DNA of 59,247 bases from Eubacteriales bacterium (lineage in GTDB: Bacteria > Bacillota > Clostridia > Oscillospirales > CAG-272), in contig JAZSJS010000030.1 in the NCBI GenBank assembly GCA_045534435.1, positions 1 to 59,247 on the forward strand, given 5' to 3'. The notes beneath the pieces were generated by a model. The model made no database searches. It saw only the letters and a program-made list of their open reading frames with translations, and had not been told where the DNA came from. Below are positions 1-59,247 of the stretch, in pieces. The translations under genes were made by a program, and so were the position numbers. How positions within the stretch are numbered: the stretch's first letter is position 1; the number at the start of each line of letters is the position of its first letter.

Positions 1-1
1 G

Positions 2-778
2 AAGGTTGAAGAGGCAGCACGCGTGCTGGATATCACTCACTTGCTGGACCGTAAGCCGAAGGCTCTTTCGGGTGGTCAGAAGCAGCGTGTGGCACTCGGT
101 CGTGCAATCGTCCGTGATCCTCAGGTATTCTTGCTTGACGAGCCGCTTTCCAACTTGGACGCAAAGCTTCGTGCAGCAATGAGAACCGAGCTGACCAAGC
201 TCCATAATCGCGTTGTAACCACGTTTGTATACGTTACCCACGACCAGGTCGAGGCTATGACGATGGCAACCAGAATCGTTGTTATGAAGGACGGTCTGAT
301 CCAGCAGGTAGATACGCCTCAGAAGCTGTACGCCGAGCCTGTCAACATCTTCGTTGCAGGATTCATCGGAACGCCTCAGATGAACTTCCTCAACGGTACG
401 CTTGAGAAGGTTGGCGAGGACGTATTCTTCAACTATGAGGGCAACGCACTCAAGCTGCCCGCAGACAAGGCAAACAACCCCGCTCTTGCAGAGTACATCG
501 GCAAGGAAGTAGTTGCAGGTCTGCGTCCCGAGTGTATCCATGACGATGAGCTGAACATCTCCAAGTGCGAGGGCGCTACGCTGGACGCATTCGTTGACGT
601 TACCGAGCTCATGGGTGCAGAGATCTATCTCTACCTCAACGTTGGTGAAGAGGGCAAGCTCACCGCTCGCGTTTCCTCCAGATCCACCACCCGTGCAGGC
701 GACACCATCAAGATCGGCTTCGATATGTCCAGACTTCATATTTTCGACAAGGACACCGAGCGTTGCGTTCTGCACTGA
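2..778 (+). CDS. Sugar ABC transporter ATP-binding protein, MalK/MsmX/UgpC type (5' end lies outside the window)
   Basis: Open from the window edge. ABC signature LSGGQKQRVALGRA, Walker B FLLDEPLSNLD, H-loop VTHDQ, then a TOBE-like C-terminal domain. A strong terminator follows. Confidence 0.9.
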   Translation, partial: KVEEAARVLDITHLLDRKPKALSGGQKQRVALGRAIVRDPQVFLLDEPLSNLDAKLRAAMRTELTKLHNRVVTTFVYVTHDQVEAMTMATRIVVMKDGLIQQVDTPQKLYAEPVNIFVAGFIGTPQMNFLNGTLEKVGEDVFFNYEGNALKLPADKANNPALAEYIGKEVVAGLRPECIHDDELNISKCEGATLDAFVDVTELMGAEIYLYLNVGEEGKLTARVSSRSTTRAGDTIKIGFDMSRLHIFDKDTERCVLH

Positions 779-795
779 TCTCATTTGAATTGTTT

Positions 796-830
796 CCGTT
801 GTCGGGCATTTGCCCGACAACGGTTTTTTT
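796..830 (+). terminator. Intrinsic terminator
   Basis: Perfect 13-bp stem CCGTTGTCGGGCA / TGCCCGACAACGG with a 2-nt loop, followed by TTTTTTT. Confidence 0.9.
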
Positions 831-929
831 GTTCTTTTCTCTTGAATCTGTTGAAAAACTCTTTACTTTTGGTTGGATTTGTGATACAATATAAAGGATA
901 GAAACAAAAAGGAAAGGAGAAGCGCTGAC

Positions 930-1955
930 GTGAATCTCAATGAGCTTTATTATCGCCGTGTGATCGGAGCGATCGGCGGCTCGCTTCTGTTCTTTTTGCT
1001 GTTTCTCAACGTCTTTGGCGTGCTGGCAGTCTTTTTTGAGGAGATCCTGTTGTTCTTTTCTGTGACGCAGTCGATGGGAACAGTGATTTACCAGCTCTTC
1101 TATGCGGCGGGATATCTGCTTTCCTTCATGATGCCGGTTTTGATCCTGAAGGCACTTTTGAAGCGAAACGGAATTGCGTATCTGCCGATGCGCGCGGAAA
1201 TGAAGCTGACCCCCTGGATCGTGCTGATCGTGCCGGCGGGTATTTCTTTGGTTTATTCCATGGCATATATCAACGGCGCGTTCGTTTCGATCTTTGATTA
1301 TTCCAAATTTTCCTCCGATGTCTTGTGGGGAAGCGTTTCGGATGAAAGGCCCGAGCTCTATCATTGGGTGCTGGAATTTATCACGCTTTGTCTGGTTCCC
1401 GGCTTTTGCGAGGAATTTTTCTTCCGGGGTGCGATCCTGACCAACTGTCTGCCCTTCGGACGTACCAATGCCATCCTGATCAGCTCCTTTTTGTTCGCCA
1501 TGATGCATCAGAATGCCGAGCAGGTGCTCTACACCTTCGTTGCGGGCATCGTGTTGGGTCTGATCTATGAACGGACGGGGAATCTTTGGGCCTGTACCGT
1601 GATGCACGTTTTGAATAATTTTGTCTCGATTTATCAAGGCGTTCTGGGGTATCAATTTGAAACTCTGTTTTCCGCCAAGGCTGCGGTCGTGGCTGCGGAG
1701 GTGGTGCTTCTTCTTGTGGGACTGATCTCGTTGGCAATTTTGATCGTTCGCTTCTTTTCTCAAAGGCCGCGCTTCGGAGACGGATTTTTCGGAAGATCCT
1801 TGGAGGCGGCAGACGGATACGCACAGTATCCCATCGAAAGACGCCGTGCGGTGAAGCTTTTTTTGACGCCTTGCATGGTGATCTTCCTTGTGGCGTGTGT
1901 GTTGCAAATTCTGCTTTTGCTTCTGTTGGCGGTGGCTTATGGAATGCTTGCATGA
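930..1955 (+). CDS. CPBP family intramembrane glutamic endopeptidase (CAAX protease / Abi family)
   Basis: Polytopic membrane protein with the motifs EEFFFRG, FAMMHQ and HVLNNF. GTG start preceded by GGAGAAG. Confidence 0.8.
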   Translation: MNLNELYYRRVIGAIGGSLLFFLLFLNVFGVLAVFFEEILLFFSVTQSMGTVIYQLFYAAGYLLSFMMPVLILKALLKRNGIAYLPMRAEMKLTPWIVLIVPAGISLVYSMAYINGAFVSIFDYSKFSSDVLWGSVSDERPELYHWVLEFITLCLVPGFCEEFFFRGAILTNCLPFGRTNAILISSFLFAMMHQNAEQVLYTFVAGIVLGLIYERTGNLWACTVMHVLNNFVSIYQGVLGYQFETLFSAKAAVVAAEVVLLLVGLISLAILIVRFFSQRPRFGDGFFGRSLEAADGYAQYPIERRRAVKLFLTPCMVIFLVACVLQILLLLLLAVAYGMLA

Positions 1956-2397
1956 TGAAAAATGGATGCGCATGGCGCTGAGTGAGGCAGCCATGGCGGC
2001 AGAGAAGGGGGAGATCCCCGTGGGCGCGGTCATCGTTTGCAACGGCGAGCCGATCGCACGCGCGCAAAATCTTTGCGAGGCCGAGACGCGCGCCACGGCA
2101 CATGCCGAGGTTTTGGCGATCGAGGAGGCCTGCCGACGGCTTGGTCGCTGGAGACTTTCGGATTGCACGCTTTACGTCACGCTTGAGCCCTGTCCCATGT
2201 GTGCGGGCGCGGCGATCAATGCGCGCATTGGCCGCATCGTTTTTGCGGCAAAGGACGCGCGCGCCGGTGCGTGCGGAAGCCTTGTGAACCTGCCGTCCTA
2301 TCCCCTGGAGACACGCCCCGTGTGTGAGTGCGGCTTGATGCAGGAGGAATCTCTTGCGCTGCTTCGTGCATTTTTCGCGGATCTGCGAAAAAAATAA
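1939..2397 (+). CDS. tadA: tRNA adenosine(34) deaminase
   Basis: N-terminus HDEKWMRMAL, zinc motifs HAEVLAI and LEPCPMCAGA. The start was moved to the ATG just before the conserved N-terminus. Overlaps the CPBP gene by 17 nt. Confidence 0.9.
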   Translation: MECLHDEKWMRMALSEAAMAAEKGEIPVGAVIVCNGEPIARAQNLCEAETRATAHAEVLAIEEACRRLGRWRLSDCTLYVTLEPCPMCAGAAINARIGRIVFAAKDARAGACGSLVNLPSYPLETRPVCECGLMQEESLALLRAFFADLRKK

Positions 2398-2449
2398 CGT
2401 TTACAATTGTTTTATTTTTGAACCATATGGAAAGGCTTGGTAAAAACTT

Positions 2450-3454
2450 ATGTCAAAGCTCATGATTCCCGAAGGCTACAAATCCTTCCTCTCGCTTCGT
2501 CAAACCGAATACGCGATCAAAAAGGTGAAGGACTTTTTTGAGAGAGATCTCTCCACACAGCTCAATCTCATCCGTGTGTCTGCGCCTTTGTTCGTGGATC
2601 CCAACAGCGGATTGAACGATGACCTCAACGGCGTGGAGCGTCCCGTGCGTTTTGATCTTTTCACGGGCGAGGATCTGGAGATCGTGCATTCGCTTGCAAA
2701 ATGGAAGCGTTTTGCGCTCAAAAAATACGGATTTGAGGTTGGAGAGGGTCTTTATACCGATATGAACGCGATCCGCCGCGACGAGGAGACCGACAACATT
2801 CACTCGATGTTCGTGGATCAGTGGGACTGGGAGAAGATCATTACCCGAGACCAGCGCAACGAGGAGACCTTGAAGGAGATCGTCAACTGTATCTATCAGA
2901 GCCTGCGCCATACCGAAAATTATATCGTCAACGAATATTCCTTCATCGGACGTCTTTTGCCCGAGAAGATCACCTTCATCACCTCTCAGGAAATGGAGGA
3001 CCGCTGGCCCGAGATGACCGCCAAGGAGCGTGAATATGCCGCGGCAAAGGAATACGGCGCTATCTTCCTGATGAAGATCGGTGGAAAGCTCAAGAGCGGA
3101 AAGATCCACGACGGCAGAGCGCCCGACTATGACGATTGGAGCCTGAACGGAGACATCATCGTGTATTATCCGATCTTGGACATCGCATTGGAGCTTTCCT
3201 CGATGGGAATCCGCGTGGATGAGGAGGCACTGCACCGTCAGCTTTCCGAGCGCGGCTGCACCGATCGCGAGAATCTGCCGTTCCATCGCGCACTGCTTGA
3301 CGGCGAGCTGCCTTATACGGTTGGCGGAGGCATCGGGCAATCGCGCATGTGTATGTTCTTCCTGCGCAAGGCGCACATCGGAGAGGTCCAATCCTCGCAT
3401 TGGCAGGAAAAGGACATCAGGCTTTGTGAGGAAAAGGGCATTCATTTGCTTTGA
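2450..3454 (+). CDS. asnA: Aspartate--ammonia ligase (asparagine synthetase A)
   Basis: 334 aa, class-II aaRS-like AsnA layout. N-terminus LSLRQTEYAIKKVKDFFE, and the motifs SAPLFV, GGGIGQSR and MFFL. Confidence 0.88.
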   Translation: MSKLMIPEGYKSFLSLRQTEYAIKKVKDFFERDLSTQLNLIRVSAPLFVDPNSGLNDDLNGVERPVRFDLFTGEDLEIVHSLAKWKRFALKKYGFEVGEGLYTDMNAIRRDEETDNIHSMFVDQWDWEKIITRDQRNEETLKEIVNCIYQSLRHTENYIVNEYSFIGRLLPEKITFITSQEMEDRWPEMTAKEREYAAAKEYGAIFLMKIGGKLKSGKIHDGRAPDYDDWSLNGDIIVYYPILDIALELSSMGIRVDEEALHRQLSERGCTDRENLPFHRALLDGELPYTVGGGIGQSRMCMFFLRKAHIGEVQSSHWQEKDIRLCEEKGIHLL

Positions 3455-3542
3455 TCATCAAGGGGCGGCTTCATGAATTGCAGAATTGCTTTTCCATGAG
3501 CCCGCCCCTTTCATTCACGTTAGGAAAGAAAAGAGGATGGAT

Positions 3543-4613
3543 ATGAAGCTGTTTCGCAGCGTTTTTTGTTGCTTTTTGGCAACGGTAACGCTTTGTCTCT
3601 GTCTGCTCTCCTGTCAAAATGAGGAGGCCGTTCCACCGTTGTTTTCTTGCCGCTCCCTGACATGGGGCGTTGGCGGGAGATTGCCGGAGGCAGAGGATTT
3701 TGTGGAATCCTTGCCACAGGGATATACCGTGCGCTTTGCAGAGGACTATGCGTTTTCCAATTTGGGCGACTATTCGCTCAAGCTGATTTTCACCGACGAA
3801 CGCGGAAGGGAGACCGAGCGTGAGGTCGCGCTGAGTCTGATTTTGGACGCGGAGCCGCCCACCGTCACGGGTGTTGCGGATCTTTCGGTCTGCGTCGGAG
3901 ACGGCATTTCTTACCGTGCCGGAGTGCAGATCTCGGATAACTGTGATGCTCCCGTCACCCTGACGGTCGATTCGTCCGCCGTCAATACCGCGGCAGAGGG
4001 AAGCTATCCCGTGATCTACACCGCGAAGGACGGAGCGGGGAACGTCACCACCGTGACCGCAACCGTCTACGTCTATTTGCAGGCGGTGACAGAGGAGATG
4101 CTTTGGGTGGAGATCGACCGACTGATCGCCACCAATATTCCGCAGTCGGCAACCGTCGAGGAGCAGGTGCGCGCGGTCTATCACTGTGTTTACGATTCGA
4201 TCGAATATACCAGCCATTCGGACAAGAGCAATTGGGTGCGTGCCGCATACGAGGGAATCCGGACAGGACAGGGCGATTGCTACACCTATTTTGCGCTTTC
4301 CAAGGCATTTTTGATCCGACTTGGCATTGAAAACATGGATATTCAACGCACGAAGGGGATCGTGGAGGAGCGTCACTATTGGAATTTTGTGAACGTCGGA
4401 AGCAAGGACGCGCCGAGGTGGTATCACTTGGATGCCTGTCACATTCTCGGTGAGCCCAAGCCCTTCGGATGCTTGATGACCGATGCGCAGATCGCCGCGT
4501 TCAGCGCGGAGAGGACCGATAGCAACGGTGTTTCCGGCTATTTTTACGCCTATGACACCACAGCGTATCCCGCAAGTGAGACAAGGGTCATCACCCCCAC
4601 TTTTTACGACTGA
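3543..4613 (+). CDS. Lipoprotein with an Ig-like domain and a transglutaminase-like Cys-His-Asp domain
   Basis: Lipobox LCLLSC after a signal peptide. Ig-like/HYR-like segment (EPPTVTG...YPVIYTAKDGAGNVTTVTATVYV). Transglutaminase-core pattern GDCYTY ... HYWNFV ... WYHLDA. RBS AAGAGG lies 6 nt before the ATG at 3543. Confidence 0.7.
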   Translation: MKLFRSVFCCFLATVTLCLCLLSCQNEEAVPPLFSCRSLTWGVGGRLPEAEDFVESLPQGYTVRFAEDYAFSNLGDYSLKLIFTDERGRETEREVALSLILDAEPPTVTGVADLSVCVGDGISYRAGVQISDNCDAPVTLTVDSSAVNTAAEGSYPVIYTAKDGAGNVTTVTATVYVYLQAVTEEMLWVEIDRLIATNIPQSATVEEQVRAVYHCVYDSIEYTSHSDKSNWVRAAYEGIRTGQGDCYTYFALSKAFLIRLGIENMDIQRTKGIVEERHYWNFVNVGSKDAPRWYHLDACHILGEPKPFGCLMTDAQIAAFSAERTDSNGVSGYFYAYDTTAYPASETRVITPTFYD

Positions 4614-4630
4614 CGAGGGAGAGGCAATAT

Positions 4631-6157
4631 ATGCAAACCAACATTCTTGAATATCTCGAGGCGACCGCTCCGCGCGTTCCCTCGAAGATTGCCTACTCGG
4701 ACGGAAGCTACGACATGTGCTTTTCCGAGCTTTTCGACCGTTCGCGACGACTGGGGAGCGCGCTTTTGCACCGCGGCTTTTCAGGCGAGCCGATCGCCAT
4801 TCTGATGACCAAGCATCCGCGTCAGATCGCGGCTTTTTACGGCTGTGTTTACGCGGGCTGCTACTACGCACCGCTCGACACCGATATGCCCGCGCACCGC
4901 ATGGAGGTCATTCTTGAAAGCGTGGGTGCACGCGCGGTGATCGTCGATGAAAAGGGAGAAAAGCTGATCTCCAAATTGAATTTTGACGGCGAGATCCTTC
5001 GTTATGCCGATCTCGCGGAAGAGAGTGCAGACGATCTTGCGCTGCGTGCGGTCAGGGAAAGGCAGATCGACACCGATCCCATCTACATTGTCTTCACCTC
5101 GGGCTCTACGGGCATTCCCAAGGGGGTGATCGCCTGCCACAGATCGGTGATCGACTACGTCGAGGCACTTTGTGATGCACTCGGATTTTCCGAGGATACG
5201 GTTTTTGCCAACCAAACGCCGCTCTTCTTTGACGCACCGCTCAAGGTGCTGATGCCGGTCATCAAGTTCGGTGCGACGGCATATCTCGTTCCCAAGCAGC
5301 TCTTCATGTTCCCGATGAAGCTTTGCGATTTTCTCAACGAGCACCGCGTCAACACGGTCTGCTGGGTGGTTTCGGCACTGACGATGATCTCTTCGCTCGG
5401 CGTGCTGGAGAAAAATCCGCCGCGCTATCTCACCACGGTTGCGTTTGGCAGTGAGGTGTTTCCCATTCGTCAGTACAAGCTTTGGAGAGAGGCACTTCCG
5501 GGGGCACAGTTTTTCAATCTTTACGGTCCCACCGAGGCGACGGGAATGTCCTGCTATTGGAAGGCAGACCGTGATCTGGAGGAGGGCGAAGCGATTCCCG
5601 TGGGACGCCCCTTCCGCAATACGGATCTGTTGCTGATCACAGAGGACGGCAGAAGAGCCGTTGCGGGAGAGACGGGAGAGATCTATCTGCGCGGCACCTG
5701 CGTGACGCACGGATACTATCGCAATCCCGAAAAGACCGCCGAGGCATTCGTGCAAAATCCGTTGCATGACCACTATCCAGAGACCGTCTACCGCACGGGA
5801 GACCTTGCATATTACAACGCGCATGGGGAATTGGTGTTCGTTTCGCGCAAGGACGCGCAGATCAAGCACATGGGACATCGCATCGAGCTTGGCGAGATCG
5901 AAGCCGCAGCCGCGCTTTGCAAGGATATTTTGCGCGCGTGTTGCGTATATGACGGCGAAAACAAGCGCATTTTATTGTATTATACGGGAGAGGTGAGCGG
6001 CGAGGCTTTGATCGCCTTTCTCAAGGGATATCTGCCGCGCTACATGCTTCCCGCGGAGTGCATCGCACTCTCTGAGATGCCGTTGACCCCCAACGGCAAG
6101 CTGGACCGCAAGCGTCTGGCAAGCGGCATGGATCTGCCCAAAAAGATAGAACGTTAA
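4631..6157 (+). CDS. DltA-like amino-acid adenylating enzyme (ANL superfamily), no carrier domain
   Basis: 508 aa. Motifs IVFTSGSTGIPKGV, LYGPTEAT, YRTGDLA, KHMGHRIELGEIE and PNGKLDRK. Size and layout resemble D-alanine--carrier protein ligase. Sits 17 nt after the previous gene. Confidence 0.8.
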   Translation: MQTNILEYLEATAPRVPSKIAYSDGSYDMCFSELFDRSRRLGSALLHRGFSGEPIAILMTKHPRQIAAFYGCVYAGCYYAPLDTDMPAHRMEVILESVGARAVIVDEKGEKLISKLNFDGEILRYADLAEESADDLALRAVRERQIDTDPIYIVFTSGSTGIPKGVIACHRSVIDYVEALCDALGFSEDTVFANQTPLFFDAPLKVLMPVIKFGATAYLVPKQLFMFPMKLCDFLNEHRVNTVCWVVSALTMISSLGVLEKNPPRYLTTVAFGSEVFPIRQYKLWREALPGAQFFNLYGPTEATGMSCYWKADRDLEEGEAIPVGRPFRNTDLLLITEDGRRAVAGETGEIYLRGTCVTHGYYRNPEKTAEAFVQNPLHDHYPETVYRTGDLAYYNAHGELVFVSRKDAQIKHMGHRIELGEIEAAAALCKDILRACCVYDGENKRILLYYTGEVSGEALIAFLKGYLPRYMLPAECIALSEMPLTPNGKLDRKRLASGMDLPKKIER

Positions 6158-6173
6158 GGAATTTACGGTTATT

Positions 6174-7607
6174 ATGATGATCGAACAGCTTCCGCAAACA
6201 AAAGCATTAACCTTTGAACGCGCCGAAAAATTCGGCTTGGAGCGAATTGCGGCGTATTACAGGGACTGTGACTACAATATTTGTGAATATTCGCTTGGCA
6301 TCAAGCTGATGTGCGCATCTCTTTACCGCTATCGCTTTGCCGAGGTGGCGGGATGTCTCGTTTGCCGCGACGAATATGAAGGGATCGTGTATTTCGATTA
6401 TCCCGTCGTTGGCCCCGAGGGAAATCTCGAGGAGGCGCTCTCTGCCATTGAGAGCTATTGCATGGAAGAGGATCTGCCTCTGCGCTACACCACACTCCCG
6501 CCGTCTTCTCTCGGACTTTTGAGCGCCCGCTACGACGGAGTGCGTCTGCGCAAGACCTATGAATGCCGCGATTATTGCTATCGCACGGAGGATGTTTTGG
6601 CGTTTTCCGGCAAAAAATATGCCGGACAGCGCAATCACATCCGCCGATTTTACCGCTCCTATCCAAACGCGGTCTTTCGCAAGATGACCGCCGAGGATAT
6701 TCCCGCGCTCGAGGTGTTTGCCAACCGCTTTGACGCCACCTTCCAAAAGCGCGGCGAGGATGCGGTCAATGAGAGGGAAAAGGCGTTTGCGATGCTTCGC
6801 ATGGACCGCGACGATCTGTTTCGTATCGGATGCATGGAGCTGGACGGCGAGATCATCGGCGTGGCGCTGGGCGAGAAGTGCGGTGACGTCCTGCTTGAGC
6901 ATATCGAAAAGGCGTTGTCGTCCGAATATGAGGGCATCTATCCCGCGCTTTTTCAGGCGTTTGTCACAACCTTTGGCGGGGATTGTACCTACGTCAACCG
7001 CGAGGACGATGCCGCCGATCGAGGACTCAGAACCTCCAAAATGCAGTATCATCCCGCGCATATTTCGCAAAAATACGACATGGACGTTCTCAATCTTCTT
7101 TCCTTTTTGGAGGAGATCCCGACGGTCGAGACCGAACGTCTCACCTTGACCGCCATTGAGGAGTCGGATGCCGAGGACTATCGCAGGCTTTGCCTCGACG
7201 ATGCGCACAACCGCTATTGGGGATACGATTATCGCACCGATCTTGGTGACGCGAGCACCGACGGATCCTATTTCGTTGACGTGGCACGCACCGATTTTGA
7301 CGGGCGGCGCACCTTGAATTTTGCCATCCGTGCCAATGGTGTATTTGTTGGGGAGACGGTGCTGTATCGCTTTGACAACCGCGGCGGTGTCGAGCTTGGT
7401 GTGCGGATCCTACCCGCCTTTTTGCGTCGCGGCTACGGCAAGGAATCCTTCGAGGCAACGGCAAATTGGGCAATTTACGGGCTCGGTGCCGAGCGAGTGG
7501 TGGCAAAATGCTTTCGCGAGAATGCGGCATCGGTCGCCATGCTCTCGTCTGTGATGCGACAGGTTGGAGAGGATGAAACTATGTTGTATTTTGAAAAGAC
7601 GGTTTGA
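6174..7607 (+). CDS. Fusion protein: DUF2156 (MprF C-terminal-like dupli-GNAT) domain plus C-terminal RimJ/RimL-type GNAT
   Basis: N-terminal ~310 aa carry DUF2156-type motifs (EYSLGIKLM..., DYCYRTEDVLAFSGKKYAGQRNHIRRFYRSY). C-terminal ~165 aa begin TERLTLTAIEESDAEDY and end RRGYGKE...NAASVAMLSSVM, a GNAT pattern. Sits 16 nt after the adenylase gene. Confidence 0.7.
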   Translation: MMIEQLPQTKALTFERAEKFGLERIAAYYRDCDYNICEYSLGIKLMCASLYRYRFAEVAGCLVCRDEYEGIVYFDYPVVGPEGNLEEALSAIESYCMEEDLPLRYTTLPPSSLGLLSARYDGVRLRKTYECRDYCYRTEDVLAFSGKKYAGQRNHIRRFYRSYPNAVFRKMTAEDIPALEVFANRFDATFQKRGEDAVNEREKAFAMLRMDRDDLFRIGCMELDGEIIGVALGEKCGDVLLEHIEKALSSEYEGIYPALFQAFVTTFGGDCTYVNREDDAADRGLRTSKMQYHPAHISQKYDMDVLNLLSFLEEIPTVETERLTLTAIEESDAEDYRRLCLDDAHNRYWGYDYRTDLGDASTDGSYFVDVARTDFDGRRTLNFAIRANGVFVGETVLYRFDNRGGVELGVRILPAFLRRGYGKESFEATANWAIYGLGAERVVAKCFRENAASVAMLSSVMRQVGEDETMLYFEKTV

Positions 7608-7639
7608 CCGTAGCTTTTTTCAAAAATGGACGGAAATGA

Positions 7640-7668
7640 TTGACAAGAAGATCTTTTTATGATATAAT
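7640..7668 (+). promoter_or_regulatory. Sigma-A type promoter for asnS
   Basis: TTGACA, 17-nt spacer, TATAAT, with an extended -10 TG (TGATATAAT). About 45 nt upstream of the asnS start. Confidence 0.75.
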
Positions 7669-7712
7669 AATAAAGTTAACAAATGACAGAAAGCTTTTCC
7701 GAGAGGTGGACC

Positions 7713-9107
<1,395 letters not shown>

Positions 9108-9120
9108 TCCAAATCAAAAT

Positions 9121-9146
9121 GGGTGCGCCGAAGGGCGCACCCATTT
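9121..9146 (+). terminator. Probable terminator after asnS
   Basis: GGGTGCGCC GAAG GGCGCACCC forms a 9-bp GC stem, but only a short ATTT tract follows. Confidence 0.5.
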
Positions 9147-9174
9147 CAAAAAAAGGAAGGGAGGAGACGCATCG

Positions 9175-9759
9175 ATGACCCATCCGTTTCGTCATTTTCA
9201 TACGATTACCAAGCACCGCCACCGTGTGATCGTTCACTGCTTCCGTGCCGGGATCGGCTTTCAGGGATTGTTTCACGATCTTTCCAAGTATGCTCCCACC
9301 GAGTTTTTGCCGGGCGCGCGCTATTATCAGGGCACACGCAGTCCCAACGAGCGGGAGCGCGAGGTGTACGGATATTCGGTGGCATGGATGCATCACAAGG
9401 GACGCAATCGCCATCATTTTGAATATTGGAACGACGTCAATCCGCAAACCAAGACCTATGAGCCGGTGCCCATGCCGATGCGCTTTGTGAAGGAGATGTT
9501 TTGTGACCGCATCGCCGCAAGCAAGATTTATCAAGGGAAAAACTATACGGATCAGCACCCCATCACCTATTTCCGTCGCGGAAGCGCACGCAAAAAAATG
9601 CACGTTGCGACGGCAGATTTGTTGGAGGAATGGCTTGTGATGCTTGCAGAGCAGGGTGAGAAGGCAACCTTTGCACACATCAAAAAAATCCCCAATCGGA
9701 AGGTCTATTACGAAAAAGACGAGCGCTTTTCAAAAGCAAAAGAGAGAATGTCAAAATGA
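9175..9759 (+). CDS. DUF5662-like conserved hypothetical protein
   Basis: 194 aa. Motifs HDLSKY, YYQGTRSPN and WMHHKGRNRHHFEYW, as recalled for the DUF5662 family. RBS GGGAGGAG before the ATG at 9175. Confidence 0.6.
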   Translation: MTHPFRHFHTITKHRHRVIVHCFRAGIGFQGLFHDLSKYAPTEFLPGARYYQGTRSPNEREREVYGYSVAWMHHKGRNRHHFEYWNDVNPQTKTYEPVPMPMRFVKEMFCDRIAASKIYQGKNYTDQHPITYFRRGSARKKMHVATADLLEEWLVMLAEQGEKATFAHIKKIPNRKVYYEKDERFSKAKERMSK

Positions 9760-9775
9760 CATTCTCTCTTTTTTG
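9741..9775. terminator. Bidirectional terminator between the DUF5662-like gene and pheT
   Basis: AGAGAGAATGTCA AAA TGACATTCTCTCT gives a 13-bp stem. It is flanked by an A-run upstream and TTTTTT downstream. Confidence 0.8.
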
Positions 9776-9777
9776 GA

Positions 9778-12183
9778 TCAGCCTCGGAGCTCCAGGCCCA
9801 TCTTGAACTTCAGATCATTCAAGATCTTCTTGGAAACCTTGTCGGCTTCTTCCACGGTCAGCGTGCGATCTGCGGCACGGAGCGTGACACGCAGGGAGAC
9901 CGACTTTTTGTTTTCACCGATCTGCGGACCGCGGTAAATGTCGAACAGCGCGACGTTTTCCACCAGCTTTCCGCCGGCCTTTGCCATCACGCCCTCGATT
10001 GCGCCAACCTCCATCTCCTCGTCACAAACAAAGGAGAAGTCACGCGTGGTTGCGGGATATTTGGGCAACGCGCGGTATGCCTTTTCGGTGTTTGCAAGCG
10101 CGAAGAGACGGGCAAAGTTGATCTCTGCCACGAAAACAGGCAGATTCATATCGTAATTTGCCGCCATCAGAGGATGTGCCTGACCAAAGACCGCAATCTC
10201 GGTGCCATCCTCGGCAAAAATCTTTGCACATCTGCCGGGATGGTAAGCGGGATTGTCGGTGCAAGCCGTCACGGTTGCATGCTTGATGCCTGCAAGACGG
10301 AGCAGATTTTCACAAACGCCCTTGAGTGCGTAGAAATCGGTGTTTCCGTAAGCACCGATCGTCAGCACTGCCGGCTCATCGGGAAGCTCGTTGGCGGATT
10401 CCTTGGGCAAATAAATCTTTGCAATCTCAAACAGGCGAACGTTTTCGTTGTTGAAGTTGTTGTTGCGCGCCAGAACCTCCATCATGGAAGGAAGGGCGGT
10501 GGTGCGCATCACGCTCGTGTCCTCTCCCAAGGGGTTGGAGATCACCACAGAGCGACGAAGCGGCGAATCCGCGGGCATACGAACCTTGTCGTAATATTTC
10601 GGGCTGATGAAGGAGAAGGTGTGGATCTGAGAATAGCCCATACCGACCATCGCAGCCTCGGTATCCAGTTCGAACTGCTGGCTTTCGCTTCTGCCGCCCA
10701 GAGTGGTTTCTGCGTTCATGGTGGAGGATTCGATCTTGTCGTAACCGTAAATACGGCAAACCTCCTCCGCAATGTCGTTCATGCATCCAAGGTCGGCACG
10801 GAAGGAAGGAACGTAGATCTTGCCATCCTCGACGCGGCATCCGAGACCTGTCAGCGTGGTCAGCATTTGCTCCTCGGGGATGTTCATGCCGAGGAACTCG
10901 TTGTAGCGTGCGGGAGTGAAGGGAAGCACCGTGGGAGTCCAGGGCGTGGGATAAACATCAATGATGCCGTCGACCACGTCACCCGCACCCAACAGCTCAA
11001 CCAATTCGCAAGCGCGCTCCAGGCCCGCCATGCAGTTTTCGGGATCAAGTCCCTTTTCAAAGCGTGCGGAGGATTCGGTGCGCATACCGTTTTTCTTTGC
11101 GGTGACGCGGACCGATGCGCCGTTGAAGCAAGCCGATTCAAAGACGACGGTTGCGGTCTTTTCGGTGATCTCAGAGTTTGCACCACCCATCACACCTGCC
11201 AGAGCGCAGGCCTTTTTGCTGTCTGCGATGACGAGCATCGAGCTGTCCAGCGTGTGATCCTGATCGTCGAGAGAACGGAAGCTTTCACCTTCTGCCGCAC
11301 GGCGCACGTCGATTGCCGAGCCCTCAAGCTGCTGATAGTCAAAGGCGTGCATGGGCTGACCGTATTCCAGCATGACGTAGTTGGTGATGTCTACGATATT
11401 ATTGATCGGACGCACACCCGACGCGCGCAGACGCATCCTCATCCACAGAGGCGAGGGTGCAATCTTCACATTTTTGACCACTCTTGCCGCATAGCGGTAG
11501 CAGAGGTCGGGGGCAGAGATTCCCACCTTGAGATAGTTTTCGATCTTGTCGCCGTCACCCGCACCCTTGACAACGGGCGCCTTGACGGTCAGTTCTTTTC
11601 CAAAGGAAACGGGGGGCTCGCGTGCAAGACCGATGACGGAAAGACAGTCGGGGCGGTTGGAGGTGATCTCAAACTCCACCGAGGTGTCGTTCAGCATCAG
11701 CACGTCGCGAATGTCGTCGCCAATGCGATCCTCAAATTCCTCATCAAGGATCAGAATGCCGTTTTCCTCCTTGCCGGGGCATTCATGCGCCGTCAGCTTC
11801 AATTCACCCATGGAGCAGAGCATTCCGTCAGACTCCACGCCGCGCAGCTTTCCTGCCTTGATCACGATGTCACCCGGCAGCTTTGCCACGGGAAGAGCGG
11901 CGGGCACCAGCGCGCCGACAAAGACGTTTTGCGCGCCGGTCACGATCTGAATATCATGTCCGTGCTTCTCGCCCGCATCCAAACGGCAGACCCAGAGGTG
12001 ATCCGAGTCGGGGTGCTTTTCCATTTTGGTTACCTTTGCAACCACCACGTTTTCAATATCCTCGCCAAGGACCTCAAAGCCCTCGACCTTCGATCCCGTG
12101 ATCGTCAGCTTGTCACAGTAGGTTTTATTGTCGATCTCGTCGACGTTGACGAAATCGGAAAGCCAATTTCTTGAAAGATTCAT
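9778..12183 (-). CDS. pheT: Phenylalanine--tRNA ligase beta subunit
   Basis: 801 aa. N-terminus MNLSRNWLSDFV, tRNA-binding domain (KHPDSDHLWVCRLD), B3/4, B5 and C-terminal FDX-ACB domains. Lies immediately downstream of pheS. Confidence 0.95.
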   Translation of the reverse strand: MNLSRNWLSDFVNVDEIDNKTYCDKLTITGSKVEGFEVLGEDIENVVVAKVTKMEKHPDSDHLWVCRLDAGEKHGHDIQIVTGAQNVFVGALVPAALPVAKLPGDIVIKAGKLRGVESDGMLCSMGELKLTAHECPGKEENGILILDEEFEDRIGDDIRDVLMLNDTSVEFEITSNRPDCLSVIGLAREPPVSFGKELTVKAPVVKGAGDGDKIENYLKVGISAPDLCYRYAARVVKNVKIAPSPLWMRMRLRASGVRPINNIVDITNYVMLEYGQPMHAFDYQQLEGSAIDVRRAAEGESFRSLDDQDHTLDSSMLVIADSKKACALAGVMGGANSEITEKTATVVFESACFNGASVRVTAKKNGMRTESSARFEKGLDPENCMAGLERACELVELLGAGDVVDGIIDVYPTPWTPTVLPFTPARYNEFLGMNIPEEQMLTTLTGLGCRVEDGKIYVPSFRADLGCMNDIAEEVCRIYGYDKIESSTMNAETTLGGRSESQQFELDTEAAMVGMGYSQIHTFSFISPKYYDKVRMPADSPLRRSVVISNPLGEDTSVMRTTALPSMMEVLARNNNFNNENVRLFEIAKIYLPKESANELPDEPAVLTIGAYGNTDFYALKGVCENLLRLAGIKHATVTACTDNPAYHPGRCAKIFAEDGTEIAVFGQAHPLMAANYDMNLPVFVAEINFARLFALANTEKAYRALPKYPATTRDFSFVCDEEMEVGAIEGVMAKAGGKLVENVALFDIYRGPQIGENKKSVSLRVTLRAADRTLTVEEADKVSKKILNDLKFKMGLELRG

Positions 12184-12199
12184 ATGCTTGCTCCTCCTA

Positions 12200-13219
12200 T
12201 CAGAACTGTTCGAGGAAACGCTCGTCGTTTTCGTAGAACAGACGGATGTCGTCGATGCCGTATTTTGTCATGGCGATACGCTCCACGCCAAGGCCGAACG
12301 CAAATCCCGAATATTCCTCGGGATCGATTCCGCAATTGGAAAGAACGAAGGGGTGCACCATACCGGCGCCCAAAATCTCGATCCATCCCTCGCCCTTGCA
12401 AAGTCTGCAGCCCTTGCCGCCGCAAACGAAGCAGGAAACGTCAACCTCGGCAGACGGCTCGGTGAACGGGAAGTGGTGAGGACGGAAGCGGATCCTTGTG
12501 CTTTCGCCAAACATCTTTTTTGCAAAGATCTCAAGCGTTCCCTTGAGGTCTCCCATGGTGATTCCCTTGTCAACCACCAAGCCCTCCAGCTGATGGAAGA
12601 GGGGAGAGTGCGTGGAGTCCAGCGCGTCGGAGCGATAGACACGTCCGGGGGAAATGATGCGGATCGGAGGCTTTTTGTGCTCCATGGTGCGCACCTGCAC
12701 GGGAGAGGTCTGAGAGCGAAGCAGGACGTTTTCCGCGATATAGAAGGTATCCTGCGTATCGCGTGCAGGGTGATTTTCCGGAATGTTCAGGGCCTGGAAG
12801 TTATAGTAATCCAGCTCCACCTCGGGACCCTCAACGATCGAAAAGCCCATGCCGATGAAGATGTTTTCAAGCTCTCTTTGCACCTGCGTCAAGGGATGAA
12901 TATGTCCCACGGGAGTTTCCTTGGCGGGCATGGTAACGTCCAGCTTTTCCGCCTTCAGCTGCTCCTCGAGCGCTTTTGCCTGCAATTCCTTGTTCTTTTC
13001 CGCCAGCATCGCCTCGATGTCGGCACGAACCTCGTTTGCCAATTGACCGATCATGGGGCGTTCCTCTGCGGAAAGCGCGCCCATACCGCGCAACACGGCG
13101 GTCAATTCACCTTTTTTTCCAAGATATTTGATTTTGATCTGTTCCAGATCTGCATTTTCGGCTTGGATCTGCTCCAAAGCCTCGCTGCGAATTCGTGACA
13201 GCTTTTCTTTCATCCTCAC
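12200..13219 (-). CDS. pheS: Phenylalanine--tRNA ligase alpha subunit
   Basis: 339 aa. Motifs [23 protein letters not shown] and [16 protein letters not shown] start sits 6 nt after AAAGGA. Confidence 0.95.
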
Positions 13220-13254
13220 TGTACATCCTTTCCGTTATTTCTTGCTGTGCGGAG

Positions 13255-13515
13255 GGCAACAAAAAAACGCCCGTCCAACGATCAGGACGAGGCGCAAAAC
13301 CCCCGCGGTACCACCCGATTTTCGGCTCAAAGCCAACACTTTGACGGCGGATAACGGTGCCTGCCGTACCGAACTGGGCCCGGAAACGAGGGCGTTGATT
13401 CGGTCTGCTCCAAAGGGAAATGCCGCACAAATCGGTATATGCCGCTTTCAGCCGAGGCGGCACTCTCTGTGATACGGAATGATCTGCGGGCGAACTTTAT
13501 CATCGCATTTCAACA
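13255..13515 (-). promoter_or_regulatory. T-box leader (Phe specifier) controlling pheST
   Basis: Read on the minus strand. Stem I starts GCGATGATAAAG with an AGAGAG bulge. UUU/UUC (plus 13417-13420) lies just upstream of the GGAGCA closing Stem I. T-box core GGGTGGTACCGCGG is at plus 13303-13316. The terminator GCGCCTCGTCC...GGACGGGCG plus TTTTTTT is at plus 13261-13295. Confidence 0.85.
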
Positions 13516-13521
13516 CCGAAT

Positions 13522-13550
13522 AGTATAACATATTTTCTTTTTCTTGTCAA
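13522..13550 (-). promoter_or_regulatory. Sigma-A type promoter for the pheST leader
   Basis: On the minus strand: TTGACA, 17 nt, TATACT. Confidence 0.7.
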
Positions 13551-13635
13551 GAGTTTGTCGAAAAAATCTTTCCTTATTATATTTGCAAAAAGAATGACGG
13601 AAAACAAACGTTTTCCGTCATTCGGATGATTGATT

Positions 13636-16146
13636 TTATTTGCCGATCTTGTCCCAAGCGATCGTGGGGAATTCAGAAAAGATCGAAACGGTCTCACCCT
13701 TGGAATCTACGTAGGTGTAATCCTCGAAATCCTTCAGGTTTGTCTTGCGGAAGTATGCGGGGATATAATAGGTGTTGGTCACGTTGGTGATCTGATCGCT
13801 GACGATCACTGCGTTCTGGTTGAAGAGAACGGGGATCACAGGAAGATCCTGCATCAGAATCAGCTCTGCCTTGTGGAGGAGAACCATCTTCTGCTGGGTC
13901 CAATCAGAGGTCTTTGCAGAAGGCGTGATGCCGTTTTCTGCGTAGATCTTGCTGACGATTTCATAAAGCGTGCTGGAATCTGCAAGCTTTGCAGCCTCCA
14001 TCGCTTCCTGTGCGGCAGTGTTGACAGCATTTGCTGCAACATAGATCTTTTCTGCTGCTGCAACGTAAGCGGCATTCAGCTGGGAAGCGGTGAGGTCGTC
14101 ATCCTCGGTTTTCTTGAGTGCGGAAATGACGTTTGCGATTGCCACGTTGACGTTATCCTTGGCAACGAAAACCTGCTCGGAAACCTCATAGGATCTGGAG
14201 AGCTCCAATGCAGCCTCCTGGAGGGAGAGGAGCGCGTCCTCAAAGTGTGCGATCTTTTCGGTTGCGATGATGGTGTTCAAGCCGGCAGAAGCGGAAACCT
14301 TGGAATCGTTTGCCAAAGCACGTGCGGACTGAGCCAGCATGTTTGCCATATCAATGTAGGGCTGCTGGGTCTTGATTCTGCCGAGCGTTGCCGAGGTGGT
14401 GGAATCAAGCGTTGCGAAATAAGGAATATAGTAGATTGCTTCCATCAGGTTATTGTATTCCATGCACATATAACCGGTGGAGTTTTTATCAAACAGATAA
14501 TCTGTTGCGTCAAAGCCGGTCTCTTCGTCCTTGTAGGTCGCGATCTTCAGACCCATGCCGGAGAATGCGGTTGCATAGTTGGCGAGCATGGAGTATGCGT
14601 CTACGGAGAAGGCATTGTAATCAAACGCGATGACCTCGTAGTCATTGCTTTGCAGCGCCTCGATGAAGCGGTCGTCACAGACGTCGTTCGGGGTATCGTT
14701 GACTTCCTTGAGATAGTCGTTGTTGGTGATCGGAGTCATTTCAACAACGGTTACGTTGAAGCCGAGCGTCTTCCAAGCCTCGGCAACCTGGGTTGCGATC
14801 TTGACGTTTTCTGCGTCGTAGGAGGGAACCTTGATGCTGAAAGAGTACTTGGATGCGTCGATGCCCGCATTGGTCAGCAGCGTCTTTGCCGCGTCGACGT
14901 TTGCGGTGGTCTGGAGAAGGTTACCGCCCGTTGTGCGGAAATCGGTCTTCGAGATCTTGCCGCCTTCAAAGACACCGGGGCAAACGAGAGCAGATGCGGC
15001 AGTTGCATAAACAACCGACTGTGCGATCGCCTCGCGGTCGATTGCAAGAGAAAGTGCCTGACGGACAGCCTTGTTTGCAAAGAGCATCGAGCCGTTTGCG
15101 CCGTCGTCGATTACTGCATATTCATTCAGATAGCAGACGAAGGTGGAAAGTGCGTTGCTGACCTGAGCCTGCTCGCTGACAAACGCATCGCCTCTGAGAG
15201 AGAGCGGAATGCTTCCCATATAGAAGAGCTTGCCGTTTTTGTAGTCCTCAAGCAGCTGCTCGGGGGTCTTGGTGCAATCCACGAGGATACGGTAGTTGGT
15301 AACCGCTTTGTCGATCGAGTCGCGTTTTACGTCGCGCATATAGTAGGTGTTGCGCTCCAGATAGAAATAACTGACCGATTTGAGCTTGGAGGATGCGCTC
15401 TTGATTTCTCCGGCAGAGTTCTTCGCGTTGTCGTCCATTACCTCGATGGCATTGCCCTTTTCATTCAGGATCTCGGAATAAATGATCTTTCCGAGCTTGT
15501 AGGGACCGCTGGTGACCATGGTGGAGTTCTTCTTTGCCCAGTCTGCATTCTTGGTGACATAGTTTTCCAGAAGGGGAGCGGTTGCGACGCTGGTCAGATT
15601 GAGAATGAACTGATCGTAGTCGATCGGGCCCTCGAAGGTGATCTTCAGCGTGTCGATTCCGACTGCCTCGATACCCACGTTGTCGATGCTTTCATCGCCT
15701 TCCTTCACGGCGCGGGCGTTCTTGATGTCAAACAGAAGGGAAGCCGCCTCATAGTTGTTGGTGGAGGTCAGCAGACGTCTCCAAGCAAACGCAACGTCAT
15801 CTGCGCTCAGCTGAATGCCGTTGCTCCAATAGGTTTCCTCCAGAACGATTTCCATATAATGCTCGCCGGTTCTCTTGTCGACGAGGAAATCGTAATCCTT
15901 TACCAATGCTTTCTTTACCTTGCCGTTCGCCTCAAGCTTGAACAGCGTCTCAAACATCATGCTGACGACGTTGAGTGCATCTGCGTTGTAGTAGGCATTT
16001 GCAGGGTCAAAATCATAGATGTCGTCGGTCAGATACATGGTGATGTACGCGCCGGGATCTTCTTCTTCCTCGGTTTTCGCACAAGCCGTGAAACAGAGAA
16101 GAAGCATAACGGCGGACAAAAGAAGTGCAATGATCCGTTTTGACAT
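13636..16146 (-). CDS. Family-5 (peptide/nickel, OppA-like) ABC substrate-binding lipoprotein, oversized
   Basis: Signal peptide with lipobox LLLCFTAC. SBP_bac_5-like N-terminus (DFDPANAYYNADALNVVSMMFETLFKL). About 200 extra Ala-rich helical residues sit near the C-terminal third. No permease or ATPase genes are adjacent. Confidence 0.8.
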   Translation of the reverse strand: MSKRIIALLLSAVMLLLCFTACAKTEEEEDPGAYITMYLTDDIYDFDPANAYYNADALNVVSMMFETLFKLEANGKVKKALVKDYDFLVDKRTGEHYMEIVLEETYWSNGIQLSADDVAFAWRRLLTSTNNYEAASLLFDIKNARAVKEGDESIDNVGIEAVGIDTLKITFEGPIDYDQFILNLTSVATAPLLENYVTKNADWAKKNSTMVTSGPYKLGKIIYSEILNEKGNAIEVMDDNAKNSAGEIKSASSKLKSVSYFYLERNTYYMRDVKRDSIDKAVTNYRILVDCTKTPEQLLEDYKNGKLFYMGSIPLSLRGDAFVSEQAQVSNALSTFVCYLNEYAVIDDGANGSMLFANKAVRQALSLAIDREAIAQSVVYATAASALVCPGVFEGGKISKTDFRTTGGNLLQTTANVDAAKTLLTNAGIDASKYSFSIKVPSYDAENVKIATQVAEAWKTLGFNVTVVEMTPITNNDYLKEVNDTPNDVCDDRFIEALQSNDYEVIAFDYNAFSVDAYSMLANYATAFSGMGLKIATYKDEETGFDATDYLFDKNSTGYMCMEYNNLMEAIYYIPYFATLDSTTSATLGRIKTQQPYIDMANMLAQSARALANDSKVSASAGLNTIIATEKIAHFEDALLSLQEAALELSRSYEVSEQVFVAKDNVNVAIANVISALKKTEDDDLTASQLNAAYVAAAEKIYVAANAVNTAAQEAMEAAKLADSSTLYEIVSKIYAENGITPSAKTSDWTQQKMVLLHKAELILMQDLPVIPVLFNQNAVIVSDQITNVTNTYYIPAYFRKTNLKDFEDYTYVDSKGETVSIFSEFPTIAWDKIGK

Positions 16147-16336
16147 AGTGGTGTAAATCCTCCTCATAAGTGAAAAATCGGAATGGCCGCAATTGCGCCA
16201 TAAGTGTACCCCTATATTATAAACTATTTCATATGAAATTGCAATAGATTCCCAAATTTTTTAATGTATATTTTGTTAATTTTCTTTCCAAAGTAAGTAC
16301 AAACGGCATTTTTTCTCGAAAAGAGAGGGCAAAAGA

Positions 16337-17227
16337 ATGGATTTTTACGTGCGAAGCGACCTGGCTTGTGAAAGCTGCGGTGAAAATATCGGTGAACTGG
16401 AGGGCACGGATTGGAGCGTCGACGAAAGCTCGGGGTTTCGTGTCAGTCGCCTGGCGGTCAGAACGGTCGAGGCGGCGAGGCGGCTTGAAAAGGAGGAGGG
16501 AACCTATATTACCGTGGAATGCGGGAAAATGAACGGCATGAGCGAGGATGATGCAAGGCTTTTGGAAAGCCTGCTTGCGGAGGAGCTTCGGGAAATGGCA
16601 GAACGCCTGTGTCGGAAGTCGGTGGGGAGTGAATTCGGGGTTTTTGTGGCAGGACTCGGGAACGTCGAGATGACTGCGGATGCCATCGGGCCAAAGACGG
16701 TGCGACGGCTGACGGCAACGCGGCATTTGAAGCAATACGAAAAGGGGTTGTATCGGGAAATCGGATGTGCCGCGCTTTCCACGCTTGCACCGGGGGTATT
16801 GGGGCAGACGGGCATTGAGACGCTCGAGCTTTTGCGCGGTGCCGTCCGGTGCGTCCGTCCCGACGTGATCGTTGTTGTCGATGCCTTGGCGGCGCGCAGC
16901 TGTGATCGCTTGGCGTCAACGGTGCAGATCAGCGACGTCGGGATTCGTCCCGGGGCGGGAGTGGGGAATCATCGCGCTCCGATCAGTGCCAAAACTCTGG
17001 AGATCCCCGTGATCGCGATCGGTGTTCCCACCGTCGTCAATTCCTCCACGTTGGTTTACGATGCCCTGCATACGGCGGGAATCCGTGAGATCGACGATTC
17101 ACTGAAAAGGGTGCTGGAGAACGGAAAGAGCTTTTTCGTTTCACCAAAGGAAAGTGACGTGATCACAGAGGCGGTCTCAAGCCTGCTTGCCAACGCCATC
17201 GGTTTGGCATTTACGGGAATCGTCTGA
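16337..17227 (+). CDS. gpr: Germination protease (GPR endopeptidase)
   Basis: 296 aa. N-terminus VRSDLACES, then GLGNVEMTADAIGP and VVDALAARS, typical of spore protease. Adjacent to spoIIP, as in other spore formers. Confidence 0.88.
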   Translation: MDFYVRSDLACESCGENIGELEGTDWSVDESSGFRVSRLAVRTVEAARRLEKEEGTYITVECGKMNGMSEDDARLLESLLAEELREMAERLCRKSVGSEFGVFVAGLGNVEMTADAIGPKTVRRLTATRHLKQYEKGLYREIGCAALSTLAPGVLGQTGIETLELLRGAVRCVRPDVIVVVDALAARSCDRLASTVQISDVGIRPGAGVGNHRAPISAKTLEIPVIAIGVPTVVNSSTLVYDALHTAGIREIDDSLKRVLENGKSFFVSPKESDVITEAVSSLLANAIGLAFTGIV

Positions 17228-17313
17228 GATCTCATCGGGCTTCATATTTTGATCCGTGGCGGCATATAGTAGAGCGAGAACAGGAGCTTTTTGAAAGGAA
17301 ACGGAATGCGCTT

Positions 17314-18390
17314 ATGGAACAAAAGCCGATACAAAATGCACTGCCGCCAAATCGGCAGGAGATATCATTGGAAGGAACTTTTTGCGGAAAATACCGCGTT
17401 TTTGCGGTGTTTTTGATCTGTTGCGCCCTTTTGGTTGCCGCATTTGCCTTCAGTGCGGTCTGGATGAACAAGGGCGGTGAGGATTGGTTTTTTGGCAAGG
17501 GCGATCAGGAAACGGTCTCGGGCGGCGAGGAAACCAAAGAGCCTCCGCCGGAGGCGGAGACCGCGGGGAATTTGAAAGAGGATCCTCCTTCCACCATGAT
17601 TCCGGAGAATGCCACCCCCGTGATAGCAAAGGATCTTGCGGCACTTTCCTTGGGCAGGGGTTATTTACATAATGAAACGGCATACACTCCGAATGTCGGG
17701 CAATTGCTCGAAATGGATCTTTCGCGCCCGACCTCGCCCGACCGGCCGATCGTTCTGATCCTGCACACGCACACAAGCGAAAGCTATCTGGCAAAGGGAA
17801 CGGCATATCTCACCGAGCCGATCGGAGATCTGACCTATTCACGCGAGGAAACGGAAAATATCTTGTCTGTCGGAGAAACGCTTTGCAGGGCCTTGAACGA
17901 AAAAGGCATCACCGCACTGCACTGTACGGTGATGCATGATGAACCGAGTCTTGGTGGCGCGTATCGCCGCTCGGCAGAAACGGTCAAGCAATATTTAGAG
18001 CAATATCCCGAGATCGAATACGTGATCGATCTGCATCGCGATTCGGTCACAACGCCGGACGGCAAGATCGTTCGCTCTCTCGGAAGAACCGAGGGCGGGG
18101 AAGAGGTTGCACAGATCATGGCGGTTGTCGGCACCGACGGGAACGGAACGCGATTGGATCATTGGGAAGAGAACCTTGCTCTGGCCCTGCAGCTGCGCGA
18201 GAAGCTCAACGGGGAGGGCGGCTCTGTCTGCCGTCCGGTATCCTTGCGAAATGAATCCTTCAATCAGGAGCTTGCCGAGCATTCTCTGTTGCTCGAAATC
18301 GGCACCTCTGCCAATTCGATCGAGGAAGCCAAGCGAGCAGCCGTGCTCTTGGCGGATGCGCTGGCGGCACTGATTCAGCCTCTGTCCTGA
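17314..18390 (+). CDS. spoIIP: Stage II sporulation protein P
   Basis: N-terminal TM anchor. Amidase-like motifs ILHTHTSESY, IDLHRDS and LLLEIGT. Confidence 0.88.
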   Translation: MEQKPIQNALPPNRQEISLEGTFCGKYRVFAVFLICCALLVAAFAFSAVWMNKGGEDWFFGKGDQETVSGGEETKEPPPEAETAGNLKEDPPSTMIPENATPVIAKDLAALSLGRGYLHNETAYTPNVGQLLEMDLSRPTSPDRPIVLILHTHTSESYLAKGTAYLTEPIGDLTYSREETENILSVGETLCRALNEKGITALHCTVMHDEPSLGGAYRRSAETVKQYLEQYPEIEYVIDLHRDSVTTPDGKIVRSLGRTEGGEEVAQIMAVVGTDGNGTRLDHWEENLALALQLREKLNGEGGSVCRPVSLRNESFNQELAEHSLLLEIGTSANSIEEAKRAAVLLADALAALIQPLS

Positions 18391-18710
18391 CGGCATCCGC
18401 GCAGGCAAAGATACTCCGCACCGACCAGAAGCGCACCGATCAAAAGGCCGCTTCCCAGCCCCAGCATTCCGCTTTCCATCGCACCGATCACGCCGACGAA
18501 TCCGACCAGACTCACAGCCATGCCGAGGAGCCTTGCCACGCGAATGACCTTGGCTTTGTTCTCTGCTTTGGAAAGCGCACAAAGAGAGGAAAGCAGGGCG
18601 TCCAGTGCTCTTTGCAGCTTGCCTGCCGGCTTTCTGACTTCTTGATAATATGCCTCGAAAATTCTGTTATTGGAATTGAAACTCTCGTTTTTGTCAAAAT
18701 AAGTATTCAT
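18375..18710 (-). CDS. Small membrane protein, unknown function
   Basis: 111 aa with a Gly-rich hydrophobic C-terminal half. GGAGG lies 6 nt before the ATG, and a perfect consensus promoter sits upstream. Its 3' end overlaps spoIIP by 16 nt. Confidence 0.6.
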   Translation of the reverse strand: MNTYFDKNESFNSNNRIFEAYYQEVRKPAGKLQRALDALLSSLCALSKAENKAKVIRVARLLGMAVSLVGFVGVIGAMESGMLGLGSGLLIGALLVGAEYLCLRGCRQDRG

Positions 18711-18752
18711 AAACATCCTCCGAAATACCAAAAATGGAACTTTCTTGCCTGT

Positions 18753-18781
18753 ATTATAACACAACAAAATCGAATTGTCAA
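18753..18781 (-). promoter_or_regulatory. Sigma-A type promoter for the small membrane protein gene
   Basis: On the minus strand: TTGACA, 17 nt, TATAAT, with an extended -10 TG. Confidence 0.7.
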
Positions 18782-18822
18782 TAGATTTTTTCCAAAAAAA
18801 GAAAAATTTTTTCAAAAAACTA

Positions 18823-18851
18823 TTTACAAAGCCGAAAATGCATGGTATAAT
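18823..18851 (+). promoter_or_regulatory. Sigma-A type promoter for the XRE/S24 regulator gene
   Basis: TTTACA, 17 nt, TATAAT, with an extended -10 (TGGTATAAT). About 30 nt upstream of the start codon. Confidence 0.7.
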
Positions 18852-18882
18852 ATTATCGTAAACGGAAAAACGGAGGTAAGAA

Positions 18883-19692
18883 ATGGAAACCTATCTGGAC
18901 CGTATCAAGAAATTGAAGAACGAGCAGAAGCTGACCAACGATCAATTGGCGGAGCGCTCGGGAATCCCTTTGGGAACCCTGAGCAAGATCCTTGCGGGCA
19001 TGAGTGACTCGCCCAAGCTTTCCACCATGATCGCACTTTGCGGAGCGCTCGGATGCTCGGTGGAATACATTGTCAACGGAACTCCGGAGAATCATCATAA
19101 TTATACGTTGAGCGCGGAGGAGATCTCCATGATGGAAGGCTATCGTCGCCTCGATCAATGGGGAAGGTCGTTGGTCGACACGGTGATTGCCAAGGAGCTT
19201 GAGCGTCTGCAGGCAACCGAGAGCGCACCGACGACGCTTCAGACCGAAAAGCCGACTGCCAGGATCCTGGCACCGATCGGCTCGGTCAACCGCTATGCGG
19301 GAGAGCCGAAGGCACGCACGGGGAAGCGGCAGATCTCGCTTTACGAGCTTCCCGTTTCGGCGGGCAGCGGAGCCTATCTCGATGCGGCGGATGCCTCCCT
19401 GATTACCATTCCGGACAGCAACAAGACCGCGGAGGCGGACTATGCTCTGCGCATCAGCGGCAACAGCATGGAGCCGAAATATCACAGCGGAGACATTCTC
19501 CTGATCCAAAGCGCCGATGCGGTGGAGGATGGAGAGCTTGGCATTTTCCTCTTGGACGGCGCGGGCTTCTTCAAGCAGTTTGCAGGGGATCGCCTCATGT
19601 CGTTGAATCCCGAATACGGCCCGATTCTGCTCAAGGATTTTTCCGACGTGCGCTGCAAGGGACGCGTGGTCGGCCGTCTCAAGCGCAGATAA
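18883..19692 (+). CDS. XRE-family HTH repressor with C-terminal S24 (LexA/CI-like) peptidase domain
   Basis: N-terminal HTH (LTNDQLAERSGIPLGTLSKILAG). C-terminal LRISGNSMEPKY...GDILLIQS...GELGIFLLDG, i.e. a Ser-Lys autoprotease pattern. Confidence 0.8.
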   Translation: METYLDRIKKLKNEQKLTNDQLAERSGIPLGTLSKILAGMSDSPKLSTMIALCGALGCSVEYIVNGTPENHHNYTLSAEEISMMEGYRRLDQWGRSLVDTVIAKELERLQATESAPTTLQTEKPTARILAPIGSVNRYAGEPKARTGKRQISLYELPVSAGSGAYLDAADASLITIPDSNKTAEADYALRISGNSMEPKYHSGDILLIQSADAVEDGELGIFLLDGAGFFKQFAGDRLMSLNPEYGPILLKDFSDVRCKGRVVGRLKRR

Positions 19693-19779
19693 CGAAAATC
19701 GAATTTCACAAAGCGAATCATTCCTTATTATAAGAGATAGAAAACAGTATTTTGAGGAATGAGTTTCGTGGAGAGCAGC

Positions 19780-20583
19780 ATGCAAGAAAACAATATTCAT
19801 AAAAACCACAGAAAACGAGTCTTTGAACGAGGCTTGAAATACGGATTGGAGTCCATGACGGACGTTCAGCTCTTGGAATCGCTTTTGTTTTACGCGCGTC
19901 CGAGGGTGGATACCAATCCCATCGCGCACGCGCTCCTGGAGGAGTTCGGTTCGGTCAGACAGGTGCTTCAGGCAAGAACCGACGAGCTTTGCCGTGTGGA
20001 CGGCGTTGGAGAGACGAGTGCCTATCTGCTTCGGTTGATCACCGAGCTGATGAAAAGATATGAGCAGGAGCCGATCAAAAAGGGAACCTCATTTCGCGAG
20101 CTGCATCAGATCGGTGACTATATTCATCCGTATTTTATCGGCTTGAACGTCGAGCGCTTGTATTTGATGATGTTCAACAACCGAATGAATCTGATCGATT
20201 GCGTGCTGATCTCGGAGGGCGTGATCAACTGCACCGACGCATCCTTGCGAAAGATCTCCGAGATCGTTTTGAACAAGGGCGCGGCGGCAGTGGCTCTGGC
20301 GCACAATCATCCGAACGGCGTTGCCTATCCGTCGGCACAGGATCTGAGCATGACCTCAACGATCGAGGGCTTTTTGAGGACGATTAACGTGACCCTTTTG
20401 GAGCATTTTGTATTCAATGAACGTCGTTATTATCCGATCATGAAGAATCATTACAGCAATTTTCGTGCCTCTCCAATCACGGGGGAGATCGAGAATGAGT
20501 TTTACGATCGGTTCTATCGGGACGTCGACGGTGTCTGTGAGGTTGCTCCGCTTTTTGCGGAAAATACCGAGAAATCGACGTGA
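19780..20583 (+). CDS. radC: RadC-family JAB/MPN domain protein
   Basis: N-terminal HhH-like segment (LLESLLFYARPRVDTNPIAHALLEEFGS) and JAMM motif HNHPNG...PSAQD. The start is ambiguous: the ATG at 19780 has the better RBS, and an ATG at 19759 is also in frame. Confidence 0.8.
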   Translation: MQENNIHKNHRKRVFERGLKYGLESMTDVQLLESLLFYARPRVDTNPIAHALLEEFGSVRQVLQARTDELCRVDGVGETSAYLLRLITELMKRYEQEPIKKGTSFRELHQIGDYIHPYFIGLNVERLYLMMFNNRMNLIDCVLISEGVINCTDASLRKISEIVLNKGAAAVALAHNHPNGVAYPSAQDLSMTSTIEGFLRTINVTLLEHFVFNERRYYPIMKNHYSNFRASPITGEIENEFYDRFYRDVDGVCEVAPLFAENTEKST

Positions 20584-20620
20584 AAACAGGGCGAGCTTGA
20601 GAAGCTCACCCTGTTTTTTT
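20583..20620. terminator. Bidirectional terminator between radC and eno
   Basis: AAAA CAGGGCGAGCTT GAG AAGCTCACCCTG TTTTTTT, a 12-bp stem with one mismatch. Confidence 0.8.
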
Positions 20621-20624
20621 CGCT

Positions 20625-21932
20625 TTATTTGACTCCCATCTTTTTCTTCGAGGGAACTGTCGCTCGGTCAAGTCCGTAGCGCGCATTGGCGCCCAGAGAG
20701 GACTCGATGCGGAGCAGGCGGTTGTATTTTGCCACGCGTTCGCTGCGGCAGGGCGCGCCGGACTTGATGAAGGGCGCGTTGAGTGCCACGCAAAGATCGG
20801 AAAGCGTGGTATCCTCGGTCTCGCCGCTGCGGTGGGAGGGGATGAAGCGATAGCCCGCGTCTCTGGCAACGCTGATGACGTTGATGACCTCGCTCAGCGT
20901 GCCGATCTGATTCGGCTTGATCAGGATCGTATTCGCCGCACCGCGACGGATGCCCTCTCGCAGCCGCTTTTCGTTGGTGACAAACAGATCGTCTCCGACG
21001 AGCATCAATTGATCTCCGAGCTTTTCGGTCAGCTCGCGCCAGCCGTCGAAGTCGCGCTGGTCCAAGCCGTCCTCAATCGAAAACAGAGGATATTTTTTCG
21101 CAAGAGACACCCAATTTTCGATGAGACCGGAGCGGCTGTAAATCTTTCCTCTTTTGGAGAGGTGATAGCTCCCATCCTCGTGAAACCATTCGCCCGCGGC
21201 ACAGTCCAGGGCGATCTTGACGCGCTCGGTGTCATAGCCGCTTTCCTCAATGGCGCGGCAGATCAGTTCAAGCGCGGCCTCGTCGTCGTTCAGATTGGGA
21301 GCAAAGCCGCCCTCGTCTCCGACCGTGGTGGCAAAGCCTTCGGCACGCAGAATTTTTCCGAGCGTATGATAGATCTCACATCCGATGCGGATGGCCTCGG
21401 CAAAGGAGGAGGCGCCCACGGGCGCGATCATAAATTCCTGGATCTCCACGTTGTTGGAGGCGTGCGCACCGCCGTTGAGAATGTTCATCATGGGGATGGG
21501 CAGACGCTCGGCAGAAGCGCCGCCGAGGTATCGGTAAAGCGGGAGATGATACCAATTTGCGGCGGCTCGCGCGGCCGCGAGAGAGACCGAGAGCATGGCG
21601 TTTGCGCCGAGTCGGCTCTTGTTATCCGTGCCGTCCAGATCGCAAAGAATGTTGTCGATCTCGGCTTGCTCGGAGGCATAGATTCCCGAAAGCGCGGGAG
21701 AGATGATCTTGGAGACGTTCGCGGTCGCGTTCAGGACTCCTTTTCCGTGATAGCGTCTGCGGTCGCCGTCTCGAAGCTCGCATGCCTCGTAAATTCCGGT
21801 AGATGCGCCGGAGGGAACGCTCGCCACTCCGACGGTTCCGTCCGTCAAAAATACGGTGGTTTCAACGGTCGGATTGCCGCGCGAATCCAGAATTTCTCTG
21901 GCGCAACAGCGAATGATTTGCGGTTTGTTCAT
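20625..21932 (-). CDS. eno: Enolase (phosphopyruvate hydratase)
   Basis: 435 aa. Motifs AREILDSRGNPTVE, SVPSGASTG, IKPNQIGTLSE, SHRSGETEDT and KYNRLLRIE. Confidence 0.93.
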   Translation of the reverse strand: MNKPQIIRCCAREILDSRGNPTVETTVFLTDGTVGVASVPSGASTGIYEACELRDGDRRRYHGKGVLNATANVSKIISPALSGIYASEQAEIDNILCDLDGTDNKSRLGANAMLSVSLAAARAAANWYHLPLYRYLGGASAERLPIPMMNILNGGAHASNNVEIQEFMIAPVGASSFAEAIRIGCEIYHTLGKILRAEGFATTVGDEGGFAPNLNDDEAALELICRAIEESGYDTERVKIALDCAAGEWFHEDGSYHLSKRGKIYSRSGLIENWVSLAKKYPLFSIEDGLDQRDFDGWRELTEKLGDQLMLVGDDLFVTNEKRLREGIRRGAANTILIKPNQIGTLSEVINVISVARDAGYRFIPSHRSGETEDTTLSDLCVALNAPFIKSGAPCRSERVAKYNRLLRIESSLGANARYGLDRATVPSKKKMGVK

Positions 21933-22163
21933 ATCAAGCTTGTCCTTTCGTGGAAAATTTTCGGGGATAACCATATTATGGACTCGTTTGTCATCGGATA
22001 TTCATTTGAGAGGGGGAAGATCGCAGCGATACTCCGCGATCGGTCTTTTGTTGGAATTTTTTTGGTGAAATTTTGCAAGAAATCTTGACTTTTTTTTTGA
22101 AGTGTGCTAAACTGAAAACAGGAGAGAGGATGCTCTCCGAATTTTCAGAAGGAGGTTGTTTTG

Positions 22164-22406
22164 ATGGATTTCTTGAAAACACTTTGGCCCACACCCTTCA
22201 AGATCAAGGAGAAGGACGTTGTTTCGTTCCTCGTTCAGTTGATCATCTTCATTGTCGTTTGCGCAGTTGTTGGATTTGTCATCGGACTTCTTGCAAAAAT
22301 CGCAATCATCGGCATCATTTTCGGTCTCATCGGGGCGTTGATCGAGATCTATAGTGTTGTCGGTATCGTTTTGTGTATTTTGAAATTTGTCGGAGTGCTG
22401 AAATAA
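22164..22406 (+). CDS. Small two-TM membrane protein, unknown function
   Basis: 80 aa, very hydrophobic (FLVQLIIFIVVCAVVGFVIGLL...). GGAGG lies 8 nt before the ATG, with a terminator directly downstream. Confidence 0.6.
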   Translation: MDFLKTLWPTPFKIKEKDVVSFLVQLIIFIVVCAVVGFVIGLLAKIAIIGIIFGLIGALIEIYSVVGIVLCILKFVGVLK

Positions 22407-22429
22407 TCACGGCATCAAAGCACAAAAAT

Positions 22430-22466
22430 CCGCTTGATCGTAAGGTCGGGCGGCTTTTTGTTTTTT
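22430..22466 (+). terminator. Intrinsic terminator
   Basis: CCGCTTGATC GTAA GGTCGGGCGG (10-bp stem with G-U pairs), then CTTTTTGTTTTTT. Confidence 0.7.
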
Positions 22467-22521
22467 AGACTTGGTTGAGAAAAAACAATATTTACCAAGA
22501 CAAAAGCTTGCAAGTTTTTTC

Positions 22522-22550
22522 TTGACTTTGTAGGCGAAATATGATATGAT
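22522..22550 (+). promoter_or_regulatory. Sigma-A type promoter for the large surface protein gene
   Basis: TTGACT, 17 nt, TATGAT, with an extended -10 TG. Confidence 0.65.
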
Positions 22551-22610
22551 ATATGTATTATAAAAATTTATCATTAATATAAGAATCTTTCAAATAAAGG
22601 AGCATTCCGA

Positions 22611-25600
22611 ATGAAACGGAAATATCAGTGGACTGCCGTGATCGCGGCGGTACTTTTGGCGAGTATTCTGCTTTCTGCAGTGCTTTCCGCGCAAGCAACA
22701 GAGGATATCAATCATCACCTTCAATATGGAAATCCGACCGACCGAGAGCCGGAGGAGTTGTCTGCATTGGACTTTTTTGAACTGCTTTTTGACGTGACAC
22801 CGAGCGAAGCGGAACGGACCTATTTGGAGCAGCTCTCCTCGCTGACCTTGACGTACAGTGCCACGAGTGCGGTGCTCGGAGACGGCATCTCCGCCTTTTT
22901 TGACAAGGAAACCAATTATCTCAAGGTGGTTGTCAAGTCCTATACATATACCGCCGAGAACGGAGAAACGGTGGAATGGATTCCGCAAAGCGCGCGGATC
23001 GAGCTCAACGGAACGCTTTTTGAGCACTCGTTTGCACATGAGGATGGATTCTACACGGCCTCCTTTTCCGAAATTTACCATTCGGGAGACTTTGACGTGG
23101 AGGTGACCTTTGCCTGGGAGGAAGAGGTGTCTGAGGAGGTTGCCGAGGCGCTTCTCAACGATGCTTACCGTGCGGGAAGGGAAGCCCTGGATGTGATTCT
23201 TGAGGACGAGGCAAAGCAGGCGGACTATGACGCACGATTGGCAGCATATGAGGCATATCAGGAATATCTCCGAAAGAAAAAAGAATTTGACGACTATACG
23301 GTGGCACTTCGGTTTCACACGGAGACCGCTCTGCCTGCTTACCGCGATTATCAGGCCTCTGTGTCCTCTTATCAAGCCGACACTGAGGCATATGAGGAAT
23401 GGCAACGCTACTTTAACGTGATCAGCAGCGGAGCCACCTTTGAGGATTACGTAAAATATCAGAATTATCTGTTGCAGATCGATCGCATAAAGCAAAGGTT
23501 GAACGTGCTTGAGGTGCTTTTCCTCAAGGACAGCAACAACTGGCATTTTTATGATTCCTTGATGGGAGGCTCGGTGACGGCGGCGCTGCTCGGCAACAAG
23601 GACAAGCTGGATGCTGCCGGCTACAAGAACGAGGTGCAGGCAGCAGAGGAATCGACGGTCGCGCTACGCACCCTGATGAAGGGATACAGCGATCTTCGTG
23701 ATGCCCAATATGCCTCCGAGCATGACAAAACCGTTGCGCTTTACCGTTATTATTTGGCAAATTACACCGCGCTCTGTAACAACTTCGTCAAGCTGACGGA
23801 TGCGCTTTATACATTTTTGTGCAGTCCGTCGATCAGTAGCGGAATCAAACTTCAAGGAGGCGAGAAGCGCTTTGCACACTATGAGCAATTCGTCGCTCTG
23901 TTGTACACGACGAGTACGGCGCTTGACGACGGAGTAAAGAGACCCGAGCAGTGGGGATATGCCGCCGGGAATTATACCGCGTTTTTGGATGCAGAGATTT
24001 TGGTGAGCGACAACAACAAAGCAACGCCTGCCGAGGCGGATATCCCGGCGGCAGAGGTTCCTTTTGTGGATTGGATGGATGCACCGCCCTCACTTCCGCA
24101 GATCATGAAAAAACCGGTTTTGGAGAACTATTTGAGCGACGCGGTCAAAGCATATCTTGCCGAATACGGAAAAAATTCCTTGGATCAAGAGCCCAAGGCT
24201 CCCAAGGTCGTGGAGGATCCGAACAAGGGAACGGTTCCCGCGTCTGCGGAGCATCCCGGCACAGCACCCACACCCACCCAAATCGACACTCGATTGCGCA
24301 ATCTGGCGAGCGAGGTGAGAGCGGGGCGCTTGCGGGAGCGTTCTTTGACAGATTCCACACCACTCCTCCGCCTGGTGAAGAGAGTGGAAAAATTGGTCTC
24401 TTCGGTTGAGAACAAGCGCGTGATCATCTTCTATTCCTATGACCGTCAAACGGTTTTGGACCGTCAGGTTTTGGAATATGGACAGAGCTTTGCCTATCAA
24501 GGTCCCGAATCTGTCTACACGAGAGAGCCGAGCGACTCTCATACCTATAAGTGGCACGGTTGGTTTTTGGCGGACGGAGAAACGCGAGCCGAAATGGTGG
24601 CAACCTCCGATCTGTCGCTTTACCCACAATACGAGGAAAAGATCCGTTTTTATCCTGTGACCTGGATCTTGGATGGTGTTTCCAGCACTGCCGAGGTGAA
24701 ATACGGAACCTTTCCGAAATGTCCTTTTCAAACAAACAAAGCACCCGATGAAAGGTATACCTACACCTTTTCCGGCTGGCGAGCCGAGGGGGCAGAGGAG
24801 CTCGGTGTGAACATGGTGACGGGTGCCGTGACCTATGTCGGCTCGATCACGCGGACGCCCAGGCCCTATACCGTGACATGGGATCTCGGAGACCGTACGG
24901 AAAGCGTCAGCGTGCCGTACGGAGAGCGCCCTGCTTACAGCGGTGTGCCGCAGAGAGCGCCCGATAAATATACATATAATTTCCTTGGATGGGACAAGCC
25001 GCTGGATTGGGTAAGTGGAGACGTGACTTACGTAGCGGAATGGGAAAAGACGGGATTGGCGACCTCGATTGATGGCACGACGATGGAGATCCTCCACACC
25101 GAGAGCGAAGTGACCGTTGTTGCTACACATTCGCAGGTGGATATTCGTGAAGCGGCAAAGCTGGCACAGGCGAGTGGAAAATCGCTGTCAGTACAGTGGG
25201 ATCAGTTCCGTTTGACCGTGGAAAATGCCGAACTCGGACGGCTGACGGCAGGGGGCTGCCGCCGCGTGCATTTGATCGAAAGACGCGAGGCGGCTGACGG
25301 CATCGTTTATACCTTTGGTTATTTCAACAGTGCGGGACAAGAGCAAAGCATCGATATTTCCGCAACGCTTTGCGGCGTGACGTTGGAAAATGAATCTCCC
25401 TTGGTCGGATACCTTTTGGAGAACGGTGAGTGGCGCTCTGTCGGTACGGAATCGATTGCGGTGAAGGGCGGTGCAAGCTTCCGCTTGAACCGAACTTATC
25501 AAATCGAATTTTTGAATGCGGACAAGTGCAACATCGCAAGCTTCCCGGAGCAGATTGCTGTTGGCACAAGAGTTGACCTGCGCCTGGGATGCGTTTTCGG

Positions 25601-26165
25601 CTACGAGATCTCGGCGGCAAGAGTCACGATGGAGGACGGAACAGAGGTCGCGGTGGAGGGACTTTCCTTCCTGATGCCGAGCGGAAACGTCAGCGTGGAG
25701 CTGACCGTGACGCCGATTCTCTATCACGTCACCTTCGTTTCTGACGGTGTTGTGATCGCCGAGGGAGACTATCTGCTCGGAGAAAAAATCACGCTGCCTG
25801 CAGATCCCACCAAACCCTCCGACGGTGTTTACGACTATACCTTCGGCGGTTGGTCGCAGGACATTACCGTTGCCTACGGGGATGATCGCAATCCCATTTA
25901 TGAGGCGGTCTTTTCGGCAACACCCATAGCGGTTTATCAGACCAAGCTTTCGGTGATCGACATCATTTTGTTGATCGTTCTGCCGATTGTGGGTGGATTG
26001 GCGCTGGTTGGAGGAGGTGTTTTGATCACGCTCCGTGTGATCAAAAAGAAAAAGGTCTCCGCATCCGTCGCAATCGAACCCGAGAGCGAGGTTGAGGAAG
26101 CTGCCGATACAAAGGCAGACAAGTCCGAGGCCTTCGACGAGGAAACCTCCGACGGCGAAGATTAA
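22611..26165 (+). CDS. Large secreted, C-terminally membrane-anchored surface protein with InlB-type B repeats
   Basis: 1184 aa. Signal peptide ending SAQA. Tyr/Glu-rich helical region. At least four Y-x-F/W-x-GW repeat cores (YKWHGW, YTFSGW, YNFLGW, YTFGGW). Single C-terminal TM helix, then KKKK and an acidic tail. Confidence 0.75.
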   Translation: MKRKYQWTAVIAAVLLASILLSAVLSAQATEDINHHLQYGNPTDREPEELSALDFFELLFDVTPSEAERTYLEQLSSLTLTYSATSAVLGDGISAFFDKETNYLKVVVKSYTYTAENGETVEWIPQSARIELNGTLFEHSFAHEDGFYTASFSEIYHSGDFDVEVTFAWEEEVSEEVAEALLNDAYRAGREALDVILEDEAKQADYDARLAAYEAYQEYLRKKKEFDDYTVALRFHTETALPAYRDYQASVSSYQADTEAYEEWQRYFNVISSGATFEDYVKYQNYLLQIDRIKQRLNVLEVLFLKDSNNWHFYDSLMGGSVTAALLGNKDKLDAAGYKNEVQAAEESTVALRTLMKGYSDLRDAQYASEHDKTVALYRYYLANYTALCNNFVKLTDALYTFLCSPSISSGIKLQGGEKRFAHYEQFVALLYTTSTALDDGVKRPEQWGYAAGNYTAFLDAEILVSDNNKATPAEADIPAAEVPFVDWMDAPPSLPQIMKKPVLENYLSDAVKAYLAEYGKNSLDQEPKAPKVVEDPNKGTVPASAEHPGTAPTPTQIDTRLRNLASEVRAGRLRERSLTDSTPLLRLVKRVEKLVSSVENKRVIIFYSYDRQTVLDRQVLEYGQSFAYQGPESVYTREPSDSHTYKWHGWFLADGETRAEMVATSDLSLYPQYEEKIRFYPVTWILDGVSSTAEVKYGTFPKCPFQTNKAPDERYTYTFSGWRAEGAEELGVNMVTGAVTYVGSITRTPRPYTVTWDLGDRTESVSVPYGERPAYSGVPQRAPDKYTYNFLGWDKPLDWVSGDVTYVAEWEKTGLATSIDGTTMEILHTESEVTVVATHSQVDIREAAKLAQASGKSLSVQWDQFRLTVENAELGRLTAGGCRRVHLIERREAADGIVYTFGYFNSAGQEQSIDISATLCGVTLENESPLVGYLLENGEWRSVGTESIAVKGGASFRLNRTYQIEFLNADKCNIASFPEQIAVGTRVDLRLGCVFGYEISAARVTMEDGTEVAVEGLSFLMPSGNVSVELTVTPILYHVTFVSDGVVIAEGDYLLGEKITLPADPTKPSDGVYDYTFGGWSQDITVAYGDDRNPIYEAVFSATPIAVYQTKLSVIDIILLIVLPIVGGLALVGGGVLITLRVIKKKKVSASVAIEPESEVEEAADTKADKSEAFDEETSDGED

Positions 26166-26178
26166 GCCTGATTTTTGG

Positions 26179-26221
26179 GGAGGGGAAATCCCGCGCGGAG
26201 CTCCCCTCCTTGTTTTGATTT
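26179..26221 (+). terminator. Intrinsic terminator after the surface protein gene
   Basis: GGAGGGGA ... TCCCCTCC 8-bp stem followed by TTGTTTTGATTT. Confidence 0.65.
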
Positions 26222-26235
26222 GGCGTGAATTTGGA

Positions 26236-26880
26236 TCAGGAAAAGAACGACCAGGGTGCATCGGTTGGCGTATAGGAAAACTGCATTTCCTTGCCTGTGA
26301 TCGGATGCGGAAAGCACAGACTGTGAGACGCGAGTGCGATGCCGCAGCGGTCGTGTGCGCCGTATTTTCCGTCGCCGAGCAACGGGTGGAGGCGGGAGGA
26401 GAATTGCACGCGGATCTGATGCGTGCGTCCCGTGTGCAGTCTGATCTGTAAAAGAGACAGGATGCCGTATTCCGCATGCTCGGTAACACCGAGCGTGCGG
26501 TAGTCCAGAATCGCCTCCTTGACACCGCGCCGCTCACGGTCGACCACAAAGGTCTTGTTGCGGCTGCGGTCATGGAAGAGCAGATCCTTCAGCGTGTCCT
26601 GCTCCTTGACGGGCATGCCGTGGACAACGGCGAGATATTGCTTTTCGACGGCGTGCGTCCGAATTGCGTCGGAAAGCCTTGCCGTGGCTTGCGGCGTCCG
26701 TGCATAGACCATGACACCGCCAACTCCTCTGTCAAGGCGGTGGACGACACCGACGTAGCCGTTTGGATTGCGCTCTGCCAGGAGATCGGCAAAGCCGCTT
26801 TTGTCGGGTGCTTGCTCGGAAAGCAGCTCGGGTGGCTTGATCGCCACCGTGATCGAATGATCTTCAAACAGTATGTCCAT
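26236..26880 (-). CDS. RluA-family pseudouridine synthase (no S4 domain)
   Basis: Catalytic motif HRLDRGVGGVMVYA, plus GRTHQIRVQF. Start set at MDILFEDH, with AAAGGA upstream. Confidence 0.85.
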   Translation of the reverse strand: MDILFEDHSITVAIKPPELLSEQAPDKSGFADLLAERNPNGYVGVVHRLDRGVGGVMVYARTPQATARLSDAIRTHAVEKQYLAVVHGMPVKEQDTLKDLLFHDRSRNKTFVVDRERRGVKEAILDYRTLGVTEHAEYGILSLLQIRLHTGRTHQIRVQFSSRLHPLLGDGKYGAHDRCGIALASHSLCFPHPITGKEMQFSYTPTDAPWSFFS

Positions 26881-26910
26881 AAAAAATCCTTTTTGAAAGC
26901 GTGATAGAGT

Positions 26911-27729
26911 ATGGAAAAGCATCAAGCATCAAAATTTCATGACGCGCTCACGCGTGAGCGGATGCGAGAGGCACTCGGCGATGCGTTTGACGAGGTCTCC
27001 GTCATCACCCTTGAGGAATGCGGATCGACCAACGACGAGGCAAAAAAGCTGGCGCTTGAGGGCGTATCGCGCCCCGTGCTGATCGTTGCCGACAGACAGC
27101 TTGCGGGAAGAGGACGGCTGGGACGCAGCTTTTATTCGCCCTCGCAAACGGGGCTTTATTGCAGCATTCTGTATCCCACGAACGAGCCTCTGCAGAATGC
27201 GGTCTCGGTCACGGGAGCGGCTTCGGTCGCCGTCATGCGCGCCATTCGAGGCACGGCGGTCAAGGAGACCGAGATCAAGTGGGTGAACGATCTTTATCTG
27301 GATGGAAAAAAGGTTTGCGGAATCCTGACCGAGGCGCTGACGGGCGTTGGAGCGTACGAAGCGCACCTGATCGTGGGGATCGGAGTCAATCTGACGACCG
27401 ATGCCTTTCCCGAGGAGATCTCCTCAATTGCCGGCGCGGTCGGAGGCGCATGTACGTCACGGGCTGAGCTGCTGGCCGCGATCTGGCGGGAGCTGTCTCC
27501 CTATCTGAAGAATCCTTCGGACCGGTCGTGGCTGGAGGACTACCGCTCGCACTCGATGGTGCTGGGACGGCAGATTGAATGGATCCGCGGTGAAGAGCGG
27601 AGGCAGGGAATTGCCTCGGAGATCACCGAGGAGGGCGCGCTTGTCGCTCTGTTGCCGAACGGAGAGCGCGAGCTGCTCCGCACCGGAGATATCTCGGTCA
27701 GAGTCAAGAATTTTGCGTCGGGTCGTTGA
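26911..27729 (+). CDS. birA: Biotin--[acetyl-CoA-carboxylase] ligase (class I, no HTH)
   Basis: Motifs GSTNDEAK, ADRQLAGRGRLGRSFYSP, KWVNDLY and GIGVN. Confidence 0.85.
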   Translation: MEKHQASKFHDALTRERMREALGDAFDEVSVITLEECGSTNDEAKKLALEGVSRPVLIVADRQLAGRGRLGRSFYSPSQTGLYCSILYPTNEPLQNAVSVTGAASVAVMRAIRGTAVKETEIKWVNDLYLDGKKVCGILTEALTGVGAYEAHLIVGIGVNLTTDAFPEEISSIAGAVGGACTSRAELLAAIWRELSPYLKNPSDRSWLEDYRSHSMVLGRQIEWIRGEERRQGIASEITEEGALVALLPNGERELLRTGDISVRVKNFASGR

Positions 27730-28561
27730 GCGGACTGCTTCGCTCTGCGTTCTTGAGGCGGTATTGCGTGGGAGAGAGCCCGACCTTGCGGCGGAAGAGG
27801 CCTGAAAAATAGAACTCGTCCTCAAAGCCGAGATAGGAGGAAACGTCGCGTACGGACATACCCGTTTCGGTCAAAAGCCGACAGGCAAGCTCGATTTTCC
27901 GATGGAGCACGTAGCGATACGGCGGCATTCCCACGGCGGCGCGAAAGAGCCGTTCGGCTTGCGAGGGCGATTTGTGGCAGACCGCGGCAAGCTGCTCCAG
28001 ACGGATCGTGTCGGTTTCGTGCCGATCGATATAGTCCAGCATGGCTTGCACCGGTGTCGGCTCTCCCGAGGCCTCCTTGGAGAGCGTTTTTGACATCCGA
28101 AAGAAAATGCTGTGGATGAGTGCCATGCATTTTTCGGCGCTTCCCGGAAGCTCGGGGTGTGTGGCATAATACTGAAATTTCTGCAAAAGATCCGAGGTGT
28201 CGAGCTTTGGAAAATGGAAGATGCTTTCCACACCGTAGGCTTTTGCAAGACAAGAGACAAACGAGCCCGACAGATTGATCCAGATCTTTTCCCAGGGCTC
28301 TTTTTTGTCGCTTGAATAGAACTGATCCATACCCTGAGACAAAAAGTAGGTGTCTCCCGCACAGGGGGAAAAGTGCTTGTCTCCGATCTGTACGTGACCG
28401 CGCCCGCTGACGATATATTCGATGCAGCAGACGTCGGAGGCAGGGCGGTTGATCAAATAGTTACGGTTTGGGTAGGTCGTTCCGCACATATGAAAGCGCA
28501 GATCCAGATGCGGCGGAAGCGCGTCCGAGATCGTTTTCATTTGAAATATTGTTTCCTTCAT
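27704..28561 (-). CDS. AraC-family transcriptional regulator with cupin-type sensor domain
   Basis: N-terminal cupin segment (HVQIGDKHFSPCAGDTYFL). C-terminal double HTH (LEQLAAVCHKSPSQAERLFR..., VRDVSSYLGFEDEFYFSGLFRRKVG). GGAGG before the ATG. Its 3' end overlaps birA by 26 nt. Confidence 0.85.
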   Translation of the reverse strand: MKETIFQMKTISDALPPHLDLRFHMCGTTYPNRNYLINRPASDVCCIEYIVSGRGHVQIGDKHFSPCAGDTYFLSQGMDQFYSSDKKEPWEKIWINLSGSFVSCLAKAYGVESIFHFPKLDTSDLLQKFQYYATHPELPGSAEKCMALIHSIFFRMSKTLSKEASGEPTPVQAMLDYIDRHETDTIRLEQLAAVCHKSPSQAERLFRAAVGMPPYRYVLHRKIELACRLLTETGMSVRDVSSYLGFEDEFYFSGLFRRKVGLSPTQYRLKNAERSSPLNDPTQNS

Positions 28562-28671
28562 GCGAGCCCTCCTCCCGTCTCTTTTGAACGTATCTATTAT
28601 AACAAATTCTCCCCGACTTGTCAAGAATCAAAAGGGAGACGCCTTGATTTTGGAGGCGTCTCCCCATTTGA

Positions 28672-29373
28672 TTATCTAAAATAGTACAAAAAGCTCATAT
28701 CCTGCTCGGCGTATTGCTCGGGGGTGAACCATTTTTCGCTGTAGTAGTCATCGGTCCATTCCCGGGTTTCCTCGTTATAATAGGCAACCGAATAGAGATA
28801 GCGGTTAGTCTCGGAATAGAAGGTGACGGAGGTGCGCATCTGGGGGAGGAGCTTGCCGTCCTTCCATACGTATTTCGTGGCAATATCGCTGTCGATCGTG
28901 GCGGCGGGAACGTCGAGGTATGCTTTCTCGTCCTCATGTGCGTGAGAAAAACCGAAGACCGCCTTCAGCTCGGCGTTGGCTCTGACGTTATACAAGCCGC
29001 CCAGCTCCTCGGAAAGCAGGTAGTCGTTTTGCTTCGCGTCCCAAAGATAGCAGAGATAGGAAATGCAATCGCCCTCGACCTCGCTCGCGATCATGAGATC
29101 GGTCACACCGTCAAAATTCAGGTCGGTCGCCTCGAATCCGTAGGAGCCGCCGAGCGCGCCAACCTCTCGGTCGACCTTCACCTTTTTCGCCCAAAGGATC
29201 TCGTCGCCCTTTTTCACAACGAGCTGCTTGGCACGCGCATCGCTTCCGCGCACGCAGTATGTAGTGTCACCGACGTCGACCGAATAGAGAAGATCGTATT
29301 TTTCCCGCGCACAGGAGGCGAGGGAAAGCAGGGTGATGGCGCAGAGAAGGAGACAAAGAATTGATTTTTTCAT
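28672..29373 (-). CDS. Lipoprotein, unknown function
   Basis: MKKSILCLLLCAITLLSLASC lipobox, and an FG-GAP/VCBS-like segment DLNFDGVTDLMI. No family recognised. Confidence 0.65.
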   Translation of the reverse strand: MKKSILCLLLCAITLLSLASCAREKYDLLYSVDVGDTTYCVRGSDARAKQLVVKKGDEILWAKKVKVDREVGALGGSYGFEATDLNFDGVTDLMIASEVEGDCISYLCYLWDAKQNDYLLSEELGGLYNVRANAELKAVFGFSHAHEDEKAYLDVPAATIDSDIATKYVWKDGKLLPQMRTSVTFYSETNRYLYSVAYYNEETREWTDDYYSEKWFTPEQYAEQDMSFLYYFR

Positions 29374-29431
29374 GATGATGGGAGGATCCTTTCTCAATGA
29401 TAGGGGACTGTTGACGGGCAACAGTCCCTGT

Positions 29432-29787
29432 GACAGCTTCGTCTGTAAGCCGGGTTCTGTCTTGAACGGTCATCAATCTGCGCGACTTGTCACCAAGCCG
29501 CTTCGGAGAAGATTCTCCGTGCCACCTCGGGCGCTGTGTCGGACCGACGTCCCTTGAGGTGTTGCTTCGGATAGGGTTTACAGCGGACCTATGTTACCAT
29601 AGGAACGGGTGAGCTCTTACCTCGCCTTTCCATCCTTACCGCTTGCGCGGCGGTTTCTTTCTGTTGCACTTTCCCGACGGTTACCCGTGGCTGACGTTAT
29701 CAGCTATCCTGTCCTGTGAAGCCCGGACTTTCCTCACGGTAATACCTTGCGGCAACATACCGCGCGACCGTCCGGCGAAGCTGTACT
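29432..29787 (-). ncRNA. rnpB: RNase P RNA
   Basis: On the minus strand: GAGGAAAGTCCGGGC (CR-I) and ACAGAACCCGGCTTA (CR-V). The P1 helix is CAGCTTCG / CGAAGCTG. A perfect promoter lies upstream, and the hairpin GGGACTGTTGCCCGTCAACAGTCCC sits at the 3' end. Confidence 0.92.
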
Positions 29788-29792
29788 CATAT

Positions 29793-29821
29793 ATTATAAT
29801 GGAAAAACGTCGATTTGTCAA
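29793..29821 (-). promoter_or_regulatory. Sigma-A type promoter for rnpB
   Basis: On the minus strand: TTGACA, 17 nt, TATAAT. The predicted transcription start coincides with the start of the P1 helix. Confidence 0.8.
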
Positions 29822-29848
29822 GAGAAATCGCAGAAAACCCGAGCATAG

Positions 29849-30622
29849 TCAAAGCTGCTTGCGGATCTTTTCCAGGGTTGCCTTTTCCAGTCGGGAGACC
29901 TGTGCCTGGGAGATCCCGATCTCGTCTGCGATCTCCATCTGGGTTTTATTTCGGAAAAAGCGAAGGTGGATGATCTTTCGCTCACGCTCACTCAGACGGG
30001 CAAGCGCCTCCTTGAGTACGATATTCTCCAACCAGGTCTCGTCGCCGCCCGAGGTATCGGCAAGCTGATCCATCAGATAGAGCGCGTCGCCGTTATCGTT
30101 GTAGACCGGCTCGTAGAGCGAGATCGGCTCAACGATCGCCTCCATGGCGCGCATCACGGCATCCTTTTTCTCGCCCAGACGAGCGGCGATCTCCTCGACG
30201 GTCGGCTCACGCTCGTTTTTCGCGATCAGCTCCTCGCGTGCCTGCAGAGAGCGGTAGGCAAGATCGCGCATGGAGCGGCTGATGCGAATGGCGGTGTTGT
30301 CTCTCAGATAGCGTCGGATCTCTCCGATGATCATGGGGACGGCATAGGTCGAGAATTTGACGTCCATTTCGACGTTGAAATTGTCAACCGCCTTCACCAA
30401 GCCGATGCAGCCCACCTGAAAGAGGTCGTCCATGTTTTCCCGCCGCCCCGTAAAGCGCTGAATGATCGACAAAACCAGACGCAGATTTCCGCTGATCAGC
30501 TCGCTTCGCGCATTTTCGTCACCCGCTCTTGCTCGGAGCAGAAGCTCCTGCTTCTCTGCATCACTCAGAACCTTCAGCTTTGAGGTGTTCACCCCGCATA
30601 TTTCCACTTTGTTATAATACAT
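29849..30622 (-). CDS. sigG: Sporulation sigma factor SigG (forespore, late)
   Basis: 257 aa. Near-colinear with recalled B. subtilis SigG: NKVEICGVNTSKL, GNLRLVLSIIQRF, DDLFQVGCIGL, KFSTYAVPMIIGEIRRYLRDN, GISQAQVSRLEK. Confidence 0.85.
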   Translation of the reverse strand: MYYNKVEICGVNTSKLKVLSDAEKQELLLRARAGDENARSELISGNLRLVLSIIQRFTGRRENMDDLFQVGCIGLVKAVDNFNVEMDVKFSTYAVPMIIGEIRRYLRDNTAIRISRSMRDLAYRSLQAREELIAKNEREPTVEEIAARLGEKKDAVMRAMEAIVEPISLYEPVYNDNGDALYLMDQLADTSGGDETWLENIVLKEALARLSERERKIIHLRFFRNKTQMEIADEIGISQAQVSRLEKATLEKIRKQL

Positions 30623-30777
30623 CCGCAATATCCCCGTTTTTGTTTTCAAGAAAAGTATTGCCGTGTCGCGCAACAGGTTATTCAAGCCAGAAAATGGGAG
30701 GCGGACAGGGAAGCGCCGGATTGGAAAAGGAAAACGGAAAAATATTGTTCAAAAATAAAATATTTTTCAAAAAGCCC

Positions 30778-30806
30778 TTGCAATTTTGAAAGTTTTATGA
30801 TATAAT
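30778..30806 (+). promoter_or_regulatory. Sigma-A type promoter for tRNA-Ser
   Basis: TTGCAA, 17 nt, TATAAT, with an extended -10 TG. About 38 nt upstream of the mature tRNA 5' end. Confidence 0.7.
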
Positions 30807-30843
30807 TATCAGCGTTGCCGATCAAGTCGCAACGTTTATATAC

Positions 30844-30934
30844 GGAGAAGTACTCAAGAGGTCGAAGAGGCGTGACTCGAAATCTCGTAGGACGTTAACG
30901 CGTCGCGTGGGTTCAAATCCCACCTTCTCCGCCA
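30844..30934 (+). tRNA. tRNA-Ser (anticodon CGA), class II with long variable arm, CCA encoded
   Basis: Acceptor GGAGAAG/CTTCTCC, T-arm GTGGG TTCAAAT CCCAC, anticodon loop CTCGAAA, long variable arm GACG..CGTC, discriminator G plus CCA. One T-T mismatch in the anticodon stem. Confidence 0.9.
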
Positions 30935-30936
30935 AC

Positions 30937-30980
30937 AAAAACAGAACATTTGTCTACCGAAAAATGTTCTGTTTTTGTTT
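30937..30980 (+). terminator. Intrinsic terminator after tRNA-Ser
   Basis: AACAGAACATTT / AAATGTTCTGTT 12-bp stem with an 11-nt loop, followed by TTTGTTT. Confidence 0.8.
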
Positions 30981-31170
30981 ATCCAAGCCGCAGGCTTGGT
31001 ATATCATCGCCGCGCGAAGCGCGGTGCATATCATCAGCCCCAAAGGGGCTGTATCTCATCACGCGCCAGCGTGTATCTTTCCTGCGGCTTGATGATATAC
31101 AACACTTCGTGTTGATGATATACCGCAATAACTTGCGGATGATATACACGCCTTCGGCGTGATTGGGATG
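30981..31170. repeat. Head-to-head 10-mer iteron array interleaved with short unrelated GC-rich hairpins
   Basis: GTATATCATC-type copies start at 30999, 31026 and 31051 (0-1 mismatch). Its reverse complement GATGATATAC occurs perfectly at 31091, 31114 and 31138. Spacing is 23-27 nt. Hairpins with 4-7-bp stems and 3-4-nt loops fill each interval. Confidence 0.8.
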
Positions 31171-31188
31171 CGAGATGGAGGAAAGCTC

Positions 31189-31217
31189 TTGACTAGCTTT
31201 GCTCAATGTGATATAAT
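31189..31217 (+). promoter_or_regulatory. Sigma-A type promoter for the small acidic protein gene
   Basis: TTGACT, 17 nt, TATAAT, with an extended -10 TG. Immediately downstream of the iteron/hairpin array. Confidence 0.7.
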
Positions 31218-31261
31218 ATATGCAAAAGTTTATATTTCCACGAACAAAGAGAGGCAACAGA

Positions 31262-31624
31262 ATGACTGAATATGATGATCCGATTGTAGGTGCAATAAAA
31301 GCAGCGGTTTCTTTTCCCGTCGATGTTGAATGTGAAGGATATCCTGATGTGATTTTTAACATCATATTTGAAATGCATCCTGATCAATCAATGACGGAGA
31401 AGAGTGTTTCTGCCTTAGAAGGTTACATGAACGCATATAACAGAAAACATTTTTTCAGGCCAATCCACTATGTTTCGGATATTGATAGTTTGCCAGAGGC
31501 ATCCTCCGTTTTTTCTGTTTGTATTCATGTGGATTTTGGCAATGCCAATCCCAAAGCATTGATTAACGCCGTTAAAGCAATTTCAGACACAAATCTCCCA
31601 ATTTATCGCCTTGTATTAGAATGA
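31262..31624 (+). CDS. Small acidic cytoplasmic protein, unknown function
   Basis: 120 aa, with GAGAGG 7 nt before the ATG at 31262. The ATG at 31220 falls inside the promoter/TSS region and was rejected. AT-richer than the surrounding core genes. No family recognised. Confidence 0.55.
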   Translation: MTEYDDPIVGAIKAAVSFPVDVECEGYPDVIFNIIFEMHPDQSMTEKSVSALEGYMNAYNRKHFFRPIHYVSDIDSLPEASSVFSVCIHVDFGNANPKALINAVKAISDTNLPIYRLVLE

Positions 31625-31682
31625 TTACACAGCTTTTTACTGTTCTTACCTACATTTATACACCTTTTTACTGCTCTTTCGC

Positions 31683-31719
31683 AAAAAAATTCCTCGGACT
31701 TGTTCCGAGGATATTTTTT
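31683..31719. terminator. Bidirectional-type terminator hairpin
   Basis: AAAAAAATTCCTCGG ACTTGTT CCGAGGATATTTTTT. A second, perfect copy of the right arm lies at 31757-31771. Confidence 0.65.
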
Positions 31720-31984
31720 GCTTCTTCACTTTTCACTCTTCACTTTTCTCCCTCCGCCGAGGAATTTTTTTGGAAGTAATAAGTAATAGTGAAAAGTGAA
31801 AAGGTATCTTATGGAAGACGGCCTTTCAATTTTTATTCTTTTTATTCTCAATCGCTCTTTCGGCTGAACCTTTTCGGGTTTAGCCGGTTTCTATTCTTCC
31901 GTTTTTGTCCAATGTCAAAAATTTTGAAAACCTCTTTACTTTTTGCACAAAACGTAGTATAATGTCAATATAGGGAGGTGCTTT

Positions 31985-33592
31985 ATGAATTCCATGATTT
32001 ACAATCCCTTGGAGGAATACGACAAAAAATTCAGAGATCTCCATTTTGAAAAAACAAAAGAATATCTTCGGACACTTGTCGAGCAGTCGGGTGTGAATAT
32101 CGAAGAAAACCGAAAAACCGTCGCGCAGTGCGACGAGGCCGACAATCGCCTGAGAAAGCTTAGAAAAAAGCTGACGCTTTGGAAGGCTTTGAGGGTGTTG
32201 ATGTGTATTACGCTCGTGCTCATTCCGCTCGTCATTTTCAAGATCAATCCCATGATCCGGGAATTGAGAGCCAAGATCGAACAGGCAGAGAAGGAGCATG
32301 CCGAGCTGCTGGCTCTCGCACATCGGCAAATGGCACCGCTCAACGCACTGTTTACCGACAGAGACGCGCTCAAGATCATCGAAACCGTTCTCCCGCAAAT
32401 TTCCTTCGCGCCCTGCTTCTCGGTAGATCAAGAGCAAGATATGATCGCGAATTATGATTTCCATGACCGTGACAATAACGAGCAGTCCACGATCGACGCT
32501 TTGGCAGGGAAGTACAATGAAAATCCTTTTTTGTTTGAAAAGCGTTTGATTCACAAAATGGGTGTCGAGACTTACCATGGCTACAAGACGATCTATTGGA
32601 CCGAAACCTATCGAGGAAGCGATGGCAAGACACACACGCGAACGCGAAGTCAGACGCTTCACGCCATGGTGACCAAGCCCAAGCCCTTTTATCACACGCA
32701 GGTAGTTTTGAATTATTGTGCGCAGGGAGCGCCCGACCTGTCCTTCACCCGAGATGCCACGCATCTGGAGCAAAAGAGCGAAAAGGAGATCGACAAATAC
32801 GTCAAAAAGGGCGAGAAACGGCTCAAGAAAAAGACCGATGAGGCACTCCGTGAAAACCGTGATTTCGTGAGCATGTCCAACACCGATTTCGAGGTGCTGT
32901 TCGATGCTCTCGACCGTACGGACGAGGTGCAGTTCCGAACGCTCTTCACCCCCTTGGCGCAAACGAATATGGTGGATCTGATCCGCTCGACGGTCGGCTA
33001 TGGAGACGATTTCCATTTCATCAAGCAAAAAAGGACCAACCGCATCGTCACGCATCACAGTCAGGGGCGCGCGGTCAATCTGCTGCCGTCGGATTATACA
33101 TCGTATTCCTTTGACGTCATTCAAAACAATTTTACCACCAAAAACACAAGCTTTTTCAAGGCGGTCTATTTCGACTTTGCACCGATCTGGGCAATTCCCG
33201 TCTATCAGGAGCGCCCGGTGCACTCGCTCAATTCCATTCCCGATTACGCGCAGAAATATTCTGATAAGGAATGCGAGGCGTTGGCGAATCTGGTTGCCAA
33301 GGAACACGTGGTGCATCCCTCGACCAAGACGCAGGCGATCCTCAAGGCATCCTTCAAGGGAAGAAAAAATGTGTTTGACGAGATCTCCGTCTCCGCGTTT
33401 TCATATGATATTATCTCCCGCATAGACGTCGTTCCAATGCTCGGAGGCGACGGACGTATGCACGGTGTGCCGGTTCCGTGGGATGATTATATTCCCTTGA
33501 AAGCCACCAATCGCTTCCTCGTCGGCACACAGGATGCCGCAGGGGAGACGCCAATGATCGCAAAGCGAAACAATCTATGTATGATCCATTAA
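31985..33592 (+). CDS. Membrane-anchored coiled-coil protein, unknown function (LemA partner)
   Basis: 535 aa, with GGGAGG 7 nt before the ATG. N-terminal charged helices flank one TM helix (ALRVLMCITLVLIPLVIFKI). The ~400-aa C-terminal domain has no motif I recognise. The LemA gene follows after 31 nt. Confidence 0.7.
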   Translation: MNSMIYNPLEEYDKKFRDLHFEKTKEYLRTLVEQSGVNIEENRKTVAQCDEADNRLRKLRKKLTLWKALRVLMCITLVLIPLVIFKINPMIRELRAKIEQAEKEHAELLALAHRQMAPLNALFTDRDALKIIETVLPQISFAPCFSVDQEQDMIANYDFHDRDNNEQSTIDALAGKYNENPFLFEKRLIHKMGVETYHGYKTIYWTETYRGSDGKTHTRTRSQTLHAMVTKPKPFYHTQVVLNYCAQGAPDLSFTRDATHLEQKSEKEIDKYVKKGEKRLKKKTDEALRENRDFVSMSNTDFEVLFDALDRTDEVQFRTLFTPLAQTNMVDLIRSTVGYGDDFHFIKQKRTNRIVTHHSQGRAVNLLPSDYTSYSFDVIQNNFTTKNTSFFKAVYFDFAPIWAIPVYQERPVHSLNSIPDYAQKYSDKECEALANLVAKEHVVHPSTKTQAILKASFKGRKNVFDEISVSAFSYDIISRIDVVPMLGGDGRMHGVPVPWDDYIPLKATNRFLVGTQDAAGETPMIAKRNNLCMIH

Positions 33593-33623
33593 AATCATAA
33601 AAAAGAGAAAAGGAGAAAAAGAA

Positions 33624-34292
33624 ATGGCAAATCAATTGGACGAACTCAATCCTGAAATCAGAGAAGAAGGACTGGACACGAACGTCATCGTCAAGAAGCT
33701 GCCTGCGGAGGTGGGTGTCGGATCGAAAATTTTTGAGATCCTTTTGTGGGTGTGCGGAATTATCCCCGGCGTGGTCTTTCTGTTTATGAAGATCAGTGCG
33801 CAAAAGCACTTCGATCAGCTGCAGCAGAAAATCCAGAGAAACGCATCGCAGATCGACAACTATCTCGAACAACGCGTGATGGTTCTTCAGAACTGCGCAC
33901 GTCTCTTGGATAAGGCGATCGACCTGGACAAGAGCACCTTTGAAAACATCGCAAAATACAGATCCGGAAATGCGGGGGACTCGGATGAGGCGCGTAATGC
34001 ACTCGGCGGACAGATCGACACGCTTTCCAAGAACATCAACATTGCTGTCGAGAACTATCCAGACCTTGCCGCACACAGAGAGATTGCCGATGCGATGCAG
34101 CAGAATATGTATCTGCAGAGAGAGATCACCGCGGCAAGAGAGCTCTACAACGACACGGTCAACGAGTGGAACAAGGATATTTTCGCATGGCCCACGAAGA
34201 AGATCGTGGCAGCCAAGAACGGATATACCACTCGCATTCCGTTCGTCGCATCCAAGGAGATCAAGGAAAAGGCAAAGGGCGTGTTCTTCTGA
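33624..34292 (+). CDS. lemA: LemA family protein (divergent, extended N-terminus)
   Basis: TM helix IFEILLWVCGIIPGVVFLFM, then a LemA-like core (ENYPDLAAHREIADAMQQ...REITAARELYNDTVNEWNKDIFAWP). RBS AAGGAGA. Confidence 0.75.
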   Translation: MANQLDELNPEIREEGLDTNVIVKKLPAEVGVGSKIFEILLWVCGIIPGVVFLFMKISAQKHFDQLQQKIQRNASQIDNYLEQRVMVLQNCARLLDKAIDLDKSTFENIAKYRSGNAGDSDEARNALGGQIDTLSKNINIAVENYPDLAAHREIADAMQQNMYLQREITAARELYNDTVNEWNKDIFAWPTKKIVAAKNGYTTRIPFVASKEIKEKAKGVFF

Positions 34293-34308
34293 TCCCGCAA
34301 GTGTCAAT

Positions 34309-34348
34309 GAAGAGGAGAGGTTTTTGAAAAATCCTCTCCTTCTTTTTT
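34309..34348 (+). terminator. Intrinsic terminator after lemA
   Basis: GAAGAGGAGAGG ... CCTCTCCTTC stem followed by TTTTTT. Confidence 0.75.
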
Positions 34349-34511
34349 GATTTCTTCCAAATTCGACAGAAAAAATTTTTTCCTCGAAAAAAACGTGGAG
34401 TTCACATAAAGTTCATACAAATGGATTTTTTTTGTGGTATAATGAACGCAGAAATTTCGAATTCATTATGTAATAATGAACGCGAAAGATTTATCTTCAT
34501 GGAGGTTCCAT

Positions 34512-35984
34512 ATGAAAGAGCTGAAAATGCTTGCCATCGACCTTGGCGCATCCAGCGGACGCGGCATTGTCGGTTGCTTTGACGGTGAGAAGCTCACCCT
34601 GCGTGAGAATCACCGCTTTTCCAACGATCCCGTCATCGTGAACGGCAGAATGTATTGGGATATTCTGCGGATTTTCCACGAGATCAAGCAATCGATCACA
34701 AAGACCGTGCTGGAGGGCGACAACGTTTCCACCATCGGTATCGATACGTGGGGCGTGGACTATGCGTTGCTTGACAAAAACGGCAGAATGCTTGCCAATC
34801 CCGTGCACTACCGTGACACCAGAACCGACGGAATCATCGAGGAGGTTGCCAAGACGCTTCCGCTTTCCGAGCTTTATGCAAAGTGCGGCTTGCAGTGCAT
34901 CAAATTCAACACCATTTTCCAGCTCGCGGCAGACAAGGCGGATGATCCCGAGATCTTCGACCGCGCCGACCGTATGTTGAATATTCCCGACCTGCTCAAC
35001 TATTTTCTGACCGGTAGCAAGGTGAATGAATATACCGTCCTTTCGACCGGCGGATTCCTTGACGCAGTCACGCGTGACTATGCCTTTGAGCTGACCGACA
35101 AGCTCGGCATTCCGCGCTCGCTCTTCGGCGAGGTGACACAGCCCGGCAACCGCTTGGGCAAGCTTTTGCCGCAGGTGCTGGAGGAGACCGGAAAAACCGA
35201 CGCGGAGGTCATCAACGTGGCCTCTCACGACACCGCAAGCGCAGTTCTTGCCGTTCCCACGCAGGAGGATGACTTCATCTTCATCAGCAGCGGAACCTGG
35301 TCGCTGATGGGAACCGAGCTCAAGCAGCCGCTCATCAACGATCGCTCGGAGGAGCTCAACTTCGCAAACGAGGGCGGCGTCAACGGCACGATCCGTTTCC
35401 TCAAAAACATCATGGGACTTTGGCTCATTCAGGAGTCCAGACGTCAGTGGAGACGCGAGGGAAATGAATACAGCTTTGCACAAATGGAGACCTGGGCGAA
35501 GGAAAGCAGGCCCTTCCGCAGCTTCATCAATCCCGACGACGCTTCCTTTGCGACGCCCGGAAACATGCCCGAGCGCATTCGTGAATACTGCCGCCGCACG
35601 GGTCAGCCGGTTCCCGAAACCGTGGGCGAGGTCGTCAGATGCATTTATGAAAGCCTGGCACTCAAGTACAGATATACCGTTGAGTCGATCAACAGCCTGA
35701 TGGGCAAGGACGCAAAGGTCATTCACGTGGTTGGCGGAGGCACGAAGGATAAGTTCCTGTCTCAGATGACCGCCGATGCTTGCGGAATTCCGGTCGCGGC
35801 AGGTCCCGAGGAGGCAACCGCCGTCGGAAATCTGATGATGCAGGCAATTGCCTGCGGCGCTGTTGCCGACGTCAAGGAGGCGCGCCGTGTCATCGCCGCA
35901 TCCTTTGAGATGAAGCACTATGAGCCCACCGCAGAGAGAGCGGCTTGGGATGAGGCATACGCACGTTTTTGTAAATTAAACTGA
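34512..35984 (+). CDS. rhaB: Rhamnulokinase (FGGY carbohydrate kinase family)
   Basis: N-terminus LAIDLGASSGRGIVG...RFSNDPV...WD, and FGGY C-terminal motif VVGGGTKDKFLSQMTADA. GGAGG 7 nt before the ATG. No rhaA or rhaD gene is adjacent. Confidence 0.8.
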   Translation: MKELKMLAIDLGASSGRGIVGCFDGEKLTLRENHRFSNDPVIVNGRMYWDILRIFHEIKQSITKTVLEGDNVSTIGIDTWGVDYALLDKNGRMLANPVHYRDTRTDGIIEEVAKTLPLSELYAKCGLQCIKFNTIFQLAADKADDPEIFDRADRMLNIPDLLNYFLTGSKVNEYTVLSTGGFLDAVTRDYAFELTDKLGIPRSLFGEVTQPGNRLGKLLPQVLEETGKTDAEVINVASHDTASAVLAVPTQEDDFIFISSGTWSLMGTELKQPLINDRSEELNFANEGGVNGTIRFLKNIMGLWLIQESRRQWRREGNEYSFAQMETWAKESRPFRSFINPDDASFATPGNMPERIREYCRRTGQPVPETVGEVVRCIYESLALKYRYTVESINSLMGKDAKVIHVVGGGTKDKFLSQMTADACGIPVAAGPEEATAVGNLMMQAIACGAVADVKEARRVIAASFEMKHYEPTAERAAWDEAYARFCKLN

Positions 35985-36064
35985 CAAAAAATCACCCGTC
36001 AGGTCGGTGTGCTGCAAAACACGCCGATAATTGGGGACTATACAAAAAATTGGGGAGGCTTATC

Positions 36065-37216
36065 ATGAAGGACAATCATTATGGAGAAATTGCGGTAATC
36101 GCGATGCGCGGATGCGAAAAGTTCACGGAGCAGGTCGATTACTATTTGAAGGACTGGCGCAAGCACAACGGAAACAAGCAGACGTTTGTGATTTCGGCAG
36201 ACTGTCCCAGATTCGGCTCGGGTGAGGGAAAGGCGATCATTCACGAATCGATGAGAGGCAAGGATGTTTACATTATTTGCGACACCTTTAACTACGGAGT
36301 TACTTACAATATGTACGGCATGACCGTGCCGATGAGTCCCGATGATCACTTTGCGGATCTGAAGCGCATCATTGCCGCAATCGGAGGCAAGGCACGCAGA
36401 ATCACCGTCATCATGCCCATGCTTTACGAGGGCAGACAGCACAAGCGCTCGGGCCGTGAGTCGCTCGACTGCGCAATGATGCTGCAGGAGCTGGTTGCAA
36501 TGGGTGTTTCCAACATCCTCACCTTCGATGCACACGACTCGCGCATCTGCAACGCCATTCCGCTTGCAGGATTTGATAACGTCCGTCCCGCATATCAGAT
36601 GATCAAGGCGCTGGTTCGCGCCGTTCCCGACGTGCAGATCGACAAGGATCACATGGCGATCATTTCTCCCGATGAGGGTGCGATGGGCCGTTGTATGTAT
36701 TACAGCTCGGTGCTGGGTCTTGACATCGGTATGTTCTATAAGAGAAGAAACTATTCGATCGTCATCAACGGCAAAAATCCGATCGAGGCACACGAATATC
36801 TCGGACAGGATCTGCACGGCAAGGATGCCATCGTCGTTGACGATATGATCTCCTCGGGTGAATCCATGCTTGACGTTTGCAAGCAGCTCAAGGAAAAGGG
36901 CGCCAATCGCGTCTTCTGCTTTGCCACCTTCGCTCTTTTCACCGATGGATTTGATAAGTTTGATGCGGCATTCCGCGAGGGAACGCTGGATCGTGTCCTC
37001 TCCACCAACCTCATCTATCGCCGTCCCGAGCTCCTCAAGAAGCCTTGGTTCGTTGAGGTCAATATGTGCAAGTACGTTGCATATCTGATCGACACCCTCA
37101 ACGATGATGACACCATCAGCTCGCTCCTCAACCCTGTGAAGAGGATCCAGGCTTTGATGGAAAAGCATCGCAGTGAGCTTGCTTCGCAGATGAAAATGGA
37201 CTTTGACGAGAAATAA
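36065..37216 (+). CDS. prs: Ribose-phosphate diphosphokinase (long form)
   Basis: PRPP-binding loop VVDDMISSGESM, plus YEGRQHKR and TFDAHD motifs. GGGGAGG before the ATG. Confidence 0.8.
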   Translation: MKDNHYGEIAVIAMRGCEKFTEQVDYYLKDWRKHNGNKQTFVISADCPRFGSGEGKAIIHESMRGKDVYIICDTFNYGVTYNMYGMTVPMSPDDHFADLKRIIAAIGGKARRITVIMPMLYEGRQHKRSGRESLDCAMMLQELVAMGVSNILTFDAHDSRICNAIPLAGFDNVRPAYQMIKALVRAVPDVQIDKDHMAIISPDEGAMGRCMYYSSVLGLDIGMFYKRRNYSIVINGKNPIEAHEYLGQDLHGKDAIVVDDMISSGESMLDVCKQLKEKGANRVFCFATFALFTDGFDKFDAAFREGTLDRVLSTNLIYRRPELLKKPWFVEVNMCKYVAYLIDTLNDDDTISSLLNPVKRIQALMEKHRSELASQMKMDFDEK

Positions 37217-37241
37217 AATTTCATATTGAAATGATTCGACG

Positions 37242-37318
37242 AAATGCTCCCGAATCGATCAAACCGTTGCAAAGTTGCTTTTGCATGACGTTTTTTCGAT
37301 GCGGGAGCATTTTTATTT
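37242..37318 (+). terminator. Long imperfect hairpin terminator after prs
   Basis: AAATGCTCCCG ... CGGGAGCATTT outer stem enclosing further pairing, followed by TTATTT. Confidence 0.55.
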
Positions 37319-37477
37319 CTTGAAATGTCTGAAAAAACGTCTTTTTGCGCTTTTTCTGTGAGAAACAGTTGCATTTTTGGTGGAAATGTGTTAAAATAAT
37401 AAAAGGTATGCTCCCATAGAAACATTCGACGTTTTCAAAATCGGATAGAAAGCACGCAAGGAGTGAAATCAAAGAAT

Positions 37478-38965
37478 ATGCAAAACAATAAAAGCTATCG
37501 TTATATACTTTCCGGCCTGGACAAGCTCGCTGACTTTGTGATCAATTTTATGATCGCCTATCTCTGCCTTTGGATCGCCAAGGGAATCAGTCTGATCAAT
37601 TACGGATATGAATTTAACGTCAATAATGTGCGGATGTTTTTCATCGTCTGCGTCCTGACGTTGGTGACCTCGTTCTTCTATAATTACCATCGCGCCTATC
37701 TTCCCATGCGTACGCGCAAGCCGATCTATTTTGTCAGCCGCATTTTCTTCGCGAATCTGGAGGTCTTTGCGTTGTCGGCGGGCATTGCGCTGCTTTTGCC
37801 GCAGATGCCGGTTCGTCCTTCGCTGATCTGGTTGGGTGTGACGATGAGCATCAGCTTCCTTGTACTTTGCGCAAAGAAGCTTGCCATGATCTCGGTTTTG
37901 TACAATCTGCGCATCAAGCGACGCAACATCAAACACGTGCTGCTTGTGACGGATAGCCAGGAAATGGCAGACGTATATATGGAGGAGATCCTTGAGAATC
38001 CGCAATTCGGCTATTCCGTGATCGGTTACGTTGGAAATCTGAATGTGATCGGGCTTCCTCATCTTGGAACGACGGGAGATCTTGACCGCATTTTGAAGGA
38101 GTATCGCCCGGATGAGGTGGTGCTGGCGTTTGACACCGTCAGAAAAAAGCTGATCTCGAAATATATCACGATTTGCAACAACAACTGCGCGAAAATTCTG
38201 GTCGTTCCCGCAGTTTGCGGGTATTTCCGTTCTCCCCGACAGGTCACGGAGCTCGGAAATCTGCCGATCATTGACATTCGAAGCACGCCGCTGGACAACG
38301 CGATCAATCAATTTTCCAAGCGCCTTCTGGACATTGTCGGATCGCTTCTTCTGATCCTTATCACCTCGCCCCTGATGCTCTTTACGGCAATCGGAGTGCG
38401 ACTCTCCTCACCCGGACCAATCCTGTTCCGTCAAACGCGAGTGGGAAGAAACAACCGCGAGTTTACTATGTATAAATTCCGTTCCATGCGCGTCAACGAC
38501 TCCGAGCAGACCGGGTGGTCGACCGAGGGAGATCCGAGAAAGACTCGCTTTGGCGCGTTTATCCGTAAATTTGCCCTGGACGAGCTTCCGCAGTTTTTCA
38601 ATGTGCTCAAGGGAGACATGAGCCTTGTTGGACCTCGTCCCGAGGTGCCGTTTTACGTCGAGAAGTTCCGCAAGGAGGTTCCGCTGTATATGCTCAAGCA
38701 TACGTTGCGCCCCGGCATCACGGGACTTGCTCAGATCAAGGGCTTGCGCGGCGACACTTCGATTCAGGCACGCATTGACGAGGACATCAGCTATATCGAA
38801 AACTGGAGCTTCTGGGGAGACATCCGCATCCTGCTCCTGACACCGTTCTGTGCGATCAACCGTCACGAGAAGTATGCGGCACAGGACGAAAAGCAAAAGC
38901 AGAAGGAAGCACGTCGCGGCGTCCGTCCGCAGACCAAGGAGGAGCATGATGACGAGGAGACCTAA
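37478..38965 (+). CDS. Polyprenyl-phosphate hexose-1-phosphate transferase (WcaJ/EpsL-type priming sugar transferase)
   Basis: N-terminal TM bundle plus C-terminal bacterial sugar transferase domain ([54 protein letters not shown]). Confidence 0.88.
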
Positions 38966-40049
38966 GCTGCTCTACGTTGCCTCCACCGCTTCACACCTGA
39001 AGCGCTTTCACAAGCCCTATCTCGAGGCGCTTGCCGAGGAAGCCGAGGTGCGGACAATGGCAACGGGGGAGAGCGTTGATTTTTCGATCCCCTTTGACAA
39101 GCATTTCTTCAGCCCTTCCAACGCTTTGAATATTTTCAGAATTCGGAAAATATTGAAGCGTGAGCGCTTTGACGCAATTCTGCTCAACACCACACTCGCC
39201 GCATTTTTGGTGCGGAGTGCCATGATCGGGATGCGTCACCGTCCGTACGTGCTCAACGTGGTTCACGGTTATCTTTTTTCCAAGCATCCCGCAGGACTGA
39301 AGGATCGGGTGATGCTTTGGTGCGAAAAGCTGTTGTGGAGAAAGACCGATGACATTGCCGTCATGAATGCCGAGGACCTTGAAATCGCGCGCGAAAATCG
39401 TCTCTGTCGGGGACGGGTGGAGTTCATCAACGGAATGGGGATCCCCGGATTTGGGGAGATTCCCACACCCAATGCCGATCTGCGTGCGTCGTTTGCGCAA
39501 GAGGGCGAGATCCTTTGCAGCTTCGTTGGAGAGCTGAGTGCGCGAAAGAATCAAGCCTTTCTGATCCGCGCCGTCAAAAGACTGCGCGACGAGGGTGTTC
39601 CCGCAAAGCTTTTGTTGATCGGAGAGGGCGCGGAGCGTCGGACGCTTGAGACGCTGATCTCGGAGCTTTCTTTGGGAAATGCCGTCTTTTTGACGGGAAA
39701 CCGTGAGCCGGTCATGCCGTATCTTGCGATTTCCGACCTTTACGTTTCGGCAAGTCGCTGTGAGGGACTGCCGTTCAACGTCATGGAGGCGATGGATTGC
39801 GGATTGCCGATCGTCGCCTCGGCAACCAAGGGACAGACCGATCTTTTGGAGGGGACGTCGGCGAAACTTTATGCTTTGGATGATGCCGATGCCTTTTGCG
39901 CCGCGCTGCGAGAAGCGCTGAAGGGCGGACGGCTTGGCGTTGCCTCTTGCTCCTATCCTTCCTTGGAACCCTATCGCCTGACTGCGGTGCTTGAGCAAAA
40001 CAGAAGGCTGTTTTCGGATTTGCTTTTCAACGAAAGGACGTCGTTATGA
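38946..40049 (+). CDS. Glycosyltransferase family 4
   Basis: GT-B, GT4-like: LLYVAST...H at the N-terminus and E(x7)E-type region SASRCEGLPFNVMEAMDCGLPIVAS. AAGGAGG RBS. Overlaps the previous gene by 20 nt. Confidence 0.8.
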   Translation: MMTRRPKLLYVASTASHLKRFHKPYLEALAEEAEVRTMATGESVDFSIPFDKHFFSPSNALNIFRIRKILKRERFDAILLNTTLAAFLVRSAMIGMRHRPYVLNVVHGYLFSKHPAGLKDRVMLWCEKLLWRKTDDIAVMNAEDLEIARENRLCRGRVEFINGMGIPGFGEIPTPNADLRASFAQEGEILCSFVGELSARKNQAFLIRAVKRLRDEGVPAKLLLIGEGAERRTLETLISELSLGNAVFLTGNREPVMPYLAISDLYVSASRCEGLPFNVMEAMDCGLPIVASATKGQTDLLEGTSAKLYALDDADAFCAALREALKGGRLGVASCSYPSLEPYRLTAVLEQNRRLFSDLLFNERTSL

Positions 40050-41416
40050 TAGATTACAGATCCCCCCTGCGCGCCTTTTACGGTAGCGCGTTGTATCCGA
40101 TTTTGGTGATCTGCCTGGCTTTTTTGGGGCATATCACGGGCCTTGACATTCTCTTTATCGCCCTGATTTTGCTTTCTTTTGCCCCCGCACTGTGGGTTTG
40201 TGACGATATTCGATTTGCGATCATGCCGATTCTGAGCATTCTGTTCACGGTGTCGGTCAAGGATTATAAGCCTTACGATACGGGCTATTCCGAACGCTTC
40301 CTGAATCCTCGCGTGCTGATCCTGTTTGCCGTCGTTGCCGTTTTGCTGATTCCTTCGTTGGTGCTTTTCCTGGTGCGCCACCGAAAGAGCTGCAACCGCA
40401 TTTCCGGACGGGGAATTTGGCTCGGATGCACCGTGCTTTGCGTCGGAATGCTCTTCAACGGCGCGTTCAGTGCCAATTACGAATGGAAAAATCTGATCTT
40501 TGCTCTGCTCGTTTCCGCGGCATTGCTCGCATTTTATTTCCTGTTCGCGCTCTATATGCGCTTTGACCGTTCGGCGGTGGATTACATGATGTATTGCTTT
40601 TTGCTGGCGGGTGTTCTGATCTCCGCCGAGCTGATCGCGGCATACTTCACCACGGTTCGGATCGTGGGCGGTGAGATCGACAAGGGAAGCGTCGTGCTTG
40701 GATGGGGAATTTGGACGGCGATCGGCGGAATGCTAGCCTTTTTGATGCCCGTAGCCTTTTATTTTGCAGCCTCGCACAAGCGCGGATGGATCGCCTTTGG
40801 AATCGGTCTTTTGGAATTTGTCTGCATTTTCCTGTCGCAGAGTCGCGGTGCGCTGCTCATGGGTGCGTTGGGCTTTGGACTGTGTATGCTTTATCTTCTG
40901 ATCAAGGGCGAGAATCGCAAGCAAAATCGCATTCTCATTCTGTCTCTGGCGGCAGTCGGAGCGGTCGGATGTATTTTTCTTTGGGACAAGATCCTCGCGC
41001 TCCTGCAGAATTTTCAAAGCATGGGGCTTGCCGACAACGGCAGATTTGAGATCTGGGGCATCGGCTGGCGGAATTTCCTCAAATATCCCGTCTTTGGATC
41101 GGGCTTTTACGATTCCTTCGTTGATCCTTCCTTTGAGCATGAGTTTGATCCGTATTTGTATCATAATACTCTCATTCAAATGCTTGGAGCCTGCGGCTTG
41201 ATCGGCTTTGCGGCATATCTCTACCACCGTTGGCAAACATTTTGTCTGGTGGTGCGAAAGCCGAATCCCTGCAAGATCTTTTTGGGGATCGCGATTTTGA
41301 CGTTTTTGCTGTTCAATTTGCTGGACGTGCTGTTTTTCAAGTTTTATCCGAGCTTTTTCTATTCGCTCATGCTGCTCTGCATGGAAAAAAGCGAGCTTGC
41401 GAGCGGGGAAGAGTAA
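40046..41416 (+). CDS. O-antigen ligase/polymerase-like (Wzy_C) membrane protein
   Basis: About 11 TM helices. Wzy_C-type loop FLSQSRGALLMGALG. ATGA start/stop overlap with the GT4 gene. Confidence 0.75.
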   Translation: MIDYRSPLRAFYGSALYPILVICLAFLGHITGLDILFIALILLSFAPALWVCDDIRFAIMPILSILFTVSVKDYKPYDTGYSERFLNPRVLILFAVVAVLLIPSLVLFLVRHRKSCNRISGRGIWLGCTVLCVGMLFNGAFSANYEWKNLIFALLVSAALLAFYFLFALYMRFDRSAVDYMMYCFLLAGVLISAELIAAYFTTVRIVGGEIDKGSVVLGWGIWTAIGGMLAFLMPVAFYFAASHKRGWIAFGIGLLEFVCIFLSQSRGALLMGALGFGLCMLYLLIKGENRKQNRILILSLAAVGAVGCIFLWDKILALLQNFQSMGLADNGRFEIWGIGWRNFLKYPVFGSGFYDSFVDPSFEHEFDPYLYHNTLIQMLGACGLIGFAAYLYHRWQTFCLVVRKPNPCKIFLGIAILTFLLFNLLDVLFFKFYPSFFYSLMLLCMEKSELASGEE

Positions 41417-41437
41417 TCTCTTTTGGAGGTATCTGTG

Positions 41438-42493
41438 ATGGACATTTCAAAGATCGACCGCAATTTTGCACTTCCGGGACAGATCGAGCGTGACGACGTG
41501 GTTTGGTACGATGCCGCGGAAGCCCCCTTTGTTATTTACGGCGCAACACAGACCAATCCCTACGCGCGTATGCCGAAGGAGATCGCGGAAAAGGTCAACG
41601 CGGGCGTCGCGCAGCTCTATGCAAACACTGCGGGTGTGCGCGCACGCTTTTGTACCGATTCTCCCTTCGTTGCCATTCGCGCCGAATGGGACGCTTGGAC
41701 GACCTTTGCGCACATGACGCACGCAGGCGTCAGCGGCTTAGACCTGTATGCGGTTTCGCCGCAAGCGCACCGCCAGACCTATCTGCATTCGTTTCTCCCA
41801 TCCTCCAAGCGCAGTCAGAACGGCTTTGAGTGCTTGATGCCGGTCAGTGGCAAAATGAGTGATTACGTGCTCAATTTTCCGCTTTATAACAACGTTTCCA
41901 AACTTTATATCGGTGTCAAAGAGGGAAGTCACTTTGAGGAGCCGATGAAATATGCCAACGCTCTGCCAGCCGTGTTCTACGGCTCGTCGATCACGCAGGG
42001 CGGTTGTGCCTCACGTCCCGGCAATTGCTATCAAAATTACCTCTCGCGTGTCTTTGATCTGGACTATGTCAACCTCGGCTTCTCGGGAAGCGGTTGCGGT
42101 GAGGATACGATCATCGAATACCTCGCGAACCTGGAAATGTCGGCGTTCATTTCGGATTACGACCACAATTCTCCCAATCCCGAGCATTTGAGCCGAACCC
42201 ACGAAAAGCTTTACCGCGCCGTGCGTGAAAAGCATCCCGACGTGCCGTACATCATGCTTTCGCGTCCCGACTACAGAGGCCGCGAGGAGGATGACCGACG
42301 CCGCGCGGTGATCATGCAGACCTATCAAAATGCCCTCTCGGGGGGAGATCGAAAGGTTTGGTTCGTGGACGGTGCTTCGATCTTCTCGGGGGATTGCGCC
42401 GATTCCTGTACGGTCGACGGCACACACCCCAACGATCTCGGCTTTTACCGATTCTTCAAGGCTTTGCAGCCGATCTTTGAAAAAATCTATTAA
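41438..42493 (+). CDS. SGNH/GDSL-type hydrolase (probable polysaccharide O-acetyl esterase/transferase)
   Basis: Block I FYGSSITQG, block II GFSGSG, block V DGTHPNDLG. GGAGG 8 nt before the ATG. Confidence 0.75.
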   Translation: MDISKIDRNFALPGQIERDDVVWYDAAEAPFVIYGATQTNPYARMPKEIAEKVNAGVAQLYANTAGVRARFCTDSPFVAIRAEWDAWTTFAHMTHAGVSGLDLYAVSPQAHRQTYLHSFLPSSKRSQNGFECLMPVSGKMSDYVLNFPLYNNVSKLYIGVKEGSHFEEPMKYANALPAVFYGSSITQGGCASRPGNCYQNYLSRVFDLDYVNLGFSGSGCGEDTIIEYLANLEMSAFISDYDHNSPNPEHLSRTHEKLYRAVREKHPDVPYIMLSRPDYRGREEDDRRRAVIMQTYQNALSGGDRKVWFVDGASIFSGDCADSCTVDGTHPNDLGFYRFFKALQPIFEKIY

Positions 42494-42633
42494 GGAAAAA
42501 ACTATTGCGGTGTCTGTGATAAAGCAGTTCTTGTGGAAAATATATGACAAAATAAATTATAGGATATTCAAAGGAAAATCGAACGGACAGGAGAATAGAG
42601 CCGTCACTCTTGATTTTTAGGAAGGGAAACCAC

Positions 42634-43278
42634 ATGAAAAAATCGATTGTGTTCAGAATCATCGTTTTAAATCTAATTGGATTACTATGTTTTCCGTTTC
42701 TTGTCAGTGCGTTGTTTGGCAAGCCCGCGGTGATAAAAAACAAGCCCCCGCTGGTCCATCAAGTTGATGAAATTGCGGCTGACGGAGACTGTTTTTACAC
42801 TTTGGACCACACTTTGAAATATATCTGCAAATATTCCAATGAAGGTGAATTTCAATATGCGATGTCTTTTTCCTCGACTGGAACGAACTATATTTTTATC
42901 GATACGGAAGGGCATTTAAACCGTTATGATTTGAGATTGGAAATTTTATTTGCTTACGATGATGATGGACAGCTACTTTCAGAAAAATCCCTGACATATC
43001 AGGAGTTTGACCAAATTAGGGATAGAAAGTCAAACAAGTATGTTACGGCAAAAGGTGTCGAATACATTTTTGCAAATCGCCTTGTGGGAAATAGCTACGT
43101 GCAAATCATCCATGAAAACAACACAACGAAAAACGTAAAAAACGTAACGGTTGAAACCGCATTGGGACATGCAATTTGGAATTTTGTAATACTTGCATTT
43201 CTTGCGTTTTTTGCAGCATTTGCGTATTCTATTTTTCAGCTTGTGTGTTGTGTTAAGGGAAAGAATTTCAGCAAATGA
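42634..43278 (+). CDS. Membrane-anchored hypothetical protein (AT-rich gene)
   Basis: 214 aa with an N-terminal signal/anchor and a C-terminal TM helix. Visibly AT-richer than its neighbours. No family recognised. Confidence 0.55.
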   Translation: MKKSIVFRIIVLNLIGLLCFPFLVSALFGKPAVIKNKPPLVHQVDEIAADGDCFYTLDHTLKYICKYSNEGEFQYAMSFSSTGTNYIFIDTEGHLNRYDLRLEILFAYDDDGQLLSEKSLTYQEFDQIRDRKSNKYVTAKGVEYIFANRLVGNSYVQIIHENNTTKNVKNVTVETALGHAIWNFVILAFLAFFAAFAYSIFQLVCCVKGKNFSK

Positions 43279-43364
43279 CACAGAAATCGCTGTCGTGTGT
43301 CAGAAACTTTTCTAAAAAAAGCAAACACAAGATAACCGTTCAAAAAATTTACTTATAAAATCAG

Positions 43365-43418
43365 AGAAAGCATGACACGGTTCGGCACCGTGTCATGCTT
43401 TCTTTTTTTCTTTTTTTT
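43365..43418. terminator. Bidirectional terminator (AGAAAGCAT...ATGCTTTCT family)
   Basis: Perfect 16-bp stem AGAAAGCATGACACGG / CCGTGTCATGCTTTCT with a 7-nt loop and a long T-run. Confidence 0.85.
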
Positions 43419-43487
43419 AGAAAAGCGTTTGAAAGGATCGAGACGGGGGAAGCAAGAAGCTTACCTTCCCCCGCAGCGTTACATCGA

Positions 43488-46400
43488 TCATTCGCTTCTC
43501 AGGGCTTCCACGGGGTTTCGTCTTGCGGCGAAGCCGGAGGGGAAGAGACCTGCGATGAAGGTCAGGAACATACTGATCGCCACGAGGATGATCGCCGCGC
43601 CCACGGGCAGTACTGCCTTGAGCGAGGGAAGTCCGGTGAGGCTGAACAGGATGATGTTGATGATGAAGTTGAAGAATAGCGTTGCCAGAATGCCGATCAT
43701 ACCGGCAACAAATCCAACAATGAGTGTTTCGGCGTTGAATACGCGGCGGATATCCTTTTTGGAGGCACCGATGGCACGCAGAATACCGATCTCCTTGGTA
43801 CGCTCCAGCACCGAGATATAGGTGATGATGCCGATCATGATCGAGGAGACCACGAGCGAGATCGCGACGAATGCGATGAGGACGTAGGAGATGGCGTTGA
43901 TGATGGTCGAAACCGAGGACATCATCAGACCCACCATGTCGGTGTATTTGAGCTTGTCGGCTTCCTCAACGCTGTCGTTGTATTCACTGATAAAGCCTTC
44001 GATCACATCCTTGGATTCAAAATCCTTTGCATAGAAGTTGATCGAGGAGGGGGCAGCCTTTTCGGCGTCACCCAGCTTTTTGAGGGTGGAATCGTAGGTC
44101 GCGTCGGTCTGCGGGGCAAGGCTGTAGAGCATTTCCTCCATGCTTGCAAACTGATCGTCGGGAATGAATCCGCCCTGCAGAAGCAGCTTGAAGCTTTCCT
44201 CGGTGATGGTGAGGGTTTTGATGCGATCGGTCATGCCGGCGTAGATTGCCTGCATGGAATCCTCACCGCAAAGCTCGATCAGACCCGGCGCGGGGAAGGG
44301 CATTTGCTCATTGGCCTCCATTCCCACGAGGGCAAGCATGATTTGCTCGGTCGAGAGAATGGGCATCAGCTTGACAAAGTTGTCGGGAGTCACGGTCACA
44401 CCGCCGGTGGTGAAGCTGATCACACCCATGATCGGCTTCAGGCTGTCCCCGGAGGGATCCTTCTGCTTGACGACGTTGAGCATGGTGGAGAGCAGCTCGG
44501 TGCGGAAATCGTTCGGCATGATCGAGAAGAAGCCGAGGAAGGATTCCTGACTGTTGACCTGCAGCTGATCCGCAAACTCGGGATTTTGCAGAATTTGTTG
44601 AGTCATATAGGCATAGAGCTTTTCCATGGTGGCGTCGTCCACCTTGTCGATCAGCTCCTGGATGTTTTCACGGGTATATACCGTTCTCTCAAACTTCAAG
44701 CCGGTGAGCACGTTGTAGTCGGGGGTGGCTTTTTGTTGTGCGATGACCTCGCTTTGTGCGTTCTTTTCCAGAATGAGGTCGGTCAATCCCTTGGTATATC
44801 CAATCGCACCCGAGATCGAGGTTGCGGTTGCGCCCTCACGGGGACGAACGATACCCGAGATCCTGAGCTTGGTGCCATTCTCGGTCACGAAGGTCTCCTG
44901 ATCGAAGAGTCCCTCGCGAAGATCCTCCCAAACGGGATATTCAACACCGTCGACTGTGTAGGTTGCGTTTTGCTTTTTGGCATAGAAGTCCGAGGTGTTG
45001 AGCAGCATGAATTCCATGCCGAGGAAGTCGTTCAGATCGTAGGGCTCCAGCGGCGTGGTGTCGTATTCACCCTTGGTCATCAGATCGTTCATGATCTCTT
45101 CCAGTTCACCCTGGTCGAGCACACCCAGCATATAGAGCGCCATCTTGCTGATCTGATTGTTCTTGCTGACCACGAGAACCACCTCGTCGGCGCTTTGCGG
45201 CCAATGGCTGTCCTCACCGACCAGCTCGTACTGTTCATCCAACAGATCCTGGTTGTTGATCATTTCCGACATGACGTTGAAGCCCATGCCGGATCCTCCG
45301 CCCATCGAATCCATCATGTCGCCGATGCCCGAGAAGGCGTCTCCCATGTTGTCGAAGATCGTGGTGGGGCTGACCTGCGTTTTGCCGTCACCGGTGAAGA
45401 TCTGCAGATCGAAATCGTAGGTATACTGCACGTCGCTGAGCGAATCCTTGATCTGATCGTAATTTTGATCCAGATATGCCTTGAATTTGACGAGGTTGTT
45501 TTTGGTGGTGGCACTCATTGCCGCCATCATGCTTCCCATCGAGTCGTCGACGTAGATCTTGTTGGGGTCTGTCTGTGATGCCTGCAGCTCGCTGACCTCT
45601 GTCATGGCGGAGAAGAGAGCACCGTAATCCTGCGTTTCACCCTGAATGGTCAGAGGATAGGTCGAAAGGGTGTCTCTTTGGACGGCGTTGATATAATTGT
45701 TCACGCCGGTCGAGACCGAAAGGATGAGCGCGATGCCGATGATACCGATCGAGCCCGCGAAGGAGGTCATAAAGGTACGCGCCTTTTTGGTCATGAGGTT
45801 GTTGAGCGAGAGCGAAAGCGCGGTGAGGAAGGACATCGAGCGCTTTTTGCCGCCCTTTCTCTGTGCCTCGAGCTTTGCCGCCTGCTTTGCCGCCTTCTTT
45901 TGTGCGCGTACCAGTGATCTTTCATTCGTGACCGCACCGAGATCTGCGGTGACGTCGGCCTCCTCGGAGGTGTAGGGATTGGAGTCGTCGGTGACGCGTC
46001 CGTCGAGAATGCGGATGATGCGGTTGGCATACTGATCGGCAAGCTCGGGATTGTGGGTGACCATGATGATCAGCTTGTTTTTGGAAATGCTTTGCAGGAT
46101 CTCCATGATCTGCTCACTGGTTTTGGTATCCAAGGCACCCGTCGGCTCGTCGGCAAGCAGAATATCAGGATCGTTGACCAGCGCACGCGCGATGGCAACG
46201 CGCTGCATCTGTCCGCCCGACATCTGGTTGGGCTTCTTTTTGAGCTGATCTCCGAGTCCCACCTGTCGCAATGCCTCCACGGCACGCGCGCGGCGCTCAC
46301 GCTTGGAAATGCCCGAAAGCGTCAACGCAAGCTCGACGTTTGCAAGCACGGTCTGGTGGGGAATGAGATTGTAGCTCTGAAAGACGAAGCCGATCGAGTG

Positions 46401-46646
46401 ATTGCGGTAGGTGTCCCAATTGGCATCGTTATAGTGCTTTGTCGAGATGCCGTTGATGACGAGATCTCCGTCGGTGTACTGATCGAGTCCACCAACGATG
46501 TTGAGCAACGTCGTTTTTCCGCATCCGGACGGGCCGAGAATGGCAACGAATTCGCTTTTGCGAAAATCGAGCGAAACGCCGTCAAGCGCGCGTACAGTAG
46601 AGCCGCCGGTGGTATAATCTTTGACAATGTTTCTGAGCTTGAGCAA
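43488..46646 (-). CDS. Fused MacB-type ABC transporter (ATPase + FtsX permease) with very large extracytoplasmic domain
   Basis: N-terminal ATPase ([34 protein letters not shown]). First TM at about residue 300, an extracytoplasmic segment of about 600 aa, and C-terminal FtsX helices. Confidence 0.88.
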
Positions 46647-46753
46647 TGGAATTGCCTCCTAACTGTTTTGAATGGAATTATTGTAGCATGATTTTTTAAA
46701 TTGAATATGAACATTCAAGCGTTGTTTTTATGATTTTTGTAAACGAAAGGTCG

Positions 46754-48532
46754 TTATGCGTCGGATGCTGTCAAAGCCCCCGAAAACTGACTGAAATAGA
46801 GGTGATGATAGAATCCTTCTTTGGCGAGCAGGGCCTGATGATCGCCTTGTTCAACAATCTTTCCGTCACGCATGACGAGGATCACGTCTGCCGATTCGAT
46901 GGTGGACAGGCGGTGTGCGACGATGAAGGAGGTACGTCCTTGCATCATTTGTGCGAAGGAATTCTGGATCTTCAGCTCCATACGGGTATCGATCGACGAG
47001 GTCGCCTCGTCCAGGATCAGCATCGGCGGCAGTGCGAGCATAACGCGCGCGATGCAGAGCAGCTGCTTTTGTCCCTGTGAGAGCGTTCCGCCGTTTTCTC
47101 CGAGCACCGTGTCGTAGCCCTGCGGCAGACGCTTGATGAAGGAATGAATGTGTGCTGCCTTTGCGGCGGCAACGATCTCCTCCTCGGTGGCGTCGGGGCG
47201 GCTCATGGAAATGTTTTCCCGTACCGTCGCGGCGCGAAGCCAGGTGTCCTGAAGCACCATACCCCAAGAGGCGCGCAGAGAACTGCGGGTGATCGATCGA
47301 ATGTCGTTGCCGTCCACACTGATCTTGCCCTCATTGACGTCGTAAAAGCGCATCAGAAGGTTGATGACCGTGGTTTTTCCGCAGCCGGTCGGGCCGACGA
47401 TCGCGATACGCTGACCCGGCTTGACCGAGAGGTTCAGATCACGGATGAGTTCGCGGTCGGGAGAATAGGAGAACGCCACGTTTTCCAGATCGACGTTGCC
47501 TTCGGCAGAGGTCAGGATCCGCGCGTCAGGCTCGTCGGCGGGGATCTCGGCTTCATCCATCATCTCAAAGAGACGTGCTGCACAGGCAAGTGCGTTTTGC
47601 AGTTCGGTCAAAACACCGGAAATTTCGTTGAACGGCTTGGTGTATTGGTTGGCGTAGGAAAGGAATACCGAAAGCTGTCCCACGCTGAAGCCTTTGCCGC
47701 CAATGACCATCAATGCGCCCGTCAGAGCGACGCCGGCATAGACCAGGTTGTTGACGAATCGGGTGCAGGGATTGGTCAGGGAAGAAAAGAAGGTCGCGCG
47801 CAACGCGCATTTGCCGAGACGCTCATTGATCTCGTTGAATTCTTCCTCCGCCTCATCCTCGCGACCAAAGGCAACGACCACCTTGTGATGCGTGACGTAT
47901 TCATCGATCATCGCGGTCTGCTCGGCGCGCGTTTCGGATTGCTTTTTGAACATCGAATAGGTGCGCTTGGCAATAAAGGACGCCACGAAAAGCGAGAGCG
48001 GTGTGACGAGGATCACGACCAGGGCGATGCCGGGATGAATGACGAGCATGATGATCAGTGTTCCGAGAATGGTAAGGATACCCGTGAAAAACTGAGAAAA
48101 GCCCATCAAAAGACCGTCGGTGAACTGATCGACGTCGGTCATCATGCGGCTGACGATCTCACCGACCGAGTGAGAATCCAGATAGGAAAGGGGAAGCCGC
48201 TGCAGCTTTTCAAAGGCATCGCGACGCAGCTTGCGGACCATTCCGTAGGTGATGCGGTTGTTGATGACGTTCATCACCCATTGACAGATTGCCGACACGA
48301 TGGTGCAAACGCCGATCTGAACGGCAATTTTTAACACACCGGAAACATCGACCAATCCCTTGTCAACGATCAGGTCGATCGCGTCTCCCGTGAGAAGCGG
48401 GATATAAAGCGTCAGTGCAACGGTTGCGGCGGCAAGCAGAAGCGAGAGGATCAGTGCCGGCAGATAATGCTTCAAGTCGTGCAGAATCCTGCGGACGGTG
48501 GAGGGATCAAAAGCATTTTTTCGGTTTTTCAT
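46754..48532 (-). CDS. ABC exporter, fused permease/ATPase (type I, heterodimer subunit)
   Basis: Six-TM domain plus NBD (GPTGCGKTT, LSQGQKQLLCIARV, LILDEATSSID). Confidence 0.9.
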   Translation of the reverse strand: MKNRKNAFDPSTVRRILHDLKHYLPALILSLLLAAATVALTLYIPLLTGDAIDLIVDKGLVDVSGVLKIAVQIGVCTIVSAICQWVMNVINNRITYGMVRKLRRDAFEKLQRLPLSYLDSHSVGEIVSRMMTDVDQFTDGLLMGFSQFFTGILTILGTLIIMLVIHPGIALVVILVTPLSLFVASFIAKRTYSMFKKQSETRAEQTAMIDEYVTHHKVVVAFGREDEAEEEFNEINERLGKCALRATFFSSLTNPCTRFVNNLVYAGVALTGALMVIGGKGFSVGQLSVFLSYANQYTKPFNEISGVLTELQNALACAARLFEMMDEAEIPADEPDARILTSAEGNVDLENVAFSYSPDRELIRDLNLSVKPGQRIAIVGPTGCGKTTVINLLMRFYDVNEGKISVDGNDIRSITRSSLRASWGMVLQDTWLRAATVRENISMSRPDATEEEIVAAAKAAHIHSFIKRLPQGYDTVLGENGGTLSQGQKQLLCIARVMLALPPMLILDEATSSIDTRMELKIQNSFAQMMQGRTSFIVAHRLSTIESADVILVMRDGKIVEQGDHQALLAKEGFYHHLYFSQFSGALTASDA

Positions 48533-50256
48533 GTCTCCTCACCTCCTCTTTGAAATTGAGAGTCATAGATCTCGCGGTAGACCTCGCAGCTCTTGAGGAG
48601 CTCGTCGTGTGTTCCCACACCCACCGACTCACCGTCCTCCAAAACGAGGATGACGTCGGCGTGCTGCAGGGAAGAGGTGCGTTGGGAGATGATAAAGACC
48701 GTCGGCTGGTTGGGAAGCGATCGGATCGCTTGACGGAGCGCGGCATCGGTTGCGTAGTCCAAGGCAGAGGAGCTGTCATCGAGGATCAGGATCTCGGCTT
48801 GCTTCACCAGGGCGCGTGCGATCGTGAGTCTTTGCCGTTGACCTCCCGAAAAGTTTCTTCCGTTCTGTGCGACCGGTGCGTTGAGTCCGCCCTCCTTTTC
48901 TTCGATAAAGCCCTTTGCCTGTGCCGCCTCCAAGGCAGCCCAAAGCGTTGCGTCGTCGGCATCCTCGTTGCCCCAAAGAAGATTGGAGCGCACCGTTCCG
49001 CGGAAAAGCACCGCCTTTTGCGGTACGATCGCGATCTTACTCCTCAGCTCCTCGATCGGATAGGAACGCACGTCGCGTCCGTTCACAAGCACGCATCCCT
49101 CGGTCGCGTCGTAGAAGCGCGGAATGAGGTTGATCAGCGAGCTTTTTCCAGATCCGGTCGAGCCGATGATCCCCACCGTGGCACCACGGGGGATTTTGAG
49201 ATCAATGCCGCTGATCGAGGGGGCGGCGTTGTTTTCATAGGTCAAGCCGACTCCGCAAAGTGAGACGGAGAGAGAAGGATCGCCGATCACGTTGCTGTCC
49301 ACGGCTTCCTGACCCGCGGGGGCGCTCAGCACCTTTTCCACGCGGTCGCCGCACGCGATCGCCTTGTTGACCAGAATGATCGTGTTTGCGAATTTCACCA
49401 GCTCCACGAGAATTTGCGCCATATAGTTCGTCATCGCCACGACCTCACCCTGCGTCATATCGCCGATCTGCACCAGCTCGGCACCCGACCAAAGGAGCAG
49501 AATGACACCGAGGTTGACCAGGATCAGGGTCAGCGGGTTCATCAATGCCGAGATTTTTCCAACGTGATTCTGCGCACGGTTGTGTTCTTCATTGGCGGCT
49601 TGGAATCTTTCGTTTTGCGAGGACTCCTTGCGGAATGCACGGATCACGCGCACACCCGTCAGATTTTCACGCGTGACTGCCGTCACACGGTCAAGGCTTT
49701 TCTGCACACCCCGAAAGAGCGGAACGGTTTTGAGCATGATCGTAAAGACCACCGCGGAGAGCAGGGGAATGACGATCACAAAGATCAAGGCACTTCGTGC
49801 GTTGACGGTAAAAGCCATGATCATCGCGCCCAGCACCACGACGGGGGAGCGCAAAAAGAGTCTGAGCGTCATGTTGACACCCGACTGCAGCTGATTGATG
49901 TCTGCCGTCATGCGCGTGATCAGCGTGGAGGTTCCCGCGCGATCGGTTTCTTTGTAGGAAAATTTTTGAATGTGAGAAAACAGATCCTTTCGCAGATCGG
50001 TGCTGAAACCCACGGCGGCACGCGCGGCATAATATTGCGCGATCAAAGCGCAGGTCAGTCCCACGAGCGCAAAGGCGGCCAGCACACCGCACATTGCAAA
50101 CAGATAGGGCTTGTCTCTGTTTGCGATGCCGACGTCAATGATCTGCTTCACCACCAACGGCACGAGCAGATCGAAGATTGCCTCCAAAAATTTGAAAAGA
50201 GGACTGATGACAACTTCTTTTTTGTATGGCTTGAGATACCCGAGCAGTCGTTTCAT
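48529..50256 (-). CDS. ABC exporter, fused permease/ATPase (type I, heterodimer subunit)
   Basis: Six-TM domain plus NBD (GSTGSGKSS, FSGGQRQRLTIARA, LILDDSSSALD). 4-nt overlap with the downstream partner gene. Confidence 0.9.
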   Translation of the reverse strand: MKRLLGYLKPYKKEVVISPLFKFLEAIFDLLVPLVVKQIIDVGIANRDKPYLFAMCGVLAAFALVGLTCALIAQYYAARAAVGFSTDLRKDLFSHIQKFSYKETDRAGTSTLITRMTADINQLQSGVNMTLRLFLRSPVVVLGAMIMAFTVNARSALIFVIVIPLLSAVVFTIMLKTVPLFRGVQKSLDRVTAVTRENLTGVRVIRAFRKESSQNERFQAANEEHNRAQNHVGKISALMNPLTLILVNLGVILLLWSGAELVQIGDMTQGEVVAMTNYMAQILVELVKFANTIILVNKAIACGDRVEKVLSAPAGQEAVDSNVIGDPSLSVSLCGVGLTYENNAAPSISGIDLKIPRGATVGIIGSTGSGKSSLINLIPRFYDATEGCVLVNGRDVRSYPIEELRSKIAIVPQKAVLFRGTVRSNLLWGNEDADDATLWAALEAAQAKGFIEEKEGGLNAPVAQNGRNFSGGQRQRLTIARALVKQAEILILDDSSSALDYATDAALRQAIRSLPNQPTVFIISQRTSSLQHADVILVLEDGESVGVGTHDELLKSCEVYREIYDSQFQRGGEET

Positions 50257-50460
50257 TCGTCTCCTTCGTCCTTTCTCATTCTATATTAAATTATAAATCT
50301 ATATCTTATTCATTATACCTCTTTTCTTCCTCAATTGATAGCATCTGCTATGAACTATCTGTGAATGATTTATGAAGAAGAACTTCTTCTTTGCTTTGAG
50401 AAAGAGAAGAGGGTTGATCGGAAACAGTTGAAAAATCCACCTTTTCAATTGAATCATCTA

Positions 50461-50489
50461 TTGACACCTTTGGATTTATTTTGTAAAAT
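50461..50489 (+). promoter_or_regulatory. Sigma-A type promoter for the disrupted binding-protein gene
   Basis: TTGACA, 17 nt, TAAAAT. Confidence 0.6.
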
Positions 50490-50557
50490 ATAGATGCAGG
50501 AAGGTGATTTTTCAATCATTTTCGATGGAATTTTTCATAAAAAGGAGTATCCCGGAT

Positions 50558-52092
50558 ATGACAACAAAAATTTGGACACGACTTTTGCTGATTCTTTTGC
50601 TGAGCTCCTTGCTTTTGGGTGTTGTGGCTTGCAACCAAGAAAAGGATTCGGGTACCCCGGTTCCCGATGGCCCCGAAGAGGAGCAGACCGAGGAACAACA
50701 GGATAAAGTCGACGAATATCCCTTTGTCATTGAAAACTGCGGTACCAATGAAGGAAACGTCGGTCGTTTCAACATGGAACCCGAACCGACCGCGCGGATT
50801 ACATCGACACCCCCGATCTGAACGGAACCATCATCAACGACGCGGTTTACGAACGGAATGCGCTGATCGAGGAGCTTTTCAACGTGGAGATCACCATGTT
50901 TGAGGCCGGAGATTCCTCGGTGACGCAGTATTATTCCAACATCACTAACGACGTCATGGGCGGCGTTGGAAAGTTTGATTCCGTGCAGGGCTGGTGGGAG
51001 GCAAATCTGGAAACCACGGGATATTTTATGAATCTTATGAGCTTTCCCGAGCTTGATTTTGCCAACGATCCGTGGTGGCTCGACGAATGGCAGGAAAACT
51101 CCACCTTCTACGACTGTCTGCTCACCTGCAACGGAGACCTGCAGTTTGAGCTCTACTACAACATCATGATCCTCTATTTCAATAAAACTCTTGCAGAGAG
51201 CCTGAGCGTCAAGGAGGAAAACAATCTTCCCATCAGCACGCTGGTCTATCAGCACGTGGATGACAAAACCTGGACGATCGATCTGATGCAGAAGTACGGC
51301 AGGATCGCTGCGACCGACGTGGGCGAGGACGGCTATCACTCCAAGTATGAGGAGGGATATGAGAACAGCGAGGATATTTTCGGCACACTGATGAACGAAT
51401 CGACGCCCTTTGTTGCGATACAGTGCCTTGGCGCAAAGTATTCCAGGATCGTGAACGGGGAGGTGGAATTCACCTTCAACGCGACTCAAAACTACGATGC
51501 CTTCGAAAAGCTTTTCGAGGTCTACAACGAGACCGACTATAATCTCGTGGGTCCCACCTCGCAGCGCGGAAAGCAAAGCTATGAGCTGTTCAACAACGGT
51601 CAGGCGCTGTTCTGTATCAATTCCTTCTTCAACGCACCCTTCATCAAGGATTCGGGGATTTCCTACGGTATTCTGCCCGTTCCTATGTATGCCGAGGGCG
51701 GTGATTACATCACCTCCTGTGACAACTTCAACTATTTCGCATTCCTGACCACCACTCCCGATTATCACAAGTCGGCATTGGTCTTCAATGCGATGAACGC
51801 GCTTTCCACCGACATTCTTTATGACAAGTATTTTGGAGAATATCTCGAATTCCGCGTCTCCGACGATCCGGATTCCTCGAGAATGATCCCTCTGATCTAC
51901 GACAGCCTCTATTTTGACAGCGCATGGACCAATCCCGGCTTTTCCGCAAATGCCGGAAACCAGTTTGGATATTATATCCAGGATCATAACAGAAGCATCT
52001 CGTCCAAAATGGCGTCCTATGCCAACATGACGGACTTTGTCAATGAGATCAAAAAGATCCATATGAATATCAAGATGGGTAACTCCAGATAA
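50558..52092 (+). pseudogene. Extracellular solute-binding lipoprotein (large family-1 type), frameshifted
   Basis: The lipoprotein N-terminus (LLLGVVAC) reads in one frame to a stop at 50821. The rest of the protein (DYIDTPDLNGTIINDAVYERN...) continues in the -1 reading frame, which is open from 50752. The shift most likely lies near 50791-50800. Confidence 0.7.
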
Positions 52093-52107
52093 AAAACCTA
52101 TCAAAAA

Positions 52108-52150
52108 AGAAAGCATTATCCGGAAAACGGGTAATGCTTTCTCTCTGTTT
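52108..52150. terminator. Bidirectional terminator (AGAAAGCAT...ATGCTTTCT family)
   Basis: AGAAAGCATTA ... TAATGCTTTCT outer stem, inner CCG/CGG pairing, flanked by an A-run and CTCTGTTT. Confidence 0.7.
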
Positions 52151-53600
52151 ATGGAACCAAAAGCGCTCTTTCGGAGAAGGGGAGCTTTCGAGAGCCGACG
52201 AGCTGATAGGCCTCGTGGCCTTTGCCTGCAAGAACGAGAAGATCTCCGGCTTTTGCCTCTTTCAGTGCGGCACGAATGGCTTCGGCGCGGTCGGGAATGG
52301 TGAGATAGGGCGTTTGGGAGCCCTCAAAGGCCTTTGCGATGTCCCGGATGATGGCATCGGGCGATTCCTTTCCGGGATTATCGGAGGTCAGGATCGCGAG
52401 ATCTGCATAGGCGGCGGCAGCCGCTCCAAGCTCTGCTCGCCGAAGCTGAGAGCGCTCGCCAACCGAGCCGAAAAGAACGATCAGACGTTCCTCGGTGTAT
52501 GCGCGGAGAGACGAGAGCAACCGAGAAAGGCTCTCGCCGTTGTGTGCGTAGTCAATGACGGCAATCGCACCGCAGGAAAGACGAACGATCTCCGAGCGCC
52601 CCTCGATCGAGGCATCGGCAAGTGCGTCTGCGATGCAAGCGAGCGAAATGCCGAAGGTGTCGCTTGCCACTGCGGCGGCAAGCAGGGCGTTGCTTGCGTT
52701 GAAGCTTCCCATCAAGGGCAGACGGCAGAATGCGTGCGACTGCTTGTGGCAGAGGTCAAATTCGATGCCGTATGCATCGAAATCCTTGAATATGCGCAGA
52801 TTCTTGGCAACAAAATCGGCAGAAGGATCTTGCACGGAGCAGGTACGGATCGTGGCGAGACTCCCGCTCACCGTTTCGGTCGCGGCAGGATCGTCGAGAT
52901 TGCAAACGATGCTTTTGGCTTCGAACTCCCGGAAGAGTCGACTCTTGCAAGAACGGTAATGCTCAAAATCGGGATGCTCGTTGACACCGATGTGGTCGGA
53001 GGAGAGGTTGGTAAACACCGCCGTTTCAAAGCGTGTTCCGTCGGCGCGATATTGCATCAGCGCCTGCGAGGAAACCTCAATGACGGCGGTTTGGATTCCG
53101 GCGGCAAGCATATCGTGCAAATGCTTTTGCAGGGTGATGGCGTCGGGGGTGGTGTTGGAGGTCTTTTGGAAAACCTCTCCGTAGCGCACACCGTTCGTGC
53201 CGATATAGCCACAGGGAATTCTCATATGATTGAGAATGTGTGAGAGCAGCAGCGCCGTTGTGGTCTTGCCCTTGGTACCCGTAATACCGACCAGATGCAT
53301 ACGGTGAGAGGGGTTACCGTAAAAGGTCGCGGCAAGATGAGCCAATGCCCGTCTGGAGCTGTCGCAATAAAAGATCTGCGCGTCATCCGGAAGCGCGAGA
53401 GGCTTTTCGGCGACGAAGTGACGGCAACCGCGGCGATAGGCATCGGCGGCATAGTCGTGTCCGTCGGCGTTTGCGCCCGCAATGCAGAAAAAGAGAGCAT
53501 TCGCGTCGGCGCACGAGGAGCTTTCGGTCAGCGAGGTGATCTCGGCATCGCAGGTTGGTTTTGCGGGGAAATAGGCTTGCAGAAGCTTTGAAAGAGTCAT
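52149..53600 (-). CDS. murE: UDP-N-acetylmuramoyl-L-alanyl-D-glutamate--diamino acid ligase
   Basis: Mur ligase motifs GITGTKGKTTT, NLSSDH and DYAHN. The third-domain motif reads DNPG where DAP-adding enzymes carry DNPR. Confidence 0.88.
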   Translation of the reverse strand: MTLSKLLQAYFPAKPTCDAEITSLTESSSCADANALFFCIAGANADGHDYAADAYRRGCRHFVAEKPLALPDDAQIFYCDSSRRALAHLAATFYGNPSHRMHLVGITGTKGKTTTALLLSHILNHMRIPCGYIGTNGVRYGEVFQKTSNTTPDAITLQKHLHDMLAAGIQTAVIEVSSQALMQYRADGTRFETAVFTNLSSDHIGVNEHPDFEHYRSCKSRLFREFEAKSIVCNLDDPAATETVSGSLATIRTCSVQDPSADFVAKNLRIFKDFDAYGIEFDLCHKQSHAFCRLPLMGSFNASNALLAAAVASDTFGISLACIADALADASIEGRSEIVRLSCGAIAVIDYAHNGESLSRLLSSLRAYTEERLIVLFGSVGERSQLRRAELGAAAAAYADLAILTSDNPGKESPDAIIRDIAKAFEGSQTPYLTIPDRAEAIRAALKEAKAGDLLVLAGKGHEAYQLVGSRKLPFSERALLVP

Positions 53601-54346
53601 GAGCGTGCTCCTTCTGCCGCAGGCGTGAGATCGGAGGAGAATCCGATCGGCACTTTTTTGCAGGCCAGGATCGTCTGATAGGCGAGAACCTCCAGCGAAT
53701 CAAGGAAGATCGGATCGTCCGAAAGCTGCTTTTTGAGCAGAGAAAGCTCGGTGCAGCCCAGAACGATCTTTTCGCATCCGCGCGCACGAAGCGAGCTTAC
53801 CACACGCAAAAAGGCGGAAAAATCCACGGGACGGTTTTGCTTGACGTCGTCGTAGATGATCGAGGAAATGATCTGTTGCTCCTCGGGGGAGGGAACCAGG
53901 CAGCAAAGTCCGTGCTTTTCGCAGATCTGCGCATATGCTCCCGAGCTCACCGTTCCCGCCGTGGCAAGCAACCCAAAGGTCTGAACCCCGTTTCGCTTGA
54001 GCTGCTTGACGGTTTCCTCGATGATGTTGAGCATCGGTGTGCGGATGCTTTGGCGGAGTCCATTGTAAAAATAATGCGCCGTATTGCAGGGAATGACGAT
54101 CAGATCACACCCCGCGCGAGTGAGACGCTCTGCCTCCTCCCTCATGACGGGAAGCGGATCGCTTGCGCTTGTTCCGAGGATAAAGGCGGTCCTGTCGGGT
54201 GTGGAGGCGCGGCTGCTGACGATCATGTCAATGTGATCGGCGTCGGAGCAGGCTTGGGTGTGCGAGGTCAGAAGCTCGCAAAAATAGAAGGTAGACATGG
54301 GGCCCAATCCACCCAAAACGCCCAAAAGAGAAGTCTTTTGATTCAT
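53597..54346 (-). CDS. Aspartate/glutamate racemase family protein (aspartate racemase-like)
   Basis: GVLGGLGPMST at the N-terminus, catalytic-Cys regions IPCNTAHYF and LGCTELS. ATGA overlap with murE. Confidence 0.8.
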   Translation of the reverse strand: MNQKTSLLGVLGGLGPMSTFYFCELLTSHTQACSDADHIDMIVSSRASTPDRTAFILGTSASDPLPVMREEAERLTRAGCDLIVIPCNTAHYFYNGLRQSIRTPMLNIIEETVKQLKRNGVQTFGLLATAGTVSSGAYAQICEKHGLCCLVPSPEEQQIISSIIYDDVKQNRPVDFSAFLRVVSSLRARGCEKIVLGCTELSLLKKQLSDDPIFLDSLEVLAYQTILACKKVPIGFSSDLTPAAEGARS

Positions 54347-54756
54347 TTTTGCACCTCCTTGATCTGTGGCTTGTCCTCACCAAACCAAATGCGCAGCATT
54401 TCGCGCTTGTTCGCGATCACAAACCGACGCTCCAGCTGCTCCTTGTGAAGCCAGATGAGATTCGTGAAGGCTTCGGTGCAGGGGATCAGATAGAGAATGA
54501 CGTCGGCATTTTCGAGTTGATTTGCAAAATCCGAGAGCGCGTGCAGCATCAGCTGCTCGCCCGCGGTGTGAGGGACGAGATGAAATTTCATGCAAAGAGA
54601 GAGCCGCATGGAAAGGGGGATCTTATCACAAAACACGTGAGATACGATGCCGTATTGGCGGAACATCCGATGCGCGGTCTCCGAGGTCTCGGGCGAGACA
54701 CCGAGCAGGATCGGCACCAGCTCGCCGCTGATCGTGTCGTTGACGATGAAATCCAT
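54343..54756 (-). CDS. 137-aa protein resembling only the N-terminal (pre-ATP-grasp) part of carboxylate-amine / D-aspartate ligases
   Basis: LVPILLGVSPETSETAHRMFRQYG and ILYLIPCTEAFTNLIWLHKEQLERRFVI resemble the recalled N-terminus of ATP-grasp D-Asp ligases. There is no ATP-grasp core. AAAGGAG RBS. The stop overlaps the racemase start. Confidence 0.45.
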   Translation of the reverse strand: MDFIVNDTISGELVPILLGVSPETSETAHRMFRQYGIVSHVFCDKIPLSMRLSLCMKFHLVPHTAGEQLMLHALSDFANQLENADVILYLIPCTEAFTNLIWLHKEQLERRFVIANKREMLRIWFGEDKPQIKEVQK

Positions 54757-54934
54757 GCTTTTTCTCCTTTCTTTGCGACGTATTTATATCAATATTCATA
54801 TTATATCATGATTTTTCAAAAAAGAAAAGAGTCTTGTGAAAATACTTGCAAGATTTTTCAAAAAAAGTGTTGCTTTTTGGTGCGGGATTGATTATAATAA
54901 TAATCGACAAACTGAAGGGATCGCTGGAAAATCT

Positions 54935-55528
54935 ATGAAGAAAGAAAAAATTTATCGGGTGTTCTCGCACCTGCCCGAGCTGACGACCGAACGGCTGACG
55001 CTGCGGCGGATGATGGTGGCGGACACCGAGGATATGTACGAATATGCCTGCCGTCTTGACGTGACGAAATATCTGACCTGGTATCCGCACCCCGACCGTG
55101 AATATACGCGGGAATATCTGCAATATCTCGGAGGCCGCTACGCCGCGGGAATGTTCTACGACTGGGCGGTGATCTACGAGCCCGACTGCAAGATGGTCGG
55201 CACCTGCGGATTCACCTCCTTCAATTGCTCCTCCGACAGTGCCGAGGTCGGCTACGTTCTCAATCCCGAATATTGGGGAAAGGGGATCGCCACCGAAGCC
55301 CTGACACGCGTGCTGGAGTTTGGCTTCGATCAGCTCAAGCTGCATCGCATCGAGGCGAAGTTCATCAAGGAAAACGAACGCTCGCGCCGCGTGATGGAAA
55401 AGGTGGGCATGAGCTTCGAGGGGGTCATGCGCGAGGCGATGCTCATCAAGGGCAAGCACCTCGACATCGGCATCTGCTCGATTCTGCGCTCGGAGTGGAA
55501 GGATCAAAAAAAGAAAGAGATCGATTGA
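54935..55528 (+). CDS. GNAT family N-acetyltransferase (RimJ/RimL-like)
   Basis: TERLTLRRM start of the domain, then YWGKGIATEA and NERSRRVMEKVGM. Confidence 0.8.
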   Translation: MKKEKIYRVFSHLPELTTERLTLRRMMVADTEDMYEYACRLDVTKYLTWYPHPDREYTREYLQYLGGRYAAGMFYDWAVIYEPDCKMVGTCGFTSFNCSSDSAEVGYVLNPEYWGKGIATEALTRVLEFGFDQLKLHRIEAKFIKENERSRRVMEKVGMSFEGVMREAMLIKGKHLDIGICSILRSEWKDQKKKEID

Positions 55529-55543
55529 ATCTTCGCAAAAATG

Positions 55544-55587
55544 AGAAAGCATTACGCGACTTGATGCCGTGTAATGCTTTCTGTTTT
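55544..55587 (+). terminator. Intrinsic terminator (AGAAAGCAT...ATGCTTTCT family)
   Basis: AGAAAGCATTAC ... GTAATGCTTTCT 12-bp stem followed by GTTTT. Confidence 0.7.
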
Positions 55588-55678
55588 ACAAGTGAAATCG
55601 ACAGATTGTCTGAAAAACAGGTGCGAATGAGAACCCGATCAATCCCAATTGAGTGTTACAATTTTCTTGATTCTCGTC

Positions 55679-55707
55679 TTGACAAATCCCGACAAAGGTG
55701 GTATAAT
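55679..55707 (+). promoter_or_regulatory. Sigma-A type promoter for azlCD
   Basis: TTGACA, 17 nt, TATAAT, with an extended -10 (TGGTATAAT). Confidence 0.75.
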
Positions 55708-55744
55708 GGGGAGGTTGTGAAAAGGCTTGAAAGGAGGCGTGGAG

Positions 55745-56488
55745 ATGGCGCGAGAAATATCACCCTACCGATACTGCGAGGGCTTGAAGGACGGACTTCC
55801 CATTGGACTCGGATATCTGTCGGTGTCCTTTGGCTTTGGCATTACGGCGGTCGGTGAGGGCTTGCGGATCCTGGAGGCACTTCTGATCTCCATGACCAAT
55901 CTGACCTCGGCGGGTCAGGTCGCGGGCGTGACCGTCATTGTGGCGGCGGGAACACTTCTGGAGATGATCCTGACTCAGCTCGTCATCAATCTGCGCTATT
56001 CGCTGATGGGCATCACGCTCACGCAGCGGCTGGATGGGCGGTGTACCACACCGAGGAGAATGCTGATGTCCTTTGGCATGACCGACGAGATCTTTGCCGT
56101 GGCGGTCTCCAAGCCGCATCCCGTGGGACCGACCTATTTCTACGGTCTCATGACGCTTCCGTATATCGGCTGGGCGGGCGGTACGCTGCTCGGTGCGATC
56201 GCGGGCAGGCTTTTGCCTCCCGATCTTCGAAGCGCGATGGGAATCATGATCTACGCGATGTTCATTGCCATCATTCTGCCTCCCATGAAGAAGGATCGCG
56301 GCATTCTGCTCGTCGTTTTGCTGGCGGCGGTGCTTTCCTGTGGGATGTATTTCCTTCCGTTCCTACAATGGATCTCCGAGGGCTTTGCCATCATCATTTG
56401 CGCGCTTGTCGCGGCTCTTGTGATGGCTGCCTTGAAGCCGATCGATGAGAAGGATGACGAAACCGATGCGGGAGGAGAACAGACGTGA
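55745..56488 (+). CDS. azlC: AzlC-family branched-chain amino acid exporter subunit
   Basis: GLKDGLPIGLGYLSVSFGFG N-terminus and a polytopic membrane profile. AGGAGG 8 nt before the ATG. Confidence 0.85.
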   Translation: MAREISPYRYCEGLKDGLPIGLGYLSVSFGFGITAVGEGLRILEALLISMTNLTSAGQVAGVTVIVAAGTLLEMILTQLVINLRYSLMGITLTQRLDGRCTTPRRMLMSFGMTDEIFAVAVSKPHPVGPTYFYGLMTLPYIGWAGGTLLGAIAGRLLPPDLRSAMGIMIYAMFIAIILPPMKKDRGILLVVLLAAVLSCGMYFLPFLQWISEGFAIIICALVAALVMAALKPIDEKDDETDAGGEQT

Positions 56489-56793
56489 GGGCAACGATTT
56501 TGATTTATATTGCGGTGATGGCACTGACGACCTATCTGATCCGCATGATCCCTCTGACCGCATTCCGCCGACGCATCACCTCTCGCTTTGCGCGCAGCTT
56601 CTTTCATTATATTCCTTATGCGGTTCTTGCGGCAATGACCTTTCCCGCGATCTTTTATTCCACGGGAAGCCTGTTGTCTGCAACGGTTGGCTTGGTCGTG
56701 GCGATGGTGCTCGCCTTTTGCGGCGCGTCTCTCATCGTCGTCTCCCTTGCCGCGTCTGCGGTCGCGTTTCTGATCGGATTTTTGCCTTTTTGA
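56485..56793 (+). CDS. azlD: AzlD-family small membrane subunit
   Basis: 102 aa and hydrophobic. TYLIRMIPL motif. GTG start overlaps the azlC stop, with GGAGGAG upstream. Confidence 0.8.
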   Translation: MRATILIYIAVMALTTYLIRMIPLTAFRRRITSRFARSFFHYIPYAVLAAMTFPAIFYSTGSLLSATVGLVVAMVLAFCGASLIVVSLAASAVAFLIGFLPF

Positions 56794-56827
56794 GGATTGT
56801 TTTTTGATAGCTTGTTCTAAATTGAAG

Positions 56828-56870
56828 AAACCTCCCATATAGTTTACCAAACAGCTATATGGGAGGTTTT
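56828..56870 (+). terminator. 15-bp hairpin: probable azlCD terminator whose 3' arm contains the spoIVA RBS
   Basis: AAACCTCCCATATAG (12-nt loop) CTATATGGGAGGTTT, perfectly paired. The GGGAGG in the 3' arm is the only SD for the spoIVA ATG at 56874. Confidence 0.6.
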
Positions 56871-56873
56871 ATC

Positions 56874-58352
56874 ATGCCGGAGCATTCAATTTACAAGGAC
56901 ATCGCCGAGCGGACAGGCGGGGATATTTACGTTGGAGTGGTGGGACCGGTCCGCAGCGGAAAATCCACCTTTATCAAGCGGTTTATGGAATCGGTCGTGC
57001 TTCCGAACATCAGCGAGGGCTATTCCCGAGACCGTGCGCGTGACGAGCTTCCGCAGTCCGCGGCGGGCAAGACCGTGATGACCACAGAGCCGAAATTCAT
57101 TCCCGAGGAGGCAGTTCCCGTTGTGCTGGATCACAACGCGCAGATGCGTGTGCGGATGATCGACTGTGTGGGATACCTCATTCCCGAGGCGATGGGGGCA
57201 ATTGAGAACGGACAGCCGCGCATGGTGCGCACGCCCTGGCGCGAGGAGGCGATGCCCTTTGTGGAGGCGGCGGAGATGGGTACGCACAAGGTCATCACCG
57301 AGCATTCCACCATCGGAATGCTGGTCACCACCGACGGAACGATCGGAGAGATCCCGAGAGAGTCCTACGTGGATGCGGAGGAGCGTATCGTGAACGAGCT
57401 TCGCGAGATCGGCAAGCCCTTTGCCGTGATCCTCAATTCGGCGCAGCCCGCGAGCGAATCCGCGCGTGCGTTGGCATATGAATTGGAAGAAAAATACGGT
57501 GTTCCGGTGGCGCTTGTGAGCTGTCTGGAGCTGGATGCCGAGGATATTCGCCACATTCTCGGGCTGGTCCTGGAGGAATTTCCGGTGGCGGAGATCAGCA
57601 TCCGTATGCCCGAATGGATGAATGCGCTCGACGAGAGCCATCGCATCCGAGCATCGGTGCAGGCATCCTTGCGCCGATGCGCCGATAAGGTGCGCCGTGT
57701 GGGAGACGTCAGGGACGCATTTGCGGCGATGGCGGAAAACGAATACGTTTCGTCTTTGAATACCGATCTGTTGGATCTGGGAACCGGGTGCGCCGGCATG
57801 ACGCTTTCGATGCAGGACGGACTCTATTACACGGTCATCAGCGAGCTGACGGGCTTCGAGATTGCCGGGGAGCGCGAGCTGATCGCCAAGATGCGCGAGC
57901 TTGCCGCGATCAAAGAAAAATACGACAAGGTTGCCGAGGCGCTGGAGCAGGTCAACGAGGGTGGCTACGGCATCGTGATGCCCGACGTGGAGGATCTGCG
58001 CCTGGAGGAGCCGCGCATCGTCAAGCAGGCGGGCGGCTACGGGGTCAAGCTTCGTGCCTCGGCACAGTCGGTGCACATGATCCGGGCCAACATCGAAACC
58101 GAGATCAACCCGATCGTGGGCACCGAGCAGCAGTCCGAGGACCTCGTGCGCTATATGCTGCGCGAATTTGAGGAGGATCCCAAGAGCATTTGGGCATCCA
58201 ATCTGTTTGGAAAATCGCTCTATGAGCTTGTCAACGAGGGACTTCACACCAAGCTTGCGCATATGCCCGACGAATCGCGTCTCAAGCTTTCCGAAACGCT
58301 TGAGCGCATCATCAACGAGGGAAGCAACGGATTGATCTGTATTTTGCTGTAA
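56874..58352 (+). CDS. spoIVA: Stage IV sporulation protein A (spore coat morphogenetic ATPase)
   Basis: 492 aa. IYKDIAERTGGDIYVGVVGPVRSGKSTFIKRFME Walker A N-terminus and a conserved C-terminus ending NEGSNGLICILL. Confidence 0.93.
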   Translation: MPEHSIYKDIAERTGGDIYVGVVGPVRSGKSTFIKRFMESVVLPNISEGYSRDRARDELPQSAAGKTVMTTEPKFIPEEAVPVVLDHNAQMRVRMIDCVGYLIPEAMGAIENGQPRMVRTPWREEAMPFVEAAEMGTHKVITEHSTIGMLVTTDGTIGEIPRESYVDAEERIVNELREIGKPFAVILNSAQPASESARALAYELEEKYGVPVALVSCLELDAEDIRHILGLVLEEFPVAEISIRMPEWMNALDESHRIRASVQASLRRCADKVRRVGDVRDAFAAMAENEYVSSLNTDLLDLGTGCAGMTLSMQDGLYYTVISELTGFEIAGERELIAKMRELAAIKEKYDKVAEALEQVNEGGYGIVMPDVEDLRLEEPRIVKQAGGYGVKLRASAQSVHMIRANIETEINPIVGTEQQSEDLVRYMLREFEEDPKSIWASNLFGKSLYELVNEGLHTKLAHMPDESRLKLSETLERIINEGSNGLICILL

Positions 58353-58435
58353 ATATGAAAAAAATGAACGATTTCAAGGGCACGTACTCTAAAGGATCGC
58401 TTTGAAATTCAATAGAATATGTTTCCTACCGACAG

Positions 58436-58475
58436 AAAAAGTGCGAAGAATTTTACCGATTCTTCGCACTTTTTT
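58436..58475. terminator. Bidirectional terminator between spoIVA and the Cys-rich ORF
   Basis: AAAAA GTGCGAAGAAT TTTACCG ATTCTTCGCAC TTTTTT. Confidence 0.8.
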
Positions 58476-58653
58476 ATATGATCATCAAATTGTTCTTTGG
58501 ATCAAGCTTAGGATAACAAAGTAAATAGTAGTCACAATCGTCGCAACAACACTCAAGGCCTTGCGCTCCGTTACCAAGACAAACGGTTGGTTTTCCCGGC
58601 GTAAGTTCTACACCGGTAATATCTATTACTCTTTTTGGAATATTCTTGCTCAT
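58474..58653 (-). CDS. Small Cys-rich protein, unknown function
   Basis: 59 aa with VCLGNG...ECCCDDCDYYLLCYP (6 Cys in 24 residues). GGGGGA RBS before the ATG at 58653. Confidence 0.5.
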   Translation of the reverse strand: MSKNIPKRVIDITGVELTPGKPTVCLGNGAQGLECCCDDCDYYLLCYPKLDPKNNLMII

Positions 58654-58724
58654 ATATCCCCCTGCCGAATATAAAAAGGTGCGCAACCGAAGCTACGCAC
58701 CGAAAAACGCAAACTCCGATTGCT

Positions 58725-58885
58725 GCTACACAAAACCAGATAAACGGGATAATGGTATCCGACATACTACCTGTTGGAATTTGCATTTTTGCCAAATTCA
58801 AAAGTAGTATGTCTAAAAAAGGGTATCATATCCCTCTATAAATAGAAAGACCATTAGCCCTAAAGTTTATTCGGTTTTGTGTAGC
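58725..58885. repeat. Nested inverted-repeat element (about 160 nt)
   Basis: Perfect 13-bp outer inverted repeat GCTACACAAAACC / GGTTTTGTGTAGC (58725-37 and 58873-85). Perfect 10-bp inner inverted repeat GACATACTAC / GTAGTATGTC (58761-70 and 58804-13). Further imperfect pairing occurs in the central loop. Confidence 0.6.
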
Positions 58886-59247
58886 CTATTCATTATATCA
58901 CAATTTTTGCGGTTTGTAAACATATTTAGTGAAAATTATAAAATGACCTTCCGAGAATTAGAAAAAACCTTCCTCCAAAAGAAGAGTGGCATGGCTTACC
59001 GTGACGGAGAAATTGTAAAGGTTCGTTTCAGCACAGGAACAATCCCTCACCGCTTGCGGCGGAGCTCCCTTTACACAAAGGAGCCTTGGGTTGTGCGAGT
59101 TTTTCGAACGGCAAAAAATTCTGATATGGTTTTTAATTAAAGCATACCAAAAATGAAAAAATACGGTATACCTCTTTTGAGATATGCCGTATTTCTGAAA
59201 ACGGTTCTTTAGAGTGACGTTTTAACCGCCGTTTTGTCTTGGGTGAA

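Follow-up and report, generated by a model that had tools for sequence, protein, structure and literature searches.

The genes at positions 3543–6157 of the 59,247-nucleotide stretch of DNA analyzed here (the window; contig C92 of a MAG, 84% complete, from an Eubacteriales bacterium) probably form the first half of a six-gene, Dlt-like system of envelope aminoacylation that is split in two, with its second half on another contig (C31) of the same genome. Dlt-type surface aminoacylation governs how Gram-positive bacteria are charged at their surface, how they resist cationic peptides and how they interact with the host. The version considered here, which would be carried by a large group of uncultured Clostridia from the gut and rumen, appears to have been rebuilt: its amino-acid pocket differs, its MBOAT is self-shuttling, its SGNH enzyme is of a cysteine type and one of its partners has a transglutaminase fold; no description of such a six-gene Dlt-like system was found in our literature searches. 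The lesson for annotation would be that, in this genus, an “orphan” adenylase and an “orphan” carrier/MBOAT cluster form one system. A preliminary description of the window had proposed a non-canonical envelope aminoacylation route, and this is borne out. The system is Dlt-like but falls short of all the NCBIfam equivalogs. The route had also been taken to be free of a carrier and an MBOAT, a part of the proposal that must be abandoned, because C31 holds a DltC/DltB/DltD-like cluster that, in other genera, directly follows the adenylase orthologue.

Three genes lie close together on the forward strand of the window, as previously described, with 17 and 16 nt between successive ORFs: the gene for a transglutaminase (TG)-like lipoprotein (3543–4613), which is the first gene of the Dlt-like system, that for a stand-alone, DltA-like amino-acid adenylation enzyme (4631–6157), and that for a soluble fusion of DUF2156 (LPG_synthase_C, dupli-GNAT) and Acetyltransf_3 domains (6174–7607). 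All five domain assignments originally made for these proteins were upheld in Pfam, AMP-binding_C lying marginally below its cut-off. The TG-adenylase-fusion order is repeated in five independent assemblies (fusion protein 89, 77, 67, 64 and 59% identical), and the layout is therefore not an assembly artefact; asnA lies upstream in four of them and asnS downstream in three. In the window, a weak terminator (7599–7611; 7599–7620, forward strand, as a terminator-like hairpin with a T-run) marks the 3’ end of the fusion gene.

The TG-like lipoprotein ORF opens at TTG 3486 and has ATGs at 3537 and 3543. The protein has a signal peptide, a lipobox (LLSC), two Ig-like domains and a transglutaminase-like core, the Cys-His-Asp triad of which (C248, H280 and D299, numbered from ATG 3537), including the Cys of the GDC motif, is invariant in 43 orthologues. 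Matches above the Pfam cut-offs were obtained for Bact_surface_Ig-like (PF16403; 9.3e-7) and Transglut_core (PF01841; 2.4e-5, 25 bits against a cut-off of 23), which, together with the triad, places the protein in the transglutaminase-like superfamily. A PDB fold search with an AF2 model (pLDDT 94) returned only Rib/Ig domains and, for the core, the putative Cys protease 3isr, and gave no clue to function. A search of the GTDB species representatives with a 9-sequence TG alignment yielded 478 relatives. The adenylase gene comes next after the TG gene in about 77 of the 80 related loci compared, in agreement with the earlier suggestion that an exported transglutaminase-like lipoprotein is a partner in the system.

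The adenylase matches AMP-binding (1.7e-65) and, more weakly, AMP-binding_C (2e-4) in Pfam, and exceeds the cut-off for an amino-acid adenylation domain (TIGR01733; 325 bits against 317.4). Motifs A1–A10 are complete, including the A10 Lys (TSGSTGIPKG, YGPTE, YRTGD, PNGKLDRK), and a PP-binding domain is absent from the protein, confirming the ANL core motifs and the lack of a carrier domain noted before. The enzyme had also been called DltA-like, but it is not a DltA, as its score for the DltA equivalog TIGR01734 shows (250.9 bits, or 249 in the genome search, against a cut-off of 559.85); true DltAs of the phylum score 565–711 bits, and many NRPS modules outscore the enzyme on this model, at about 290–330 bits. 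The D-Ala pocket of DltA consists of Leu197, Met200 and Cys268, the Cys selecting D over L (PMC8972799). The recommended pocket comparison, in which the enzyme was aligned with four to six canonical DltAs and examined at the DltA residues named in the literature, gave D-A-x-x-K / FGSE / TEATGMSC, versus D-L-x-x-M / FCGE / TEATVAVT in canonical DltA: the Asp is kept and the specificity residues are not, Leu being replaced by Ala, Met by Lys and Cys by Gly. The amino acid activated is probably not D-Ala, and it may be acidic. No second amino-acid adenylase was found in a whole-genome search of this 84%-complete MAG.

The absence of dltB, dltC, dltD and any carrier gene near these genes, claimed from the sequence of the window, holds for the window but not for the genome. 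Genome-wide searches for PP-binding and MBOAT domains gave matches on C86, C131 and C31 only and none on C92, and a phosphopantetheinyl transferase is encoded on C142. C31 carries genes for a carrier resembling DltC, an MBOAT resembling DltB, an SGNH protein with the DltD fold and a small lipoprotein, and encodes no adenylase. The carrier (75 aa; PP-binding, 31.3 bits against a cut-off of 20.8) conserves the Ser of LDSL, but stays below the DltC equivalogs NF003464 (40.1 against 68 bits) and TIGR01688 (27.9 against 52.35 bits). The MBOAT (529 aa; PF03062, 62–64 bits against a cut-off of 27) has the His of RWH(I/M)T and a C-terminal FIYNQF, both kept in orthologues, and scores 143.7 bits for the DltB equivalog TIGR04091, against a cut-off of 375. 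FIYNQF is an FXYXXF acyl-shuttle motif, a motif that is not fused to DltB; the invariant His, this C-terminal motif and the adjoining SGNH-fold protein together correspond to an MBOAT-SGNH acyl-shuttle system. The SGNH protein has no NCBIfam match and only a weak, partial Lipase_GDSL_2 match in Pfam. In every TG-linked operon its block I is GDCE, a Cys nucleophile replacing Ser, and it thus differs from DltD in both family profile and nucleophile. Its model (pLDDT 88) has DltD (3bma, E = 1.2e-4) as its best match in the PDB, and also matches DltD structures 6pfx and 6o93 and PatB.

The genes of the two loci are joined in other genera of the same family, in the order TG-lipoprotein, adenylase, carrier, MBOAT, SGNH, lipoprotein. 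The TG-adenylase-carrier-MBOAT series was found in 15 of 20 sampled family loci, 14 of which also have the SGNH gene, and the TG search added a further 19 of 80 loci with all five genes; the sixth gene, for a conserved lipoprotein of about 160 aa, was present in 21 of 22 loci. Among 61 species of the genus studied here, 56 have both adenylase and MBOAT, four have neither and one has only one of them. The adenylase occurs in 56 and the MBOAT in 57, and the same four species lack both (Fisher p = 9.6e-6); adenylase and MBOAT genes are adjacent in none of the 61. Split-type adenylases form one clade in the adenylase tree (support 99/100), and the operon was split once, at the base of this genus. 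Orthologue synteny and co-occurrence thus point to a pairing of carrier and adenylase across the two loci.

The fusion gene is a different matter. The protein (477 aa) matches LPG_synthase_C/DUF2156 over its N-terminal 300 residues (6.5e-29, 101 bits) and Acetyltransf_3 (2.1e-18), and lacks a hydrophobic N-terminal domain. An exact-sequence look-up gave no match; homologues number more than 1,200, and of the 120 matches listed nearly all have the same architecture. The closest PDB sequence is a free-standing DUF2156 protein (2hqy). Unlike MprF, the fusion has no membrane flippase domain, and it does not qualify as an MprF-type aminoacyl-phosphatidylglycerol synthase. It differs from the free-standing DUF2156 aminoacyl-tRNA transferases ErdS and ErgS (PMC7334510, PMC8913301) in having no fused aaRS and an extra C-terminal RimJ/RimL-type GNAT domain. 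Most likely, it combines a cytosolic transferase that depends on aminoacyl-tRNA with an N-acetyltransferase. Nine of the 61 genus species have a close orthologue, always in the gap between adenylase and asnS; no fusion gene exists in 47 of the 56 adenylase-bearing species, and a further one, G148, has just a distant, unlinked copy. Co-conservation with the adenylase, one of the checks proposed in the preliminary description, therefore holds for the TG lipoprotein but not for the fusion. The preliminary description would have been weakened by a canonical dltBCD cluster elsewhere and neighbours that are not co-conserved; a modified form of this is what was found, with a non-canonical dltCBD-like cluster at another site and only one of the two neighbours co-conserved. 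From this distribution, the fusion gene is taken to be an accessory gene, a dispensable neighbour of the Dlt-like system.

The route first envisaged was self-contained: the adenylase activates, the DUF2156+GNAT protein carries out the transfer, with a lipid or polymer as acceptor, and the exported TG-like enzyme acts on the product, with no carrier or MBOAT. The close packing of the three genes and their constant order within one subclade are in keeping with this, but there is a dedicated carrier/MBOAT/SGNH cluster, which in other genera is joined to TG-adenylase and in this genus co-occurs with the adenylase, and DUF2156 enzymes take aminoacyl-tRNA, not aminoacyl-AMP (PMC7334510, PMC8913301). 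The GNAT array as the transfer step is further contradicted by the missing fusion in most adenylase-bearing species, and adenylase or TG genes were never seen near fusion homologues in other genera. This route, already largely refuted by the phylogenetic profile, seems highly improbable. It is less improbable, although still unlikely, that the fusion tailors the Dlt-like pathway in the fusion-bearing subclade, by attaching a further residue, taken from aminoacyl-tRNA, to the amino acid on the carrier, or by N-acetylating that amino acid, before MBOAT export. The 16-nt gap and common terminator imply co-transcription with the adenylase, and the fusion gene is kept 3’ of the adenylase gene across species with fusion proteins 57–89% identical, even where the downstream flank has changed (L066, L069), so that such a role is conceivable in this subclade. 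In an independent, distant variant (L059, L060), a GNAT gene separates adenylase from carrier, and the Fem-type transferase PacB, which works on a carrier-bound peptide, provides a precedent. Against this, at least three gains or losses of the fusion are required on the adenylase tree, with TG-adenylase constant, three same-genus genomes have a distant copy while lacking both adenylase and MBOAT, and neither the fusion nor free-standing DUF2156 homologues have conserved neighbours in other genera. The fusion is probably co-transcribed, yet functionally separate.

A divergent but true Dlt system, D-alanylating teichoic acids, also seems improbable. The Dlt pathway of Bacillota (DltA, DltC, DltB, DltX and DltD; teichoic acid D-alanylation) shares with the genes described here a stand-alone adenylase, a phosphopantetheinyl carrier of about 75 aa, an MBOAT with an invariant His, an FXYXXF tyrosine shuttle and a membrane-anchored SGNH protein with DltD as its best structural match, and hence the same four roles. 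The best-named weak NCBIfam matches are DltA, DltC and DltB, and, in one relative (L069), an alanine racemase gene lies two genes downstream of the fusion. However, every equivalog cut-off is missed about twofold, which argues against orthology, and the three methyl-pocket residues of DltA, with its D/L-selecting Cys (PMC8972799), are changed. The MBOAT itself bears the shuttle motif, which in Dlt is carried by the DltX microprotein; Cys serves as the SGNH nucleophile, there are two additional conserved lipoproteins, and the order is TG-A-C-B-D-lipoprotein, split over two loci in this genus. Fused FXYXXF motifs are known from PatA-type MBOATs, and PatA/PatB and other MBOAT-SGNH acetyltransferase pairs use acetyl-CoA and have no carrier protein (PMC12148441). 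The C31 MBOAT resembles PatA in its length, its own C-terminal motif (FIYNQF, versus FIYANF in N. gonorrhoeae PatA; PMC12148441) and its SGNH transferase partner, but is served by a dedicated adenylase and carrier. The system also differs in partner type from AlmEFG. That system, which adds glycine to lipid A in Vibrio, combines a DltA-like AlmE and a carrier, AlmF, with an LpxL-type acyltransferase, AlmG, rather than an MBOAT and an SGNH protein.

For the split six-gene system, the observed gene content, synteny, co-occurrence, motifs and folds suggest a mechanism, in which the chemical steps, substrate and acceptor are all inferred by analogy with Dlt and PatAB. The adenylase would activate an α-amino acid and thioesterify it to the phosphopantetheine arm of the 75-aa C31 carrier; the C31 MBOAT would take the aminoacyl group across the membrane, to the Tyr of its own C-terminal FIYNQF, and the membrane-anchored DltD-fold SGNH protein, with Cys for Ser as nucleophile, would accept it and pass it to a surface acceptor. 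The Cys-His-Asp lipoprotein of the first gene and the lipoprotein of about 160 aa of the last would be constant extracellular partners. DltE of Lactiplantibacillus plantarum, an extra extracellular hydrolase or transferase within the dlt operon (PMC13653941), and FmtA of Staphylococcus aureus, with a comparable extracellular role (PMC12505958), edit or relocate the ester. As analogues of the TG-like lipoprotein they are the best available; like them, it may act as a final transferase or editing esterase, although they are serine enzymes of the penicillin-binding-protein/β-lactamase type, and here the fold is of the Cys-His-Asp transglutaminase or papain-like type with two Ig-like domains. A possible but doubtful elaboration is an extracytoplasmic acyl relay from carrier thioester to MBOAT-tail Tyr ester, SGNH Cys thioester and TG-fold Cys, which would load a non-alanine, probably acidic (Asp-/Glu-like, perhaps D-) residue onto an envelope acceptor, possibly as an amide rather than an ester, and the cargo of which might be tailored further by the subclade fusion.

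The genes flanking the system are backbone genes: asnA (aspartate-ammonia ligase; 2450–3454, forward strand; TIGR00669, 343 bits against a cut-off of 292.8) lies outside it, as does asnS (asparagine-tRNA ligase; 7683–9107, forward strand; NF003037, 675 bits), which had been described as independently promoted and indeed has its own perfect promoter (TTGACA-17-TATAAT, 7640–7668, forward strand; 12/12 consensus matches, extended -10 TG). The true start of asnS is likely ATG 7713, which is preceded by the RBS GAGAGGTGG; orthologue alignments start at residues 8–11. Zero matches were obtained in an Rfam search of positions 1–12000, and there is therefore no T-box or leader RNA in this region. No aspartate-type racemase gene lies beside the window locus or the C31 locus, the sole Asp/Glu-racemase family gene being 46 kb away and coupled to murE. 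A functional tie of the system to its flanks through an Asx theme is unsupported: in a genome of the same genus from which the whole system is missing (L179), asnS directly follows asnA.

The window, contig C92 of its genome, carries on the forward strand asnA (2450–3454), a gene for a 356-aa lipoprotein with the lipobox LLSC (3543–4613), an adenylase gene (4631–6157; 508 aa), a gene for a 477-aa fusion protein (6174–7607) and asnS (from 7683 or 7713 to 9107). Only 17 and 16 nt separate the three central genes. Their products match, in Pfam, Bact_surface_Ig-like and Transglut_core (lipoprotein, hereafter the TG lipoprotein), AMP-binding, with AMP-binding_C below threshold (adenylase), and LPG_synthase_C (DUF2156) plus Acetyltransf_3 (fusion protein). 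A weak terminator lies at the end of the fusion gene, and asnS is preceded by a perfect promoter of its own. The tight spacing, every domain named and the independently promoted asnS of the preliminary description were thus confirmed, and profile searches of the genome's contigs found no PP-binding or MBOAT gene within the window, so that its observation of the locus stands. The start of asnS is probably the ATG at 7713 rather than position 7683: the ribosome-binding site GAGAGGTGG serves 7713, orthologue alignments open at residues 8–11, and the -10 box extends to 7668.

The source genome is metagenome-assembled (84% complete, 174 contigs), but the layout is not a binning or assembly artefact, because the order of the three genes is identical in five independent assemblies (fusion identity 89, 77, 67, 64 and 59%), with asnA upstream of the three genes in four of these assemblies and asnS downstream in three. 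The usual layout in the genus is asnA, TG lipoprotein, adenylase, asnS. In a same-genus genome from which the whole system is missing, asnA and asnS are immediate neighbours; these two genes are therefore backbone synteny and not functional evidence.

The locus had been taken to lack dltBCD, and this proved wrong for the genome as a whole. Downstream of thrS on another contig (C31) are genes for a 75-aa PP-binding protein (the carrier), a 529-aa MBOAT protein, a membrane-anchored SGNH-like protein (342 aa) and a lipoprotein of about 164 aa (13369–13860, reverse strand), for which Pfam gave no match. This cluster contains no adenylase, and the only amino-acid adenylase found by searching the genome is that of the window; the other ANL enzymes are two of acyl-CoA-ligase type, on C76 and C110, and two shorter AMP-binding matches on C113 that are phenylacetate-CoA ligase-like by sequence. 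A phosphopantetheinyl transferase is also encoded. In a 398-aa protein encoded on contig C131 (1441–2637, reverse strand), the N-terminal domain is of PP-binding type and is joined to a domain without assignment. About 13 kb away on that contig (15465–18056, forward strand), a second MBOAT protein, ending in FAYTQF, is paired with a DHHW/AlgX-type protein; this is probably a separate O-acylation system.

The two halves form a single operon in relatives. Among 20 adenylase orthologue loci sampled from other genera of the family, the order TG lipoprotein, adenylase, carrier, MBOAT was found in 15, with the SGNH gene next in 14 of these. GTDB species representatives, searched with an alignment of TG proteins, yielded 478 relatives, the best 80 of which all belong to uncultured Clostridia of the gut or rumen (Oscillospiraceae, 'Eubacteriales', Clostridium sp. 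CAG:448); in these 80 loci the adenylase directly follows the TG gene in about 77, and the full operon is present in 19. The small lipoprotein is the sixth gene in 21 of the 22 operons examined. Among 61 species from the window's genus, 56 encode the adenylase and 57 encode the MBOAT protein; both are missing from the same four genomes, and the one genome with MBOAT alone is 72% complete (Fisher's exact test for co-occurrence, p = 9.6e-6). The two are never adjacent in these species; in one genome a single contig carries both, at a distance of 11 kb. The split is thus genus-wide, with both halves staying together, and since split-type adenylases form a single clade in the adenylase tree (support 99/100), the operon broke once.

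The fusion gene is an accessory passenger. Its close orthologue (57–89% identical) occurs in only nine of the 61 genus species, which is incompatible with the GNAT array as the transfer step; wherever contigs permit a view it sits in the gap between the adenylase gene and asnS, and the adenylase tree requires at least three gains or losses. A distant copy is kept in three same-genus genomes with neither adenylase nor MBOAT. In other genera, no adenylase, TG gene or conserved neighbour was found within 8 kb of fusion or free-standing DUF2156 homologues, and where a genome has both fusion and adenylase they lie on different contigs. The architecture is widespread, with over 1,200 homologues, annotated 'GNAT family N-acetyltransferase'. 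DUF2156 domains are aminoacyl-tRNA transferases, some of them free-standing (PMC7334510, PMC8913301), and among solved proteins 2hqy, itself free-standing, is the nearest in sequence. The fusion protein is best read as a cytosolic enzyme independent of the system, in which an aminoacyl-tRNA-dependent transferase is joined to an N-acetyltransferase. Less probably, it may tailor the Dlt-like pathway in the subclade that bears it, given the gap of only 16 nt, an adjacency to the adenylase that outlived changes in the flanks (loci L066 and L069) and a distant variant of the system in which a GNAT gene separates adenylase and carrier (L059, L060). In L069, from the relative with the 59% identical fusion protein, the second gene after the fusion gene encodes an alanine racemase (8019–9194); the alr of the window's genome is on C32.

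The split system differs from Dlt in several of its proteins. The carrier has the LDSL serine, and the MBOAT protein contains the invariant His and has FIYNQF at its C-terminus, an instance of the FXYXXF acyl-shuttle motif that is fused in PatA-type MBOATs, whereas Dlt carries it on a microprotein of its own, DltX; Dlt is reported to be the only MBOAT/SGNH pathway with a carrier protein (PMC12148441). The carrier and MBOAT protein missed the NCBIfam DltC and DltB equivalogs, and no system protein matched DltD in NCBIfam. The model of the SGNH protein (pLDDT 88; N-terminal membrane helix) has DltD (3bma; also 6pfx and 6o93) as its best PDB match, with other SGNH enzymes, PatB among them, coming next. 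Its block I reads GDCE in every TG-linked operon, making the nucleophile Cys, and Ser occupies this position in three of the four distant TG-less variants with an SGNH gene. Homologues of the protein (P0127–P0245) carry the precomputed accession PF27429, which is absent from the Pfam copy searched and may be a recently named family. The model of the TG lipoprotein (pLDDT 94) comprises a signal peptide, a pair of Ig-like domains and a core of transglutaminase or papain-like type, the Cys, His and Asp of which are invariant in 43 sequences. In loci L059 (9600–14033) and L060 (9571–14862), adenylase, a 258–281-aa protein (scanned as GNAT in L059), carrier and MBOAT stand in this order and are followed by a protein of about 620 aa with a polysaccharide-deacetylase domain instead of the SGNH protein.

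We infer that the adenylase would load the holo-carrier, that the MBOAT protein would move the aminoacyl group to its own tail Tyr, and that the SGNH Cys would take it and hand it to an acceptor. By analogy, the TG-fold lipoprotein may be the final transferase or an editing enzyme, DltE and FmtA being precedents for an extra extracellular enzyme (PMC13653941, PMC12505958). Of the three-gene route proposed in the preliminary description, a non-canonical envelope aminoacylation pathway with a TG partner survives; the trio is half of that pathway plus a passenger gene. Literature searches found no description of the six-gene cassette, a variant system of the Dlt and MBOAT-SGNH kind.

The adenylase is DltA-like yet not DltA, as had been proposed: in NCBIfam it scores 325 bits as an amino-acid adenylation domain (cut-off 317) and 251 bits against the DltA equivalog (cut-off 560). 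Its pocket was compared by alignment with that of canonical DltAs found in the phylum, the D-Ala methyl pocket of DltA being formed by Leu197, Met200 and Cys268 (PMC8972799). The alpha-amino-binding Asp is retained, whereas these three residues are replaced by Ala, Lys and Gly, and the Lys is conserved across every non-canonical orthologue. In NRPS specificity codes, a Lys here is found in domains for acidic substrates. An acidic amino acid as substrate is a lead, not a result. An asp_race/CuyB-type racemase gene (52149–54346, reverse strand; TIGR00035, 195 bits; cysteate-racemase equivalog just passed, 198 against 190) lies 46 kb from the system genes in the window and is coupled to murE by a 4-nt overlap. 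No other gene of the Asp/Glu-racemase family, and none of murI type, was found in the genome; the enzyme is a possible source of D-Glu for peptidoglycan or of a D-amino acid for the Dlt-like system. In two distant TG-less variants with Ser in block I (GDSE), a PLP-dependent Orn/DAP/Arg-type decarboxylase gene stands between adenylase and carrier (L057, 6876–8072, reverse strand; L058, 9582–10763, forward strand), which hints that an acidic amino acid is decarboxylated on the carrier.

Follow-up and report, generated by a model that had tools for sequence, protein, structure and literature searches.

The 190-base array that lies behind a tRNA-Ser gene in the window (the whole stretch of DNA analysed, 59,247 nucleotides) belongs to a repeat family that is widespread in gut Clostridia and had so far been only half described. 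Its closest known relative is Gut-1 (RF01706), an orphan Rfam motif that represents one arm of a sister class. The array has two arms, each of them sense on the opposite strand, and its folding is strand-specific. We tentatively regard the family as a REP/BIME/REPIN-like repetitive extragenic element of gut Oscillospirales, forming an extended 'Gut-1' class.

Architecture of the array and its flanks

The array is composed of six copies of a 10-mer (GTATATCATC/GATGATATAC), three facing three, together with seven GC hairpins and an 11-nt long-range complement (Table 1). A preliminary description of this DNA had reported three copies of GTATATCATC, the first perfect and the other two carrying one mismatch each, which face three perfect copies of GATGATATAC at a spacing of 23-27 nt, as well as a perfect complementarity between the segments that we call A and A'; all of this held at the positions listed in Table 1. 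Its seven short GC hairpins could also be read directly from the sequence and were predicted by folding, but its statement that they are completely different in sequence did not stand, since the stems fall into about 15-20 families, which other copies of the element carry at matching positions. At one mismatch or fewer, the 10-mer matches seven times in the whole 59-kb window against 1.8 expected, a count reached in 0/100 shuffles; the window contains one tRNA gene and one array. We identified the building block as a unit made of ATC, a GC-rich hairpin closed by C-G with a G..A loop, and GTATATC. Four units make up the terminator-proximal arm, which lies on the + strand; the second arm, which lies on the - strand, contains three and in addition an inverted, truncated copy of the first hairpin. 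Relative to the linker, the outer ends (ATC...GAT) are placed identically. The inner end of the left arm, a hairpin followed by GTRYAT, is kept across the family.

Table 1. Features of the array and its surroundings in the window
Feature	Position	Strand	Evidence or remark
tRNA-Ser(CGA), upstream anchor	30844-30934	+	ARAGORN; Rfam tRNA 52 bits
Putative intrinsic terminator: A-tract, hairpin with 21-nt arms, T-tract; T-run abuts the element	30934-30982	+	inverted repeat, folds
ATC, outer end of the left arm, last 3 nt of a linker	30981-30983	+	sequence; ATC...GAT ends common to the family
Hairpin hpA (CCAAGCC-GCA-GGCTTGG)	30983-30999	+	local stem 100% paired in 34 copies, 3 covarying pairs
Segment A, 5' arm and loop of hpA, complement of A'	30984-30994	+	perfect over 11 nt; family covariation including loop positions
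Left arm, linkers GTATATCATC (30999, perfect), GCATATCATC (31026, one mismatch), GTATCTCATC (31051, one mismatch)	30999-31060	sense +	sequence; strand from loop and wobble statistics
Left-arm hairpins hp1 (GAA loop) and hp2 (AAA loop)	31009-31025; 31036-31050	+	
hp3 (ACGC-GCCA-GCGT), then partial linker GTATCTTT; inner end of the left arm	31061-31080	+	
Segment A' (CCTGCGGCTTG), truncated inverted copy of hpA at the centre	31081-31091	+	inverted repeat; family covariation
Right arm, three perfect GATGATATAC linkers (31091, 31114, 31138)	31091-31163	sense -	
Right-arm hairpins hp4, hp5 and hp6	31101-31113; 31124-31137; 31148-31160		- strand loops GAA, GTTA, GAA
Terminal GAT of the right arm	31161-31163		
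Conserved right flank (GATTGGGATGCGAGA...) and outward promoter	31161-31217	+	
120-aa ORF	31262-31624	+	without Pfam family; neighbour, outside the element

The terminator that precedes the array was recognised by eye, as a hairpin (30934-30979) followed by TTTTTGTTT, and did not appear in a consensus terminator scan. The linkers of the array units are A/U-rich, U making up only 4 of their 10 positions; of the units, the terminator scan listed hp3 alone, weakly. On the other side, the promoter TTGACT-17-TATAAT, already noticed at 31189-31217, was confirmed by a scan that gave 11/12 matches with a TG. The right flank is conserved in five other loci (L035, L039, L082, L106 and L116) and in strain contigs. 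In another subfamily the end of the element is itself the -35 (TTGATT); the right end of the element points a -35-like TTGAT(T/G) outward, and an outward -35 stands at the element end in at least 34 of 81 copies. Orthologues of the 120-aa ORF (74-84% identity) are accompanied by no array or by a 1.5-unit remnant only. The chromosomal context of the array comprises SigG, RNase P RNA and the tRNA.

A dispersed family behind terminators

Whether the array is unique to this locus had been left open. A pattern scan refuted uniqueness, giving at least 120 loci where chance would produce about 8 (596 Gb x 2 strands x 7 gap lengths / 4^20), and the matches listed come nearly all from Clostridia/Oscillospirales gut MAGs. 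Of the 129 clusters among the matches listed, 45 have the layout '---+++' as found, and none has '+++---'. Multiple arrays are present per contig or genome, and several linker classes (GTGATATT, ATGAAATA, ATGAAGC and GATTCCATAC) display one architecture, some of them sharing genomes. Metagenome contigs end in arrays, so that assemblies break there.

In 76 of the 84 oriented copies among the matches listed, the element begins at the T-run of an intrinsic terminator, with a junction of that T-run and ATCC. The link with a tRNA terminator, first seen at this locus, proved to be a property of the family: a co-oriented tRNA, ending 49-64 nt before the first 10-mer, is present in 42 of 84 copies, and among the matches listed at least half of the terminators abutted by copies belong to tRNA genes, representing 23 anticodons. 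Short tRNA 3'-end fragments lie upstream of several further copies; where such fragments are present, the array follows the displaced (old) fragment and not a regenerated tRNA. Bystander tRNA-operon ends in the array loci have no array in 15 cases out of 17. In convergent-gene contexts (L012, L074 and L114), each of the two arms is bordered by a terminator T-tract, in a mirror-image arrangement. The T-run with ATC is in register with a linker, and the terminator looks like a unit 0. A scan of viral contigs gave seven matches; their inspection, which covered all but L124 and L127, identified at least four as 12-15-nt tandem repeats and one (L126) as a real array behind tRNA-Arg. A BLAST search of the array against plasmids and phages returned no match, and a full-text literature search for the 10-mer returned chance primers and sequences only.

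Opposite strand bias of the two arms

The 256-nt region has folding z-scores of -8.4 (+ strand RNA), -9.1 (- strand RNA) and -7.2 (DNA); DNA nearest-neighbour energies are equal on both strands and hence do not tell the folding strand apart. Selection on the folding of the small hairpins, suggested beforehand from their common architecture, was borne out across the family, in which 92% of cells pair and changes on both sides of a stem number 100 against 24.8 in shuffles, with 0/500 shuffles as high. Hairpins run end to end in 294 of 314 spacers; their stems vary, with 272 distinct spacers among 441 units, and the linker is the conserved part. The helix between A and A', raised earlier as an alternative fold, is the best-supported long-range pairing, with 34 both-side changes against 8.8 in shuffles (0/500). 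Compensatory change between facing 10-mers amounts to one compensated cell where 4.4 are expected, a conserved C.U mismatch is present in 21 of 34 copies, and the 10-mer is kept at 10/10 positions in more than 100 species. Thus, in the absence of covariation between the arms, the linkers are conserved as sequence and not as a helix. An inter-arm rod of stacked four-way junctions is the minimum-free-energy fold; we rejected it as the selected structure because linker variants are never compensated.

Loops and wobbles distinguish the two strands. On the GTATATCATC strand, loops of the form G..A outnumber those of the form T..C by 115 to 5, with C-G as the closing pair in 76%, and G.T wobbles exceed A.C wobbles (28 vs 9). 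GNRA-type tetraloops are common on the sense strand, and G.U pairs are rare (about 2% of pairs). The two arms being sense on opposite strands, a single structured RNA that extends over both of them, one of the possibilities listed in the preliminary description, is disfavoured. Two readings of the linker were also dropped: a K-turn or C/D box at UGAUGA, which has neither a CUGA partner nor G.A geometry, and a promoter within the 10-mer, where the candidate hexamers have no T at position 6.

A sister class represented in Rfam by Gut-1

The preliminary description had missed the nearest described relative, Rfam Gut-1. At the gathering threshold, Rfam finds only the tRNA and RNase P in the window. 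A permissive search returned noise (C/D-box snoRNAs on UGAUGA, miRNAs on the terminator) along with weak symmetric matches to the Gut-1 model, one per arm, of 16.4 bits (30996-31059, -) and 14.1 bits (31067-31150, +), with E = 0.67-4.8 and a threshold of 50. Related arrays in L015, L051 and L068 score 50.7-74 bits against Gut-1, above the threshold, which the L051 array reaches with ATATCAT linkers. True Gut-1 matches share genomes with GATGATATAC arrays, sometimes at a distance of 0.2-1 kb.

Gut-1 was found in gut Clostridia-type metagenome sequence and rated a likely RNA (Weinberg et al. 2010, PMC2864571). Like the arms in the window, it consists of three or four variable GC hairpins and a constant short A/T-rich linker (GUGAAAU/GUGAUAUU), whose core TGAWAT (UGAWAU) is also present in GATGATATAC. 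The flanks of the published alignment display the same layout, namely a tRNA or gene terminator, a first hairpin, an arm, a central segment and an inverted arm (PMC2864571), and the central segment is complementary to the start of the element (UUAUAUUCGCC/GGCGAAUAUAA), as A' is to A in the window. This wider architecture is also seen in L015 and L052, where the order of the arms is reversed relative to the window. The two classes differ in their linker, a 10-mer in the window and a 7-8-mer in Gut-1, and in orientation, the sense strands converging in the window whereas they diverge in Gut-1. The Rfam model covers one arm only, labelled sRNA, and a search of the literature on Gut-1 after 2010 found nothing.

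Turnover of the arrays and neighbouring genes

Hairpin units differ between strains whose downstream protein is 100% identical and whose flanks are nearly so, and in one hairpin the loop is flipped from AAA to TTT. Long arrays are tandem duplications. Stem sharing reaches 0.5 between arrays of the same genome and 0.11 between genomes (n = 6). Synteny breaks at the element: a SigG-anchored comparison of the orthologous locus breaks exactly at the tRNA and the array. Neither a clean filled-versus-empty orthologous pair nor a target-site duplication was demonstrated.

The genes downstream of arrays are ordinary and mutually unrelated. About 17-20 arrays are followed, after 60-92 nt, by an Avd-like PF05635 gene, whose nucleotide-level conservation of 0.8-0.9 ends at its stop codon. 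The PF05635 family has been described from insertions, both within rRNA genes and between operon genes (PMC3936711; bioRxiv 10.1101/2024.02.27.582315). Neither a transposase nor a RAYT nor an integrase was detected near the copies, and the 25 Pfam families listed for 132 ORFs up to 5 kb downstream include no integrase or recombinase family. A crude lambda Int query gave no match in about 1 Mb of array loci, and across about 1 Mb of array-flanking DNA, tblastn with an approximate IS200 TnpA query matched L029 alone, a locus due to chance. There is no second copy of the tRNA 3' end in the 59-kb window, and there are no rep or par genes near the array.

Possible nature of the element

A REP/BIME/REPIN-like nature is our preferred reading, held with some reserve. 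It is suggested by the dispersed family, its fixed position, single-strand folding, strand specificity, linker classes, fast turnover, outward -35 and association with PF05635. The units would act as folded single strands, each arm on its own strand, and single-stranded DNA would be the likelier form, considering that both strands are used and that the mini-hairpins bear the C(GNA)G signature. The invariant linker could be the recognition sequence of a factor, specific for a hairpin plus its flank, that would be encoded elsewhere in the genome. Propagation and homogenisation would take place at the DNA level, through unit duplication and the exchange of units between arrays, and the element would lodge in terminator T-tracts and hitch-hike with the small PF05635 gene. 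The effect on the host may be largely neutral apart from two side effects: the next gene would gain a -35, and read-through transcription would meet additional hairpins. That the searches near the copies found no transposase, RAYT or integrase argues against this reading, as does the bias towards tRNA terminators, which a selfish repeat does not obviously predict; moreover, classical REPs keep their hairpin and vary little, whereas here the hairpin varies. A host function could account equally well for the fact that more than 100 species share the 4+3 architecture and a covarying A:A' helix.

The main rival, which we consider rather unlikely, is a cis-acting bidirectional transcription barrier or insulator in which the sense-arm hairpins would be back-up terminators, pause sites or RNase entry sites. 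An RNA polymerase reading through the tRNA terminator, or coming from the opposite side, would transcribe one arm in sense, yielding GC hairpins in series whose GNA/GNRA loops are stable and which alternate with A/U-rich linkers, and the next promoter or gene would be shielded. The element indeed follows immediately on an intrinsic terminator, in most cases that of a highly expressed tRNA operon, and comes just before a promoter; the terminator resembles a unit 0 in linker register, both arms abut T-tracts in the three convergent contexts cited above, and one arm is sense for either direction in the convergent (window) and divergent (Gut-1) classes alike. However, the units have no U-tract, and termination explains neither why all ten positions of the 10-mer are conserved in more than 100 species nor why several linker classes coexist. 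The distribution is also patchy, as seen at the bystander tRNA-operon ends and at orthologous genes without an array, the unit content is hypervariable between strains, and the association with PF05635 is left unexplained.

Also unlikely, in our estimate, is that the arrays, Gut-1 included, are the cis sites of an undescribed single-stranded DNA mobility or recombination system that travels with Avd-like PF05635 genes. The units, defined here as a GNA-loop hairpin with an ATATCAY linker, would be recognised strand-specifically and cut at one fixed point of the linker, between GTATATC and ATC, and the element would lodge in terminator T-tracts beside tRNA genes. If true, this would provide the first mechanistic context for PF05635, which is also found in rRNA intervening sequences.

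It is doubtful that the array works as double-stranded DNA, with the 10-mers, three in either orientation, as sites for a regulator of the adjacent promoter, a nucleoid-associated protein or a topoisomerase and the palindromes as spacers or as mini-cruciforms extruded by supercoiling. The 10-mer is invariant, spaced by 23-27 bp and dyad-symmetric, and the array stands at about -35 to -220 of a promoter, its end being the -35 at many loci. DNA mini-hairpins of the C(GNA)G type can be extruded by supercoiling, for example at phage N4 early promoters. Binding to the duplex cannot, however, account for the bias of the loops or the excess of G.T over A.C, nor for compensatory changes in stems of 4-7 bp; the unrelatedness of the downstream genes and the presence of several linker classes in one genome also speak against it, and we know of no candidate protein.

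We consider it very unlikely that the element is a trans- or cis-acting structured ncRNA over both arms, in which A:A' and hpA would be alternative folds and the linkers would be bound by protein or RNA. Its hairpins and A:A' covary strongly, the folding energy is very low, tetraloops of the GNRA type are common on the sense strand, and Gut-1 was itself rated a likely RNA by Weinberg et al. 2010 (PMC2864571). Yet no single transcript contains both arms in their favoured form; there is no promoter between the terminator and the array, none facing in from the right and no terminator after it, and a putative strong terminator stands immediately upstream; G.U accounts for about 2% of pairs, the loops are not conserved and can flip, and no Rfam family reaches the threshold over the array. 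Highly improbable and already largely refuted are arm-type recombinase sites, an att remnant of a tRNA-integrating island, an iteron origin or a centromere, some of which the preliminary description had put forward: the array adjoins a tRNA 3' end, a classical integration target, its 10-bp repeats are grouped into two sets of inverted orientation, as in the P and P' arms of attP, and tRNA 3' fragments and small insertions occur at several loci, but no integrase family is among the 25 Pfam families listed for the 132 downstream ORFs, the crude lambda Int query matched nothing in about 1 Mb of array loci, the window has a single tRNA 3' end, rep or par genes are absent nearby, plasmids and phages gave no match, the array follows the old tRNA fragment, and several copies exist per genome.

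Gut-1, present in Rfam since 2010 without organism, context or function, is one arm of a two-armed element tied to tRNA-operon terminators in Oscillospirales and Lachnospirales, of which several linker classes exist. The strand statistics argue against its assumed single-RNA nature and point to REP/BIME-like or attC-like single-stranded DNA biology, which has not previously been described in Clostridia. The arrays are hypervariable strain markers, mark synteny breakpoints and donate promoter elements to their neighbours, and their recurrent link with PF05635 offers a handle on a long-standing orphan family.

Comparison with known systems

A CRISPR array remains excluded, as proposed at the outset, by a repeat of 10 nt, palindromic spacers of 9-21 nt and inverted halves, with no cas among the 25 families listed. 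The integron attC site resembles the family in keeping structure without sequence, in its inverted short boxes and in acting as strand-specifically folded single-stranded DNA. The sequence contains no R/L boxes (GTTRRRY), and no integrase family is among those listed, so that the earlier exclusion of attC was upheld; attC is moreover one site of 57-141 nt, in a cassette array with attI, whereas the family has tandem units of 23-27 nt and neither cassettes nor attI. Pneumococcal BOX elements, and MITEs or IS ends with an outward -35, are likewise modular, with internal units in variable number, strongly folded, intergenic and able to donate promoter elements to a neighbouring gene. BOX modules, however, are conserved in sequence and have no alternation of hairpin and linker, and by comparison with MITEs and IS ends the terminal inverted repeat demonstrated here is no longer than ATC/GAT.

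The dismissal of REP/BIME elements in the preliminary description was too quick, since by position and layout they are the nearest functional analogue. REP/BIME/REPIN elements and the present family are both extragenic, behind genes or terminators; both are built from palindromes that form hairpins, carry a short conserved flank and occur as inverted pairs or clusters; and both have several classes per genome, a variable copy number and concerted evolution. The mobilising enzyme of REP-type elements, where known, is encoded elsewhere. To our knowledge, a strong preference for tRNA terminators has not been described for REP elements. The two also differ in that REPs conserve the palindrome, with a GTAG foot, whereas here the stems vary and the 10-nt linker is constant, and in their hosts, proteobacteria for REP/BIME/REPIN and Clostridia for the family described here.

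Architecture and distribution of the array

We showed that the array at positions 30981-31170 belongs to a dispersed, terminator-linked, two-armed family. In the window, the 10-nt linker GTATATCATC and its reverse complement GATGATATAC occupy the positions and the facing orientation reported in the preliminary description, and the 59-kb window holds seven matches at ≤1 mismatch, where 1.8 are expected and 0 of 100 shuffles reach seven. Its other structural claims, a short GC hairpin filling each interval and a perfect complement between segments A and A', were borne out, the former by both sequence and folding. The array region folds much more stably than its shuffles, with z = -8.4 and -9.1 for RNA of the two strands and -7.2 for DNA. 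The window contains a single tRNA gene and a single array of this type.

Features of the window and of compared loci (L numbers)
Feature	Position	Strand	Basis or remark
Linker GTATATCATC, perfect	30999	+	sequence
Linker GTATATCATC, one mismatch each	31026, 31051	+	sequence
Linker GATGATATAC, all perfect	31091, 31114, 31138		sequence
A / A', perfect complement	30984-30994 with 31081-31091		inverted-repeat match
18-nt tandem repeat AAAATATTGTTCAAAAAT, 1.9 copies	30739-30773		directly 5' of tRNA-Ser promoter
tRNA-Ser promoter, TTGCAA-17-TATAAT	30778-30806
tRNA-Ser(CGA)	30844-30934		upstream of array
Terminator, long A-tract/hairpin/T-tract			between tRNA-Ser and array
Near-consensus promoter	31189-31217		downstream of array
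120-aa ORF without Pfam family			downstream of array
RNase P RNA class A	29430-29783	-	234.8 bits; adjoins SigG
Sporulation sigma factor SigG	29849-30685	-
1184-aa ORF	22611-26165	+	one Listeria-Bacteroides repeat domain (Flg_new), no other Pfam family
PF05635 gene 60-92 nt after array	L004, L013, L022, L025, L035, L042, L043, L077, L081, L093, L094, L100, L103, L106, L117
GATTTATGCAAGAGTTCGAATTCATACGCAAAA module	L007, L023, L026, L036, L048, L088, L098, L099, L105, L108		right flank
Linker class switch, GATGATATAC to GATTCCATAC	L030, 2406-2520		along one array
Alternating linkers GTATATCATC / GATATCAT	L051, 1-110

Whether the array was unique, tRNA-linked or dispersed had been set down as a point to check. 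A scan for pairs of 10-mers separated by 12-18 nt, in one genome of each species, returned at least 120 loci, against about 8 expected by chance according to our own arithmetic (596 Gb x 2 strands x 7 gap lengths / 4^20). The matches listed are nearly all from Clostridia, Oscillospiraceae, Acutalibacteraceae or 'Eubacteriales' gut MAGs, and the plasmid and phage collections searched gave no array match. Among the 129 clusters of 10-mers in the matches listed, three facing three ('---+++') is the commonest layout (45), near variants of it make up most of the others, and the opposite layout ('+++---') never occurs. The oriented copies have an asymmetric plan in common: the terminator T-run leads through ATC into the first hairpin (hpA), followed by three steps of linker and hairpin (the third hairpin being hp3) and a partial linker, GTATnT; then come A', the reverse complement of the 5' arm and loop of hpA, three units of linker and hairpin in the opposite orientation, and GAT. 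As ATC and GAT at the two outer ends correspond to the last and the first three bases of the linker, respectively, each arm is a whole number of ATC-hairpin-GTATATC units.

Genomic position

The junction of a T-run with AT(C)C is found in 76 of the 84 oriented copies listed, and in 42 of these 84 the first 10-mer follows a co-oriented tRNA gene at a distance of 49-64 nt, with 23 different anticodons in all. Several further arrays are preceded by a tRNA 3' fragment alone; there, an intact tRNA is either missing or located another 200-300 nt 5', which indicates that insertions into the tRNA took place later. An insert of 200-280 nt separates the intact tRNA from a duplicated 3' fragment, itself followed by the terminator and array, at L126, L114, L055, L039, L037 (832), L026 and L014, with an inverted T-arm copy in the L126 insert and a similar T-arm-like stretch in that of L114; L044 has the fragment and no intact tRNA. 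Such loci resemble very small integrated elements, or rearrangements, at tRNA 3' ends. In the window, the tRNA 3' end is present in a single copy. Within the array loci, 15 of 17 tRNA-operon ends without a GATGATATAC-type array have no array whatever, so the element is no fixed component of tRNA operons.

At the other end, the arrays carry outward -35 elements: the last hairpin plus GATT makes TTGATT, with TAnnnT 16-18 nt on, in at least 34 of 81 copies, while in the window's subfamily the promoter is carried by the conserved flank, ∼25 nt further on. Between convergent genes (L012, L074, L114) the right arm adjoins the terminator of the other gene, in mirror image. A conserved module of ∼30 nt, GATTTATGCAAGAGTTCGAATTCATACGCAAAA, which includes a T-loop-like GTTCGAAT, lies 3' of the array in ∼10 loci behind different tRNAs. 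The motif ACAAAnnnGAATTTG, found at the downstream transcript start just past the -10 (L020, L056, L058, L068, L084, L092, L126), could be an operator or leader element.

Selection on folding and strand polarity

Both the small hairpins and the A:A' complement are under selection, as the preliminary description had proposed for the hairpins. End-to-end hairpins fill 294 of 314 spacers between 10-mers. In a 34-copy alignment compared with 500 shuffles, the local hairpins are 92% paired and show 100 double-change cells against 24.8, with 0/500 shuffles as high. The long-range A:A' helix covaries too: it is 92% paired (27-50% in slid controls) with 34 double changes against 8.8, again 0/500 as high, and complementarity is retained in at least seven sequence variants, loop positions included. 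The minimum-free-energy fold also predicts linker-linker helices, as a rod of stacked four-way junctions. We ruled this rod out as a selected helix, since a single double change was seen against 4.4 expected (490-499 of 500 shuffles at least as high). Position-specific linker variants are uncompensated (for example, GTATCTCATC at site 3 in 27/50 copies, GATGATATGC at site 5 in 18/50); hence, linkers are conserved as sequence and not as helix.

The two arms have opposite sense strands. When all units are read on the strand with GTATATCATC, 245 distinct hairpins show 115 G..A loops against 5 of the complementary T..C form, a C-G closing pair in 76%, and G.T over A.C by 28 to 9; triloops (GAA, GCA, GTA) account for 59%, and tetraloops are mostly GNRA or GNNA. 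This bias is present in both arms: + is the 'sense' strand of the left arm and - that of the right, and the window follows the rule (GCA, GAA, AAA and GCCA on +; GAA, GTTA and GAA on -). Loop flips do happen, as in the second hairpin after hpA (hp2), whose AAA is TTT in an otherwise near-identical strain, so it is selection that maintains the bias. The favoured form of both arms cannot come from one transcript. C(GNA)G triloops are a hallmark of very stable DNA mini-hairpins, and GNRA loops suit RNA too; the energy model predicts no difference between the strands.

Turnover and neighbouring genes

The arrays turn over rapidly at the DNA level. In metagenome contigs with an identical downstream protein the flanks are nearly identical and whole hairpin units differ, four or more of them between the window and L129 or L146. 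The hairpins had been described as completely different in sequence; pooled across units, they fall into about 15-20 stem families and are drawn from a common pool. Stem sharing is 0.5 within a genome against 0.11 between genomes (n = 6), and long arrays that run in one direction have arisen by tandem duplication of unit pairs. The orthologue of the downstream gene at 84% identity retains 1.5 units and three at 74-82% retain none. In a relative with a 93%-identical SigG (L132-L134), the tRNA and array mark the exact point where synteny is lost: the RNase P side is syntenic and the tRNA/array side is replaced by NAD synthase. Contigs L128-L131, which encode the identical 120-aa protein, are all < 1.3 kb and stop 150-290 nt 5' of the gene, either inside the array or at its edge, suggesting that arrays break short-read assemblies.

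The arrays are linked to PF05635 (23S rRNA-IVS, an Avd-like four-helix bundle). A 115-aa member is encoded 60-92 nt 3' of ∼17-20 arrays behind different tRNAs, and its protein is 85-92% identical across different species. The nucleotide conservation of the gene (0.8-0.9) falls to background exactly at the stop codon, which gives array, promoter and gene the look of a single module. In four loci (L041, L068, L118, L146) a second subtype is encoded a few hundred bases 5' of the array, and in L009 it directly precedes a partial array. This family, which is without assigned function, has been described from insertions in rRNA genes and from sites between cas operon genes (PMC3936711; bioRxiv 10.1101/2024.02.27.582315). 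PF05635 aside, the 132 ORFs within 5 kb 3' of arrays are mutually unrelated; no integrase or transposase is among the 25 Pfam families listed for them, and tblastn with IS200 TnpA and lambda Int as crude queries gave nothing relevant at the array loci.

Interpretation

We tentatively favour a repetitive extragenic element of the REP/BIME/REPIN kind, a reading that the preliminary description had dismissed. Such an element would spread and be homogenised at the DNA level and would lodge in terminator T-tracts, and a factor whose gene lies elsewhere would recognise its units in folded, single-stranded form. The main rival, a bidirectional transcription barrier, fits the position of the array and its two-strand design; it does not account for the invariance of the linker, the existence of linker classes, the patchy occurrence or the PF05635 link, and we consider it rather unlikely. 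An array of protein-binding sites in double-stranded DNA is improbable, being contradicted by the strand bias and by the stem covariation. Slightly more doubtful still is a single sRNA, the structured non-coding transcript envisaged earlier, given the opposite sense strands of the arms, the absence of a promoter and the terminator upstream. Readings as att or arm site, origin or centromere are very improbable.

Comparison with Gut-1

The element is clearly of the same kind as Gut-1 (RF01706), although it fails the threshold of that model. The search of Rfam proposed earlier, run permissively, gave weak matches to Gut-1, to which both window arms align in mirror orientation with 16.4 and 14.1 bits, values below the threshold of 50 and not significant by themselves; the element itself is not in Rfam. 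In the published alignment with flanks, a tRNA or gene terminator precedes a first hairpin, three units of GUGAUAUU and hairpin, a segment at the centre that is complementary to the beginning (UUAUAUUCGCC / GGCGAAUAUAA) and 3-4 units of AAUAUCAC and hairpin (PMC2864571, supplement). This is the architecture of the window family. The sense strands diverge from the centre in Gut-1-type arrays and converge in ours; hence, the Rfam model represents one arm of a sister class. We found no literature on Gut-1 after its original description (PMC2864571). True Gut-1 matches occur in genomes with GATGATATAC arrays (L015, with 74 bits, L051 and L068). Further linker classes follow the same plan: ATGAAATA, and GTGATATT behind tRNA-Cys, in L015; ATGAAGC/GCTTCAT behind tRNA-Thr in L052 (Lachnospiraceae); and GATTCCATAC in L030. 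The sense-strand form nTnTCAY is common to all classes. New in this analysis are the full two-armed architecture, the linkage to tRNA terminators, the strain-level hypervariability and the PF05635 association, together with strand statistics that call into question the assumption that elements of this kind act as RNA.
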